Assembly: GCA_015680685.1 (NCBI GenBank)
Contig: MNCI01000542.1
Location: forward strand, 561,889-625,888
DNA: 64,000 bases
From: Gnetum montanum
Taxonomy: Eukaryota; Plantae; Gnetophyta
Reading direction: 5' to 3'
Made by a program: the position numbers and the translations under genes. Under the pieces are notes generated by a model that saw only the letters and a program-made list of their open reading frames with translations, did not search any database and had not been told where the DNA came from. Below are positions 1-64,000 of this stretch, piece after piece; position 1 is the stretch's first letter; the number at the start of each line of letters is the position of its first letter.

Positions 1-1099
1 CGCCTGATTGATTGTAGTTCCAATGATCAATACCAATTTTCTGCTTCCTTTATGAGTATCCTTGGAAATAATTTTAGCTTTTGCTAGTCATTTTCAATAT
101 TCTGTAGGACACATGCATCTTGGAAGGCTTGGAGATGACTTTGCAAATTAGCATCATATCTTCCCTTAAACCAAGGGGTATTGTTCATGTTCAGCCTTTT
201 TATTCTGCTGTTCTTCACATGCCTTGTTGGAATCCTCACAGCCTCTGCAATGTTCAACATCCCTTGAGTGGCAAGTAGAGGTTCATCAAGGCCATGATGA
301 TGGTGCCTACAATGTTCTCTACTAACCCCTCTTTCTTGATGATGGGCCTTGCTAGATTACCCACATCTTTGATCATGATTATCCCAATGGTTCCTTCTAT
401 TGTTCTGGTCCCGTTGGTTACCTCAATCATAATTATTCCTTTTGTGATTACAATTTGAGCTAGATGAAGAAGAAGAAGACAATGAAGGGGAAGAAGTAGG
501 AGAACTTGCTCCGCACTGATGCCTATCACCCTTCCTTTAATGATCGTGATCACAATTGTGATCATGATCTCCTTTTTCCCCCTTATCTTGACTTGCCTCT
601 CTAGATCCAATTTTGTCATTGGATCGATTTGACTAGAACCTAAATTATGAATTGTAGATTGTACATTCTGGTTAAGGATTCCTTGAACAAAGTCAAAGAG
701 AGGAGAATCACTAAAGAAGTGGTCACCTCCATTAAATGGACCAAGCAGAGGTGGAAAAGTGCTTAATCCCTTACCCTTCACAAGCTCATGTTGGTGCTCC
801 AACTGACGATTCCTTAATCTTTGCGCTTCAGTGGGATGATAATCCCTTGAATCGGGATCTCACATCTCATATTCTCCATGAAGATGTTGAAGCCCGTGTC
901 AAATGAGCATTAGCTGGAGCATTTCTAGAACAAATCGATCAAGCGGTAACATAATGTTGCCTTCCATGTCGCACCACCAAAACAGTTCATCTTGATGCAA
1001 GATGAAGGTGAAGTCAAGTACATACTCATCTACCACCCAGTATTGCTGAGGCACTTGGACTACCTTGGGGAGAGATGGGCTCCTATGAGAAGAAGACAT
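1..1099 (-). pseudogene. gag: Degenerate gag of Athila-like element E (runs off the window start)
   Basis: Lies downstream of the PBS/LTR at 1238-2128. Its fragments align by eye with the gag of element B (DFTFILHQDE, NIMLPLDR, LNMNNTP...YDANLQSHLQAFQDAC) and are broken by stops and frameshifts. Confidence 0.8.
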
Positions 1100-1237
1100 T
1101 TTATGTTAATGAACTTATGGGTAGTGTGTAGTTAAGGTTTAATTTAATAAATTTTTTTTCATAAGATTTCACTCTTAAAGTTCGAACAACGAGGTTACTA
1201 AGTTTCACTCAGTTTAGATAGCACATGTAGAACTACC

Positions 1238-1256
1238 GTCCCCGGTAACAATGCCA
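1238..1256 (-). promoter_or_regulatory. Primer binding site (tRNA-Asp type) of element E
   Basis: Minus strand reads TGGCATTGTTACCGGGGAC, a transition-decayed copy of the Athila PBS TGGCGCCGTTGCCGGGGA, 1 nt from the LTR end. Confidence 0.85.
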
Positions 1257-1257
1257 A

Positions 1258-2128
1258 TGATGAGCAATGAGGTACCCCTAAGCCCAACCATACGAATCAT
1301 AGGCATTCACGTGCGATTCGATCAAATTCCACAAACTATAATTACTAAGTATGCTAGAGCTAAATAGTGTGTATGTGTTATTTGTTCATTGTCTTCCCAG
1401 TCCCACTTGTGGAATGCAATTTTATGGTTAAGTGTGATTGAGGCAAAAGATTTTTATTATTTTATGTTTTATCAAATTACTCGCCTAGAACAAGCATAAA
1501 AGTAAGAGTGATTAAGTACTAAGTAAACTATGGTCTAATCTAGCCTAACATAAGTAACCATTCCCACTTCTTGGACACATCTTGAACTTTGTGTAAACAC
1601 TGCTAGGTTGTCAAACGCTAATCGTTTCTAAGCTACCAAGTGTCACATGTATGTTTGAAGGGGTCGTGCTTGTGTATTTTAATGAGTTTCTTGATTAATC
1701 AAAATTAATTACTACATCAATAACATTAATGTAAATTGCATGAAATCATAATATATAAATGCATAAGAAAGAAAGTCTCAAGTGCTGCAAGGAATGAATC
1801 AAAGAGTTCATCTTTATTGCCAACACAATGGTGTGTTCAGGTACATCAATGCTTAAATAAAGATTTGTTCACAATTAGACCTCCTACTGTAGGCACTTGG
1901 AAAATATTGTAACTCTCAAATGAACAAACTCCAAGAGTTTCACTAATTGATTGCCAAAAACTACTCTCAATCATGCACCTAAGAGCTATATTTATAGACC
2001 TAGGAGTAACCTTATGATATTAAATGTACGATATCGCATCTTGGGCCATGATATCTCGTACTTGATATCGTGTACTCGATATCATGGCCACCCCGATATC
2101 AGAGTGTATGAAAAAACATGATTTATCA
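1258..2128 (-). repeat. 5' LTR of Athila-like element E (871 bp)
   Basis: TG...CA termini, similarity to the B and D LTRs, a GATATCG motif cluster near 2028-2100, and an abrupt junction into a + strand gag at 2129. Confidence 0.8.
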
Positions 2129-3546
2129 AGCACCATGGTCGCGATCGCTGAAGAGGTAGTAGTAAGCTTCGTGATGGTGTTGGTTCTCCTTCCTCTTATC
2201 CTTCATCTTCTTCTTCTTCTTCTTCCTCTTCTAGCTCTAATCGTGATTGCAATAGGTGAGATTGTGATAGAGGTGATCAAAATGAGTGCAATGACTGACG
2301 AGACCACAATAATCAAGGGAACCTTTGGGATAGGCAAGATCAAGGATGAAGATATTTAAGAGAGGCACATTTCCATGAATGAAGGGGTAGTAGAAGGCAT
2401 TGTAGGCACCATGATCAAGGCCTCGATGAGCCTCTATTTGCTATCCAAAGTATGCATAACATTGCAGAGGTAGTCAGAATTCCAACAAGGCATGTAAAAG
2501 ATAGTTGGATCAAATGGTTAGACATGAACAATATTCCTCGATTTGAAGGAGGATATAACTTTGATCCACAGAATTATCTTCAAGCTTTCCAAGATACATG
2601 TGCCTTACAAAACATAGAGAACAAATGGCAGAAATTGAAGTTGTTCCCAAGGATACTCATCAAAGAAGTAGAGAACTGGTATTAGTCTTTAGAGTCAAAA
2701 TTTATCAAACAATGGAGCACCATTCTTGAGTTGTTCAATTATCAGTATCAAATGTACTCCAGGGTGTCCAACTTAAGGAAGAAAATCCATGGGTGGAAGT
2801 AAGGAACACATGAACCTTTAGATATTGTGTTGGGTTGATATTATGCCCTGATGCACAATTGTCTTGGCCATGGTTATTCTTAATTAGTTCAACTTCGCCA
2901 CATTGTAAACGGGCTTCATAATGAAACGAGGAAAACTTGTATGCCCAAGGGAAATTGTCAGAACTAACTACTTATTAGATACAAAGATTAATAGAGTAGG
3001 TAGCCAAAGAGGGAGGCAAGCTACAAAAAAGAGAAAGTGTAGAGAAGTACAACCACGATCCTTCCATTCGCAAGCGGGAGGTTCGATTCTGCAACAGTGA
3101 GGATGAATCCATATTTGATGGGGGGTGCATAAGAAAGCCTTGCCACTTCAACCATTCCAATCTAAATTTATGATGAAGGTTGATTAGTTAAGGGACATCA
3201 TGGATAGCAGAATTCAAGCTATCCTCAAAATCGCTAAAGAGTCCAAAGAACAAGGTAGTGACCATGAGTGTAGGAGACGCAAGGACGCTGAACGTGCATA
3301 TTACAAAGGTAAGGGCAAACTTGCTACAATAGAAAAGGTTGTAGATAGTGAATCAAATGATGATCGTGGATGTGATGTTTTCCAGTATGAACATACTAAG
3401 GGATGTTGCCTCGTTGTGTCACATCTTTAGGAGTTTGGGGTGTATGTCTTACATCCATGACTTACACAAAGGTAAACATCTAGAAGGTTGCCTCATCCTT
3501 AAGGTAATCTCAGGTAGTTCTACCAGCAACAACTGTATTATCCAAG
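2129..3546 (+). pseudogene. gag: Degenerate gag of Athila-like element F (interrupted by E, cut by the assembly gap)
   Basis: ORF 2452-2685 reads IPRFEGGYNFDPQNYLQAF...KLKLFPRILIKEVENWY (Retrotrans_gag-like) and is collinear with the gag of B and D. Confidence 0.85.
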
Positions 3547-3640
3547 NNNNNNNNNNNNNNNNNNNNNNNNNNNNNNNNNNNNNNNNNNNNNNNNNNNNNN
3601 NNNNNNNNNNNNNNNNNNNNNNNNNNNNNNNNNNNNNNNN
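3547..3640. other. Assembly gap (94 N)
   Basis: Run of N; the sequences on either side are unrelated. Confidence 0.99.
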
Positions 3641-5030
3641 GGGAAGTAGGACAAGGGGCACGAGGGGCACAGGGGGAGGAGAAGAGATAAAGTTATATGA
3701 TATGTAGTGGTAATGTTGCAAAGGCAAAAAGTCAAAGTCCAAGCATGCATTCTATTTGGTAGTTTACACTTTCAAGCAATGAAAGTAGGAGGGGCAACAT
3801 TGCATTAATAAGCTAAGTCATGTAAGCCGATTTATTTACAATAAACAACATTAGATTAAAAAAGTAAAATGTTATGATAAGGATTATCATAATTTGAGAT
3901 CTAACACAACCTAACATGAAACTGAGCTAAGAAATCTCATGGCTATCCAACGATCTTGAAAAACTATTAGATATGTTCTAGGATATGTACCAAGGATTAA
4001 AGGCATCTAATGAGGAGTAGTTATTGTGTTCCTTTCCTAATGCATTCACTTGATGCAAATCTAACAAGAACTGTAGATTTAATAGTTGACAAAGTAAAGG
4101 AATGGATTAGATTGATGTGTTAACATGATTCTGAGCAATTTTCCATGTGTTAAGAGGACAACACGAATGAGATGCAATGTGTTAGTAGGGAAAGAGGAGA
4201 GAAATTAGAGCATCTGATCTATATATATATAGCGATAGATAGATAGATAGATAGAGATAGAACAACTATTATATGGAGAGGAAAAGTCTTTGAAAAGAAT
4301 TTTTCAAATGACCGATCACAAGGAATGATAACTATGCTTAGGAGCAAAGATAATTGGAAATGCTAAGCATATGTCCAAAAAGCCAAATGAAGGAAATGCT
4401 AACCAACTCCTTTATGTTTAGGGGCATCCTCCTATTTATAGGCCAAAAATGCCTCATAAACCATGTAGAAACAATGCATTGGGACCCACAGAATCTTTCA
4501 AAAGGTTCTAAAACCTTCTAAATAGAAGAATTAATGTGTAGGTGTGAAGATTGACATTGGATGTCAAATGCATATTAATGCTAGATGTCAAAGAGTTGCC
4601 ATGCTGCAAAAGTGGGATTTGACAATAGATGTCAAAAATGAAATTGATCTTGGACATCAAAATCTAAAGAGAGAATCAACATTAGAGCTGATGCTGAATG
4701 TCAAAACTGGAAATCAGAAATGAAAAGCCAAAGTAATGCTACCGATGACGCAAAATGTCATTTTTGGTAAGTTGAAGATAAAGATTTAGAAACTATGTTG
4801 TAGATGACATAGGATCTCAAATATGGACTATTGAAGATGGTCTTTAGCTAAGAAGTTATAGAATGTACCTAGGACTCTACTTGTGTAGAAAAAACCAAAG
4901 TGGATACAACATTGCCACCTTTTGATGAATGCTACTAAAAAGCTAAAGAAGAATTCATCTAGAAAAGACATAAGCTAGTATATATCTACAAGAGGATTAA
5001 ATGAAGTGGGATAGTAGGTGAGAAATTCTA

Positions 5031-5830
5031 GGGCATCGTCGATATACCTACGATGGAGTGTTATGTCAAAGAAGTGGAGCATGGATAGATCCTAGAAAGC
5101 ATAGATAGAATGCCAATAAAACACTTCCTAACCTACTCAGTTCTCTCAATCACACCCTTATTGGAGTAAAATAGAGATACTCATTTGGCCTCACCAATGT
5201 AGATCATGAAAAGAGAAAAGGATAGTGAAAGAAAAAGATATAGTGTAAAATGAAAAGAGAGAGTAATAAAAAATAGGAAGGAGCATGTTAAGAACATTGA
5301 CAATACATCAATGGAGGGGTGCTATGTCATAAGAGTGGGACATGGCTAGATCCCTAAAGCCAACCTCTCTCTTACATCACTCATATGCAAATTTCACACT
5401 CCTTACATTACTCTACACTTAATACTCCTCACTGCATTAGGGAAGAGACACTCATTTGACCTTACTAATGTTAAATGTAGAGAGGAATGAAAAAAAATAA
5501 GAAGATGGGGATGAGTAAGAAAAGAGAAATATAGTATAAGATCATAGAAGTAAAAGCATACAAAAGTAAAAAGTAAAAAAAGTAGGGGGGGGGGGGGGGN
5601 GAGAGAGAGAGAGAGAGAGAGAAGAGGATATCGCTCACATAGTTGTTGTGAGGATGGTGCTATACCACAAAAGTGGGGCATGGCTAAATCCTACATATTG
5701 CATGGATGAAAAGGATATCATATATACCATCGAAGTAATCCCTCCTTATTTCACTCAAAAATATGCTCAATCATACCCTTACATGAAGCAATGAGATATT
5801 TATTCACTCGAAAACCTCACTAGTTGTGTT
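5031..5830. repeat. Three diverged ~270-330 bp tandem units in the 3' region of G, with a G-run/(GA)n at 5585-5621
   Basis: GTGYTATRYCA..A.AGTGG..CATGG.TA.ATCC recurs at ~5058, ~5319 and ~5657, and GAGAYAYTYATT at ~5174, ~5444 and ~5794. Confidence 0.65.
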
Positions 5831-6049
5831 GAACATATAAAGTAACATGGGATAGATAACATAGAAATATAGCAAGAAAATAGCTAAAGAAATAGCAGAA
5901 TATGAGATAGAGAGGGGGGTTAATGTAAAATGATGTACGAAAAATAGCGTTTAGAGCAAATCTATTATCCTAACATAGTAAATAGCAAATTGCCTGGGGA
6001 GAACCTCGTTTTACCTCAAACAGCCAGCAAGTTCGATGTTGTAGTTTGG

Positions 6050-6930
6050 TTACATGTAGTAGCACTTGAGGAAGCTTTTATTAACAAGATCTAGAAACCA
6101 ATGTCCTTCTAGATTAGATAGAATGTAGGCACCATTTTGTAGCAAGTGAACCACAAAAAAATCCTATTACTTGAAAGAGAACTTTGTATCTTTGGAATTT
6201 AAAAAATAATAGAGGATTAGATCAGCATCATGAATTTCTTTAACTTGAACATGTTTGGAATGACAATGTTTCATATCTGCTTAATATTCATGTAAGTGGT
6301 GAAGAATAGCTTGCCAATGTCCTTTGAGAAAATTCAACTCAACGCATCACATGTTGTTGTTATCCTGATTTGAACACTAATTATGTAGAGCAACATGGAG
6401 AGATAGGATACGGAGCTTAACTAGTAAGATTGCCTCTAAACTATAGGCTAGAAAATATGAAGTGCAACCAATAGCTATATAGTAAGTGGTATGTTAGACC
6501 CAAAGGACATAGGATAGTTATATATGCTAGTTGCATTGGGTTTTATTAATCATAGTACAAAGAAAGCATATGAGAGTTTTACTAATGAACTCAACCTAAC
6601 CATTAGACTAAGGGTAGTAGTGTGATGAAAAGGATTGGGTGATGTGGTATCTTTACTTTTGAACTGGGATATGCTATCAATTACAATTTGGAGAGGTACA
6701 CCAAAGCAAGTTATGATGTGGTTAAGGTTGAAGTGACATATGAAGTGGGATTGGTGGAACTCAAATGAATAGCCTCTATCCATTTAGTGAAGTATTCCAC
6801 AGTAGGAAGAATAAATTAATGCCTAGTAGATGAAGAAGGGCTAATAGCATCAATAAGATCTAAACCATATTTTTGAAAGGGGCACGTGATTTAAGGCATG
6901 TTAAGCTCCTATGAGGAAATGTAGATAAGA
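6050..6930 (-). pseudogene. pol: Integrase remnant of Tat-type element G
   Basis: ITCPFQKYGLDLIDAISP...VEYFTKWIEAI, NHIITCFGVPLQIVID and the C-terminus NGAYILSNLEG...VNKSFLKCYYM* parallel the integrase of element A. Confidence 0.8.
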
Positions 6931-7147
6931 GAAGCAAAGAATCTAGGTAGGGAACCATGTTCACTTGGACTAGAATCAAGGGAATAGATTTGTCATTTGA
7001 AAGAGAAAATATTAAAAGCTAAACTAAGCAACATGTTAAAAGTCTTAAGGCGCACATTATTTCTAAGCTATAAAAGTGACGACAAAATGAAAGTTAGGCA
7101 TGAAATCTTTCATTTGCATCAAAAGTGTTAAATAATCAATGCACAAG

Positions 7148-8020
7148 TGATGAGTCATCATTGTGTTAGCCCCAATTTTGGATACCTGATACTGAGGCTC
7201 CAATATCGAATATGTGATATTAGGTCCCAAGAAACGATGTCAGATTTTCGATATTGTCTCTTCCATGCTAGCCTATAAATACAACACTTGGGTGCACAGT
7301 TGGGATATAGTTTTAATTCTTAGTTTTTGATAGTCTTTCTTAAATTTCTGAATTCAAGTTCTGTTACTCCTAGTACATGCCCGCAGTGTGATGTTTGTAA
7401 TTGTATGATACCATTATTCAAGTGTGATGTACTTGGACACGTTACATAACTGGAAATACAAATTGCAATTACTTCCATAATTATAGCATTTACTTAGATT
7501 TATTATTGCTTTAATTATTTACTATTTCCTTTAGTTAATGTTTTCATTTATTATTATATACTATTCCTGTCATCAAGTAGAATGAATACAACTTAATCAT
7601 AAGCGCTTAAGTGTAAGTACTTGGTAATCTAGTAGTTTATCGTTTAACACACCCAATGACGTATACTTGGCAATCCCAGTGGTAGTTATATGAAGTCCAA
7701 GACATGTACGGATGATTAGGGATGGATACTCATCACACGTAGGCTAGTTTAGATCCTATTTTCCATTATTCATTAGCTAAGTTAATTTATCTCTTTATTG
7801 TCATTAGGAGTAGCATAGAATTAGACAACATCATATGCCTCACTTTGGGCTAAACCATACGTGACAAAGCTACCACTAGTCCAAGTGGGAAGACAATGAA
7901 CTACGATCAAAGCATAAGGATTTAGATGCATAACTAGTTCCATCCACAGAATTTGACTGAATCGTGTGTAAACACTTGTGATTCGTATCGTTGGGTGTAG
8001 GGGTACCTGGATGCTCATCA
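7148..8020 (+). repeat. 5' LTR of D (873 bp)
   Basis: TGATGAGTCATC...GCTCATCA, a direct repeat of 15504-16384, with TATA-like CCTATAAATAC at ~7272. Confidence 0.92.
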
Positions 8021-8021
8021 T

Positions 8022-8040
8022 TAGCACTGTTGCTGAGGAT
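8022..8040 (+). promoter_or_regulatory. PBS (tRNA-Asp type, decayed) of D
   Basis: TAGCACTGTTGCTGAGGAT differs from TGGCGCCGTTGCCGGGGAT only by transitions. Confidence 0.75.
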
Positions 8041-8145
8041 GGTGCTAGTTATCTAGATTAGTTACATCATACATGATCGCTATAAACACATTAATGGTAT
8101 ATCTTTCAGAAAATATTAAATCATACACACCATAAACCAACAACA

Positions 8146-10600
8146 ATGTTTCTTTCACAAGGCAGTGATAATGTACTGTATATCGAAAACATTCATTGGA
8201 GAACTAACAAGATATACGATGTAGAAAATTAGAGTGATTAACCTTATGTAGAGGTTTCATATGTTCATGGCCACCTTGATGACACTCATAAACTACATTC
8301 ACCTAAGACAAATGATCCTAGAGGAGATGAAGTAAGTCCTGGACCAGGGGAGGCCCCAAGGCCTAGGAGCTCCTCGAAATCTAGAAATAATAAATCAAGT
8401 GACCCTAGGGAACACCATAAAAGCCATGGAAATCCTTCTAGTTCCTCATCTTCCTCTGCCCCTTCAATGTCTAGTTCTAATGAAGATGAATGTATGTATG
8501 GAGATAAAGTTCCATTAGAGGGTTGGAATAAAAATAGAAATTGAACACATGGGAGAAATCAAAGACATCAACATGAACATAAACGACATCATCACAATCA
8601 AATGAGTAGAAATAGAAACCTCTCACAACCTATCTAAGGACAATGAACCCTTGTTGGCCACCAAGGGCCTAATGTAGATCATAGAGGTAATTAAGATATC
8701 TTGTAGCCATCGCAAAGAGGGTCGCCTACCCAAGCTTGATATGAATAATATTCCTAAATTTGCAAGAGGCTACGATTTGGATCCACAACATCATTTACAA
8801 GTCTTCCATGATGCTTGTGTTTATTACAACTTTGAAAGTGGGTGGCAAAAGCTTAAGCTCTTTCCTAGGACACTAGTTGATAGAGTCGAAGTCTGGTATA
8901 GATCGTTGAAGCCAAATTTAATTCGACAGTGGACCACAATGTTGGAACTCTTCAACGAGAAATACTAGACTTATGTGAGGGTGTCCAACCTGAGGAAATA
9001 GATCCAAGGGTGGAGACAAGAATAACATGAACCCTTGGACATTGCCTTAGATAGATATTATTCCCTATTGAATAGATGCGTAGGCCATGGTTTCTTTGAG
9101 GAAAGGAAACTTTTTCACATCATAGATGGGCTTCATAATAAAATAAGGGAGACTCTTGGGATGTATGCCCTGGGTCAATTATACGAGCTACGAACCCATC
9201 AAATCCGAGAGCTAATCGAGTGTGTGGAAAAAAAAGGAGAGATATGCAAATGGGAGAACGTTAAGAAATATCAATGGGACCCAACTCTTCAATAGAAAGA
9301 GGTCCATATCTATGGTAAGGAGAAAGCAACCACTCTCGGTAAGGTGATTCTGCAACAAACCTTATTGATACAAAAGTCTATTGATGAACTCAAAGCAAAG
9401 TTTAATAGGATGTCAAAATGGACATATGAAAATGTTACAACTCTCATTGAGATGATTGAGGAGAGGATCATGCAAAACAAGCCAAGTGATCACAATAAAC
9501 AAAGGATATAGAACCAAGAAACAACTAGGAACACTTTTCGACAACCAAGAAAAATAGCTGAAGGAAGTGAGGCTATAGACTCAATCATAGACAAAGATAA
9601 TAGATGTGACATCTACATATATTACCATCTGAAGGATCATTTTCTGGTCTTGTTGCATCTACATGAGCATTGGGCAGGTGCATTAAATCCAAAGTTTGTA
9701 CAATAGCACATGCCTAGGAGATTTCCTTTCCCACATGATAATCATAGATAACCCCACAACCAACTACACTATCCTAAGGGAACCTATTACCAGCCTTAAG
9801 AATATCATCAACCATAGTGCCAACAACCACAATTGTGGGGAAAGCCACCACCAAATCAACCCTATTCTTCTTATCAGCTGAAACCACATGGGTATTATGT
9901 TCAGCACCCTATTTCTCCAACTAGTTCTATGTCCTCTACTTCAAATTGCCACTATCACTCTCCGGAGTATCATCAACCCATGACATCCCTTGAGGGATCA
10001 CTAGCTCATGACTCTTACCATCCATCCTATCCTTGAGATTCTCATACTCCACCTCATCACATGTCACCACCAAGGACACAAGAAGGTTCAACACCAAAAT
10101 ATCAACAAATGAATGCCACTTGTGTTGCAAATGTGCATAAACATGTTGACACCAATAGGTCTCAACCACCACTTCAAAAACGTCCCTTCTTTAGGAAAGG
10201 TTGTAAGCTGAAGCAAAATACTCATGGATCTACCACATCATTTGAACTAGCACAATGTCAATCTAGTGCAATGCCTTCCTTTTTACAATCAACGTCCTAT
10301 GATCCTACATAGGGGCCACCATCCATTGTTACTCCAACACCCACTAGAAGCAATGGATTTGATAATGTGGAGAGACAAATGAATCCATGCATACCATATC
10401 ATGATCAAGGGTTAATTGGGAGCCAGGAATCCACAACGTGAACACACCTCATTCCTTGACCTACCATACATTTAACAATCAAGTGTGTGATAAACAATTT
10501 GTCTACCTAACCATTGCAACACCAACAAACACCTAGTGGCTAGGGAATGAACAGTTACCAATGTTTTATACATGCATGAACCCTATCTATCCACTTATTA
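8146..10600 (+). pseudogene. gag: Degenerate gag of D
   Basis: ORFs 8741-8968 (MNNIPKFARGYDLDPQHHLQVF...KLKLFPRTL) and 9035-9295 are collinear with B gag and are followed by a Pro/Gln-rich tail. End approximate. Confidence 0.85.
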
Positions 10601-12627
10601 ATCCTTGTCATAGCCATTATTTGTGGGGGGAAACCTCCATTCTAATCTTTAGGATTCATAAGTGTTTTTCATCTTTTTGTTTTACAATTTTTTATCATTT
10701 TCTTATTTCTTGACATAATGTTTCTTATTTCTTTCAACTTTTTCTATTTTTTGTTTTCATTTCCTTTGTTATGTAATCTTGCTTGTGAATAAAATGATCA
10801 TTTAGCCCATTGAGATGAGGTTTTTTCTATGTTGTCAAGTCATAAGGGACTGATTATTTGGATAGTGAGACCACATCATTGATCCACTCATTCCATTAAT
10901 AAGAGGTTCTTACCCTAGTCATAATGATATTCTTTTCATCATCCAACCTAAAAATAAATTCATATTCATTGTATATGGGCAGAAGAGTGTAGAACTAAGG
11001 GGGAATGTAAAGGGTGTGACATCAAGGGGATTTGTGGATTCTCTTTGGCCACTTTTGTATGTTCTATCATGTTGATTTGGTTGTAATTATATTCTTGTAG
11101 ATCTAACAAAAAATGGAAGTAAGAGTACCATAAAAAGGCATTGCATAATTTCTATGGGTCCCATTAGAAAGCCATGTATCCATGCTTGAAGGTTGGTGGC
11201 TTCTTAGAACCCACATACATAAAAAAAAATAACAAAAGAAAACAAAAAAAAATTGTGTGCGCCATGAATAAGCTCCTCCCTTGGATAAAATGCCAAGTGA
11301 TGTTACTCCTTGCAACTATGATAGTTTTATTGTTGTCAACCAAAGTGATGAGATAATGCGATGTTATTGACTTGTGGTTTGGACTTAGTTTGAATCTTGG
11401 ACATCGAGGCTAACGATTACTTAACCATTAATAACACACAAGGATTCATTGTGCCTATGGTAAGAGACCTCATGTCCCAATCTTTGTAATCCTTTCTATA
11501 GTCCACCTCATCTTGTTGTTCATCTAATTCTAACTTGTGGTTTTGTGTAACATAACATTATTATCTCAAATTGGTGGTTTTAACATGTGTGTTTTGTTGC
11601 ATAGGTTTGCATTGTATTCAACCCCATTAATACATATGGACATTTTTAGATGTGGATACACAAGAGCATCATAGGTTGGAGCCTGCTTTGGGAAGAATCC
11701 ACTTGTGTAACTTTTGTGACTTGTACTTGTTTGACACAACCATATCATTCTTAACCTTCCAAGCACATAATTGTTATATTTTGTAGTTTCCCTTCTCATG
11801 TAATTGATCCATTCCATAACCTCAATTTAACGCCCTCTTTCTTGTCTCTTCTAAGGCTTTAAACAATGACGATTCCATCTTCTATCACTTTTGATGCCTT
11901 CATAAGATTTCCTACTTATCCCAGAACTATGGACCTAACTAGAAACCTTCCAACCAATCCTATAGCCTCATTTCTTATGCTTAGTACCCTCATTAGATGC
12001 ACATCCATGAACCCCGATATCGAGTAGGATGCGATGTCAGATACTTGATATTGGGTCACACAAAACCTATCTGTATGACCCTCGTAGTGCCCAAACTTCA
12101 TTCTCATCATTTGTAGTTAGGGGAGTTTTTTAAATTTTCTCTCGTGACTCAGAGCTCTACGTAGCCAACTACAACTTGCAATATTTTGCTCTTTATCACT
12201 CTGATTCTTGTATCGTTTGAACCTATTTGACCCCATAGTGTTCAAGTTAGTCGTAGAGGGTACTTGCGCAAGAAACTTATGCCAAATTTCTGAAATTTGC
12301 TATTGCCCAGAGGATATTATAAGGGTAAGAGTGTTAAAAACCTTAAGTGTTATAATGAACAATCAATCGCATTAATGCCAACAACCTTAATTTCTCCATC
12401 CAAGGGACCATAACTATCATAACAAGCCACACATAAGGAAAAAGGAACCAATTGTGTAAGGTCAGCTAAGCAAATAGACACTTTTTGGGCATTTTTTTGA
12501 AAAGTTTTCTAACTCTACAATCATACAAACTAAAGAACCTAACAAAACTAAGGTAATGAGTAAGGTATACACCTATTGATGATAAAGAACACAACCTTAG
12601 TAACACCCAATCTTTGCTTGATTGCAG

Positions 12628-15312
12628 ATGGCCCCAAAAAGAGGAGCACAAGGAGAACCTTCATAGTGAGCAGCCAAGTGCCCACGAGGTGGTCAAGGCC
12701 ATCAAGGCAAGCAGGTAGAGCATGAGGAGCAGGAGGCCCAATCCTTCAACATTCATCAAGAGGCTTCTATTACTAGGTATTCAGTCTAACGAGAGGTTTC
12801 AGAACCCCAAGCTCCTATGCAGGGACAATGTCTCATGTTGTCTACGGAATGCCTTGAGGTAATCCAAGAAAAATCCAAGTTGACCATGGTCATCATGGAG
12901 ATGAACTTTGGCCCATTTATGGAGTTTTCTCCAAAAGTGGTTTAGACATAACTTTAGATGTCACCTTTATGACCTATTCTTTCAAATAGCAGCGAGTGGT
13001 ATTTTGGTGAAACATATTAGTTCTGGCACAACAAAGACAAAGGCACCCCTATCAACATTTGTGGAGTCAATGTCTCATTCTCAGTCAAAGTGATCACAGA
13101 AGTTATGAATTTGCCAAATAAAGGGGCTAAGTTAGCCCACTTGTCTACAAGATCTGACCCCAACACAAGAAAGCTATGGTTGAGGTGAGCATACGGCAAG
13201 GAGGACAAAACATACAATGAATTGACTCAGGAAGAGAGGACATACCTCAAGATAGGCACATATCATCTCTTCCCAACCAAAGGGCTTAACAAAATTTCAA
13301 CCTATGTGGCTAGGGGAAGTGCCATCTTAATGGGCAAACATGCAGCCAACCTTCCCAAGTTATATTGCACAAAGATTTAGAGGTGGTTTGAGGAAAAAAA
13401 GGCAAGGAAGCCAACACTTCCATTTCCTTACCTTATCTGAAAATTATGCAAGCACATTAGAATCTTGGGCTACACAAATGACAGTCCCAAGAAGGCTCAA
13501 AACACTTTCTTCATAGAGTTTCTTAAACCAATGTCACCAAGAAAAGACCTTGATGAGGAGCAAGAAATGGAAAAGGAAGCAGAAATGAAAAAAGAAGCAG
13601 AATGAGAGCCTAAATAGTGCCATGAAACATAAGGCCACTTACAAAAAATTGCTGAAACACTGAGTTGGGAAAGCAGAGAGGAATCTAGCCTCTTCAAAGT
13701 AATCGACGACACCGTGTAGTCCATTGTCTCAATGGATCCAACAAGAGGGTAGATCTTACTACAATTAGGAGGAGAATCCCAATGGTCCAAGTAAATCTCT
13801 GGTCATTCCGCATCCTTTCAAGTGATGCTTGAAATGGAAGAGGTGCCATAGTAGTGGTAATGCAGCATCAAGATGTGGCAAGTATAATAGAAGTAATAAT
13901 GGATCACATCAAAGAATCATTCAATGTGCTTGTTGTGCCCCCAATAGATCTAACTAGGACTAAAGATGTACAAATGCTTACTGGGACTTCGATAACTCCT
14001 GCGACATATGAGGGATGTCTTAGATCAATTGCTGTAGATAGGGCAAGTGATGACCATCTTGTTTGACATTCCTAATGATGTCACTGTAACACAGTCAGAC
14101 CTCATAGCCACCAAAGGAAAGCTAGTCATGGTTGAAGTTAGGGTAGAACACATAGAAGCAGAGGTGCAACATTTGCAACAAGAGCTAGGCACCTTGAGAG
14201 CTAAATGATGAGATCCTAATCGATTTATTATGCCTAACCAACTAGAGCACTTCAGAATAGAGTAGATGATCAAGTTGACCAAGGAGAATAAAGCCATTGA
14301 GTAAGAAAAGGAAAAGGTAGTATGGAATGCTTCTAATTCCATGCCTATAAGAAGGCAGTGACTGCCACTCAGAAAGAGAATAAATAGCTTGCTATTGAGA
14401 ACTCCAAGTTGACCACCATCGAAAAATAAAAAGAATGTTTTGGAAGAAAGTGTCCATTAGTTAAGAAAACAACTGATGAGGATCAACTAGGATATCAATA
14501 GATTGGTTAGGAAAAATATAACCTTCTTAATGGAGGAGGTCCGCACCATTCAACAAAAGTCAGTAATTGAAATAAGTGTGTAGTAAAATAAGGTCAAGAA
14601 GCATGAAGGGTTGAAAGAGCATTTCTATGATTAGGTAGGCATGTACAAATAAATAAATGAAAAAGAAATCTAGATGGCTAAAGCTTGCATTGGGTCTATG
14701 TCAACAAAAAATCCTAAGTGGTAACCAATTCTAGATAACTATGCATTGGTCCACTAGGTGGAGGTGAAAAATAAAGATTTGTAGATTGAAGACTTGAAAG
14801 AATACATGGTGTTGGCTAACCTTAGATATGCCAACCTTGCCATGTTAATAGCAAGTCAACCTAGAAGCAAGCTGGAAAAACAAGTAGCAACCACCTATGC
14901 CTTATATGAGAAAGAGTTTGTAGACATAAAAGCCACTTTGCATAAACTTCACATAGCAAACTCAAAACTTGAGGTGGTTGAATCTTGTTACCATGGACAA
15001 AAGGATGTCACTTCAAACCTAGCTAGGAGACTTACAGATTATCATGAATTTAAAGAAAAGTCCAGGGCATTTGAAGAAGAGCGATGGTAGTTTGTGGCAT
15101 GGTACGTAAAGGCCAACAAAATGTTTCCATAGCTACCCTACCCTTAGGATGTATTGGCACTAGCACACATCGGTTTAGTAGCCTGGATAGTACAAGATCC
15201 ATGAATGGAAGAAGAAAAGTTGTAGACGCTCTTCAATTGTTACCTATTTCAGAAGCCTGGAGACAAAGGGAAGTGACCAATGGAGGAGCCACCACCTCTG
15301 GGAACTACATGA
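12628..15312 (+). pseudogene. Env-like/extra ORF of D (MAPKRG... start, conserved retroelement extra-ORF domain, long coiled coil)
   Basis: ATG directly follows the acceptor-like TTTGCTTGATTGCAG. Contains INICGVNVSFSVKVITEVMNLPNKG and heptad-rich fragments (ORF 14794-15090). Occupies the Athila extra-ORF position before the PPT; many stops. Confidence 0.75.
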
Positions 15313-15490
15313 GCTTCCTTGATTTTGTGTCTTGTAATATTGTGTCCCAATTTTTTTAAAGCACCACTACAACATGTATAAGTCCATTTGTTTGTTTGTC
15401 TAAGTTAGTCAATAATTCCATAGCTTTCCAACAATTTTTTGTAAGGAACTTATTCCTCATTTTGTTTACCTTGAGGATGAGTTTTCATTT

Positions 15491-15503
15491 AGTTGTGGGG
15501 GTA
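15491..15503 (+). promoter_or_regulatory. Polypurine tract of D
   Basis: TTGAGGATGAG...AGTTGTGGGGGTA abuts the 3' LTR, the typical Athila context. Confidence 0.8.
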
Positions 15504-16384
15504 TGATGAGTCATCATTGTGTCAGCCCCAATATCAGATACTTGATATCAAGGCTTTGATATTAGATACATAATATTGGGTCCCAAGAAATGATGTCGAA
15601 TATCCAATATCATCTCTTTCATGCTAGCCTATAAATACAACACTTGGGTGCATGGTTGGGATATAGTTTTAGTTCTCAATTTTTGATAGTCTTTCTTAGA
15701 TTTCTGAATTCAAGTTCTGTTACTCCTAGTGCATGCCCACAGTGTGATGTTTGTAATTGTATGGCACCCTTATTCAAGTGTGATGTACTTGGACACGTTA
15801 CATGATTGGAAATAAAGATTGAGATTACTTCCATCATTGCAGCATTCACTTAGATTTATTATTGCTTTAATTATTTAATTATTTACTATTTCTTTTAGTT
15901 AGTGTTTCTATTTATTGCTATTTACTATTCTTGTCATTAAGTAGAATGAGTACAACTTAATCATGAGTGCTGAAGTGTAAGTACTTGGTAATCTAGTAGT
16001 GTATTGGTTGGCACACCCAGTGACATATGCTTGGCAATCCCAGTGGTAGTTATATGAAGTCCAAGGCCTGTATGGATGATTGGGGACAAATACTCATTGC
16101 ACGTAGGCTAGTTTAGATCTTATTTTCCATTGTTCATTAGCTTAGTTAATTTATCTCTTTATTCTCATTAGGAGTAGCATAGAATTAGACAACATCATAT
16201 GCCTCACTTTGGACTAAACCAGATGTGACAAAGTTACCATTAGTCCAAGTGGAAAGATAGCAAACTATGATCAAAGCACAATGATTTAGATGCACAACTA
16301 GTTCCATCCATGAAATTCTACTAGTTCATGCGTGAAAGCTTGTGATTTTAATGGTTAGACGTAGGGCTACCTCAGTGCTCATCA
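15504..16384 (+). repeat. 3' LTR of D (881 bp)
   Basis: Direct repeat of 7148-8020, ending GCTCATCA and followed by ACGAG. Confidence 0.92.
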
Positions 16385-17674
16385 ACGAGCAAGTAAAAGC
16401 AATAATAAAGCAAATGACAAAGAAAGCATCATGACGAGTGGCAGCAGTAGTAGGTAGGGAACTAAGAGTGGATCTAGTAGTAGCAGGGGATTGTCTCAAC
16501 CTATACTCCCTTCGAGACCTCAAATGTAAGTTTTTCGTGAAGAGGAATTTTTTTTGGTTGGAGATGGTGCCAAGGTTTCTCACTTAGTTTTATATTGATA
16601 ACTCATTTTATTAAAGGTTGATTAGATGGGTGAAGATTGAAGATCTTGGGTGATCCATTAAGTTGTTCCTAGTCTGGGTTATGATGATATGCTTTCAAAT
16701 TTAAGTTTGGCTATTTATGTATTAAACATTTTAGCATTGTATTAAATAATTTTATTTGGAAATGTCGTCTAGATGCTTGGTATCAAAACACTAACTACAA
16801 TGAATTTGACTACGGTATGAAATGCTCTATTGCTAGTAATGTTCAACTTCACTGTCGTGAACTAGGCTTTCTCAATAATATTACCTTTTCCAACTGACTT
16901 CTCTTTGAATTAGGTGTATTGATCTCCTTCTTCAGCTGTCGTCCTGGGGGTGTGATAAGCTTTTGTCTTGTTGCAGGTTGACTGGGGGATCATCTTGCAA
17001 CATTGGGCTCTGTTAAGGTTTTGGATTTAATTTTTCTTCTCCAGCTAGCACATCACCTTAACAACCCACCCCCCCCCCCTTTAAATAATTTTTCCTTTTT
17101 TTTCAATTTTTACATTTATGAATTTTGTATGGGCTAGACCTTTGATAGCATGCTTAACATATATTTTATGGTGATTTAGATTTGGAGTTTATTTCATTCT
17201 CTTGTTCTTTACATGTTTTCAGTAGATGATTTGCATTATTCTCTATCTAGTTAGATTAAGTTTCTAGCATGTATATTTAATGTAATTTTATTATATGTAT
17301 TTTTTTTCTTCCATTGTTTAGTTACAACTCTTTTTTTCTTTAGGACATGGCTTCATGTTAGGTTTCTTGTGCTTTCTTTTGTTACATAGTTCGTTTATTA
17401 TCTTGTTTCTTGTCATGGTCAATCATTTGTTAGGGGTTTTACCCAACATAATGCTCTCCAACTTACGGTTTAGGAAGGAGGGTGTTCCACCAATCCCATT
17501 TTGTTGGAACAAGGCTAGGATGAGGATGATGACTAAGTAACAAAATTTAAACAAATTTAAAAGGATTGAAAACAAATGCGAAACTTTGAACCTTTAGTTG
17601 ATCATTATTATTATTATTGGGGGAGGGTGATGAGGGGTGTTGGTCTTTAAAAAATGAATAATAATAATTTAGAG

Positions 17675-18598
17675 TACCTTAGATTATCAACATAGAAAAG
17701 AGAGTCAAAAAATAAAGCCCAACAGTTTTGAGATGTCTTTAGGTTTTCATCTTTACAACAAATCTTGAAAACCTTCCCATCTAGGATAGGAAAAGGATTA
17801 GGCTTTGTTGTTGTTTAGAAGTATCCTTATAGGTTTTCACTTCTTGCTAATGACTCACAAGTTTCTTGTGAATAGAAGAAGAACACTCTCTCCAAAGAAA
17901 AATGAATACACTAATTAGAAATAAGAAATAAATTACAACAGAATGTGATAGCTTTACCAATGAGAGTCTATAAAGCAAATAGGAATCAATATTATAGGAA
18001 ACAAATTAATGTTAAGCCTTCACTAGAAGCTTTTCTACTTGAAGTTATAATTGAAAAGCAACATCTTAGAGAATATAATATTTAACTCCTAAAGAAAGAT
18101 CATAGTTATGTTTTTGTTGCTAGAAAATGACTTTGTTTTGGAAGGTTTGTTTTGCAGTTATTTTCAAGTAGTAAAAGCATAACTATGATTTCTCTTTAAG
18201 AGTTAGATTTCAGATTCTCAAAGATGTGACTTTTTAGTTATAGCTTCAACTAGTAAAGCTTAAAATGATAGTTGAACAATTAATTCATTTTAGGGAACAT
18301 TGATTCCTTTTTATTTTGTGGGCTTAAGTTTGAAAAACTATCTTTTATTGTCATTTGTTTCCTATTTTTGATTACTTTCAATTTTCTTTAGAAGGACTAT
18401 TTTCCTCTTTACAAGAAACCCTTTAGTAATAAGTGAAAACCAATGAGGGTGCTTCAAAATAATGGCAAGACCTGATTTTTATCTCTCTCAATAGGAAAGT
18501 ATTTTAGGATTGGTTGTAAGGATAAAAATGTGAAAAAGCATCCCTAAAACCATTGACTGCTTTCTTTAGTCTCTCTCTCTTCTACATTTTTGAGGGTA
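17675..18598. repeat. Long imperfect inverted repeat (foldback; MITE-like or hairpin-RNA locus)
   Basis: Arms 17675-18132 and 18156-18598 are reverse-complementary along their length (e.g. TCATAGTTATG / CATAACTATGA), with a 23-nt loop and outer ends TACC...GGTA. Confidence 0.85.
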
Positions 18599-20160
18599 AG
18601 GATATGCTTTGAACAATGCCTCCAAGCTAGTATGCTTGCATTTCTTTGCACTTGAAGGTACTAAGCTTAAAACCTAACATCAACACCCTAAGACTCTATT
18701 TTATGTTAATGATTTAATCTATTCTAATTTTTTAAAAAATCATTATTTAGATTTTTAGGGTCTAATACCTTTCCATATCATGCTACTGTATAATTTTACA
18801 ATATTCACATGCTAAAATTGAAATTAACAATAATGGTTAGTGCACTTTTTTGATGGGGATTTGCAAAAAAAAGATAAAAATAAAAATAAAAAAATTATTA
18901 GTTTAAATCACTCTTAAGCATCATTATATTATTTTATAGCCTAGACTAAATGCTGTAGAACTTTGCTGAGAAAAGTATGAAAGTATATAAGCAAAGCAAC
19001 GTTCGGCCACATGATAACAAAATTTTAAAATTTATGTAATTTCAACGGAAAGGAAACAAACGTTAAAAAGCTCGGATGATGACGACTGACTGAAGTATAA
19101 AAAAACATTAAAAAGCTCGGACGAGGACGGAATATAATTTTTATGACAAATATAGGTGAACATGGCAGGTAAAGCGATACGAATATCAAATTAAATTTTA
19201 AAAAAGTCGGTAATATAATTTTTTCTATCACAAATACAGGTGAACATGGCAGGTAAATAAAAACTAACAATGGTAAGGTATATGTCCTGTGTTTCTGCTA
19301 CAATCTTGATTGTTGATCATCATTTTGCCACGACAGCAAAACACAGTCGTTGGCATCGGATAAATTTTCAGCTCAAGAGCTTTTGGCTTCTGCTGCTACT
19401 TATCCCAGAACTTGCTTGGTGAGAACGTGAAAGAAATTTCATCCGCGGCTGCATATTTTTCGTAAAATGAAGGTGTAATTCGTCGTCTTTGGGTAATTTC
19501 AGTAATTCATTCATGCTTTCTCTTGGTTGAAATTATTTGGGCCTGCAGTCGGATCTTTGCATTTTTCTCGGTTCATTCCTCAAGAGAAAAGTTTGGTAAA
19601 AGAACTTCGCAACAGCAACAAATCACGAGCGAATTTCCAGTCGGAAGAGCGAAGAATCAGTGAGGGCGAATTCGCATGCTCATTGTTGGAGTTTGTCGAG
19701 AAATCGATTGATCGAGTTGTGTAAATTATTGAAATGTTGTCCATGATTCGCAGTCCGATTTCATGGCCTTTTCGGTTGCTGCGGAATGGAAGGATCTCAA
19801 CAATCTGGCGGCATGTTCCGTACCGACGATGAAACCCTAGTTTACCCAATGGAAATTTTGTTCACCCATGATGGATGGCAAACTGCTCCTGGTTTCTTCG
19901 GAATACTCCAATGTTATTTTCGATCGAGCGTGAATGCGCGGTGAGTGTGTAACTGTGTATTATTTATGTTTTGTGAGGGTGATCGGTTATGAATTTTTGT
20001 CTACTTAGTTATTTTTCACATATGGCACAAGGTTGGATCTGGTTTCGTTTGGTTTCACAAGTTGAAAATTGAACATTAGTTACAACTGTTGATTTGTTGT
20101 TCGCAATTTTTAATTTAGAAGAACCAAAATTTACTTATTGGACACTATCATGGGCTGCCG

Positions 20161-22284
20161 AAACCATCCTAGAATTCTTATCCATGATTCAAGGAAAAGT
20201 ACTTGCCTGCGATCTCTTTATCGAATATGTAAGGTAATTTAATTAAGATTGGTCATTTTAGGGCTTTCTGGGCCATTTATGGATATGCCTTGAATTTTGA
20301 GATAATAGAACTTTTACGGAAGAATTGATGTCTTTCTTTGATTTAATACAATGAGCAATCCTTTATAAGGAATTGAATCGCAGATTAACCAAAACTTCGG
20401 GAGAATTCCTTTACAAGAAGGCTGTATTAGAAATATTAGAGAACACTTCTGGGTATCTTCAGAAAACCTTTTGGAGAAACTCGATTTTCCTTTTTCCTTT
20501 TTTTTTCTTTTTGTAATACAATGAACAATCCTTTATAAGGAATGGAATTTAAAGAGTTTTTTTCTTTCTTTTGTACCTGGGAGCTACCAGCGACAGCAAT
20601 CCAAGCCAGGGTAACTCCGGGGTCGTTTCCCAGCGACGTTTGCTCATTTGCTTTGTGCATATGAAAATTCATTACAAGTCTTGGGTAATGATAATCTTAT
20701 TTTAGGATCTGGCACTCTTCTACAATGTAATTCATGGGTGAAAATTTTATGCTTTTGTGTTTGTAAAATGCTATTATATTAGTAGTGTCTATATAATACT
20801 AAATACCCTCTGCATCTATGATGCAGTAGAGTTGGTGCTTTAATTAACATTGTAGATACTTCTCAAGCTTTCTCATGGAGGGATTGGTTTTCGAAGAAAA
20901 GATGATTAGCTATGATACCAGCGATTAGAGTAACATAAATACGAGTGGCTAGCAAAAAGGCTTCCTCCAGAGTCTGTTGTTTCATGAGTCCATGTTGAAA
21001 TATAAATAACTGAAGGAGCAGGACTACATGAAACGACATGAGCTGGCTATGATATGTATATTATGGATTGTATGAGCTTAATGAGGTGCGGATATTTCTG
21101 CTAAATAATTACCAAGTTTATTGCAATGGACAACTGAATACCTCTGTTCTGGGTTCTACCAATAATAGTTCCAAAGTTATACTCACAATATGAAGCCATA
21201 ATAAAATTAATTTATATGAAGCTTATTTTGAAGTTTTGTAGCCAAATAAAATTTATTCCAGGAAAAGCCTGATCAGAAATAGTTTACTTAGATTAGTTTC
21301 AAAATGCATATTCTATGAATAAAGCATGATTTTTAGAAGTTAGATTCTGTACCAACCTGGTTTCAGTTTGTTACATATTTTCAGGATCATGGACATGTCT
21401 TTTATGTAGTTTATTAGAATGGCAGCCTTCAGATTCTATGCAGAAAGCATTGTAACATATTTACAAATTTGAAAATTGTTTGTAGGAACTAGCAGCTCTT
21501 CCATGGAAGGAATCGTGGAGTGCTGCAAAAGTTTCTCCAGCGGTAACTCCTTGCATTAAACTCATTGAACAAGTGCAAAATCTTTTTGTTAAACCAAAAC
21601 AAAGGAGCATGTCTTTGAATTCAAAATAGTAGAACATGCTAAATTGCTTAAGTGTAAATATTAATCTTGAATATATGACATTAAATTGCATTTGTTAGAT
21701 ATTTAGCTGTGTACTAAGAGTAAATTATGCTTTTTTCACCGGCAGGATACAACATGAGCTTGAAGTAAGCACAAATCAAGCTATACTTCTTGACTCTAGT
21801 GTCAGTGATTTGATGCGTACCTGCATTGTTTTAGGCAATCATCGTGCAACTCAGAAGATTGCAATAGAGTTTAAGGTCTGACATTTGTTGACTGTTTTGA
21901 GAGAATACTCTTGTGATGACCAGTAGCATTTATTTTCTTTAAATTAACAATTTATGTGAGGCACCTGAGAAACAATGGTACTGGCAACCACTAGGGATTG
22001 TGACATCTTGGAAAACTTTTCAAAGGAAAAGAAGCCTCCAACTGGTATGTCGTTTCTTTTATTGCATAATTACTAAATAGTTTATGTTAGATCATACTTT
22101 ACTGTAGATTTCTGTTTTGCTTATTCTATTATAGGTTTCAAATTATTTGTAGAAACTTGTAATGACTTTGATGAAAAGTATGAAGCTCTTAATTTTTTTC
22201 CATTCTGCTTGTTCTATCACAGGGCTCAAATCAAATTATTTGTAGAAGTCTGTATTGATGCTGATGAAAAGAATGAAGCTCTGA
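20161..22284 (+). pseudogene. VPS16: Intron-containing C-terminal fragment of VPS16/VACUOLELESS1
   Basis: Exon remnants LEFLSMIQGKVLACDLFIEYV (~20161-20233), ELAALPWKESW...EHAKLLK (21486-21651), IQHELEVSTNQAILLDSSVSDLMRTCIVLGNHRATQKIAIEFK (21746-21875), EKQWYW..FSKEKKPPTG (21961-22044) and LFVEVCIDADEKNEAL (two copies, from 22135 and 22223) match the recalled plant VCL1 C-terminus. Frameshifts and deletions present; no N-terminal part. Confidence 0.88.
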
Positions 22285-23370
22285 ATGCTACTCCTGTAAT
22301 GCTTAATAGAGTACAGCAAAGCATGTCTAAAGTCTTTATAATAGTAAAAGTAGAGAAGATGTTCTTGGAAAAAAAAAGCATACCAAGGGGTATGTAACAG
22401 ATGGAGCATTTGCCATGTCCTCAATCTCAACGACATTAGTTGCCGAGTTTGCAATTGCTAATAAGTAGATTCTGGAGACTGCCATTGGGCATGAATTGCA
22501 AAATTAGTGCCATTATGCGTGCAACATGTATGCACTGCTTATCTTCAACAGGTTTCCAAAATCTGTCCTAGAGCTTGACACTCAATCAATAAGCTTGGTT
22601 CAGCCTCTTCTCCAACTTTGTCTTGCAAATCCCAAAATGCATTGACCCCCACCCTGTCTTTTGAGGTAATTCTCTACGGTGTCTCTTTTGAGATAATTCT
22701 TCAACGCAAACATTGGCACAATCTCCATGACTAACGAAATTTTCTTCACTGAAGTTTGTTGCAGTGATCAGGTTTTTGTCTGACAGTCTATTTCAGTGAT
22801 TAGGTTTTTATCTGACAGGATCATGAACTTCGTTTGCAAATCCCAAAATACCTTGACTGCCCCAATGTCTCGCACAACCTCCATGATCGACCAAATTTTT
22901 TAACAAAAGTTTTCTGTTGCAGTGATCAGTCCAGTCCCTTCTGTGATATTATCGTGAACTTTGGACTTACCCATGGCATAAGTTGCTTGTTTTAAGTGCC
23001 GCTGATTTCCTGAGAAGAACATCCATACAAAGCAACACATTTGTGTGATAATTCCAGTCCTTCCAAAAATCATCACTATCTTCTCGTTTTCATTGTTATG
23101 CGATGCATGAATTGCAATGTAGTTAGAGTTTCTAAAGAACTGAACATGATTGATACCATAATGAACCTGACCTTCAAGATTATGTATAATACATCAAAGT
23201 AAAAAACCGTAGCTAAAAAAACTAGACAGAGATAAGGACTGTAACGTGATATTTAAGATTAAACTATTGAGCTTGATAGCTGCTACCATTTTATGAGCTG
23301 CTACTATTTTCTTAGTTGAGGAGGAATGATGCCGCTCAAATTACTGTAAGAAGGATCTAGGAAGGTATAC

Positions 23371-24750
23371 ACTAATTTGATTGGCACCATCCCTCGTCAA
23401 CTAGGAAAATTGTGTAGTTATCTTTATAGTGAACCTATCAAACAACAGTATTTGTTGTTTAATCTCAGATATCAAGTTTAATCACAATCCTTGTCTGTCT
23501 TTATGTCTGTTTTTAAATATGCCACACATTGGGCTGGAGTGTGCCAAGTGCTTATATTCAGCAGTGTATGGTTACCTGGCAACCATATTCCTAGCAGTGT
23601 TATTTTTGAATTTGTTGTATCATACAATGGTCTTCAAGGCAAGGTCCCTTGTGGTGTCAAACATGCACACTTCCTTACAAACCCTAGGGTATCACATCAC
23701 AACGGAAACAAAAAAAAGGTTTTTGACTTTTGAAGAGATTAGAGTTGTCGCACTAATGTGTCAGTGTGTTACACAGGATTCTTTCTTATTTCTTCTCATA
23801 AAGTTACGCCTTTTTAAGGGATTGGAGTTGTCACACCAGTGTGTGTTACTTAAGATTCTTTATTGTTTCTTCTCATAAAACCGTTATTATTTAGAAACAA
23901 TGGATTCATCCTGTGGGCAGGCGGGCAGGTTCAAATTTCATGATACGTTCCAAGAAAGAAATCTCCAAGGAGTTAGCATGTAGAAAGAGGCACCTATGGT
24001 AGTCAAGGTATTCTAGGACATGCCAGTGTTTACTCTTGAAGAATTGGTCCAAAGAGGCACTATGGTAGGTAAAGGTATTCTGGGATTTTCAAGATGAAGT
24101 GAGAGCAGGGAATGTCAAACTCTAGCACAGCTAGACATTGAAACTCGGTAAAGATAATCAGTGCATGTTGCACTGATAACATAAAGACATTGATTTTGCA
24201 ATTCCTGCCAATGGCAATCTCCATTGTTTACTTCATCGACGGTTAACATAAATACATTGATTCTGCTATTTATGCCAACGGGAATCTCCATCATTTACTT
24301 CATCGTTGTAAATTGGGCCAGTAATGCCGATTGCTACCTTTGAGAATAAGACTTAATTTCATTAAAGGTATGATACATGCTGTTTCATATTTGGGTCGTG
24401 GGTGTTCATTAGGATGTGAAGCTCCACAATGTTCTTCTGGATGATGACATTTATAGCTAATTTTTTTGATATTTTGGTATGATAAGTTTCTGGAACCTTC
24501 AAATGTGACGAAATCTCGTAAATTACGAGGTTTCATTGGCAACGTAGCCTTTGGTATATGCATTTTTCCTTCTTAGACTGTCTTCTCTTTTTTACAATTA
24601 AGTATTAACTAATTTTAGACATGCTCCAGGATATTTTCTAGTTGAGGACATGACAAACTTTCTCATTTTGGTATGACCAGGTTCCTGCAACCTTCAAATA
24701 TGATGAGATCTCTTAAATAACAGGTTCCATCAATTACATAGTGCTTGGTA
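23371..24750 (+). pseudogene. LRR receptor-like kinase fragments (probably LRR-XII, FLS2/EFR/Xa21-like)
   Basis: One LRR, NLIGTIPRQLGKL..VNLSNNSI (23371-23452). Kinase pieces RECQTLAQL.H.NSVKIISACC...ILQFLP.GNL (~24105-24240), RLNFIKGMIHAVSYL, DVKLHNVLLDDD, and RGFIGNVAF followed by a GT donor at the conserved APE intron. The latter part is duplicated; heavily frameshifted. Confidence 0.8.
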
Positions 24751-26215
24751 TGGATTTTCCCTCCTTGACATTTTTCTTTCTTTGACTATTAAGTAGTCTT
24801 ACACATATTTTACTTTATTAAGCAGATAATTGTTTACGAATATTTACCGCATTACATATCGTTAAATCAGAACTTTTTAAATTTATAATTTAGCATTGTT
24901 CATCAAAATCAAAGAGGTTTCGAAATCAAAAGTCATACCAATAGACTAACCCTTCATTATAGAATATCTTCCTTCTTGGATACTGGCACCCTCTTTCGAA
25001 ATCAAAAGTCATACCAATAAACTAACACTTATTTAGAATATCTTCCTTCTCGGATACTGGCACCCTCTTATACATATGTGCCGAAGACGGACAGCAAGAA
25101 ATCTCAATTCTTAACAATCCATATATGCTAACTTTGGAAGAGCTGCTCATGATGAAAGTGCACTGCCGCTGCCAAGAATCCCAATGCAGGGGTGGAGTCT
25201 TCGGCAAAATTTGGGTTGATGTTGCAGTTTAGGAACCAATCATATTGAGTGTAGTTGGTTTCTCACATCCATGTTTGTCAGGCTCAAACACCCAGCAACC
25301 CCACTCTCCCTTATGTTTCTGATTCTTCCATGTTTTCATCCTCACCATAATTTCCATTAACCGTAGGGAAGAAATTTACGCTTTGTAAGTTATGTTTTTG
25401 TTTTTCAAAAGCTGTGTAGCAAGATTTATTACTTTCATGGAAAAGTAACCTTCACCCTCATTTTTTTCTTGCCAGCAGAATATAAAATAAGCTTACTCCA
25501 AGTCCCACGAATCCGATCCATTTGGAGTGCAGGCATTTGCAATAGCGTGGTTTTAATTTCTTTTGAATCCTTGCCACATTTCACTAGTAGCTAGCTTGGT
25601 ATAAAATGTAGGTAGTTGCAAAATGCAAGTTGTACGGAATTTAACGAACCGCAAATGCATATTCAGTGGAAGAAAACTGCTTTCAACCATCTTTATTCCT
25701 TTAAAATTAGTAATATGACAACCATTTGAAGATTTTGCTTGCGTGCAGGACTGCGCAAACGATGGATAGTTTCTACCCAGTCAGGAGACGTTTGAAATTA
25801 CGTGAAACTGCGGATACCTCAAGCCAGAAATGACAATCTTACCCAGTCAAAGAATATTGACATTACGCAGAATGGTAATAGTAAGGAACGGGGAAGAATC
25901 GTACAAGGCATAACATGATGAATAGATCCTACCTAGTGAAGAGAATCTTAAAATTCGGTGGAATTGTATTTGCAAGGAAACAGGAGCTTCTAACTCGTCA
26001 GGAGAATCTGAACCAAATATGATTTATTAGAATGCTTAGAAGTAAATTGTTAGTCTTCTGGTATTATTAAATATATAGAATCTATTTCCACACTAGAGGG
26101 TTTCTGCAGACATTTTATTTTGGGTTGAAATCACTCTTCTTAATCATAATAAAGAATTGGTAGTATTGTGAGTAGGTGAGAAGATTTATATCTAAAGAAT
26201 TACATATGATAATCA

Positions 26216-26335
26216 TCTGCAAATTCTTGTAATTTTTGTCATCATGAAGGACATTTGTTTAATGTTTGTTTTTTCTGCAAATTCTTGTAATTTTTGTCAT
26301 CATGAAGGACATTTGTTTAATGTTTGTTTTTTCTT
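26216..26335. repeat. Near-perfect 60-bp tandem duplication
   Basis: TCTGCAAATTCTTGTAATTTTTGTCATCATGAAGGACATTTGTTTAATGTTTGTTTTTT occurs twice in a row. Confidence 0.9.
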
Positions 26336-28014
26336 TCAAAAGAAAAAAATATGTTGAGGAAAAGAGAAAAAGTGTTGATGAATAACAAAATTCTATTGTC
26401 GTTGGCTACAATAATGACAATGTTATAAGTGTGATGTTGTAGATGTGACACCTTAGTTTAATAAATTGATTATAAATATAGCCTTAAACGCATTTAGGGC
26501 ACCTTTGGTCATAGTTATAGTGCACTTGTAGATCTAACAAAAAATGGGAGTAAGAGTAAAATAAGTGCTACCTTATTATGTCACTATAAAGACATGTTAC
26601 CCATGTTTAAAGGTAGTCCTCTAGTAAGGTTGACATAGATGAAAATGAAGTTTATGCACAAAATAAATTTTTGGGGGTCCCACGGGAAAGATATTTTACC
26701 CATGCCTAAAGGTAGGTAGCTTCTCAAGAATCGAAAAAAATAATATGCCAAGTGGTAATACTCCATGCAACAGCGGTAGTCTTATGGTTGTACCTCCATG
26801 AGATGAAATAATGTGATGTCATTAGAAGGTGGTTTGGACTTGGTTTAAATCTTAGACAAAAAGGCTAATGATTACTTTAACCACCAATAAAACACAAGCA
26901 ATTCATTATGTCTATGGTAAGATATCTCACATCTTGATTTTTGCAATTTCTTCTATGTCCTTCTCATCTCACTATATGAATAATTAGACCTTATGGTTTT
27001 GTGTAAGATAGTGTAATTTTCCCAACCTGGTGATACTAACATGTGTGTTTTGGTAAGGCCTAGAGCTTGCTTTGGGGAGGATTCACTTGTATAACTGTTG
27101 TCTCTTATACCTGCCAAGTGATTCCACATCATCTTGCATCTTTCAACAACAATAAATTTCAATAAAAACTTTCCTTATCCTTCAATATATCCGTTCATAC
27201 AACATGAATTCATTACCCATCATCTCCATCTTATCAACACTTAATGCACTTTCATCACTTGAGATTCCTTCTTTCTACAATTTCTATGCCAAATTTTCGA
27301 AAAAGATGCATCATTCATAGCTCAAGACCCTTGGAACATGTTTCATATATTCCAGATATTCCAAATGACTTATTTTTATTCAAGGAAAATCAATGAAAAA
27401 TGTGAAAATCTTGCCTCCAATATGGGATCTTTGATATTGTAGTTATAATAAGTATAAATATCATGGGGACTTAGCGAAAATTTTCATTTGTAGCTTTTGA
27501 AGAGGGAAGAGTCTTTACCATTTTTTTTGTTCTAAACTAAGAGCTTTGACCTCCCAACTTCAAACACCCATAACTCCACACTTGCAAGTTCGATTTGTGT
27601 GGTTTGTGAACCTTGTTGAACCCAGAGTTCTCAACTTCGTCATGGGGGATGCCTAGCGTGATATTGCTACAATTTGAGTCAGAATTTTCTAATGCTCAGA
27701 GGTTATTATAAGGGTAAGTATGAAGGGAAAATTGAATTTTTTTTAAAAAAATCAATCACATTAATGCTAGAAACACTTAAATAATCCTCTTAATGAACCA
27801 TACCAACCATTATAAGTCATAAATAAGAGCAAAATGGACAACTATGAAGGTTTATAAGGAAATTAACACGTATGAGGTTTCTTTTTGAAAATTTTGCTAA
27901 CTCTACAATTATAGTAAACTAAGAATTTGATCTAATTAAAGGTATGAGAAAGTAAAGAAGTTATAAAAATTGGAACAAAAATTTTAATAATTCCTAAGTC
28001 CTTGATGATTGTAG

Positions 28015-28210
28015 ATGGCCTTGAAGAGAGGAGCAACATGAGGATCCTTACATTTTGCAAGTAAAAGACCCAAAGGCCATGGAAGAGGTTGAATAGGAGA
28101 ATAAGATCCACAAGCAGAACATGTAGAATAGGAGGTTCAATCTTTCAGCATTAATTAGGAAACTCATGTTATCAAACATTGGGCCTAAGGGGAGGCAGAA
28201 GAACCACAAG
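28015..28210 (+). pseudogene. Env-like ORF of C, 5' piece (before insertion A)
   Basis: GATTGTAG|ATGGCCTTGAAGAGAGGAGCA matches the D ORF start GATTGCAG|ATGGCCCCAAAAAGAGGAGCA. Confidence 0.75.
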
Positions 28211-29502
28211 TGTAATGATGGAAAACGTCGATCGCTGGAAATACCGAACGAAAGTCCGTGTACACAGTTCTAACCCCGGATCCGTGCGAGGACCGTGCTG
28301 GAGAGAAAAACGAATCCGAGGTGCCCTGAACGGTCTTGTCGATCAGACAGGGACTTATTTAATCAGTAAAATGTTTGGTAATAATTTGATGGCAAAATGA
28401 AGATTCTTTATAAGGCGGTGCAATGTTGTTAATCCCGAAAGCAATTGAAGACAATGCAAACAATTTAGATGAGATTGCCAAATCCGTATAACTAGGATGC
28501 AAAGGATCAAATTTTGTAGAGAATACAATCACAAGATCTGGGATTTAACTTATGAAAAATAATATGTTTGATACAATGATTTCAGGCGGGCTTCGGTTTG
28601 GACGAAGCACATGCTAGTAACAAGAAAGTTATCTAAAGATGAAACAAGCGAGGATCAATCTACCTTGATCTAGCCAATCTGGGCGTAAGGAAGTTAGACC
28701 TGGGGGAGAATATTCGGTAGCTAATTGTTTCTGATCAAGAATTCTTGCCAATCACCTCTGACATTCTCTTTTGCCAACCTTGAAAGAAAAATTTTTGCCC
28801 ACTCCTTTGATCTTCGTCAACTGGAGCATTTATAAGGTTAGGGTTAGGAGAAAAACGCGGTTTAAGTGACGCGTGTCTTGAACTCATAAATGCCGTTGAC
28901 TCAATGTGTTGTCATTGAAGCTTGCGACGCTATGCTGCGTAGCGCGTCGTAAACTACCCTCGTGCGGGCTTTGGCAACAGACTGTCCTTTGATTACGTTG
29001 TAATACGCTAGAGAGCGTATTGTGGCGTATGAACTACTAATGTCTGAATTGTGCTTGTCGTTACTTAAATTACGCTGTATTACACTAAATTACGCATCAT
29101 AGCGTAATTCAGCGTAAAATAACGAAATCGCAAAAGTTGAAGTATTGTTACCGTGCTTCCTCTGTTTCTGATTAATCCCTTTCGGGGTTTTATTATGCCG
29201 CTTTGCGTTACACAGCGTAATGGTCCCCCTTAGCCATTTTTTGATGTCGTGGTAGACTGTCTTTGATATTATGCTGCGTATCGCAGCATTACGCTATGTC
29301 GCGTAATGCAGCGTAATGTACTAAATGTTGAGATTTTGGAACATAGAAAACTCGCAAAGTGGAAGAGTTGCTGCCGTGCACCCATCGTTTTGTTCTGTCT
29401 CCTGAAGTTTATCTGTACTGTGTTGCGCCTTGTCGTGACTTCCTGCTTGGGTCGCTAGATTTTGCCGATCCTTCGAGGCTTCAAAAATTTTATGGTGTTT
29501 CA
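28211..29502 (-). repeat. 3' LTR of A (1,292 bp)
   Basis: Direct repeat of 44266-45582, lacking a ~24-bp segment present at ~44821. Confidence 0.96.
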
Positions 29503-29514
29503 ATGGCCCCTCTT
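29503..29514 (-). promoter_or_regulatory. Polypurine tract of A
   Basis: Minus strand AAAGAGGGGCCAT abuts the 3' LTR. Confidence 0.85.
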
Positions 29515-30786
29515 TGTTGACATTTAGAGGGCTTGCCCGAAAGACATCGACAAAGAATATGAAACACCAGAGAGGTAAAGGCATCAACAACGTCCGTCGA
29601 AAATTGCTCAAATGTCGCTTTATCAAACCTGGGAGTGCCAAGGTAGGGTAGGGAAGGAAGCATAGAAGGGATTTTACAAGAGTAAAAGGAGGGAGGTTCG
29701 AGGAAGACTCAAGCATGTGAACATGAAACTTTTGCGAAAAAGTTATAGCGTCCTTCCACGAATGCATTTGCGAGAGGTTACGCTGTCATACTGTATATGG
29801 AGGGCTTGCGCGGACGAGTTGTGTTACACCCGCGTGGCCTGGATGAGCTGTTTTACATCCATTTTGCCAAACTTTGCCCCCCCCTTTTTTTTAATTACAT
29901 TCCACTTAGGTGAGTTGCGTTACGCTAGTTCATGGACACGAAGATGCAAAAGAGTGTTGCTTGAATATTCACGCTCTGTACAAGCAAAGCAAGAGGTAAC
30001 AGTGGTCATGAGGACAAAGAAAGGGGAAAACGAAATAATGGATCAAATGGAGGGAGAGGTAGGGTTTGCACTCCTAGGTGGCCAGGCTAATCTGAGCAAT
30101 CGCTTCGGGACGCCACGACACCTTACCTGCTAATGAATGCACTCTCGATCAACGCTGTTGTAGCAAGTAACCTGCAAAACACAACAAAGAGCAAAGCGCA
30201 GAAGCAATCGTCCTAATCGCTAAGGAGGGAGGTTGTTGAAACAAGCACCATCCAAAGCGAAAAGGAGAGCGCAGACTATGAAACAAGGACCATGACGGGG
30301 AGCAAGCGTCCCAATGTTGGTGCTGCGGTTCATGAAACCACCGTCGACAGCCAGATTCATGTTGCCCCAATGATTGGGCAAAGAAGAAGTCAAATGAATC
30401 TGCTAGGTCGGAGTTCGGTGACGGCGATGGATGGAGCTCGCTTAGACTGCGGATGACCACAGTTTCTTCGTGGTCCTAAGCTGCAAAATTGATCCCAGGA
30501 GGTGCAGCTACAGAGCGGTTGTTGTAGCAACATCTCTGAGGGGTCAGTAGTATGCCTTTCGACATGTCCGAGGAATCAGCAGAATGCAGACGAGGTAATG
30601 GCGTTGTGTCTGTCCTAACGCCTTACCCGTTTCGTCTGGTAGGGATGCTATGCAAGAATGACCACGCTTGCTTGCTTCATGGAATGCTTGGCCGATTCCA
30701 ATTTTGAGTCCTGGTTGACTATCGTTGCTCGTTTTAAGCCTCAGCAGGCCATGGTCCAGGTTTAACGTCTAGGAAGACTACAATCT

Positions 30787-31055
30787 ACTAGTTTTACGTC
30801 GTAGCGGACGGTGGAAGGGCTAGTTTATGGTCCCAGCAGACCATGCTATGGGTGTCAGTTTTATGTCGTGACCCAGGGACAAGTCTGTGCTGATTTAGCG
30901 TCTCAGCAGACGTATGCTTACCTTGCCAGTTTCGCGTCATGGTGGATGGTCGAAAATTTTGCCAGTTTAGCGTCTTGGCGGATGCGTGCAAGAAGTGCCA
31001 GTTTTACGTCGTGGCAGACGAGTACAAATTTGCCAGTTTTACATCATAGTGGACG
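30787..31055. repeat. Eight-unit array (24-nt core plus 8-12 nt variable linker) just after the pol stop of A
   Basis: Core GCCAGTTTTACGTCGTGGCGGACG (variable) starts at 30787, 30819, 30854, 30889, 30925, 30961, 30997 and 31032. Confidence 0.8.
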
Positions 31056-31087
31056 TCTGTTACCTTGCGTTTGCGCCGAGTTGATGC

Positions 31088-32300
31088 TTAGGCGTAATAT
31101 TGTTTCAAGTACAGATGGTTCACTAGGTTTGAGTGCTCGTTGCCGTTGATGTCTGCTAACTTGAATGCTCCATTGCCGTATGGGCTGATGACCAGGAAAG
31201 GACCTTCCCAGTTTGCAGAGAACTTACCTACTGGTTCATGAATGGCCTTGAGAACTAAGTCTCTTTTCTTGATCGATCGTTGATGCAGGTTGTGCCGATG
31301 CTTCTCTCTCTGTTTATCCTGATATCTTTCGATGGTGTCGAGCGTCTGGATGCGTTTCTCCTCTACCGAATCTAAATCCACAATTCTAGACTCATAGTGC
31401 TGAGTCTCATTTATAACCATGGATAGGACCATTCGCAATGAGGGAACCTGTAATTCCAAGGGCAGCATTGCTTCGGACCCATAGACTAGGCTGTAGGGTG
31501 TCCTGTCTGTAGCTATTTTACACGTTGTACGATATGCCCATAGCACGTAGAGGATTTTTTCATGCCATCATTTTTTGTTAATACTGAGCATCTTCTTAAG
31601 TAGATTGATAATCACTTTGTTTGTCACTTCTGCCTAACCATTTGCTTGCGGGTAATAAGGTGAAGAAAAATATTACTTGATACCAAGGTTATCGCAAAAA
31701 GATTTGGTTTCTGTGCTACTAAATTGTGGCCCATTTTCGATCACAATAGTCATAGGGAGCCCAAATATAGTTACAATATTATCTAAGATAAAATGGCAAA
31801 CCTGTTGAGATGTAATCTTTCGTAGGGGGATAGCCTCGACCCACTTCATAAAATATTCGGTGGTGGTGATAATGAAGCTATGTCCTGTGGAAGATTTGGG
31901 TGCGATAGGACCTATGATGTCCAGTCTCCATCGTTGGAATGGCCAAGTGATCTGTGTAGTGTGCAACTCAGTTGGTGACACGTGTATTAGATTTGCGTAA
32001 TGATGGCATGTGTCACATGTTTTAACCTTGGCAAGGTAGTCTTTTTCCATGTACGGCCAATAGTACCCTAGGCGTCTAATTTTAGTGGTCATTGCCTATG
32101 GGGCTACGTGTCCTCCGCATAGCCCTTCGTGGACTTCGTTAACTATTTGCTATGCTTGGTCGTTGTTAATGCAGGTAAGCAATACCCCATCGAAAGAGCG
32201 TCTACAGAGAGTACTGTCTCCAAGGATGATGTATTGCTTGGCACGCTTGTGCACTGCATCCTTTTGCGCATGTGTTAGCTCGTGCGGTGGTTCGCCATGC
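31088..32300 (-). pseudogene. pol: Integrase of A
   Basis: GYYWP..C..C zinc-binding part, WPFQRWRLDIIGP, EYFMKWVEAIP, ENGPQF, LWAYRTT, GKFSANWEGPF; interrupted by stops. Confidence 0.95.
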
Positions 32301-32362
32301 AGAAGGTAAGTTTTAATGTTGTCATACCATTCTAACGTTCCTTCTGTGTTTAATGAAGAAAT

Positions 32363-32812
32363 TTACGTTGCTTGGATGACAGGCTCTGTACATTCTATCA
32401 TTAAAGTGGGCGAAGTCGTAAACAAGTGTGGCGGCACGTTTAATGGCAGTGTTGCCAGTGCATCGGCAACAGCGTTTTCGTTGCGCGGCACATGTTGGGC
32501 ATCGATTGTCACGAATTGTTTCAGGAGATCTTTAGCCATATCATAGTAGGGTTGTAGGCGCACAGCCTTGTAGGCATAGACTCCTATGATTTGATTGATG
32601 ACAAGCATCGAATCACCTCGGATTGCTAGGTGTTGAACTTTAAGTTCTCTGGCTATCAACAATCCTCTAAGGAGCCCCTCATACTCTGCCACGTTGTTCT
32701 TACAAGGGAATGTCAGGTGGTAAGCTGATGGATGCACATCCTCAGGGGTAAGCGTAATGACAGCGGCAGCACTGCCACCTCTAGTAGTAGAAGCTTCGTC
32801 GAAGTATAACAT
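32363..32812 (-). pseudogene. pol: Additional archaeal-type RNase H (aRH) of A
   Basis: LYFDEAS, NNVAEYEGLL, GDSMLV and HVPRNENAVADALA are the diagnostic Tat aRH motifs. Confidence 0.93.
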
Positions 32813-32926
32813 CGCTTCGAGGCCTGTTGATATAGGGCTTAAACTATGTACATGCTCATCTGGGAATTCTGGCTCTATCGTAGCTTGATCTTTAGTGGGC
32901 GATGTCGTTAGCTGATCAGCTATGGC

Positions 32927-34584
32927 CTAACCTTTTGTGGATGATTGGCCAACATAATGTAAATCAAATTCGGCTGTGATGGCCTTCCAACGAGCTATCC
33001 TGCTACTCTCATATAAGTTGTTTGAGATAGCTCGCAGAACATTGCTTTTACAGATTATATTGACCTGACTACGGAAAAGATAATGCCTACATTTTTTAAG
33101 TGCGAAAACTAATGCCAAACAGTTATTCTCTACTTCATTGTACCTTGTCTTGTACGTAAATAGGGCGTGATTGAGGTAATAGATAGGGGTTTCAGGCCCA
33201 TCGTTCCTTTTTTGGCACAGTAATGCAGCTATGGACATGTCTGAGCTAGCTAGATAGATGTAAAAAGGTTGATCTCTTTGTGGCGGGAAAACCATTGGCA
33301 AATGTTGTAGCTTCTTTTTTAAATCGTCAAATGTATTTAAATCGTCAAATGTATGTTGGCAGTCATCAGTCCATTCGAAATTAACACCCTTCTTAAGAAG
33401 GTGTTGCATGGGATGTAATTTATTTGTTAATTTCGAGATGATCCGCTTGATGAACTGAAGCCTACCCTGTAACCCACGTAGTTCCTTGAGGTTTGTAGGT
33501 GGCGTTAAATCAATGATGGCCTTGACCTTGTCGGGGTTGACTCGGATGCCAGTTTTTGATACCACAAACCCCAACATGCATTTGGTTTTGACTCCGAATA
33601 CGTATTTCTTTGGGTTAAGTTGCAAGTCATGCTTAAGACATTGTTTAAGGACTAACTACAAGTTTTCTGAATGATCTTCAGACTTTATAGACTTGACAGC
33701 TATGTCATCTACATAGTCGTTCAATCTCCCTAAAAGGTAGTCGCTAAAGATGTATGTCATGACCCGTTGATATGTCGCCCCAGCATTTTTTAGCCTAAAA
33801 GGCATCATAGTGTAACAGAAGGTCCCCCAGGGTGTCATGAATGTTGTGGTCAACTGATGCTTCGGGTTGATGTGAATTTGATTATAACCTGAGAAACCAT
33901 CCATGAAGGATAGAAGTGCGTGACCAACTGTTGTGTCCATCAGTTGGTTGATACTAGGTAACAGGAAATTATCCTTAATCGTAGCTTTGTTCAGATCCCG
34001 AAAGTCTATGCAGATGCATATACCTCCCGTTTTCTTAGAGACAACTACGATGTTGGACACCCAGTCTGAGTAATCGACCGCGCGAATGAAACCAGCTTGA
34101 TACAACTTGGTGATTTCATTACGCACAATTAGCGTAATTTCTGGCTTAATCTTGCATGCCTTCTGTCTAATTGGTTTGATGCGTGGGTCTAAAATTATGT
34201 TATGCTGTATTAATCTCGGGTCTAATCCCGGCATGTCTTCATATGACCATGCAAATACAGCAACATTGTTTTGGAGTACTCGCGTTATGCCACTCTGTGT
34301 TTGTTGGTCTAAAAGGGAACTAACTCTAAGAGTTTTATTCTCACCTTTGTGCGTAACCACAGGGACCTTGTCGAGAGGATCCTCGGTCACATCACCAGCC
34401 TCCAGGTCTAGAGTTCGGGCCAAATGTTCTGGCCAATCTGGGGATAGTTCCGACGTTACTATGGTTGCGTCACAAGGGGTAGGTTCTGTTTCTATCAGCA
34501 TGTAGTTAGACTGTCTAATGGTCTCCTCGTATGGGCTTGTTAAGGCTAATGGTGTGGATAAAGCTGCATCCATTTGCGAATCAC
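32927..34584 (-). pseudogene. pol: Reverse transcriptase and RNase H of A
   Basis: CIDFRDLNKA, SFMDGFSGYNQI, MPFRLKNAGATYQR, YVDD (33704-33715), LNPKK, and RH motifs PIYY...CLALVFALKK. Confidence 0.96.
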
Positions 34585-35007
34585 CTTGCAAAAACATCAA
34601 AAAAGGAAGTTGTTACATTGTTTTTTCTGCTAATCGGTTGAGCGATAAGAGTTTGTTTTTGTCTTTTTAGCGTTAAAGAGGCTTCCAGTTTAAGGTCTTA
34701 GTGGACCGTTACAATAAGATAATAACGAGCTTGGCTTCCTAGATGCTGGCGTATGAAATGAAATGAAAAGTGTAACGTGACGTGTCTAGCGTGTTGTGAA
34801 ATTTGAATTTCTGTACAAATCGTAGTTAATGCGACCGGATTACGAGATGATAAATGTATTAGTTTAAGATCATTTCGGACCGCAATCTACATGATATCAA
34901 CAAAATTAATGCCCCAATCTTTGCGTTTCATGTCATATTGACATCGGCGTTTCGGGAAAGTTCCGCATCAATCGGACAGAAAGAAAAAATTAGTTTCAAG
35001 CATTTTG

Positions 35008-35015
35008 TTTATAAA
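35008..35015 (+). promoter_or_regulatory. Candidate TATA box of the nested antisense gene
   Basis: TTTATAAA lies ~120 nt upstream of GCCATGG (ATG at 35136); supported by position only. Confidence 0.35.
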
Positions 35016-35135
35016 CTGATGGTTCATACTCGAGACGGGTTACAGATATCGTGAATTTGGATTTTGGCTATAGTAGAAGAGGAGCAGAAGCAAGAAGTAA
35101 ATAGGAGATTTATGAAAAGTTATTCGATTGTAGCC

Positions 35136-38100
35136 ATGGCACCAAAGGTTAAGGGAAAGAATGCTAAACTGGCCAGGATTGACGAAGTGCAGGAGAGTTT
35201 GCAACGGGCTTCGCTGGCCAGAGTCGAAGCCCGGGAAGCTACTCCGCTTAACCGGTAAGTGGTTGTTCGCCCTTTTGCACTATTGTCATATTTGTTGCAG
35301 CATCATAGTTGTGTATTGTTTTCCCGAATGTATATGTTACGTTGAGCGTTAATATCTGTTTACGCAGGCTGAGCGATTGTGGTTTGCGGTATTACCTTTG
35401 TCTTTGCTGTTGGAGACGAACCTTATATTGTCACGAGGGTTTAGGTAATGTTGGTATTATATGTTGTAGGTAGTGTAATCAGGGTTTTGTTTTCCTTTCA
35501 TTTATTCCCATAATAGTTGCATGTTACGCTTGAATAATACGCAGCGTTGCCTTCATCACCGTTGTCAGAGACAGACCTTGAGCTGTTGCAAGGGTTTGGG
35601 CGATTCTGGCCATGCGTTTCCAGTGAAATCTGCAATTATCAGGGAATCAGGCGAACCTTATTATAGCATGATGAATGTTTATGTTCAAATGCTTTGTCTA
35701 ATGGCAACATGTTTTCATTGTATAGTATCATGTTAAAGCTCGTCCTAATCATTTTGGACATTGTGGGCGTTTTGTGCTACATGCATATTCTAGCGGCGAA
35801 TGTTCCTCCCCCTCATGCTCGTATAAAGAGGGAGGCGGTATGGTTCCAAAGAGGCACGCTGGAGTTCCTACAGTTTCTGCTTCGTAACTACAGCATAATT
35901 GTCTGGTCGCATCTACTAGGTGATATAGCTATCGCCATTTTGGAGATGTTATTGGTTTGTTCGACGCAGGGCGTCTTGGGGTTCTTGACAGATGGCAGGA
36001 TTGAGACTGCGTGGGTGCAAGACCGTGAACAAATCACCAAAGATCTGAGGTGTTTGAGTTGGATCTGGGAGGTGCCCAGATTCAACTGCTATCACTCCTA
36101 CAATACTTTGTTCATGGCTTGTCACCTCACGAACTATTTCCAGAACCCCCTGGTATTGTGTATTACGCTAACGGGTAAGAATCTAAATTTTTGTAGTTTC
36201 GATGTGTGTCAACATGCTAACTGTTGTCTGGATCTACGTTGAGCGTAAAGAATTTTCCCATTTTCTGTGATGTAGGTTCTTTATCAATGACAGCGGTCTC
36301 TTGGGCGATAATGATACCTTGTCATTGACCGAAAGGGCTATTAGTGAATTTACTACTATTAGCAATGTATGGGCCGTTTTCATGGAACAACTAGCGTTTG
36401 AAATTCCAGAGTACCCGACCTGCTATGCTGACTTCTTTGCTAGATGTAAAAATTTCGGATGGCTGGATAAGGAATGGGCCTTAGATCCTCCCCTCATTGT
36501 CACCGACGTGCGAAGGAGAATCCCTCCATTTCCTTTGCCATTCAGACCTGGTAAACTTCGTTACGATGATGAATTGTATCAATGTTATTAATTAGCGATG
36601 ATTTGTGAAGTTGTCTTATTTTATTTTTTTTGCAATCTTGACTTAGCCATTGTTTTATGTATGTAGTCAGGGAATCACGGGAAATCACGATCATGGCCTC
36701 CGTTCGCGACGCGAGTAATATCTTTTTCCGCTACGGTGACATAAAGGAGGCACAATGCTGGCTCAGCCATAGAGTAGCCCCTGCTATTTTGACCAATAAC
36801 CTTCGAGAGGCTGGGCTAATGGACCTGTTCTTGGCCATAACCCCTGATGTTACCGTGGGTGAAATGTTGACCCTAGTCAACTCCTTCAGTGAAGAAGCCG
36901 AGCGTCTCTGCGTACGCGTGCGTAACGTGGCGTAAATTTTTAACTCGATGCTCAGCTGTTTGCTGATCTCTTCGAGGTCCCCTCTGATGGCTTTCCTATA
37001 GAGGAAAAGTCGAAGAGGAGCGCCAAATGCCAAGAAGGGATAGAGGAGTGGCTAGGGGTTAAGAAAGAGGCCAAAGGGATTCCTACCGACGAGATTGAGT
37101 TGGCAGTGGCCCACACCATTTACCCCCTTTTTTGAGCTTGGACCTTCCCCAAGACACTCTCCCAAGGGAGATTCCTCACTATAGAATAAGCTCGCATTAT
37201 GCGAGAGTTCATGGAGGAGGGAACACAATTCAATTGGGCCAGCTATTTTGCTGAAGGCCTGCACGTTGAAATGGTCAAGCTTCGCAAGAAGCTTGAGTCC
37301 CATTTCAACGTGCATTTTGCCTTTTTCATAGCTTGCTTCCAGTGCTTTGCCGAGTTTCTAGTTGTCCAACGGGATGGAGTTTGGATGCAGCAGGACTACG
37401 GCCAGATTTATAAACCATGGATTTCTCATATTTTCGGCATCGTCCGGTTGCAGGACCCTTCTGAAGAGATCGGGGAGTCGTTATCTGTAATGACTAGGGA
37501 CATGGTGGCACCTCGAATGCGGGGTCCAGACAGCGTGGGTGGGGCACTCCCTTCCTATACTGGCAATGCTTCGAGGGGGAAGTGCCTGGCGGCTGAGATA
37601 GTGGACCTGTCGGTGCCTCGGAAGAAGCCTCGTTTGACCAAGGAGTCTGCCGAGCCAATAAGTAGTGCAAGGTAGAAGATGCAGGTCAAATTTTGGAGGA
37701 GTAATCCTCCAACAGGTAAGCAAAGGAACATGCTAATGGTTACATCCATGTTGCGTATAGATACTTTTATGTTGCAATTTATTGAACTATAGCAGAATTT
37801 CGTGTTAACTGGAAACATTATATGACAACGAAGGAGAGGGTTGTAGAAAGGTTAACCCCTAAAATAGGGGCTATGGTTTTATGATGCGGGGAGGAGACCC
37901 CAGCCTTGGAAGAAGAGGCTGCAGCAGTCAATCAAGCAAGTAGCACACAGATTCCTACGCGTGAGAAGGGAGAAGCCATGGAAGATGCTGAAGTTCCTTC
38001 GGCTTAGACAAGAAGAGGTAAATGATTTGTAACTTTGTTAGGCTAACTTTTACAGCGTACTCAACTCTAGGCAATTACTTCTAAAAGTTATATTGGTCAT

Positions 38101-39516
38101 CGTAATGTTTCAATTATGTCTTCATATGGAACTTGTTCTACATAATAGGCAACCATGACGTGCACATGTCAATGGTGGCAACTCGATCCTGGGACGAATT
38201 TCCTGATAAATTCGCCTTTATGGAAGGGGCCGTTCAAGACATGATCGGCCGCTTGGAGCAAATCAATCCTGAAGCAGGTACATCATGATCATTACGTAGA
38301 GGTTGTTCCATTGTGGTATTGTGTTATCTAATTATGTCTAATCACTATGCTATGTTATTAGGAGCTCAGCTTAGGTGGGATTCGTCGGAGCCTATTGATC
38401 TAGACACCACTGAACCCTCCTTGGAAGAGGTCATCGTGCCATGCAGCATTTATGATGAAATGCGTAAATGTGTGGTACGCTCGACTCGCTCCTTGTGGGA
38501 ATGCCAGAAAGTAAACGAGGATCTTTGGAAAAGATTGCAAAGGTCGGAAAAAGACAGAGTGTCTCTAGGTGATCAAGTGGGGGACTTGAGGTCTCGGAAT
38601 GAATTCCTGCAGGCTCAGGGGACAGGCAACTAGTACTGGCGGATGACTGTTGTGGACTACACTTGTTATTGGATGGTCATCTGAAACAGTGTCCAGACTA
38701 GTCGTGAACTGGTCGAGCAGCGGATGCAAATGGACCTCCTAGCTCAAAAGAATCAAGACTGGAAGGACTATAGTGCAAGTGTGCAAAAATGGGGGCAGAC
38801 GCAAAAAGATCATAAACACGTCTATAAGCAGGACTACGCTGCCTACCATCAGCAGTATAGGGACTCTGCCATTGAGGCTTAGTCTCTTCGACTATTCCTT
38901 GACGTTATTGGTGCTTCTAGTGCATTTGAAATGTTCCAGGAGCAAGTACGGTGAGCGCCTCTCCAGAAAGGGAAATAACTCTTCCTGGAGGAGAGACGAC
39001 CATCCCTTCCTTCTTTCTTGAATCACCTCGCTAGACTCCTATGGAAAAAGGGAAGATGAAGGTCAGAACTAATCTAGGAGACGGGGTTTGGTCTGAGCTT
39101 ACCGAGGACGAGATTATGCAACATCTGTGGATTGGCTTAGAACAAATTCCATTTGCTACTGATGCAGGACCATCACAAGTGAGTGTTTGTTTTATTATGC
39201 CTTTTTTCATACCTGGTTTTGATCGTGATGTCAGTATACATGTTATGTATGATTACAGGAACGACCTGAGGAGGTTCCTCAACGAGGCGAGCGTAACATG
39301 GATGACGGTCCTCATGAAGGGGGTTCGTAAGGGACAGAGCTTAATGGCGGTGGTCAACGTGATGGCAAACAGCTTCATACAGGAGAGCCTGATAAGGGGG
39401 GCCACCTTCATGAAGAAATGCTACCTGAAAAAGGTGGCCCTTATGAGGACGATTTGCTCGGGGTGGAGATTGAGCTGAGGGACACGGGTGATAGTGGGGA
39501 AAGAGGAGACGCATAA
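35136..39516 (+). pseudogene. 10-exon antisense accessory gene nested in pol of A (FCP1/NIF-like HAD domain + retroelement extra-ORF domain + coiled coil; ~1,170 codons)
   Basis: Exons 35136-35254, 35368-35444, 35545-35650, 35726-36174, 36276-36550, 36667-37715, 37793-38017, 38149-38277, 38362-39178, 39259-39516. Nine introns of 75-131 nt (8 GT-AG, 1 GC-AG); 8 of 9 junctions are in phase unedited. Three 1-nt frameshifts and about 12 in-frame stops. Confidence 0.8.
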
Positions 39517-39719
39517 CGTGGTTGTATTGGCCACAGTCCGTTTTTTTTATTTTTATGATGAGAAAGATAATATTTTTTTATTTTTGACATTTTAATGCAA
39601 ATTTGGTCTAAGTTAATGTTCTTTATTTGTTACTATTCTCGTTTTATGCAAAGTGTAAATTAGTAGGTTTTGATGTTATGAGAAATGGCAGATAGTTTAG
39701 GTGTATAGCGTAAATGAAG

Positions 39720-40098
39720 TTACTAGTTTAAAGTCATTGCAGGCTATTGGATAAATAGGGTGCAAAGCGTAAATAAGGCAACTAGTCTTGGGCCATTTCA
39801 GGCCTTTGACCAGTTCAAGCGTAACCTGCAATTTAAATAGGTAGTTTAAGGCCATTGTGGGCCATAGGTAGTTTTAGGCCATTCCGGGCCGTGGGTATAT
39901 GGTGAAGGGATAGCGTAGATGTCACTAAGTAGCAAATTTTAAGCCTTGGTGGGTTGTGATTAGTTTAAGGCCATTTCGGGCCTTTTGATAGTTTTAGGCC
40001 ATTCTGGGTCGTGTATAGTTTTAGGCCATTTCGGGCTGTGTATAGTTTTAGGCCATTTCGGGTCATGTATAGTTTTAGGCCATTTCGGGCCATGGGTA
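39720..40098. repeat. ~27-bp tandem repeat inside the PR-RT interval of A
   Basis: TAGTTTTAGGCCATTTCGGGCYRTGTA occurs as five contiguous copies at 39961-40098, with looser copies from ~39720. Confidence 0.88.
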
Positions 40099-40329
40099 GC
40101 ACACGTGATTAATTTTAGATAAAGTTAAGAGCAATGAAGATAACTAGTAGGGGCGTAAAAACATGAGCGTAAATGAGAACAACTAGTGGATGTGTAAGGT
40201 GGGATAGCATGATGAAATAAAACATGCATAAACTATACGGTAATCAGATGATCCTGTTTACTGGCTAGCCCTGTAATTGTTTCCTGATCGCTTTTATTTT
40301 TGGTAACGCGTAAAGACGAGGAGATTTAC

Positions 40330-43300
40330 CACCCTTTTCCTTCGCATCGCACTTCTCTCCTGGGAATGGTAGCTTGGCCCAAGTTAGGCTGTCATCAGCC
40401 ACTGTTTCTTCTTGTTCGAGTATTCGGACAGGGGACTGATCTTTAGACATTTCGATCTCCGACCCCTGCTCCGTTTCTATGTTATTCATAGCCTGAGGGG
40501 TTATTTCATCACCATGGATAACCACCTCTCCTCCTGCGTAAGGCAGATGGATCTCTTGATGTATAGGTGATGAAATTGCCCTTAGTTGAGCCAACCATGA
40601 CCTCCCCAGGATCAAATTGAAGCCAGGCATCTCTTCAAAAATAATGAAGGTTGCATCTGTGCGGAATTGCTTCCCCGCCACGAAGTTGATGTGCATAGTG
40701 CCTTTGACTTGCACTTGTGCCTCGTTGAATGACTTTAAACACGACGTAGTGGTAGGACTGATCTAATCGATCAGACCTAGCTTATCCACTATGGGGTAGG
40801 GGATGACATTAGTGGCCGCCCCATCATTCACATGTACCCTCCGAATTCGGTGTTGACCAACCCGAATGGTGATGAACATGGGCGCTGTTGTCACATGACC
40901 CTTTTCTGGGTCATCCTTAATGGATTCGTAGCGAAAGGTCAACAAGGAAGGCCCTGGTTTCTCAGCCGTGAGAGGAAGCATAATGGAATGAATCGCTTCT
41001 TCATCCACGAGCAGGCCTTCGTCCATAGGTATGGACATTAGCATGTGAACCATAGCCTCATAATGCTTCTGTGACATCATGAGTAAGTCATAAAGGCTCA
41101 GAGTTGTATTTCTTTTATTTTAGAGCCTGTTTGACTTGTGTAAAGGCGTCGAAGAGATCCTGCCCGTGATCTGGCTGATTGTCACCCTTTTCCTCTTCCA
41201 TTCGCCCTAGGAGATGAATTTCTTAGGGAGGAGTGATATTTGGCCAAGGGCTGTGCTTCTTTCTGCCAGGAGTAGATGGTTGTGTTTGCGTAACTTCACC
41301 ATCGTTAGAAAATGGGGCCAAGAGTACAGAGGTGAGGGGTTTAGGCTTAGGAAACCCCAGCGTAAGACGATCCTTGGTCGTACCAGTTGTCTTATCTCCT
41401 TCTCCTTTTTCGTTAAATTGGGATCGAAAGCTTGACTTGGAGGTTTGCCCTTGTGTAGGAAGGGCTGTCGATGGTTTTGGCACCCTGATGACGAAGGGGG
41501 CCTTAGGCGTAGGCATGGGCTAGGCCGTGGCTTTATCGACAGTGGGTTGTCGAGAATTTATCTGAGAAGGGGCTCGAAGGATAAAAGGTTATCGTGGAGC
41601 ACCACTTGTCGATGCTGTTGAATCCATTGTTTGGGGAGAACGAGGATGCGTTCGTAGCACGAAAGGGTGTTTCAGTTGTGACTGATTATCGCCCTCTGCT
41701 CCTACCACGTTAATTGTGTACCCTGCGTTATTTGTATTTAATGGGTCTTGGTACACATGCAAGGCTTTGTTTTCCAGGTGAGCTGGGATACTTCTGTCCA
41801 AGATCAGGTCACCTTGATCGATCATGCGTTGAATGTCATCTTTCAATGCCCAACAGTAATCCATGTCATGACCGCACAATTGATGATAGTCGCAGAATCG
41901 GTCTATTCTAAAGTTCTTGGGAATGGGCGGTTCATTAGGTTGTGCCAAGGAGGGGTTCTTGAGTAACTCACAATGGTGCCTGTGATGTTTTAGGGCCTCC
42001 TCAGACACTGCCTTATGTCAGATGTGACCAGTTCCCAATAATTGCTTCAGAAGTTCTGAAGGCTTCATAGGTAGAGTTGCGTAATTTGAGCAGTCCTTAC
42101 GCTCAAATTTTGGCCTCGGCTGTGGGGATGTTTTAGGGGCAGAAGAAGCTTCTTGATCAGTGCCACTTGAGCTAGTTGTCGGCTCAGTTGGCTCCGCAGT
42201 AGTTTTCTTGCTATTGTTGTTCTTTTTCTTAGCCCCTTCAACAACCGCCGCAACTGTAGTCGTCGTGGTTTTGCCTTTGTCCTTACCCTTGCTATGGGCA
42301 TGTTTGTAGGCCACATACGTTGGATCTTTACTAGCCTCTGCCACATCTTGGATGCTCTTAGTCTGAGCAAAGGCTTGGCTGAGAGAACGGGGAGCGAGGT
42401 AATACAACTTAGACTTGATGAAGTCATTGACCGCTCCCTTGAAGATTGCGAATAGATGGGCCTCCACGATGGGTTTGCGGATCTCGTTCAAGGTAGTGCT
42501 CCAATGCTGTATAAAGTTTTGGACTGACTCGAGTGGGTCTTGTTTAACTCTCATGAGTTGGTCTAGTGTGACTTCTGGCTTCAGGTTATATTTGAAATGA
42601 GTTACAAACTGGGTTAACAACTCTTCTAAGGTTGAGATGGAAACGCATGAAAGTGCTTGATACTAGTCCAAAGCTTTGCCCGTTAAGGACATAGCGAAGA
42701 CACGGATTATAGTATGCGACCATTGTTACAGCAATAAGGACTCTGACCTAAAAGTGATGAGGAGGGCGTTGGGATCACCTTCCCCATTGTATTTTATGAA
42801 ATGGGGAAGGGGCATCCCAGGTGGCAATGACAGGACTGGGACTGCTGGGCTAATAGGATCGTCATGGTAGAAATCCATGATTTGTACTGTGTCAGAGCTA
42901 GCAGCCTTGAGATGCTTGACCTCTTCTGTAAGGGTCTGGATGAGTTGGAAGGCTTGGTCTAGACCCGTAGACGATGAGGTCGTTTGTGGAGCGGAAGGAG
43001 GAGCCACATTGGGTGGCGATACAGAGGCAACAACTTGGCCGATGGTCGATGCTATCGGGAGAGTCCTTGCAGGCAGTGTTGCTTGTGGCATCCACCATCT
43101 GGTGGTTGGTGCAGATGGGGGACCCACCATTGGCTGCGCTATTGGGTATGCTATTTGTGTAGCGGGAGGAGCAGCGATCCCGTAGCTGGGTTTAGCGTTT
43201 GTGGGACTTGACTTTGATGGTGAGGATGGTGGTGCATTTGCGCAAGATGCACAACAAGAGACATGTTGGGAGCCCACCATGTTGTGGTGGCAGGCCCTAT

Positions 43301-44008
43301 TGTGTGAATGGGAAGCGTAGTCGGCGTTGTAGGTATCGCGTGCACATGCGGTGGCACAGGCGCAGGCACACGATGAGGCAAGTTAGGTAATCGCGCCTGC
43401 TGAGGAATGATCTGTGATGGACCATCACCTGGGAAGATAGTCGGAGAAAGAAAATGTAAACGCAGTGAATTCAGGACTCGATCGGTGTTAGATAATGTCA
43501 AAGGTGTGGTGACCATGAACAACGTATTTACACGAGATGTTGTGGAGGGAGGGGCCATGGTGAAATCGGCATGACTACCTCCCTCAGAGTGAGATTCTAG
43601 ATCGTCTTGTCCGTCGTGAAGCATTTCATCACGGAACAAGGCCTTTAGTTATTTTGGCGATGTCTTTGCCATCAACATTTGATCTAGGATCCACCTCTGT
43701 TGATCTGTCAGGGGTATGAAAGTGCTAGGCATAGGAATGAGTTCCTTCCCGTTGCAGTACATGAACTCGTACTCTCGTCTTTCCTCGAGCTCTTGTGGAT
43801 ACATAGGCAAATTTGCTACTAGCTTAGCATAGAGGAAATTGTAGCTTTCCTTGCATTGAGCCTGTCCCTCAGGCTTCTTGTTTTGTAGTTTGAGGGAGTG
43901 GCGTGGTCGCACCAGACTGAGTGGTTGCTCGACCATGGGAGGCATGACTTGCATGGTCCAAGGGTTCTCAAGGCTAGTGGTATCAACGACAGTAGTTGAT
44001 GTAGTCAT
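40330..44008 (-). pseudogene. gag: gag and protease of A
   Basis: FIKYNGEGDP and Retrotrans_gag-like helices, Tat-type knuckle FCDYHQLCGHDMDYC, protease RRVHVNDGAATNVIP and FNLILGRSWL. Mostly one frame broken by stops, with two frameshifts. Confidence 0.92.
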
Positions 44009-44241
44009 TTTTTTACGTGATTCGGAGATAATGACGATAAAAGCAGAGATTGGAAGGACAAAGGTGAACTAAGATAATAATCGGGGCTTTTTATCTTGTA
44101 GGACTCCAAAGGAATCATCGAAGCAACCGATCTACACCACATAATTTTGTAAACAACCTTGAAGGTATTACGTTTATGTTGATTACTAATGGGTACAGAT
44201 AACTTACAAGACTACCCATAAAATATGGATCAGATATGAAG

Positions 44242-44259
44242 GCCCTCCTTCTAGCGCCA
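44242..44259 (-). promoter_or_regulatory. PBS of A, complementary to the plant tRNA-Asn 3' end
   Basis: Minus strand TGGCGCTAGAAGGAGGGC sits 6 nt from the LTR; plant tRNA-Asn(GTT) ends ...CCCTCCTTCTAGCG-CCA (recalled). Confidence 0.85.
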
Positions 44260-44265
44260 GAAAAC

Positions 44266-45582
44266 TGTAACAATGGAAAACGTTGGTCGCTGGAAATATC
44301 GAACGAAAGTTCGTGTACACAGTTCTAACCCCGAATCTGTGCGAGGATCGTGTTGGAGAGAAAAACGAATCTGAGGTGCCCTGAACGGTCTTGTCGATTA
44401 GACAGGGACTTATTTAATCAGTAAAATGTTTGGTAATAATTTGATGGCAAAATGAAGATTCTTTATAAGGTGATGCAATGTTGTTAATCCCGAAAGCAAT
44501 TGAAGACAATGCAAACAATTTAGATGAGATTGCCAAATCCGTATAACTAGGATGCAAAGGATCAGATTTTGTAGAGAATACAATCACAAGATTTGGGATT
44601 TAATTTATGAAAAATAATATGTTTGATACAATGATTTCAGGCGGGCTTCGGTTTGGACGAAGCACATGCTAGTAACAAGAAAGTTATCTAAAGATGAAAC
44701 AAGCGAGGATCAATCTACCTTGATCTAGCCAATCTGGGCGCAAGGAAGTCAGACCTGGGGGAGAATATCTGGTAGCCGATTGTTTCTGATTAGGAATTCT
44801 TGCCAATCATGTCTGACGTTCTCACGATCGCTGATTCTCTTTTGCTCTTTTGCCAATCTTAAAAGAAAAATTTTTGCCCACTCCTCTGATCTTCGTCAAC
44901 TGGAGCATTTATAAGGTTAGGGTTAAGAGAAAAATGTGGTTTAAGTGACGTGTGTCCTAAACTCATAAAATGCCGTTGACTCAATGTGTTGTTGTTGAAG
45001 CTTGTGACGCTATGCTGCGTAGCGTGTTGTAAACTACCCTCGTGCGGGCTTTGGCAATAGAATGTCCTTTGATTACGCTGTAATACGCTAGAGAGCGTAT
45101 TGTGGCGTATGAACTACTGATGTCTGAATTGTGCTTCTCATTACTTGAATTACGCTGTATTACACTAAATTACGCATCCTAGCGTAATTCAGCGTAAAAT
45201 AACGAAATCGCAGAAGTTGAAGTATTGTTGCCATGCTTCCTCTATTTCTGATCAATCCCTTTAGGGGTTTTATTACGCCGCTCTGCGTTACACAGTGTAA
45301 TGGTCCCCCTTAGCCATTTTTTGATGTCGTGGTAGACTGTCTTTGATATTATGCTGCGTATTGCGGCATTACGCTATGTCGCATAATGCAGCGTAATGTA
45401 CTAAATGTTGATATTTTGGAACATAGAAAACTCGCAAAGTGGAAGACTTGCTGCTGTGCACTCATTGTTTTGTTCTATCTCCTGAAGTTCATCTATACTG
45501 TGCTGCGCCTTGTCGCGACTTCCTGCTTGGGTCGCTAGATTTTGCCAATCCATCGAGGCTTCGAAAATTTTATGGTGTTTCA
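44266..45582 (-). repeat. 5' LTR of A (1,317 bp)
   Basis: TGTAAC...GTTTCA, adjacent to the PBS and followed by TSD ACAAG. Confidence 0.96.
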
Positions 45583-45587
45583 ACAAG

Positions 45588-48162
45588 TATAAGGACAATG
45601 TCTCACGCTATCACCAGATTGCCTCTAAGCCATCTAGGAGAAATCAATCTTGACTACAGTGATCATGGAGCTAAAATTTAGCCCATTTGTAGAATTTGTT
45701 TTAGAAATGGTGAAGACACAAGTCCAAGCATCACCGTTATGGCCCACGCTCTAAAACAATGGAGAATGATATTTGGAGAAGACCTATCAATTTTGGCATA
45801 ATAAAGGAGAAGATGCAATAATTAACATTAAGGAAGTCTCAGTTTCCTATTTAGTTAAGGTGATAACTGAAGCCATTAATGTACCCAACAAAGGGGCAAG
45901 AGTAGCACATCTGTCCACCATATTAGAAAACTGCGGTTGTGAAGGGCATATGGCAAAGAAGACAAGAAGTATAGTGAGTTAACTCTTGAAGAGAGAACTT
46001 ATTTTAAAATTGATAAATATCACATATTTCCCATAAAAAGACTATCCATGTATGCAGCTAGAGGAAGTGAGATCCTAATGGGGAAGTATAATACAAACCT
46101 TACATAACTCTACTTCATGGAGATCCAAAGGTGGTTTGAGAAAAAAAGGTAGGGAAGTTGACACTTCCATTCCCTTGCCTAATTAAGAAGTTGTGAAAAT
46201 GTGCTAAAATCTTGGGGGTACACCCATGATATCCTTAGAAAGGCTCAAAATGCTTTCTATGTTGAGATGCTCAAGCCAACACCACCAAAGAAAGATCAAA
46301 TGGAGGAACAAATAGATGTTGGGGAAACCACACAAACTACCATACAACAACAGCAAACATGATCTAATGGTCAATAGCAAGAGCAAAAATAGCAGTAACA
46401 ACAATAGCAAAAACATTAGCAAGTTCCACCACTGGCATTGTAGGATTATAGGCCATCAGTGAGTCATTTGCAATAGATTACAAAGACTATCAGTTGTGGA
46501 ACATGTGAGGAGGCTAACCTCTAAAAAGTCATTGACAGTGCCATTCAACTAATAGTTTCCATAGATCTTGTCAATGAAAAAATATCATTGTAGTTAGGAG
46601 AAGAGGATCAATGATCACAATAGATTTTTGGGAATGTGGCATTGTTCCAAGTGGTGCTTGAAACTGGAGAAGGATCCATGGTCATGGTTATGTAGCATCA
46701 GGATGCAGTAGGAGTAGTAGAAGTGATCATGGCTTACATCAAAGAATCATTCAATGTACCTGTTGTGCCACCAGTGGATCTAACTAGAGCTAGGAATGTT
46801 CAAATACTAGTTGTCATCTCAATGACTCATGTTGATCATGAAGATGTGCTAGATCAACTAATGTAGATTGGGCAAGTTATGATAACTCTTTTCAACATTC
46901 CAAGTGATGTTACTGCAATGTAGTCAAAGTTAATAGCAACCAAGGGTAAGCTGGTCATGGCAGAAGCCAGGGAATAGCATGTGTAAAATGAAATTCTTAG
47001 ACTACAAGAAGAGCTCGTGACCTTGAGGGTTGAACGTAGAGATCCTACATAATATGTTGTGCCTGACCAGCTAAAGTAGTTTAGAATAGAATAGATCAAT
47101 CACTTGATAGAGAAAAATAAGTAGATGGACAATGAGAAGAAGAACGTGGTGTGAAAATCCTCAGTAGCAAAAACATAGACATATGCACATGTGAAGGCAC
47201 TCACTATAGCATACGAAGAAAATAAGCAACTAGCTGTAGATAATATCAGGTTGACTAATGTAGAGAAGTAGAAAAACATCCTTGAGGAGAGCATTCATTA
47301 GTTGAGATAGCAACTGATAAGAGTTAACGAAGAAAAGAGTCAATTAGCAAGAGAAAATAGAACCCTTTTAATGGAGGAGGTACATGCAATTAGATAAAAA
47401 TAAGCTATTGAGATAAGCATGTAGCAGAATGAATCAAAGAAGCACAAGAGGCTCAAAGAACATTTCCACAATCTGGTGGGCATGTATAATAAAATTAATG
47501 AGAAGGAAATCCAAATGAAAAAATCCTAGATCAATTCCATATCAGCATAAAATCTAAATTGGCAACCCATCTTGGATAGTTATGCTCATGTCCACCAAGT
47601 AGAGAAAAAAAATAAAGACCCATGGATAGAAGATATGAAAGAATACATGGGGTTAACTAACGTTCAGTATGCTAACCTGGCCATGTTGACAGTAGGTAGG
47701 CCCAGAATTGAGCTTGAATAACAAGTAGCAGCCACATATGCATTATACAAAAAGAAGTTTGTATATAAAAAATTGCTCTATAAAAGCTCCATGTAGAAAA
47801 ATCGAAGTTAGAAGCAGTTAAGGCTAGCTACCAAGGGTAGAAAGATGTTGCAGTGAACCTGGCCAGAAGAATGTCTGATTATTAGGAGTTATGTAAGATG
47901 GAGAGGGCATTTGAAGAAGAGACAAGACAATTTGTAGCATAGTATGTCAAGGCTAATTATATGTTCCCACAGCTGCCATGTCTATGGGATGTACCAGCTT
48001 CATCATACATTGCACAACAGACATAAATGGTACATGATCCTAGAATAGAAAAGGAAAAACTTTAAGCATTTCTCAACAGATACAAGTTTCAGAAGCCTGA
48101 TGATAAGGGGAAGTAACGGATGGAGGAGCCACCACCACCAGGCACTACTTAGCCTACAGTGA
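45588..48162 (+). pseudogene. Env-like ORF of C, 3' piece
   Basis: Collinear with D 12820-15312 (e.g. INIKEVSVSYLVKVITEAINVPNKGARVAHLST); riddled with stops. Confidence 0.8.
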
Positions 48163-48916
48163 GCTTCATCCAATTTTTTTTGTTTTATTTTAGTTTGTCT
48201 TGCCATGTCTTGTGTCCATTTTTTAAAACACCACTGTGAAATTTAGTATCATGTATATAGTTAAGTCATTCATGTAAATCTACCTCTTAATTTTGTAAGG
48301 GATTCTATCCTCATTTTATTTTAACTTAAGGATGAGTCTTCAATTAGTCATGGGACTATGGTAAAGTTGAATTTTAACAAGAAATTAATTGTAACTATGA
48401 TATCATAGATTCAATATTGTAACTACAATATCATAGATATGATATCGTAGCACAAGTTATGTCATTGTATATGTGATATCACAAGATGCGTGCCAGCCTA
48501 TAAATACAACACTTAGGTGTACAGATTTGAAATAAGTTTCAGTCCATAGTAACAAAACTCTTTTAGTTTGTTTTTGTGAATTTAGTCTTAAGTACTTAGA
48601 AGTGTGAATGCTAGCAGTGTAGTGTGACTTAGTGAACGTAGTCTTTATTCGAACATCTTATACTTGGGTGCAAGTATGACCAGCAATAAAGATTGAGCTA
48701 TTTCATACTATTGTAGCATTATCCTAGTTTGCTACTTTACCTAGAATAATGTTTACCATTTCACTTAGACTATTGATTACTGCTTTTCTAGTCAATGTTT
48801 TATTATTTCATGCACTTTACTTTTATTGTTGTTAGTATGCAGAATTGATATGATTGATTTCAAGTGTAAAGTATGATCATTTGGTAAACTAGTAGTATTA
48901 TTACTTGGTTTGCCCA

Positions 48917-49780
48917 TGATGAGTGGTGAGGTACCCCTACACTCAACCATACGAATACGAGTGTAGCACATGCAATTTGATCGAACTCCACAGACTAAGT
49001 GCCTACACAGCTTATGGAACACTTAGGGTTAATCATTCGTTGTCTTCTTAGACTTACTTGTAGTTGTCACGGTTGTATGGTTAAGTAAGTCTGAGGTATA
49101 TGATTTTTATATCTTTTATGTTTTATCTCCTATTCTATTGAGTTGAAGGGTGAAGAGACTAATTGACTAACTTTAACTAACTAACTAAGCCTTAATTAAC
49201 CTAGTGTCAGCATCCATTCCCACTTACCATTCACAGCCTGAACCAATGCAACCTTGGTTACCAAATGTTAGTCATTGCTGGGATCACCAAGCGTAACGCA
49301 CGTGCTCGAAGTGGTTGTACTGAGGCACTTAACTAGGAGAGAAGGGTTGAGAGAGATTTAATAACTAATAAAGCATTTAAATGATGAATAATAAATAATA
49401 GTAAATAAAGTCCTAATTAGCCTATTCCATGCACTGCAAGGTTTATCCAAGAAGTTTGTCTTTATTGCCATACACAAACTTGTGTTTAGGTACAATATTT
49501 GCTTGAATAAAGATCCATTCACTTTGGAGATCCTACTGCGGGCACATGGAAATTAATCTATCTCTGGAGGGGAAAAACTGCCAGAGTTTCGCTACAGTCT
49601 AGGCCTAGGATTAGAAACAAGGAAGAGTTGCTTCTTATTTATAAACTTGGCGGTGCACTGTGATATCGCATACGCAATATCGTGAGGGACGATGTGATAT
49701 CGTGGTGGCCACGATATCGCGTATGCGATATTGTGGGGGACGACGTGATATCGCGGCCCATGCAAGATCACGTCCCATCA
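48917..49780 (-). repeat. 3' LTR of B (864 bp)
   Basis: TGATGAGTGG...CCCATCA, followed on + by TACCCCCATGACTG (the PPT on the minus strand). Confidence 0.93.
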
Positions 49781-51457
49781 TACCCCCATGACTGAATGAA
49801 AATTTATCCTCAAGTTCCTTAGAAAAATATCGGGAAGGTATGGGATTATTGACTCAAAATGAAACTACGAGGATGACATGTGAACGGATCATCATTACAA
49901 GACAAGACAAAATTGGTATTCATGATAACAAGAGTGAACACTTTATTGCATTGACATCAGGCCTCATTTGGCAGCTGAGAAAGATAAAGAGAGAGAGAAA
50001 GAAGTTTTGTTGTTGCCAATGCCAAGATTATGCCTTTCATTGTCCATCTGTAAGTGTGCCATCGATATTGCTCCTTGCATAGCTGCTTTCAACATTGCTC
50101 CATTCCAAGTGTTCCCTCTAGATCCAATCCATTATTGCATGATTACCATCTACACACACAACATAGTCTTATATTAGCAAGGATAAATGAAATTCATGTA
50201 ATTGATACCTTGCTTTGGTAAAAGGTCCATTGGCTGAGTTGTGGTATGGCTGATTGTGGATCTAGAGATATATTAATGAAGACTAATCGAAAAAATTGGG
50301 CCCCATACCCCCATGACTAATCGCGAACCTTCGGTAGCGAGAGAATGGAAAAGGAAAAAGAACAAGAAAGATGGAGAAAAAGAGACAACTATTACGTCCA
50401 TGAAATGGATTTTAAGATGGAAATAAACAAAATAAAGTGGATTGCAAAAATGTTAAGGAAAATAATTTAATGAATGAACCAAATAGAAATGCCAGTGGAT
50501 CCTCCCCAAAGTAGGCTCATGCCATTAATGCCTTGACAAACCCACATTCAAAGAGTCTGTAGGCTCTGGGAATTTCCTTTGGAACAAGAGTTAAAGTCTT
50601 AACCACAAGAATTACCAAAAAGAAAACANCCACATCCAGTGACTTCGCATTAATGCATTCGGCCAATTCATCCACTTGAATAACAAGAATGCCTCCCCCA
50701 AGAGCCACCACCATTCTGAAAAAACAAAGGAGGAGAGAATAGAAAGCGAGGAGGGGCTTAGTTAGAGGGAACATGTTTAGTTCCATAACCAATGCTTGTA
50801 GCCCAATTATTATTTTGTCTAAGGGGTGTGCTTTGAATTCTCACTTTTTTCTTTCTTCTTGTTTTTTTTATATTTATGCGTGAGAACCACACCATGCAAA
50901 GACTTTGTTATTTTTATTAGCTCAGCTTCCTGATAATTGAGTGATATCGAAAAGGCAAGAAAAATCAAGAAGAAAACATCTAAGCATCCAAGAGAATGGC
51001 CAACACAAATGCATCAAGTTCCCTTGAAGTCGCACCCTTTTCAATCCTTGAGTCCTTAGTTTGAGAAATGCCAAGTCACTGATTCATTGATGGTTCTTAT
51101 TAGAAAGGGACTGTACATTTCCAAGCCAAGAGAGACCATAGAAAATTGTGGATGTGTGGATGAAGTGGACTCATTGCCTGTCATATCAAAAGAGACATAC
51201 CTTAGTATCAACATCATAACTTAAAGGTAAAAACCAAACATTAGCAATCAATAGGAAAAAAGTTCATACCATCATGAAGAACACTTATTAGGTGAAAAAC
51301 TTATAGGATGGATAAAACACACACACACACAAAATGAAAAAGTATAACAATGTTGTAAAAAAAAAAATAAGAAAAGTTAAAGAAATTTGCAAAACAAAAA
51401 TGTGCAAAACAAAAATGTGTAAAACAAAAACTAAAAAGAACTGAGGGCCTCCAATGA

Positions 51458-54400
51458 TCAGTATAGATGGCCATCTCCCCCATGACTGAATAGAAAGGGA
51501 GAGATTCGAAATAAAGAGCGAGGTTGCCCGATAGAAGAGGTGTAATTTGTACTGGCTGTTCTTGGTTCACGGAAGGGTTTTGTTTGTTGCACATTAACCA
51601 ATAACCTCTTATCCAGGCTTTTAGGCTTGTATATTGTCATGGCTCCTGAGGGAAAGGTCGTATGAATAATATAGGGTCCTTTCCACAATGTTTGAAATTT
51701 TGTATGATGTGGTACATGTGTGGGGTTCCAGTAAAGGACCTTGTCTCCTAGTTGGTACCTAACCCTTTGAATTCTTAAGTTATGACACTGTTTATTATGT
51801 GCCTTGTGAAACTGATTTGATGATAGAGCAACCAATCTATTCTCGTCTAGCATGTTTAGAGTTGCTAATCTTTGTTTATGTGCTAGGACGAGGTTAAGGT
51901 GAAGGTCGTAAGCCATGGATATTGTACAGAGTTCAGTCTATGTAGGGAGCTTTGGCAATTTTTCGTATACTAACTCATAGGGAGAGTAGCCTATAGGGAG
52001 TTTCTAAGTGGAGTGGTATGCCCAGAGAGATTTGTTCAGTTTCGTGCTCCAATCTTGCCTAAATTTGCTAATTGTTCTCGTAATCTCTCGATTAGTAACC
52101 TCAGCTTGGCCATTAGCTTGGGGGTGGTAAGGTGTGGTCAATTTATGTTCAACCCCTAAGCGTTGCATCAATTTGCGAAAGGTTTCTCCTGTAAAATGTG
52201 TCCCATTATGAGAGATGAGTGCATGCAGCACACCAAACCTGTTTAAGATTTGTTGTTGTACAAATCATGCAGCTATAGACGATGTGTAGTTTGTTACAGT
52301 AGCTGCTTCAGCCCATTTGGTTAAATATTCAACAGCAACAATGATATATGCTTTTCTGTTGGAGGTTGGTGTAATGGGCCCCATAAAATCTATTCCCCAA
52401 ATGTCGAAGGGTTCCAAAGGTTGAATCCATTGTTGCAGACCCTCCATTCTAGTAGTCATTCCACCATCACATTGGCAGCATTCATAGGATTGGGAAAAAT
52501 GATGGGCGTTTTGAAATAGTGTTGGTCAATAATATTCTGCAAGAAGGATCTTGGTGGCCGTTCATCTCTTGGAATAGTGACCCCCACAGGGGCCCTCATG
52601 AGAATCCTCGAGAACTTTTAATTGATCCTCATTGTGCACACACCATCGAACCAAGCCATCAGGACCAACTTTATAGAGTTGTCCCTTGATTTTCATGAAG
52701 CACTTGTTTTTGTGAAGAAACTGTTGTTTCTTCCTAAAGTCCAACCGCTATGGTGTTTGTTGGGAAAGGAGATAAGTAAGAATGCTACTATACCAATTTG
52801 TTTCCATGGGTTGGTTATTCACTACATCGGCAAAGAGGGTTTCATTAGGAAAATGATCAGATACGGCATATTCGTCCTCTTTGCTATCCTAGCGCAACCG
52901 AGATAAGTGATCTGCGACTACATTCTTGGTGCCTTTGTGATCTACTCTTGTTAAATCAAACTCCTGAAGGATTACCAACCAACGTATGATATGTGGGCTA
53001 ATCGTTGGCTTGTTCATCAGGAACCTAATTACGCTATGATCTGTATGGATATATACTTTGTAGCCCAATACATAGTGCCTAAATTTGTCCAATGTGAACA
53101 CTACAACCATTAATTCCTTTTCCGTAGTTGTGTAGTTGAGTTGTGCACCGGTGATACTCTTACTGGCATAGTGGATGTAATAAGGTAATTTTTGTTCATC
53201 TAATTGTGTCAGTATGGCTCCTAAGGCATAATTAGATGCGTTGGTCATGATATGGAATGGCCTAGACCAGTTAGGAGCTTTTAGAATGGGAGTTTCCATA
53301 AGCCTCTATTTGAGAGTTTGGAATGCTCGTTTACATTCCCTGGTCCATTCGAATGGTACATCCTTTTTCGTTAATTCCACCAATGATTTGACAATTTTGG
53401 AGAAGTTCTCGATAAATCTCCTATAGTAGCCAGTGTGTCCAAGGAATGACCAAATATCTTTGACCATTTCTGGTTGGCGAGTGATTCCTTGGATGACCCT
53501 AGCTTTTTTTGGGTCTACCTCTATTCCTGATTGTGAAACCTTATGCCCCCATACTATGCCCTCTTGAACCATCAAATGGCTTTTCTGCCAATTGAGCTTT
53601 AGGTTGGTTGCAACACATCATTTCAGCACTTACTCTAACTGGTCTAGGGCTTGATCAATGCTTGACCCATAAGTGGAGAAGTCATCCATAAAGACTTTTA
53701 CTCCATTACCAATTTTCTATTGAAATATGCTTAGAACTAATTGTTGAAATGTGGCAGGAGCATTGCACAAGCCAAATGGCATTTGTTTATATAAAAACAT
53801 TCCCTAAGGACTGGTGAATATTGTTTTGGCTTGGTCTTCTGGTGTGATCCATATTTGATTATACCCACTATAACCATCTAGAAAATCATAATAGCGATGC
53901 CCTGCTATAGTGTCTAAGACCTGGTCAACAAATGGCAATGGGAAGTGATCCTTGAATGTTTCCATATTTAATAGCCTAAAATCTATGCATACCCTCCATT
54001 TGCCTCCTTTTTTTAGGTACGATTACTAGAGAACTAATCCATTCACTATCAGCAATGGGATAAATGAACCCAGCCTTGAGAAGTTGCTCTATTTCTTCTT
54101 TCACTATTTGTTTCAACTTCTGGTTCAATTTCCTTTGCGGTTGTTTTTGAGGCTTCATGGAGGATTCTGTGTAAAGTCGATGCTGGCATATCCTAGGATC
54201 TATTCCGGTTAATTCAGGGTATGACCAGGAAAGGGCTGTTGACCATTTATTTATCACCTTTAGCAAACTCTCTTTTTGTTTGGGGGCAAGCTTTGCATTG
54301 ATGATTACCGATTTTCCATTTTTAAGGATCATATATTCCAGATCGGTGGGCAATGTCCAAGGGCTCTTGTTTAAACTTCTCAGGAATTTCCAACTTTCCC

Positions 54401-55080
54401 CAGTTAATGTTTTTAGGGTCAAGGGCTGGAAGTTGGCAACGGACTTGCTCAAGTGCATCCATGCTTTCAACGTAAGCACTAGTGATCCCCTCAGTTAGTT
54501 CCATGCATGTCATCGAATTGCTCTCTTGGTTAGCCATCAGCCACTGGGTGTTTTCTTGTCGTGTGGCTGCTACATATAGACACTTTTGTATGTCAATATC
54601 TTATGCACACCGATTGCATGCAGGCAACGTTAAACTCTACATTACCCATGATTTCTGCACGCAATGGCACCTTGTGTCACTATATGTGATGCATGGAACT
54701 TTCTTCTTCTCAATCTTTCCAAAAGTATTTTTCTTGGATATTTCTGGGGAAAGATTATGGATTCCTAGGGATGCATCTATTGTGCTCAGCCATGCCCTTC
54801 CCATTATTATCAGGAAGTCTCGTTTGTCATTGTTTATTTGGATCACTAGGAAATTAGCTAGGTATGACCAACCACCTACGGTGGTAACAATGTTCTCAAT
54901 CTGTCCCAAAGGAACAATGATGGACTGGTCAGCTAGCTCTAAGAAAATACTACTTTGTTTGAGTGGGGGTAGGTTCCAGGTTGTATACAATTCTTGTGAA
55001 ATTAAGTTGACTCCGGAGCCTGAGTTAAGAAGAGCCTTATGAGGTTCATTCCTAGCGACTTGGAGATAAATTAGGGGGCT
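51458..55080 (-). pseudogene. pol: pol (PR-RT-RH-INT) of B
   Basis: ALLNSGSGVNLI (DSG decayed), IMGRAWL, FLDGYSGYNQI, FMDDFS (~53681), TNASNYALGAIL/NYTTTEKEL, FDIWGIDFMGP, TTPYHPQANGQAE, WKGPY. Confidence 0.95.
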
Positions 55081-57660
55081 TCTAGGATCAGAGAATTTCT
55101 TGGGAAGGTGGCCTACCTTAATCTAGTTAGTAATGGTATGTGTTAACATAACTGTATGCATTGGCCTCAATTTTTTGGCTGAAGGGGGTCCCGAAATCTT
55201 ATTTGGCATGGAGGTGTTTAGATGTTCAATCGCTTGTGAAGGTGAGGGCTTGGTTGGATTGTTGGTTCTAAAGAAAGGTATTTTTGGCATAGGATTGTCA
55301 GAACCAACTGAGAATTGAGGATTGGGAGCCCTCATAATATTGGGTTGTCGTGGTTGAGTGGGAAATACCCTTGGCATTGTTGGAGTGGTTGGTGGTGGAG
55401 CTACCAGCATAAGAGATGCAGATGGATTCGGAGGATAGTATGGGTGTGGAGTGTCTCCTGGAGGAGAAGGAGTCCTAAAATACTCCTAAACTTGGTAGTA
55501 ATGTAGTAGGGTTAGGTGACCCATAGAGTCACTTGGAGAAATCGGCTACTGCACGTAATAGCCATAAGGATTAGGTTGTCGGTAAGGGTATTGTTGTCTC
55601 AGTGGTGGCATCCCCCATGACTATGGGTATTGCCACTGTTGATGTTGCCCGATGGGTTGTGGTGGAGTTCCACTTGGATAGTACGTCAACAGTTGGTGGA
55701 ACTATCTTGGGTTACCTTGGGAATAAGGTAACCTTTGGGGTGTCTGCCGTTGGTTAAGTATTGGGTTAAGTGCATACACCCCAAACTCTTGTAGATGTGA
55801 GATGATTGGACAACATCCCTTAGGATGGTCATATTAGCAAATCTCACATCCACTGTCATCATCTATGTCAGATCCACAACCTCATCGGAGATAGTAATTT
55901 TCCCCTTACCCTTGTTATGTGCAGGGCCTGTATCTCTCTGCTTTTTCTTATCTTTGTCACTACTTCATTCCTCCTTAGAATCCTCTACGATTTTTAGGAC
56001 AATTTCAAGTCTAGAGTCTAAGGAATCCCACAATTGATCCACCTTAGCCGATACTTTTGTTGTTAGCTTTTGAATCGACAAGGTTTTTCTGTTCACCAAC
56101 TCTTTGAGTGGTGACTCATCCTCCTCATCACAAAATCTCACTCCCTTCTTTCGAAGGGAAGGATCGCGGTTATATTCTTCTGCGCTCTCTCTTTTCCGTA
56201 GCTCCCCTTCTTCTTTGGCTACTTGCTCCAACAATCGATGTATCTCATGGGATCTAAGTTTTAATAGTCTCCCTTGGGCATAAGTCCCAAGGGTTCTCCT
56301 AGTCTCATATCTTAGCCCATCTACGATGTGGCGAAGTTGATCCTGCTGTACGTAACCATGGCCCGGGCAACGATGTAGCAATGCATAGTATTGGCCCATG
56401 GCAGCATCCAAGGGTTCATGAGTACCTTGCTTCCATCCTTGGATCTACTTACACAAATTAGACACTCTGGAGTACATTTGATATTTATCGTTGAAGAGTT
56501 CTAACATCGTACTCCACCTCCTAATGGTTTCTGGCTCTAAGGACAGGTACCAACTCTCTGCTTCCTTAATGAGTGTTCTAGGAAACAAATTTAATTTTTG
56601 CCACTCGTTCTCTATGTTTTGCAAGGCACAGGCATCGTGGAACGCCTATAAATGATTTTGCGGATCAGCGTTATATCCCCCCTCAAAACGTGGGATATTG
56701 TTCATGTCTAAGCGCTTGATCCGGCTATCTCTTTGATGTCTTATTGGTATTCTCATTGCCTTCGTTATATCTAGCATACTTTGGGTGGCAAGTAGGGGCC
56801 CTTCATGATCATCTCTTTCATGATGTCTATGATGTCTACATTGTTCCCTACTTTCCCTTCGTTCATGTCCTTGTCCTCTCTTTCGACTCTCTTGTCGAGG
56901 TCTCTCATTTTGCCTACCTCTATCCTTACCGTTATGCTCTTGATAGCTGTGCCCAGATGTGGAAGGAGAGGGTGAGTGATGTGATGAAGGAGAAGAAGAA
57001 AGAGAACCATCGCCATGACGATGTTTCTTGCCTTCTCTTCGGCTGCTACGGCCCCGATCGTGATGACGATCTAAGTGCCTGTCCTTGTCACATGTTGTTG
57101 TTCCCTCAGTGAATAGTTGGTGTTCACAGGGATCAGAACCAAGGTTGTGTATCGTGGAGCATAGGTTTTGATACCCCACCTCCTCACCATCATTAGGAGG
57201 GGGAACATCATTCAATAGAGAACCTGTTATAAGTGGTTCACAATCTCTGATTTCACTTAGGATGTGCGGGACCCCTTTGCCCTTCAACAGTGTATGATGG
57301 CTCTCCTGCCGTGAGTCCCCTAAATGTTGTGCTGATGTGGGATGGTAATCCCTTGTGTCAAAATCACCTATAACGTACTCAGCATATAGCTGTGTCATGC
57401 TGATTTGTGCAAGAACATGAAGAAGCATGTTTGGGACTGATCGATCTAGAGGTAACACTATGTTATCTTGCAAGCCTCTCCATCGTAGCTATTCATCGTG
57501 ATGGAGGATAAAGGTAAAATCTGGTATATACTCATTAGGGTGAGTGTATACCATTTGGTGCTGTTGAGGAATTGGTGGATTTTGGTTATGTGTTATAGAC
57601 TGCAGACTATTTCTAGTATAATCCCTAGGTGGTAAATTGCTTTTGTTCGAAGAAGAAGAA
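55081..57660 (-). pseudogene. gag: gag of B
   Basis: ORFs 56646-57473 and 55965-56411; His/Arg/Ser-rich segment, then IPRFEGGYNADPQNHL...KLNLFPRTL and a Pro/Gln-rich tail. Start approximate. Confidence 0.88.
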
Positions 57661-57789
57661 ATTGTTATTTGATTCGGTGTGCTATTTAACTGTTATATAA
57701 ATTTTTTTGTTTAATTAACCCTAAGGGTTCGTTTAAGCTCCCAACGATGTGGATAATTTCCTATGTTCTACTTAGCGCACAAACACTTA

Positions 57790-57808
57790 GTCCCTGGCAA
57801 CAATGCCA
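57790..57808 (-). promoter_or_regulatory. PBS (tRNA-Asp type) of B
   Basis: Minus strand TGGCATTGTTGCCAGGGAC, 1 nt from the LTR. Confidence 0.85.
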
Positions 57809-57809
57809 A

Positions 57810-58621
57810 TGATGAGTGGCAAGGTAACCCTACACTCAACCATACGAATACGAGCATAGCACGCACGATTCGGTCGAACTCTGCAAACTAAGTGCCTACA
57901 CGCTTTATGAAACACTTAGGGTTAATCATTTGTTGTCTTCCCATACTTACTTATAGTTGTCACAGTTGTATGGTTAAGTAAGTCAGAGGTATATGATTTT
58001 TATATCTTTTATGTTTTATCTCCTATGCTATTGAGTTGAAGGGTGAAGAGACTAATTGACTAAATTTAACTAACTAACTAAGCCTTAATTAACCTAGCGT
58101 CAACATCTGTTCCCACTTCCCATTCACACCCTGAACCAATGCAACCTTGGTTACCAAATGCTAGTCGTTGCTAGGATCACCAAGCGTAACGCACGTGCTC
58201 GAAGTGGTCATACTGAGGCACTTAACTAGGAGAGAAGGGTTGAGAGAGATTTAATAACTAATAAAGTATTTAAATGATGAATAATAAATAACAGTAAATA
58301 AAGTCCTAATTAGCCTATTCCATGCACTGCAAGGTTTATCCAAGAAATTTTTCTTTATTGTCGTACACAAACGTGTGTTCAGGTATAATATTTGCTTGAA
58401 TAAAGATCTATTCACTTTGGAGTTCCTACTGCAGGCACATGGAAATTAATCTATCTCTGGAGGGGAAAACTGCTAGAGTTTCTCTACGGTCTAGGCCTAG
58501 GATGAGAAACAAGGGAGAGCCGCCTCTTATTTATAGACTTGGTGGCGCACCGCGATATCGCAGGGGACGACACGATATCGCGTATGGGATATCGTGTGGG
58601 ATGCGATATCGTGTCCCATTA
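57810..58621 (-). repeat. 5' LTR of B (812 bp)
   Basis: Direct repeat of 48917-49780; terminal CA decayed to TA; followed by the TSD. Confidence 0.92.
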
Positions 58622-59831
58622 GCCCAAGAGCGAAGTACTTGGTAATTCTAGTAACGATTACATAAGTCTAGGACGTGTATAGAAAATTAGAAATAGATAT
58701 CAATTGCCATATGATAGAATAGATTTGCTTATTATTTTACTTAGACATAGAAATTATTTTCATTCCACCATGTTTGCTAAGAGAAATAATGGCCAAAAAA
58801 CATCAGATATCATATACCTCACAATGAGCTAAAACATACACATAGACTTTATTAGCTCTATGTGGGAAGACAACAGTCTTGAACTTAAATCAATTGCGAG
58901 CATAATTACATTACCTTGTCCACATTTTATGATCTGGTCACACGTGAACGCTTGTGACTTGTATGCTTGGGTGCTGGATTACTTCACTACCCATCAATTA
59001 TTAAGAGCACACACTATCATTTGTTAATATGGCTTTCTCTTATGGGCTTGATAATTTCAAGTTTGCTAGAAATGATAAAGATAGAACCTAATTTATGAAC
59101 CTAGAAACAAGGAAATTACCTCAACAAGTTCAAATCATGTATACTCAACATGATCCATTCTATCCAAATTTTACATTCATCTTCCACTAAGATGAACAAC
59201 TTCAATGGAGAGATCACATGGAAAGTGTTGTTTAAATATTTAATAAAGTTACTACATCCATTCTACAAGCTACCATAACCAAGACCCAATTAGGTCATGT
59301 AGTAGAAGGGTATCACATCAACAAGAGGGTAGTAAGACCTTACCAACTTGGTCTTGCCTAGTGTAGCATAGTTCAATGACAAAAATAGCAATATCAATGT
59401 AGGAAGGGTAAACATAATATTCTATTTTCATCATTTTGCTTTCAAATATATAAAGAGTTTTTGTCATTTTTAGAGCCTAATGTCTTTCAAACATGATATC
59501 GTGTGATATGAAACTCCATTTGATTCTATTCAAAAATTCTTAAGCTCTTGAAATTGAGCTCCAAGTTTTGGGGGCACTAAGGACACGTATTTAAAAATTT
59601 TTCTAACATTCAAAGTTAAATGGCTAAGGTAATTAATGATAAAAATTAACAAAATCAATTATTAATTTGATGTTTTTAGTTACTTTATGATCTTAAGAAC
59701 ATAATATCACAATCACCTTGAACCTTAAATGCTAATTTTTTCAAAATTTTGATCTACTTAAAATGTTGAAAAGTGTTGGAGCACTAAGGAAAAATCATTG
59801 GAAACAAATATCAATTCTTGGATGACTGTAG

Positions 59832-62130
59832 ATGACACCAAAGTAAGTTCTTGAGATTGGAGGTCCCTTACAAGCAAGGGAAAAGAGGCCTTGAGGATGA
59901 GGACAAGGATAAGAACATGGTTAAGAGCTAGAGGAGCACTAGTCTCATGTTGAGTAACAAACACACAAAAAATTAGAGGTGTAATCTTTGAGGTATATGT
60001 AGATCATTTAGAGAGAACAATTAGTCCAAGGTGAAGCATCTCCCATTGAATTGGAGGTGATCTTCACAAAAAAGGACCTCAAGAAAGTCTAGGACAAGGC
60101 CATATTGGAACAACTTGGAGCCTAACTTTGCTCCATTATTGAAGTTTTCTCTATATGATCTAAGACAGTAATAACAATCCTATTCCCTTTAGCCAGTCCT
60201 ATCTACCAATGGGGAGTAGTATCTTGGCAAGATACATCTCTTTTAAAGTAATTGCGAACTAGATGCTATAGTTAAAATAAGAGATATCTCCATTTGATCT
60301 CCTATTCCATTGACATGATTATAGAGGCATTGAGGATCCGTAACACTTGGATCATAGTAGGGAAAGTGTTTAGTCATTCAACCACCAACATCAAAACTAA
60401 GTGGATCTAGAGAGCGTATGGTATGAATCACATGGAGTATGACTCCTTGATGTTGATCGAGAAGATTTACTTCAAGATAGTAATCAACCATGTTAATTGC
60501 ATGATATAGTAAAATAAAATCACATACTTCTTAGCCCATGCATGTGTAGTTCTCAGTAGAAAATTCCCTATAGACCTAGTTGATCTTCTCTTCTTGTACA
60601 TTGAGGAAAGGTTTGGGGAGAATCCATTAGGTAGGAAGACTCTCTTCTTTCCATGTTTAATTCAAAAACTTTACAAAAGAAGAGGGATTGCCCAATACAC
60701 CAATGACACCATTTGAAGAGCTCTAATAGCAACTTGGAGCTAGATCTTGAAGATATCACCTACAAAGAAGATACAAAGTCAAAAGCCACAGTGTTAACAC
60801 TAATAGGAGCAACAACAACTTGTACCTTAGTTATAGTAGTTACATTAGTACTAGCAGTGACTTTTCTAATAATAGAAACCACATGTGTTGGACCAAGAAT
60901 TGCCCAAACTAATGTAACAAGCACTAGTACTCAAAAACTTGTGAATGATTCTAGGACGATCATCTTGTCATGAGTCATCTTCAAGAGGACTTTCAACTTA
61001 CGAGTTGTGAATGATATGAATTGGCGAATCTTTTCTTCATATTGAGAAGTAAGCCCCATATTGCAATAGTCCCAATGATTGGTAAAGTACTCATCACCAT
61101 GTCAATAAATGATTATTCTAATATTTTAGGAAATGCTACATCACTCCAAGTTACACTATAATTTGGTGATGAAGCAACTATTGTGGTTGTGCTACATTAG
61201 TGATAAGAACTTACTATTGCGGTACTTACTAATTGCATCAGTGAGACCTTAAACATACTTACAACACTTTTCCCTCATTTTATTGTTGAGTAAGATATTC
61301 AAATATTTGCAATAATGGAAGCATGATTGTGACCTTGTATGAGGAGGTGTTGGAAATATTGCTTTAGATAGAGTAAATAGTGAAAACATTATTTGATACC
61401 CCAAACAATGTTAGAACCCTACAATCAAACCTCATATTGATTAAGAGGAAGTTAATGCTATCTAAGGTGTAACTACAATAGGTGGAGTTGGATTCCCAAC
61501 AAATGCAAGATGAAATAGTCCAATTTTGTGCACAATTGAATGACCTTGTATGATTTTTGGCTTTAAAGATGTTTGGATAGTTCTACATAGATGAGCTTAA
61601 GGAAGTTGAGTGAGAGAAACAGCAAGTAACCTAAGATATGTTACAACCTAGAGCAAAGCCCTATGCACTCCAAAAAGGCCATTGTCATATTGCAGGAGAA
61701 GAAAATAGGTCTTGTAGTGGAAAACTAGATGTTGAAGAGGATAAAGGAAGAGAAGGAACTGCTAGAGAAAAACCTTAAACACATATACAAACAAATGATG
61801 AAGGTCAATTTGAAGCTGTTAAATTTGAGCAAGGAAAATAGGAACCTCTCAATGCAAGAATTCAAAGTAATCAAATAGCATATCATAATTGAAATTTTTG
61901 CCTGTGAAAATGAAGCAAAATGACATAAGATGATCAAAAATCATTACCAAAATTAGGTAGGATTGTAAAAAGAAATCAATGAAAAGGAGATCACAATAGC
62001 CAAGATCAAACTCAATACTACTTTGTAATAACTTGTTGCTATTGCATGGATAGACATCATGGATGCCATCAGCATGATGAGTCAAGCTGAGTTGAAGATC
62101 AAGTAGCTACAAATTAAATATTTAACTCAC
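59832..62130 (+). pseudogene. Third, more diverged env-like ORF remnant
   Basis: GATGACTGTAG|ATGACACCAAAG start context as in C and D; the coiled-coil region at ~61730-62100 resembles D 14400-14750. Confidence 0.55.
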
Positions 62131-62199
62131 TATCTTAAATTGAACAATCCTAGAAACTTCAATTTGACTAGATCATTTGTCATTGTTCTTTCTTCATTG

Positions 62200-63570
62200 G
62201 CAATGCTCATCTTCATTAGAGCTTGATGATGAAGATAATGAAGAAGTAGGAGAGCCATGCTAGCTTACCCTTCTTCCATGCTATGTACATTCATCTCTTA
62301 GTGGCCCATTAGAAGACCTAGTTCTTGAGGTCCTCCTAATATTTAGTCATTTTTTCCTTCTTTCTTGATTATTAGCCAAGACTAAGCATAGCCATGAATT
62401 GGTCATATCATCTACATTGAAGGGGAAAGAATTTTGATGACTAAATTTACTTAAATAATAATTTATGTTCTCATTTTTTGACTGTGATGTTAATTAAATT
62501 ATAGCCCTCTTTCGCTTAATGACTTCATGGTATGCTTCCATGAAATAATTTTCCAGCAATTAGGCTTCAATGGAATGATAGGACTTTAACATCTAATTAG
62601 TCACCTATAGTTACTAACAATTGCAACCTAAACAATTAGGTGGCAACACAATGTTTTTTTCAAAGTTCCTTCATCACATTTGATTATCTTGGTGAAGGAT
62701 AAAGATGAAGTCCAGAGAGTATGGATTTACATGTTGGTAGATAACTCTGATTTGATGTAGTACACTGTCCATATTTTTGGTGGTTCTATCACATTCCTTT
62801 ATAGAAACATCAATATGTGGAAAATTAAACTTGCAAGAAGAAGATATATTTATTTATTGTATATGTGTTTAAATAAAATAATCTTCTTTTCTAATGAATA
62901 AATTATTTAAGTCCTAACAATGATCATTTATAGTTCTAACTATATAGATCACTAGCACCAATTCTTGACAACGACACCAATGATGAACAATGAGTAGTTT
63001 TAATAGTCAATCATATAAATCATGAACAAATGCAAGTGACTTGATTGTAATTAATGGACTAAACTAATGTGATACCTAGATAGCCAAGTGTTTGCTCGTA
63101 GGTCACTATCTTCTTAGTTGTACTAATGTAGCTCTTAATGCATATGGTTAAGTACAATTAAGACATATGATACTAATGTTCTTATGTTTATGACTAAAAT
63201 ATTATTAAAATATAGATATTAATTATAAATTATGCTAATGTATAAATTAAGGACTAATCTATCCTAGGTAATAAGCATTCATTCCTAGTTTATTGTACAC
63301 ATCTCATACTCATTCAATCATCATTGGGCTACTAAATGATTATTGTTGGGCTAACCAAGTAAGAGCACTATTGGGGTTACTAGACGATAAATATTATGAT
63401 CAAAACCAATTATACTTATGCCATCATAACTATTGTATGGTTGATTGTAAATTACTTCTTTAGTATGCGTAAATGTAAACATTAAACTAAGTTGCATTTG
63501 AAATAAATTCTATCAAATATAAATTATATGCTATTTCAAAATATTGTAATGGAATGGAATAATCTCAATC
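62200..63570 (-). mobile_element. Highly decayed Athila-like remnant H (partial 5' LTR from 62981, PBS 62961-62979, gag 5' end)
   Basis: ...ACAACGACACCAA|TGATGAACAATGAG mirrors the PBS/LTR junction of E and B; 62690-62850 resembles the gag start of E. Outer boundaries approximate. Confidence 0.65.
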
Positions 63571-64000
63571 TTTATTGATAGTCTTATGTTAAACCCTAAA
63601 TTGGTTCAATTTTTAAATAATTATTCTTGTCAAATTCATGCATTTCAATTGATTTTATTCTAGATTACATATTGTTAATAGTTTGATTAGTGTTTAATTA
63701 ATGTTTATTTTAGTTTATTGTATTGCAGGTTATAATTGATATAGTTATAATGTGAGTATAATGATTATAATTATATATAAATATTATAAACATTATATAT
63801 GTGTAAACTATATAAAAAAATTATATATTATGTTAATGTGATTATAATCATATATTATTAACTATATAAGCATTAAACTTTAGAATTAGGGCAATAACTT
63901 GGTTAACAGCTCCAGGGAGTGTTGCAGGCGTCGAAGCTCTCCCGGATGGACTCGACTTGCTGCACAATCTCACGCTGCTGTTTTCCCTAAACACAACCGT

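Follow-up and report, generated by a model that had tools for sequence, protein, structure and literature searches.

The window analysed here is a 64,000-nt stretch of contig MNCI01000542.1 of Gnetum montanum. It contains a 17.4-kb Tat-type Ty3/gypsy retrotransposon with both ends intact, which is the host of a ten-exon gene located antisense to it, on the + strand, inside the gap between the protease (PR) and reverse transcriptase (RT) regions. This position had been proposed in the initial annotation and is borne out by the layout of the element, which is as follows:

28206..28210, target-site duplication (TSD) ACAAG, left copy
28211..29502, - strand, 3' LTR (TG...CA), with nine GCGTAA copies
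29503..29515, - strand, polypurine tract
31088..34584, - strand, pol (RT, RNase H, aRH, integrase; Pfam RVT_1, RT_RNaseH, RVT_3, rve), a single frame with 8 stops and 0 frameshifts
34585..40329, - strand, spacer of 5745 nt, a candidate Ogre-type pol intron with predicted splicing (donor 40329; acceptor 34585 or 34564; all phase 1, in frame)
34858..34882, + strand, lone 27-nt array unit upstream of the gene, oriented as in the downstream array
39837..40094, + strand, 27-nt tandem arrays downstream of the gene
40265..44010, - strand, gag-protease, with 8 stops and 2 frameshifts
44243..44259, - strand, primer-binding site (PBS)
44266..45582, - strand, 5' LTR, with eight GCGTAA copies within the first 510 nt
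45583..45587, TSD ACAAG, right copy

The K2P distance between the two LTRs was 0.061 (66 transitions and 9 transversions). The PR was recognised by its motif and by tblastn to relatives, the PR region being without a Pfam match, and the PBS is presumably a match to tRNA-Asn.

The aRH was detected by RVT_3 (E 3.8e-19) between RT_RNaseH and rve, which is the "retroviral" domain order of PMC13468544. In a quick RT tree (49 of 85 rows once near-duplicates were removed), the element formed a long branch that shares an unresolved fork with loci of Ogre type and with loci of contiguous pol, the best identity being 56%; on this quick tree and long branch, its RT fell outside a 34-row clade (support 100) of Ogre-type loci and Lathyrus and Vitis proteins. 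The RT search retrieved no close named RT by which to place the element among Tat J, K, and D (gymnosperm/fern, retroviral order). The initial annotation had compared the element with Tat/Retand elements. The first half of this comparison stands, as pol contains an aRH and the RT groups with Tat elements, whereas Retand was ruled out by the missing antisense TRP28 ORF and by the 5.7-kb PR-RT gap, PR and RT being contiguous or split by one stop in Retand (REXdb table). The 1.6-kb stretch between pol and the 3' LTR, in which four ORFs were scanned, contained neither an antisense TRP28 ORF nor a second recognisable accessory gene. It represents a deep branch of Tat whose layout is Ogre-like, and it is not a Retand.

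The resemblance to Ogre (a Tat element of pea and Medicago) consists of a Gag-PR frame ended by a stop, followed by a non-coding gap and then RT-RH-aRH-INT, together with a 5-bp TSD and a large size; furthermore, the best-scoring RT loci retrieved were mostly Ogre-type. The differences are that the gap of 5745 nt compares to an Ogre average of 274 bp (PMC6317226) and contains a gene; that the PBS differs from that of Ogre-type loci (a tRNA-Arg PBS is present in 89% of Ogre); that the RT is not part of the well-supported Ogre-type clade; and that Ogre carries its extra ORFs either 5' in sense or 3' in antisense orientation (REXdb supplement).

The gene in the gap was resolved into the following parts, all on the + strand:

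35136..35254, exon 1, with the ATG at 35136 and a Lys/Arg-rich N terminus
35255-35367, intron 1, 113 nt
35368..35444, exon 2, Cys-rich
35445-35544, intron 2, 100 nt
35545..35650, exon 3
35651-35725, intron 3, 75 nt, GC-AG
35726..36174, exon 4, predicted FCP1/NIF (HAD) phosphatase-like domain, with a frame break near the 3' end
36175-36275, intron 4, 101 nt
36276..36550, exon 5, open
36551-36666, intron 5, 116 nt
36667..37715, exon 6, central domain, with one frame break and 4 stops
37716-37792, intron 6, 77 nt
37793..38017, exon 7, with 2 stops
38018-38148, intron 7, 131 nt
38149..38277, exon 8, open
38278-38361, intron 8, 84 nt
38362..39178, exon 9, coiled-coil-like stretch, with 4 stops and one frame break or tenth intron
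39179-39258, intron 9, 80 nt
39259..39516, exon 10, acidic and of low complexity, with 1 internal stop and the TAA at 39514-39516

All nine introns of the initial annotation were located at the lengths given there, although its donor list omitted the GC donor of intron 3. The exons sum to 3504 nt or 1168 codons, in agreement with the approximately 1,170 codons annotated from the ATG to the TAA, and the 3' region beyond the TAA is T-rich. The introns are 33% GC and 42% T, and the exons 49% GC. When the 14.8-kb element interior was scanned for introns without regard to frame, using general splice-site frequencies, eight of the ten top + strand candidates were introns of this gene (six exact and two with the donor shared; the GC-AG intron was missed), whereas no - strand candidate inside the insert scored above 5.6, compared to 7.5-13.0 for these introns. 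The break cost of the joined exons was 18.5. Simulated sequences (n = 60) required 43.6 +/- 4.4, with a minimum of 33.5, which places the joined exons 5.8 SD below this null, and the unspliced strand required 39. A possible tenth intron at 38946-39034, which is less AT-rich (AT 0.48) and in phase by hand count, is an alternative to the third frame break. An extra intron at 36932-37001 was discarded as out of phase by hand count, and other donors for intron 4 were rejected by hand. The gene is real.

Reading through the gene required three frame breaks (at the end of exon 4, at about 36924-36943, and at about 38928-39034) and 11 stops. The initial annotation, in which a single inserted C opened the frame, had therefore understated the decay. 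The number of stops per site lying one C>T or G>A change from a stop was 11/127 for the gene and 8/95 for pol, and the total break density of the gene did not differ from that of gag plus pol (p=0.19). The stop load of the gene thus matches that of pol, which indicates that, at the insertion of this copy, the frame of the gene was open to about the same degree as that of pol.

The product of exon 4 is predicted to be an FCP1/NIF phosphatase-like domain, and this is the only firm domain call in the protein. Similarity to the FCP1/NIF HAD domain was found with Atlas (0.92; 29 of 30 matches NIF, 191 shared features, recognition 3558) and with Pfam NIF (E 0.0021, 18.2 bits, below the curated cut-off of 21.8). 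The catalytic motif of such domains is DxDx(T/V), of which this decayed copy has the first Asp and lacks the second. For the central domain, Atlas gave plant hypothetical clusters at 0.90-0.92 and DUF1985 at 0.87 on a 63-aa piece, with a low recognition score and below the Atlas threshold, and Pfam, run up to an E of 1, gave no match there, neither PF10536 nor PF09331. The middle of the protein is possibly PMD/DUF1985-like, but this is a weak lead. In the whole product there was no Pfam match to TRP28 or PMD and no DNA-binding domain above threshold. Exon 9 encodes a coiled-coil-like stretch by a crude heptad score, and its weak Pfam matches to NRN1, PA2201_N, and DUF5767 were read as coiled-coil noise. 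Homologues of exon 4 were absent among longer and near-length proteins, the central domain had one low-complexity match only among 1.84 billion representatives, and no homologue of the gene was found in metagenome and viral contigs, among PDB sequences, or in 650 ORFs of 80 retrieved loci. Rfam gave no match, and single-sequence folds were uninformative (pLDDT 54 and 40).

The relationship of the gene to the element family was evaluated using reads and related loci. RNA reads, mostly less than 90% alike, covered the gene at 0.5-0.9 of the gag-PR depth in 4 of 4 runs. The read differences in exons were without gaps and fell at third codon positions in 25 of 46 cases (p=0.003), as counted by eye in four of the six listed loose-end cells in exons, two having been dropped because they did not align. 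In DNA runs from two other studies, 0.28-0.42 of the query's words were present, compared to 0.28 of the query outside the spacer, and three of the four runs were above the bound. The strand direction in the one RNA run with a clear bias was identical over gag, pol, and the gene, and so the RNA reads may derive from host pre-mRNA. Among distant relatives (RT identity at most 53%), 43 of 45 had PR within 1.8 kb of RT, without a homologue of the gene. A renewed search found no TIR, TSD, or LTR around the gene, as had been noted in the initial annotation. Taken together, the matched stop load, the hexamer found throughout the element (see below), and the diverged relatives with third-position bias indicate that the gene is very probably an integral passenger of the element family; these three lines are indirect, and the original proposal to this effect is partly supported by them.

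The hexamer GCGTAA occurs 51 times in the window, and 44 of these matches lie inside the element, which makes up 27% of the window. Together with the overlapping AGCGTA, it was the top enriched word in the insert alone and, separately, in the element without the insert. Neither this word nor the FCP1/NIF-like domain had been noticed in the initial annotation. The gene body contains 8 copies compared to 1.1 in shuffled sequence, and the insert 14 compared to 1.7; none of 300 shuffles reached either number. The density was 1.8 per kb in the gene and 1.4-1.7 in gag and pol, whereas it was 0.13-0.22 in the flanks, and there was no excess in the flanks or in two neighbouring elements. It rose to 6-7 per kb in the LTR and the PR-side spacer, compared to 1.4-1.8 in the coding parts. 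Six copies lie around the 27-nt arrays (39708-40313), the array unit itself being without the hexamer. A short word is thus over-represented in its own element, as for VANC targets, and at least one control locus (L023) out of 25 was studded in a similar way. By this analogy the protein of the gene might recognise GCGTAA in a VANC-like manner (anti-silencing or activation), which is the leading suggestion for its role but a tentative and rather doubtful one.

In Ogre, the PR-RT region is spliced (PMC6317226, PMC4408406). Here the PR frame closes at a stop 21 codons beyond the candidate donor 40329, which is in phase and is the best - strand donor within 630 nt downstream of the PR active site. 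Acceptor 34585 had a poor score, ranking 68th of 859, and several other AGs close by are in the same phase, so that the in-frame PR-RT join is weak evidence. Without the spacer, the PR-RT distance would be 828 nt, compared to 1.04-1.08 kb in contiguous relatives; the PR and RT frames were separated in 25 of the 28 relatives checked and contiguous in 3. No RNA read crossed the pol intron or any of the nine gene introns, at a depth of 0.3-2.2 that is too shallow for power, and the joints listed in the RNA mapping were all within tandem repeats and were taken as mapping artefacts. On balance, the gap is probably spliced from some element transcripts as an oversized Ogre-type pol intron.

We therefore propose that the gene is a long-standing passenger in an Ogre-type pol intron, with a protein possibly recognising GCGTAA, and we give this account as a whole a probability of about 0.7. 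In this model the genomic RNA would be packaged unspliced and then reverse-transcribed. Because the introns of the gene lie backwards on the element RNA, they would outlast each cycle; this protection by antisense orientation follows from known retrotransposition logic. Removal of the gap from some element transcripts only would fuse Gag-PR in frame to RT-RH-aRH-INT and so yield Pol, and transcription of the gene, on the opposite strand, would start from a promoter within the 550 nt preceding its ATG. We predict the protein to be a nuclear regulator, possibly reading GCGTAA across its own element. The most specific form of this model seems improbable, although not negligible: a non-angiosperm Tat lineage that would carry, antisense in a giant pol intron, a ten-exon anti-silencing gene combining a PMD/DUF1985-like GCGTAA reader with an FCP1-like phosphatase domain, and would thereby achieve VANC-like self-recognition at no cost to Pol or to its own introns.

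The reading of the exon-intron structure as chance in decayed non-coding DNA is extremely improbable: the protein and locus searches gave no homologue and 14 breaks must be read through, but the frame-blind intron ranking, the break cost 5.8 SD below the null, the strand-specific T-rich introns, the recognisable domain, and the third-position bias argue against it. A real gene could also have arrived as a one-off or recent insertion, by entry of a host gene or an accessory gene of a DNA transposon (MULE, CACTA, or Helitron) into the PR-RT intron around the time this copy inserted. Host genes typically have many introns, as do the genes of DNA transposons such as VANDAL, entry at about the same time would also give a stop load equal to that of pol, and the gene is missing from distant relatives. 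However, the gene is enriched in the element's hexamer to the same extent, there was no sign of a transposase, TIR, or TSD, the 27-nt array unit flanks the gene on both sides in direct orientation, and the reads contain diverged relatives of both exons and spacer, which together make such an insertion quite unlikely.

If the gene is an integral passenger, the gap need not be an intron, because Pol could have an internal start or promoter of its own or be supplied by other elements. An in-frame ATG at about 34573, the weak acceptor, the lack of a joint in the shallow RNA reads, and the distance of a 5.7-kb intron with a convergent transcription unit from the Ogre average are consistent with this, whereas the in-phase donor and a PR-RT length near that of contiguous relatives after removal of the spacer point to splicing, and we consider the non-intron version the less probable of the two. 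A passenger unrelated to GCGTAA has slightly less than an even chance. The word would then mark a site for a host factor, or would have arisen by selection on element RNA or methylation, and the protein would work either as a scaffold or through its phosphatase-like domain, for instance on the tail phosphorylation of RNA polymerase II. This agrees with FCP1/NIF as the sole firm domain call, with the lack of a DNA-binding domain above threshold, and with the motif load of some control loci. Against it, Tat extra ORFs usually encode PMD-coiled-coil proteins (PMC4408406), the PMD resembles the DNA-binding DUF1985 of VANC (bioRxiv 2024.09.27.615353), and, like VANC targets in non-coding DNA, the motif is clustered in the spacer and in the promoter region of the LTR.

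Neither an antisense extra ORF in a Tat element nor the Ogre intron is new. As an antisense Tat accessory gene beside tandem arrays, the gene resembles the extra ORFs of Retand, Grande (gene23), RIRE2, PvRetro13, and gymnosperm TatIII, and it shares with the PMD-coiled-coil eORFs a coiled coil and possibly a PMD-like domain. Those ORFs, in contrast, are found between pol and the 3' LTR, where they are presented as plain ORFs, with neither introns nor an FCP1/NIF domain mentioned in the descriptions consulted. The PR-RT position, the intron load, and the FCP1/NIF domain were not found in the literature searched.

VANC and KIU of the VANDAL Mutator-like DNA transposons are likewise transposon-borne anti-silencing genes with exons and introns (PMC5735166; PMC13317346) and a short word over-represented across their own element, densest in the non-coding parts; KIU has an added captured enzyme domain (Ulp1), as the gene here has a phosphatase-like domain. 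The carrier here is a retrotransposon, however, the DUF1985 likeness is a weak lead, and the word, in a putative target role, is 6-7 nt long, contains CpG, is also present in coding regions, and is not a tandem-array unit. Orchid Ogre-related elements with an AlkB m6A demethylase ORF (PMC9289625) are Tat elements that similarly retained a captured host enzyme domain over replication rounds, but as a separate ORF beside a single Gag-Pol ORF, with another enzyme, the activity of which was shown in vitro. Among host proteins, a PMD works with a phosphatase in silencing control in MAIN/MAIL1 with PP7L and is fused to a phosphatase in MAIL3 (PMC5418596; PMC7156037). These are host genes, and the PMD likeness of the protein described here is putative. 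The partner phosphatase of MAIN/MAIL1/MAIL3 is of the serine/threonine type, a kind other than HAD/FCP1.

What the extra ORFs of Tat elements do has long been an open question (PMC7264820, PMC11963269), and it becomes testable in this element, which pairs a candidate protein with a candidate target word. An intron-rich gene in an element copied through RNA is also a natural counterpart of the antisense-intron reporters used for retrotransposition. Should genes of this sort be common in large non-angiosperm genomes, they would have a bearing on both transposon biology and gene annotation.

The gene lies antisense between the protease (PR) and RT of a complete Ty3/gypsy element of 17.4 kb, whose features are as follows.

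28211-45582, - strand: the element
44266-45582 and 28211-29502, - strand: LTRs, 92.4% identical (K2P 0.061, substitutions nearly all transitions)
44010-40265, - strand: gag and PR
34585-40329: PR-RT spacer, 5745 nt
35136-39516, + strand: the ten-exon gene
34584-31088, - strand: RT, RNase H, second RNase H and integrase in a single frame (Pfam)

The element also has a primer-binding site, a polypurine tract and a target-site duplication of 5 bp. The second RNase H in pol assigns it to the Tat clade and gives it the "retroviral" domain order, which has been described from angiosperms, conifers II, Ginkgo, gnetophytes and ferns (PMC13468544); the host is presumably not an angiosperm. In a quick tree that retained 49 of 85 rows, its RT sat on a long branch at an unresolved fork together with Ogre-type and contiguous-pol loci, its identity to any row being 56% or less, and a database search found no close RT relative. 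Between the integrase and the 3' LTR are a 108-codon sense ORF without a Pfam match (30149-30475, - strand) and a 36-nt tandem array (30924-31042); an 18-nt tandem duplication (33318-33354) lies in frame between the RT and RNase H domains of pol.

The flanks of the element (26504-28035 and 45593-48148) match the interior of an LTR element at 7148-16384 at 65-85%, which places it inside an older copy of that family. The 7148-16384 element (LTRs 85% identical, two scanned ORFs without a Pfam match) is possibly non-autonomous. The pol of a second Ty3/gypsy element (48911-58562, LTRs 91%) aligns to that of the host element with the additional RNase H (aRH) stretch skipped, which makes it either Athila-like or an aRH-less Tat element. 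A decayed 890-nt inverted repeat and a series of short tandem duplications within AT-rich DNA are found at 17693-18584 and 22109-25069.

All nine introns of the initial annotation were present at the lengths it gave, and the exons total 1168 codons from the ATG at 35136 to the TAA at 39516, in agreement with its frame of about 1,170 codons. Its claim that one edit, an extra C, restores the frame was wrong: the frame contains three frame breaks and 11 stops. The introns are rich in T (42% on the + strand) and have 33% GC, versus 49% GC in the exons. When the 14.8-kb interior was scanned for introns blind to frame, with scoring by splice-site frequencies, eight of the nine introns ranked among the ten best + strand candidates. 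The scan missed the GC-AG intron 3, and the remaining two candidates were in the T-rich 3' region and at one pol site. The read-through cost of the joined exons was 18.5, versus 43.6 ± 4.4 in 60 simulated sequences. The gene is real.

Exon 4 is similar to phosphatases of the FCP1/NIF HAD type (Atlas 0.92, with 29 of 30 matches; Pfam E 0.0021, below the cut-off), and the second Asp of the HAD phosphatase DxD motif is absent from this copy. In exon 6, a piece of 63 residues was nearest to unnamed plant clusters (0.90-0.92) and DUF1985 (0.87); the recognition score was low, and we treat this likeness as a lead only. Exon 9 contains a coiled-coil-like stretch by a crude score. The protein and locus databases searched contained no sequence homologue of the protein; as they also contained no close RT relative, they seem to lack this lineage.

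With one LTR counted, the element contains 35 copies of the word GCGTAA versus 5.5 expected, and 44 of the 51 matches in the window are inside the element. When the insert and the rest of the element were counted separately, GCGTAA and the overlapping AGCGTA came out as the top words of each. The gene body contains eight copies versus 1.1 after shuffling, a number reached in none of 300 shuffles, and no excess was found in the element flanks or the two neighbouring elements. The word, often as AGCGTAA, occurs throughout 28211-45582, with LTR clusters in both orientations, and one copy overlaps the acceptor of the first gene intron (35360). A word enriched to a comparable extent was found in at least one of the 25 control loci: the Ogre-type locus L023 (1-18439) carries 17 spaced copies of the CpG word GGCGAC versus 1.9 expected. 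Other Tat elements may also be studded with such words.

Three indirect lines of evidence (decay, the shared word and diverged relatives) make it likely that the gene is an integral passenger of the element rather than a later insertion. Stops per at-risk site were 11/127 in the gene and 8/95 in pol, and the gene, with a third of the codons, has 14 of the 32 breaks, a density no different from that in gag and pol taken together (p = 0.19); this copy therefore inserted with a gene about as open as its pol. Had the gene only recently arrived, a GCGTAA density equal to that in gag and pol would be unexpected. In all four runs, RNA reads, mostly less than 90% alike, covered the gene to a depth 0.5-0.9 times that over gag-PR. 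Among the 24 cells of loose-end reads listed, of 175, six lay in exons, and in the four that align gap-free (the other two did not align and were excluded), 25 of 46 differences counted by eye were at third codon positions (p = 0.003). Four DNA runs of two other studies contained a fraction of 0.28-0.42 of the query words, compared with just 0.28 of the query that lies outside the spacer. A search around the gene bore out the initial report of no flanking TIR, TSD or LTR. One unit of the downstream 27-nt tandem array (39837-40094) also lies upstream of the gene in the same orientation. Against this reading, among 45 distant relatives with both domains, PR was within 1.8 kb of RT in 43 and no homologue of the gene was found, which makes the trait at most lineage-specific.

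The spacer would be spliced out as an intron of pol. Translation of the protease would end at a stop 21 codons past the donor at 40329, the best - strand donor within 630 nt after the PR active site, and splicing from this donor to 34585 or 34564 would keep the frame into RT; the acceptor scores poorly, with several AGs of equal phase nearby. Without the spacer, PR and RT are 828 nt apart, versus 1.04-1.08 kb in contiguous relatives. The two frames were apart in 25 of 28 loci checked, often via a short AT-rich gap; decay may account for part of these gaps. In Ogre of pea and Medicago, the PR-RT region is described as an intron, 274 bp on average, removed from part of the transcripts (PMC6317226, PMC4408406). 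Two Ogre-type loci have enlarged gaps, L004 (5297-10094, 4.8 kb, with tandem repeats) and L024 (3429-6809, 3.4 kb), neither of which contained a match to the gene. None of the joints listed from the RNA reads lay at the nine gene introns or the pol intron, at an insert depth (0.3-2.2, from diverged copies) too low to give this comparison power, and strand bias in the RNA run X11 was equal over gag, pol and gene, and thus gave no sign of a gene-specific transcript.

We propose that the packaged element RNA is the unspliced form, on which the gene reads backwards, so that its introns would be unspliceable and be copied, following the logic of antisense-intron reporters (PMC12786077). Other transcripts would lose the whole spacer and yield Gag-Pol, and the passenger would thus cost Pol nothing. 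The gene would be transcribed from the opposite strand, as is maize Grande gene23, which is read from its own promoter (PMC7264820). A tentative, rather doubtful reading is that its protein is a nuclear self-recognition factor, since the usual Tat extra ORFs encode PMD-coiled-coil proteins (PMC4408406), PMD is similar to DUF1985, which binds DNA in VANC (bioRxiv 2024.09.27.615353), and the short word bound by VANC, which reduces methylation, is enriched in the non-coding DNA of VANC's own element (PMC5735166). By comparison, GCGTAA reaches its highest density, 6-7 per kb, in the LTR promoter region and in the spacer on the PR side, and its link to the gene is putative.

The REXdb classes of extra ORFs lie only 5' or 3' of the polyprotein (PMC6317226), and in reviews covering additional ORFs and Retand elements the antisense ORFs are located between pol and the 3' LTR (PMC7264820; PMC11963269, PMC4093653); the 2020 review among these urges a search for spliced antisense transcripts. 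The terms "eORF", "intron" and "antisense" did not occur in the searched text of two land-plant Tat surveys (PMC10508981, PMC13468544), and the full-text literature searched contained neither a multi-intron gene between PR and RT nor an FCP1-like domain in an LTR element. As a likely integral passenger, the gene is a variant, absent from the literature searched, of the antisense accessory genes already described from Tat elements.
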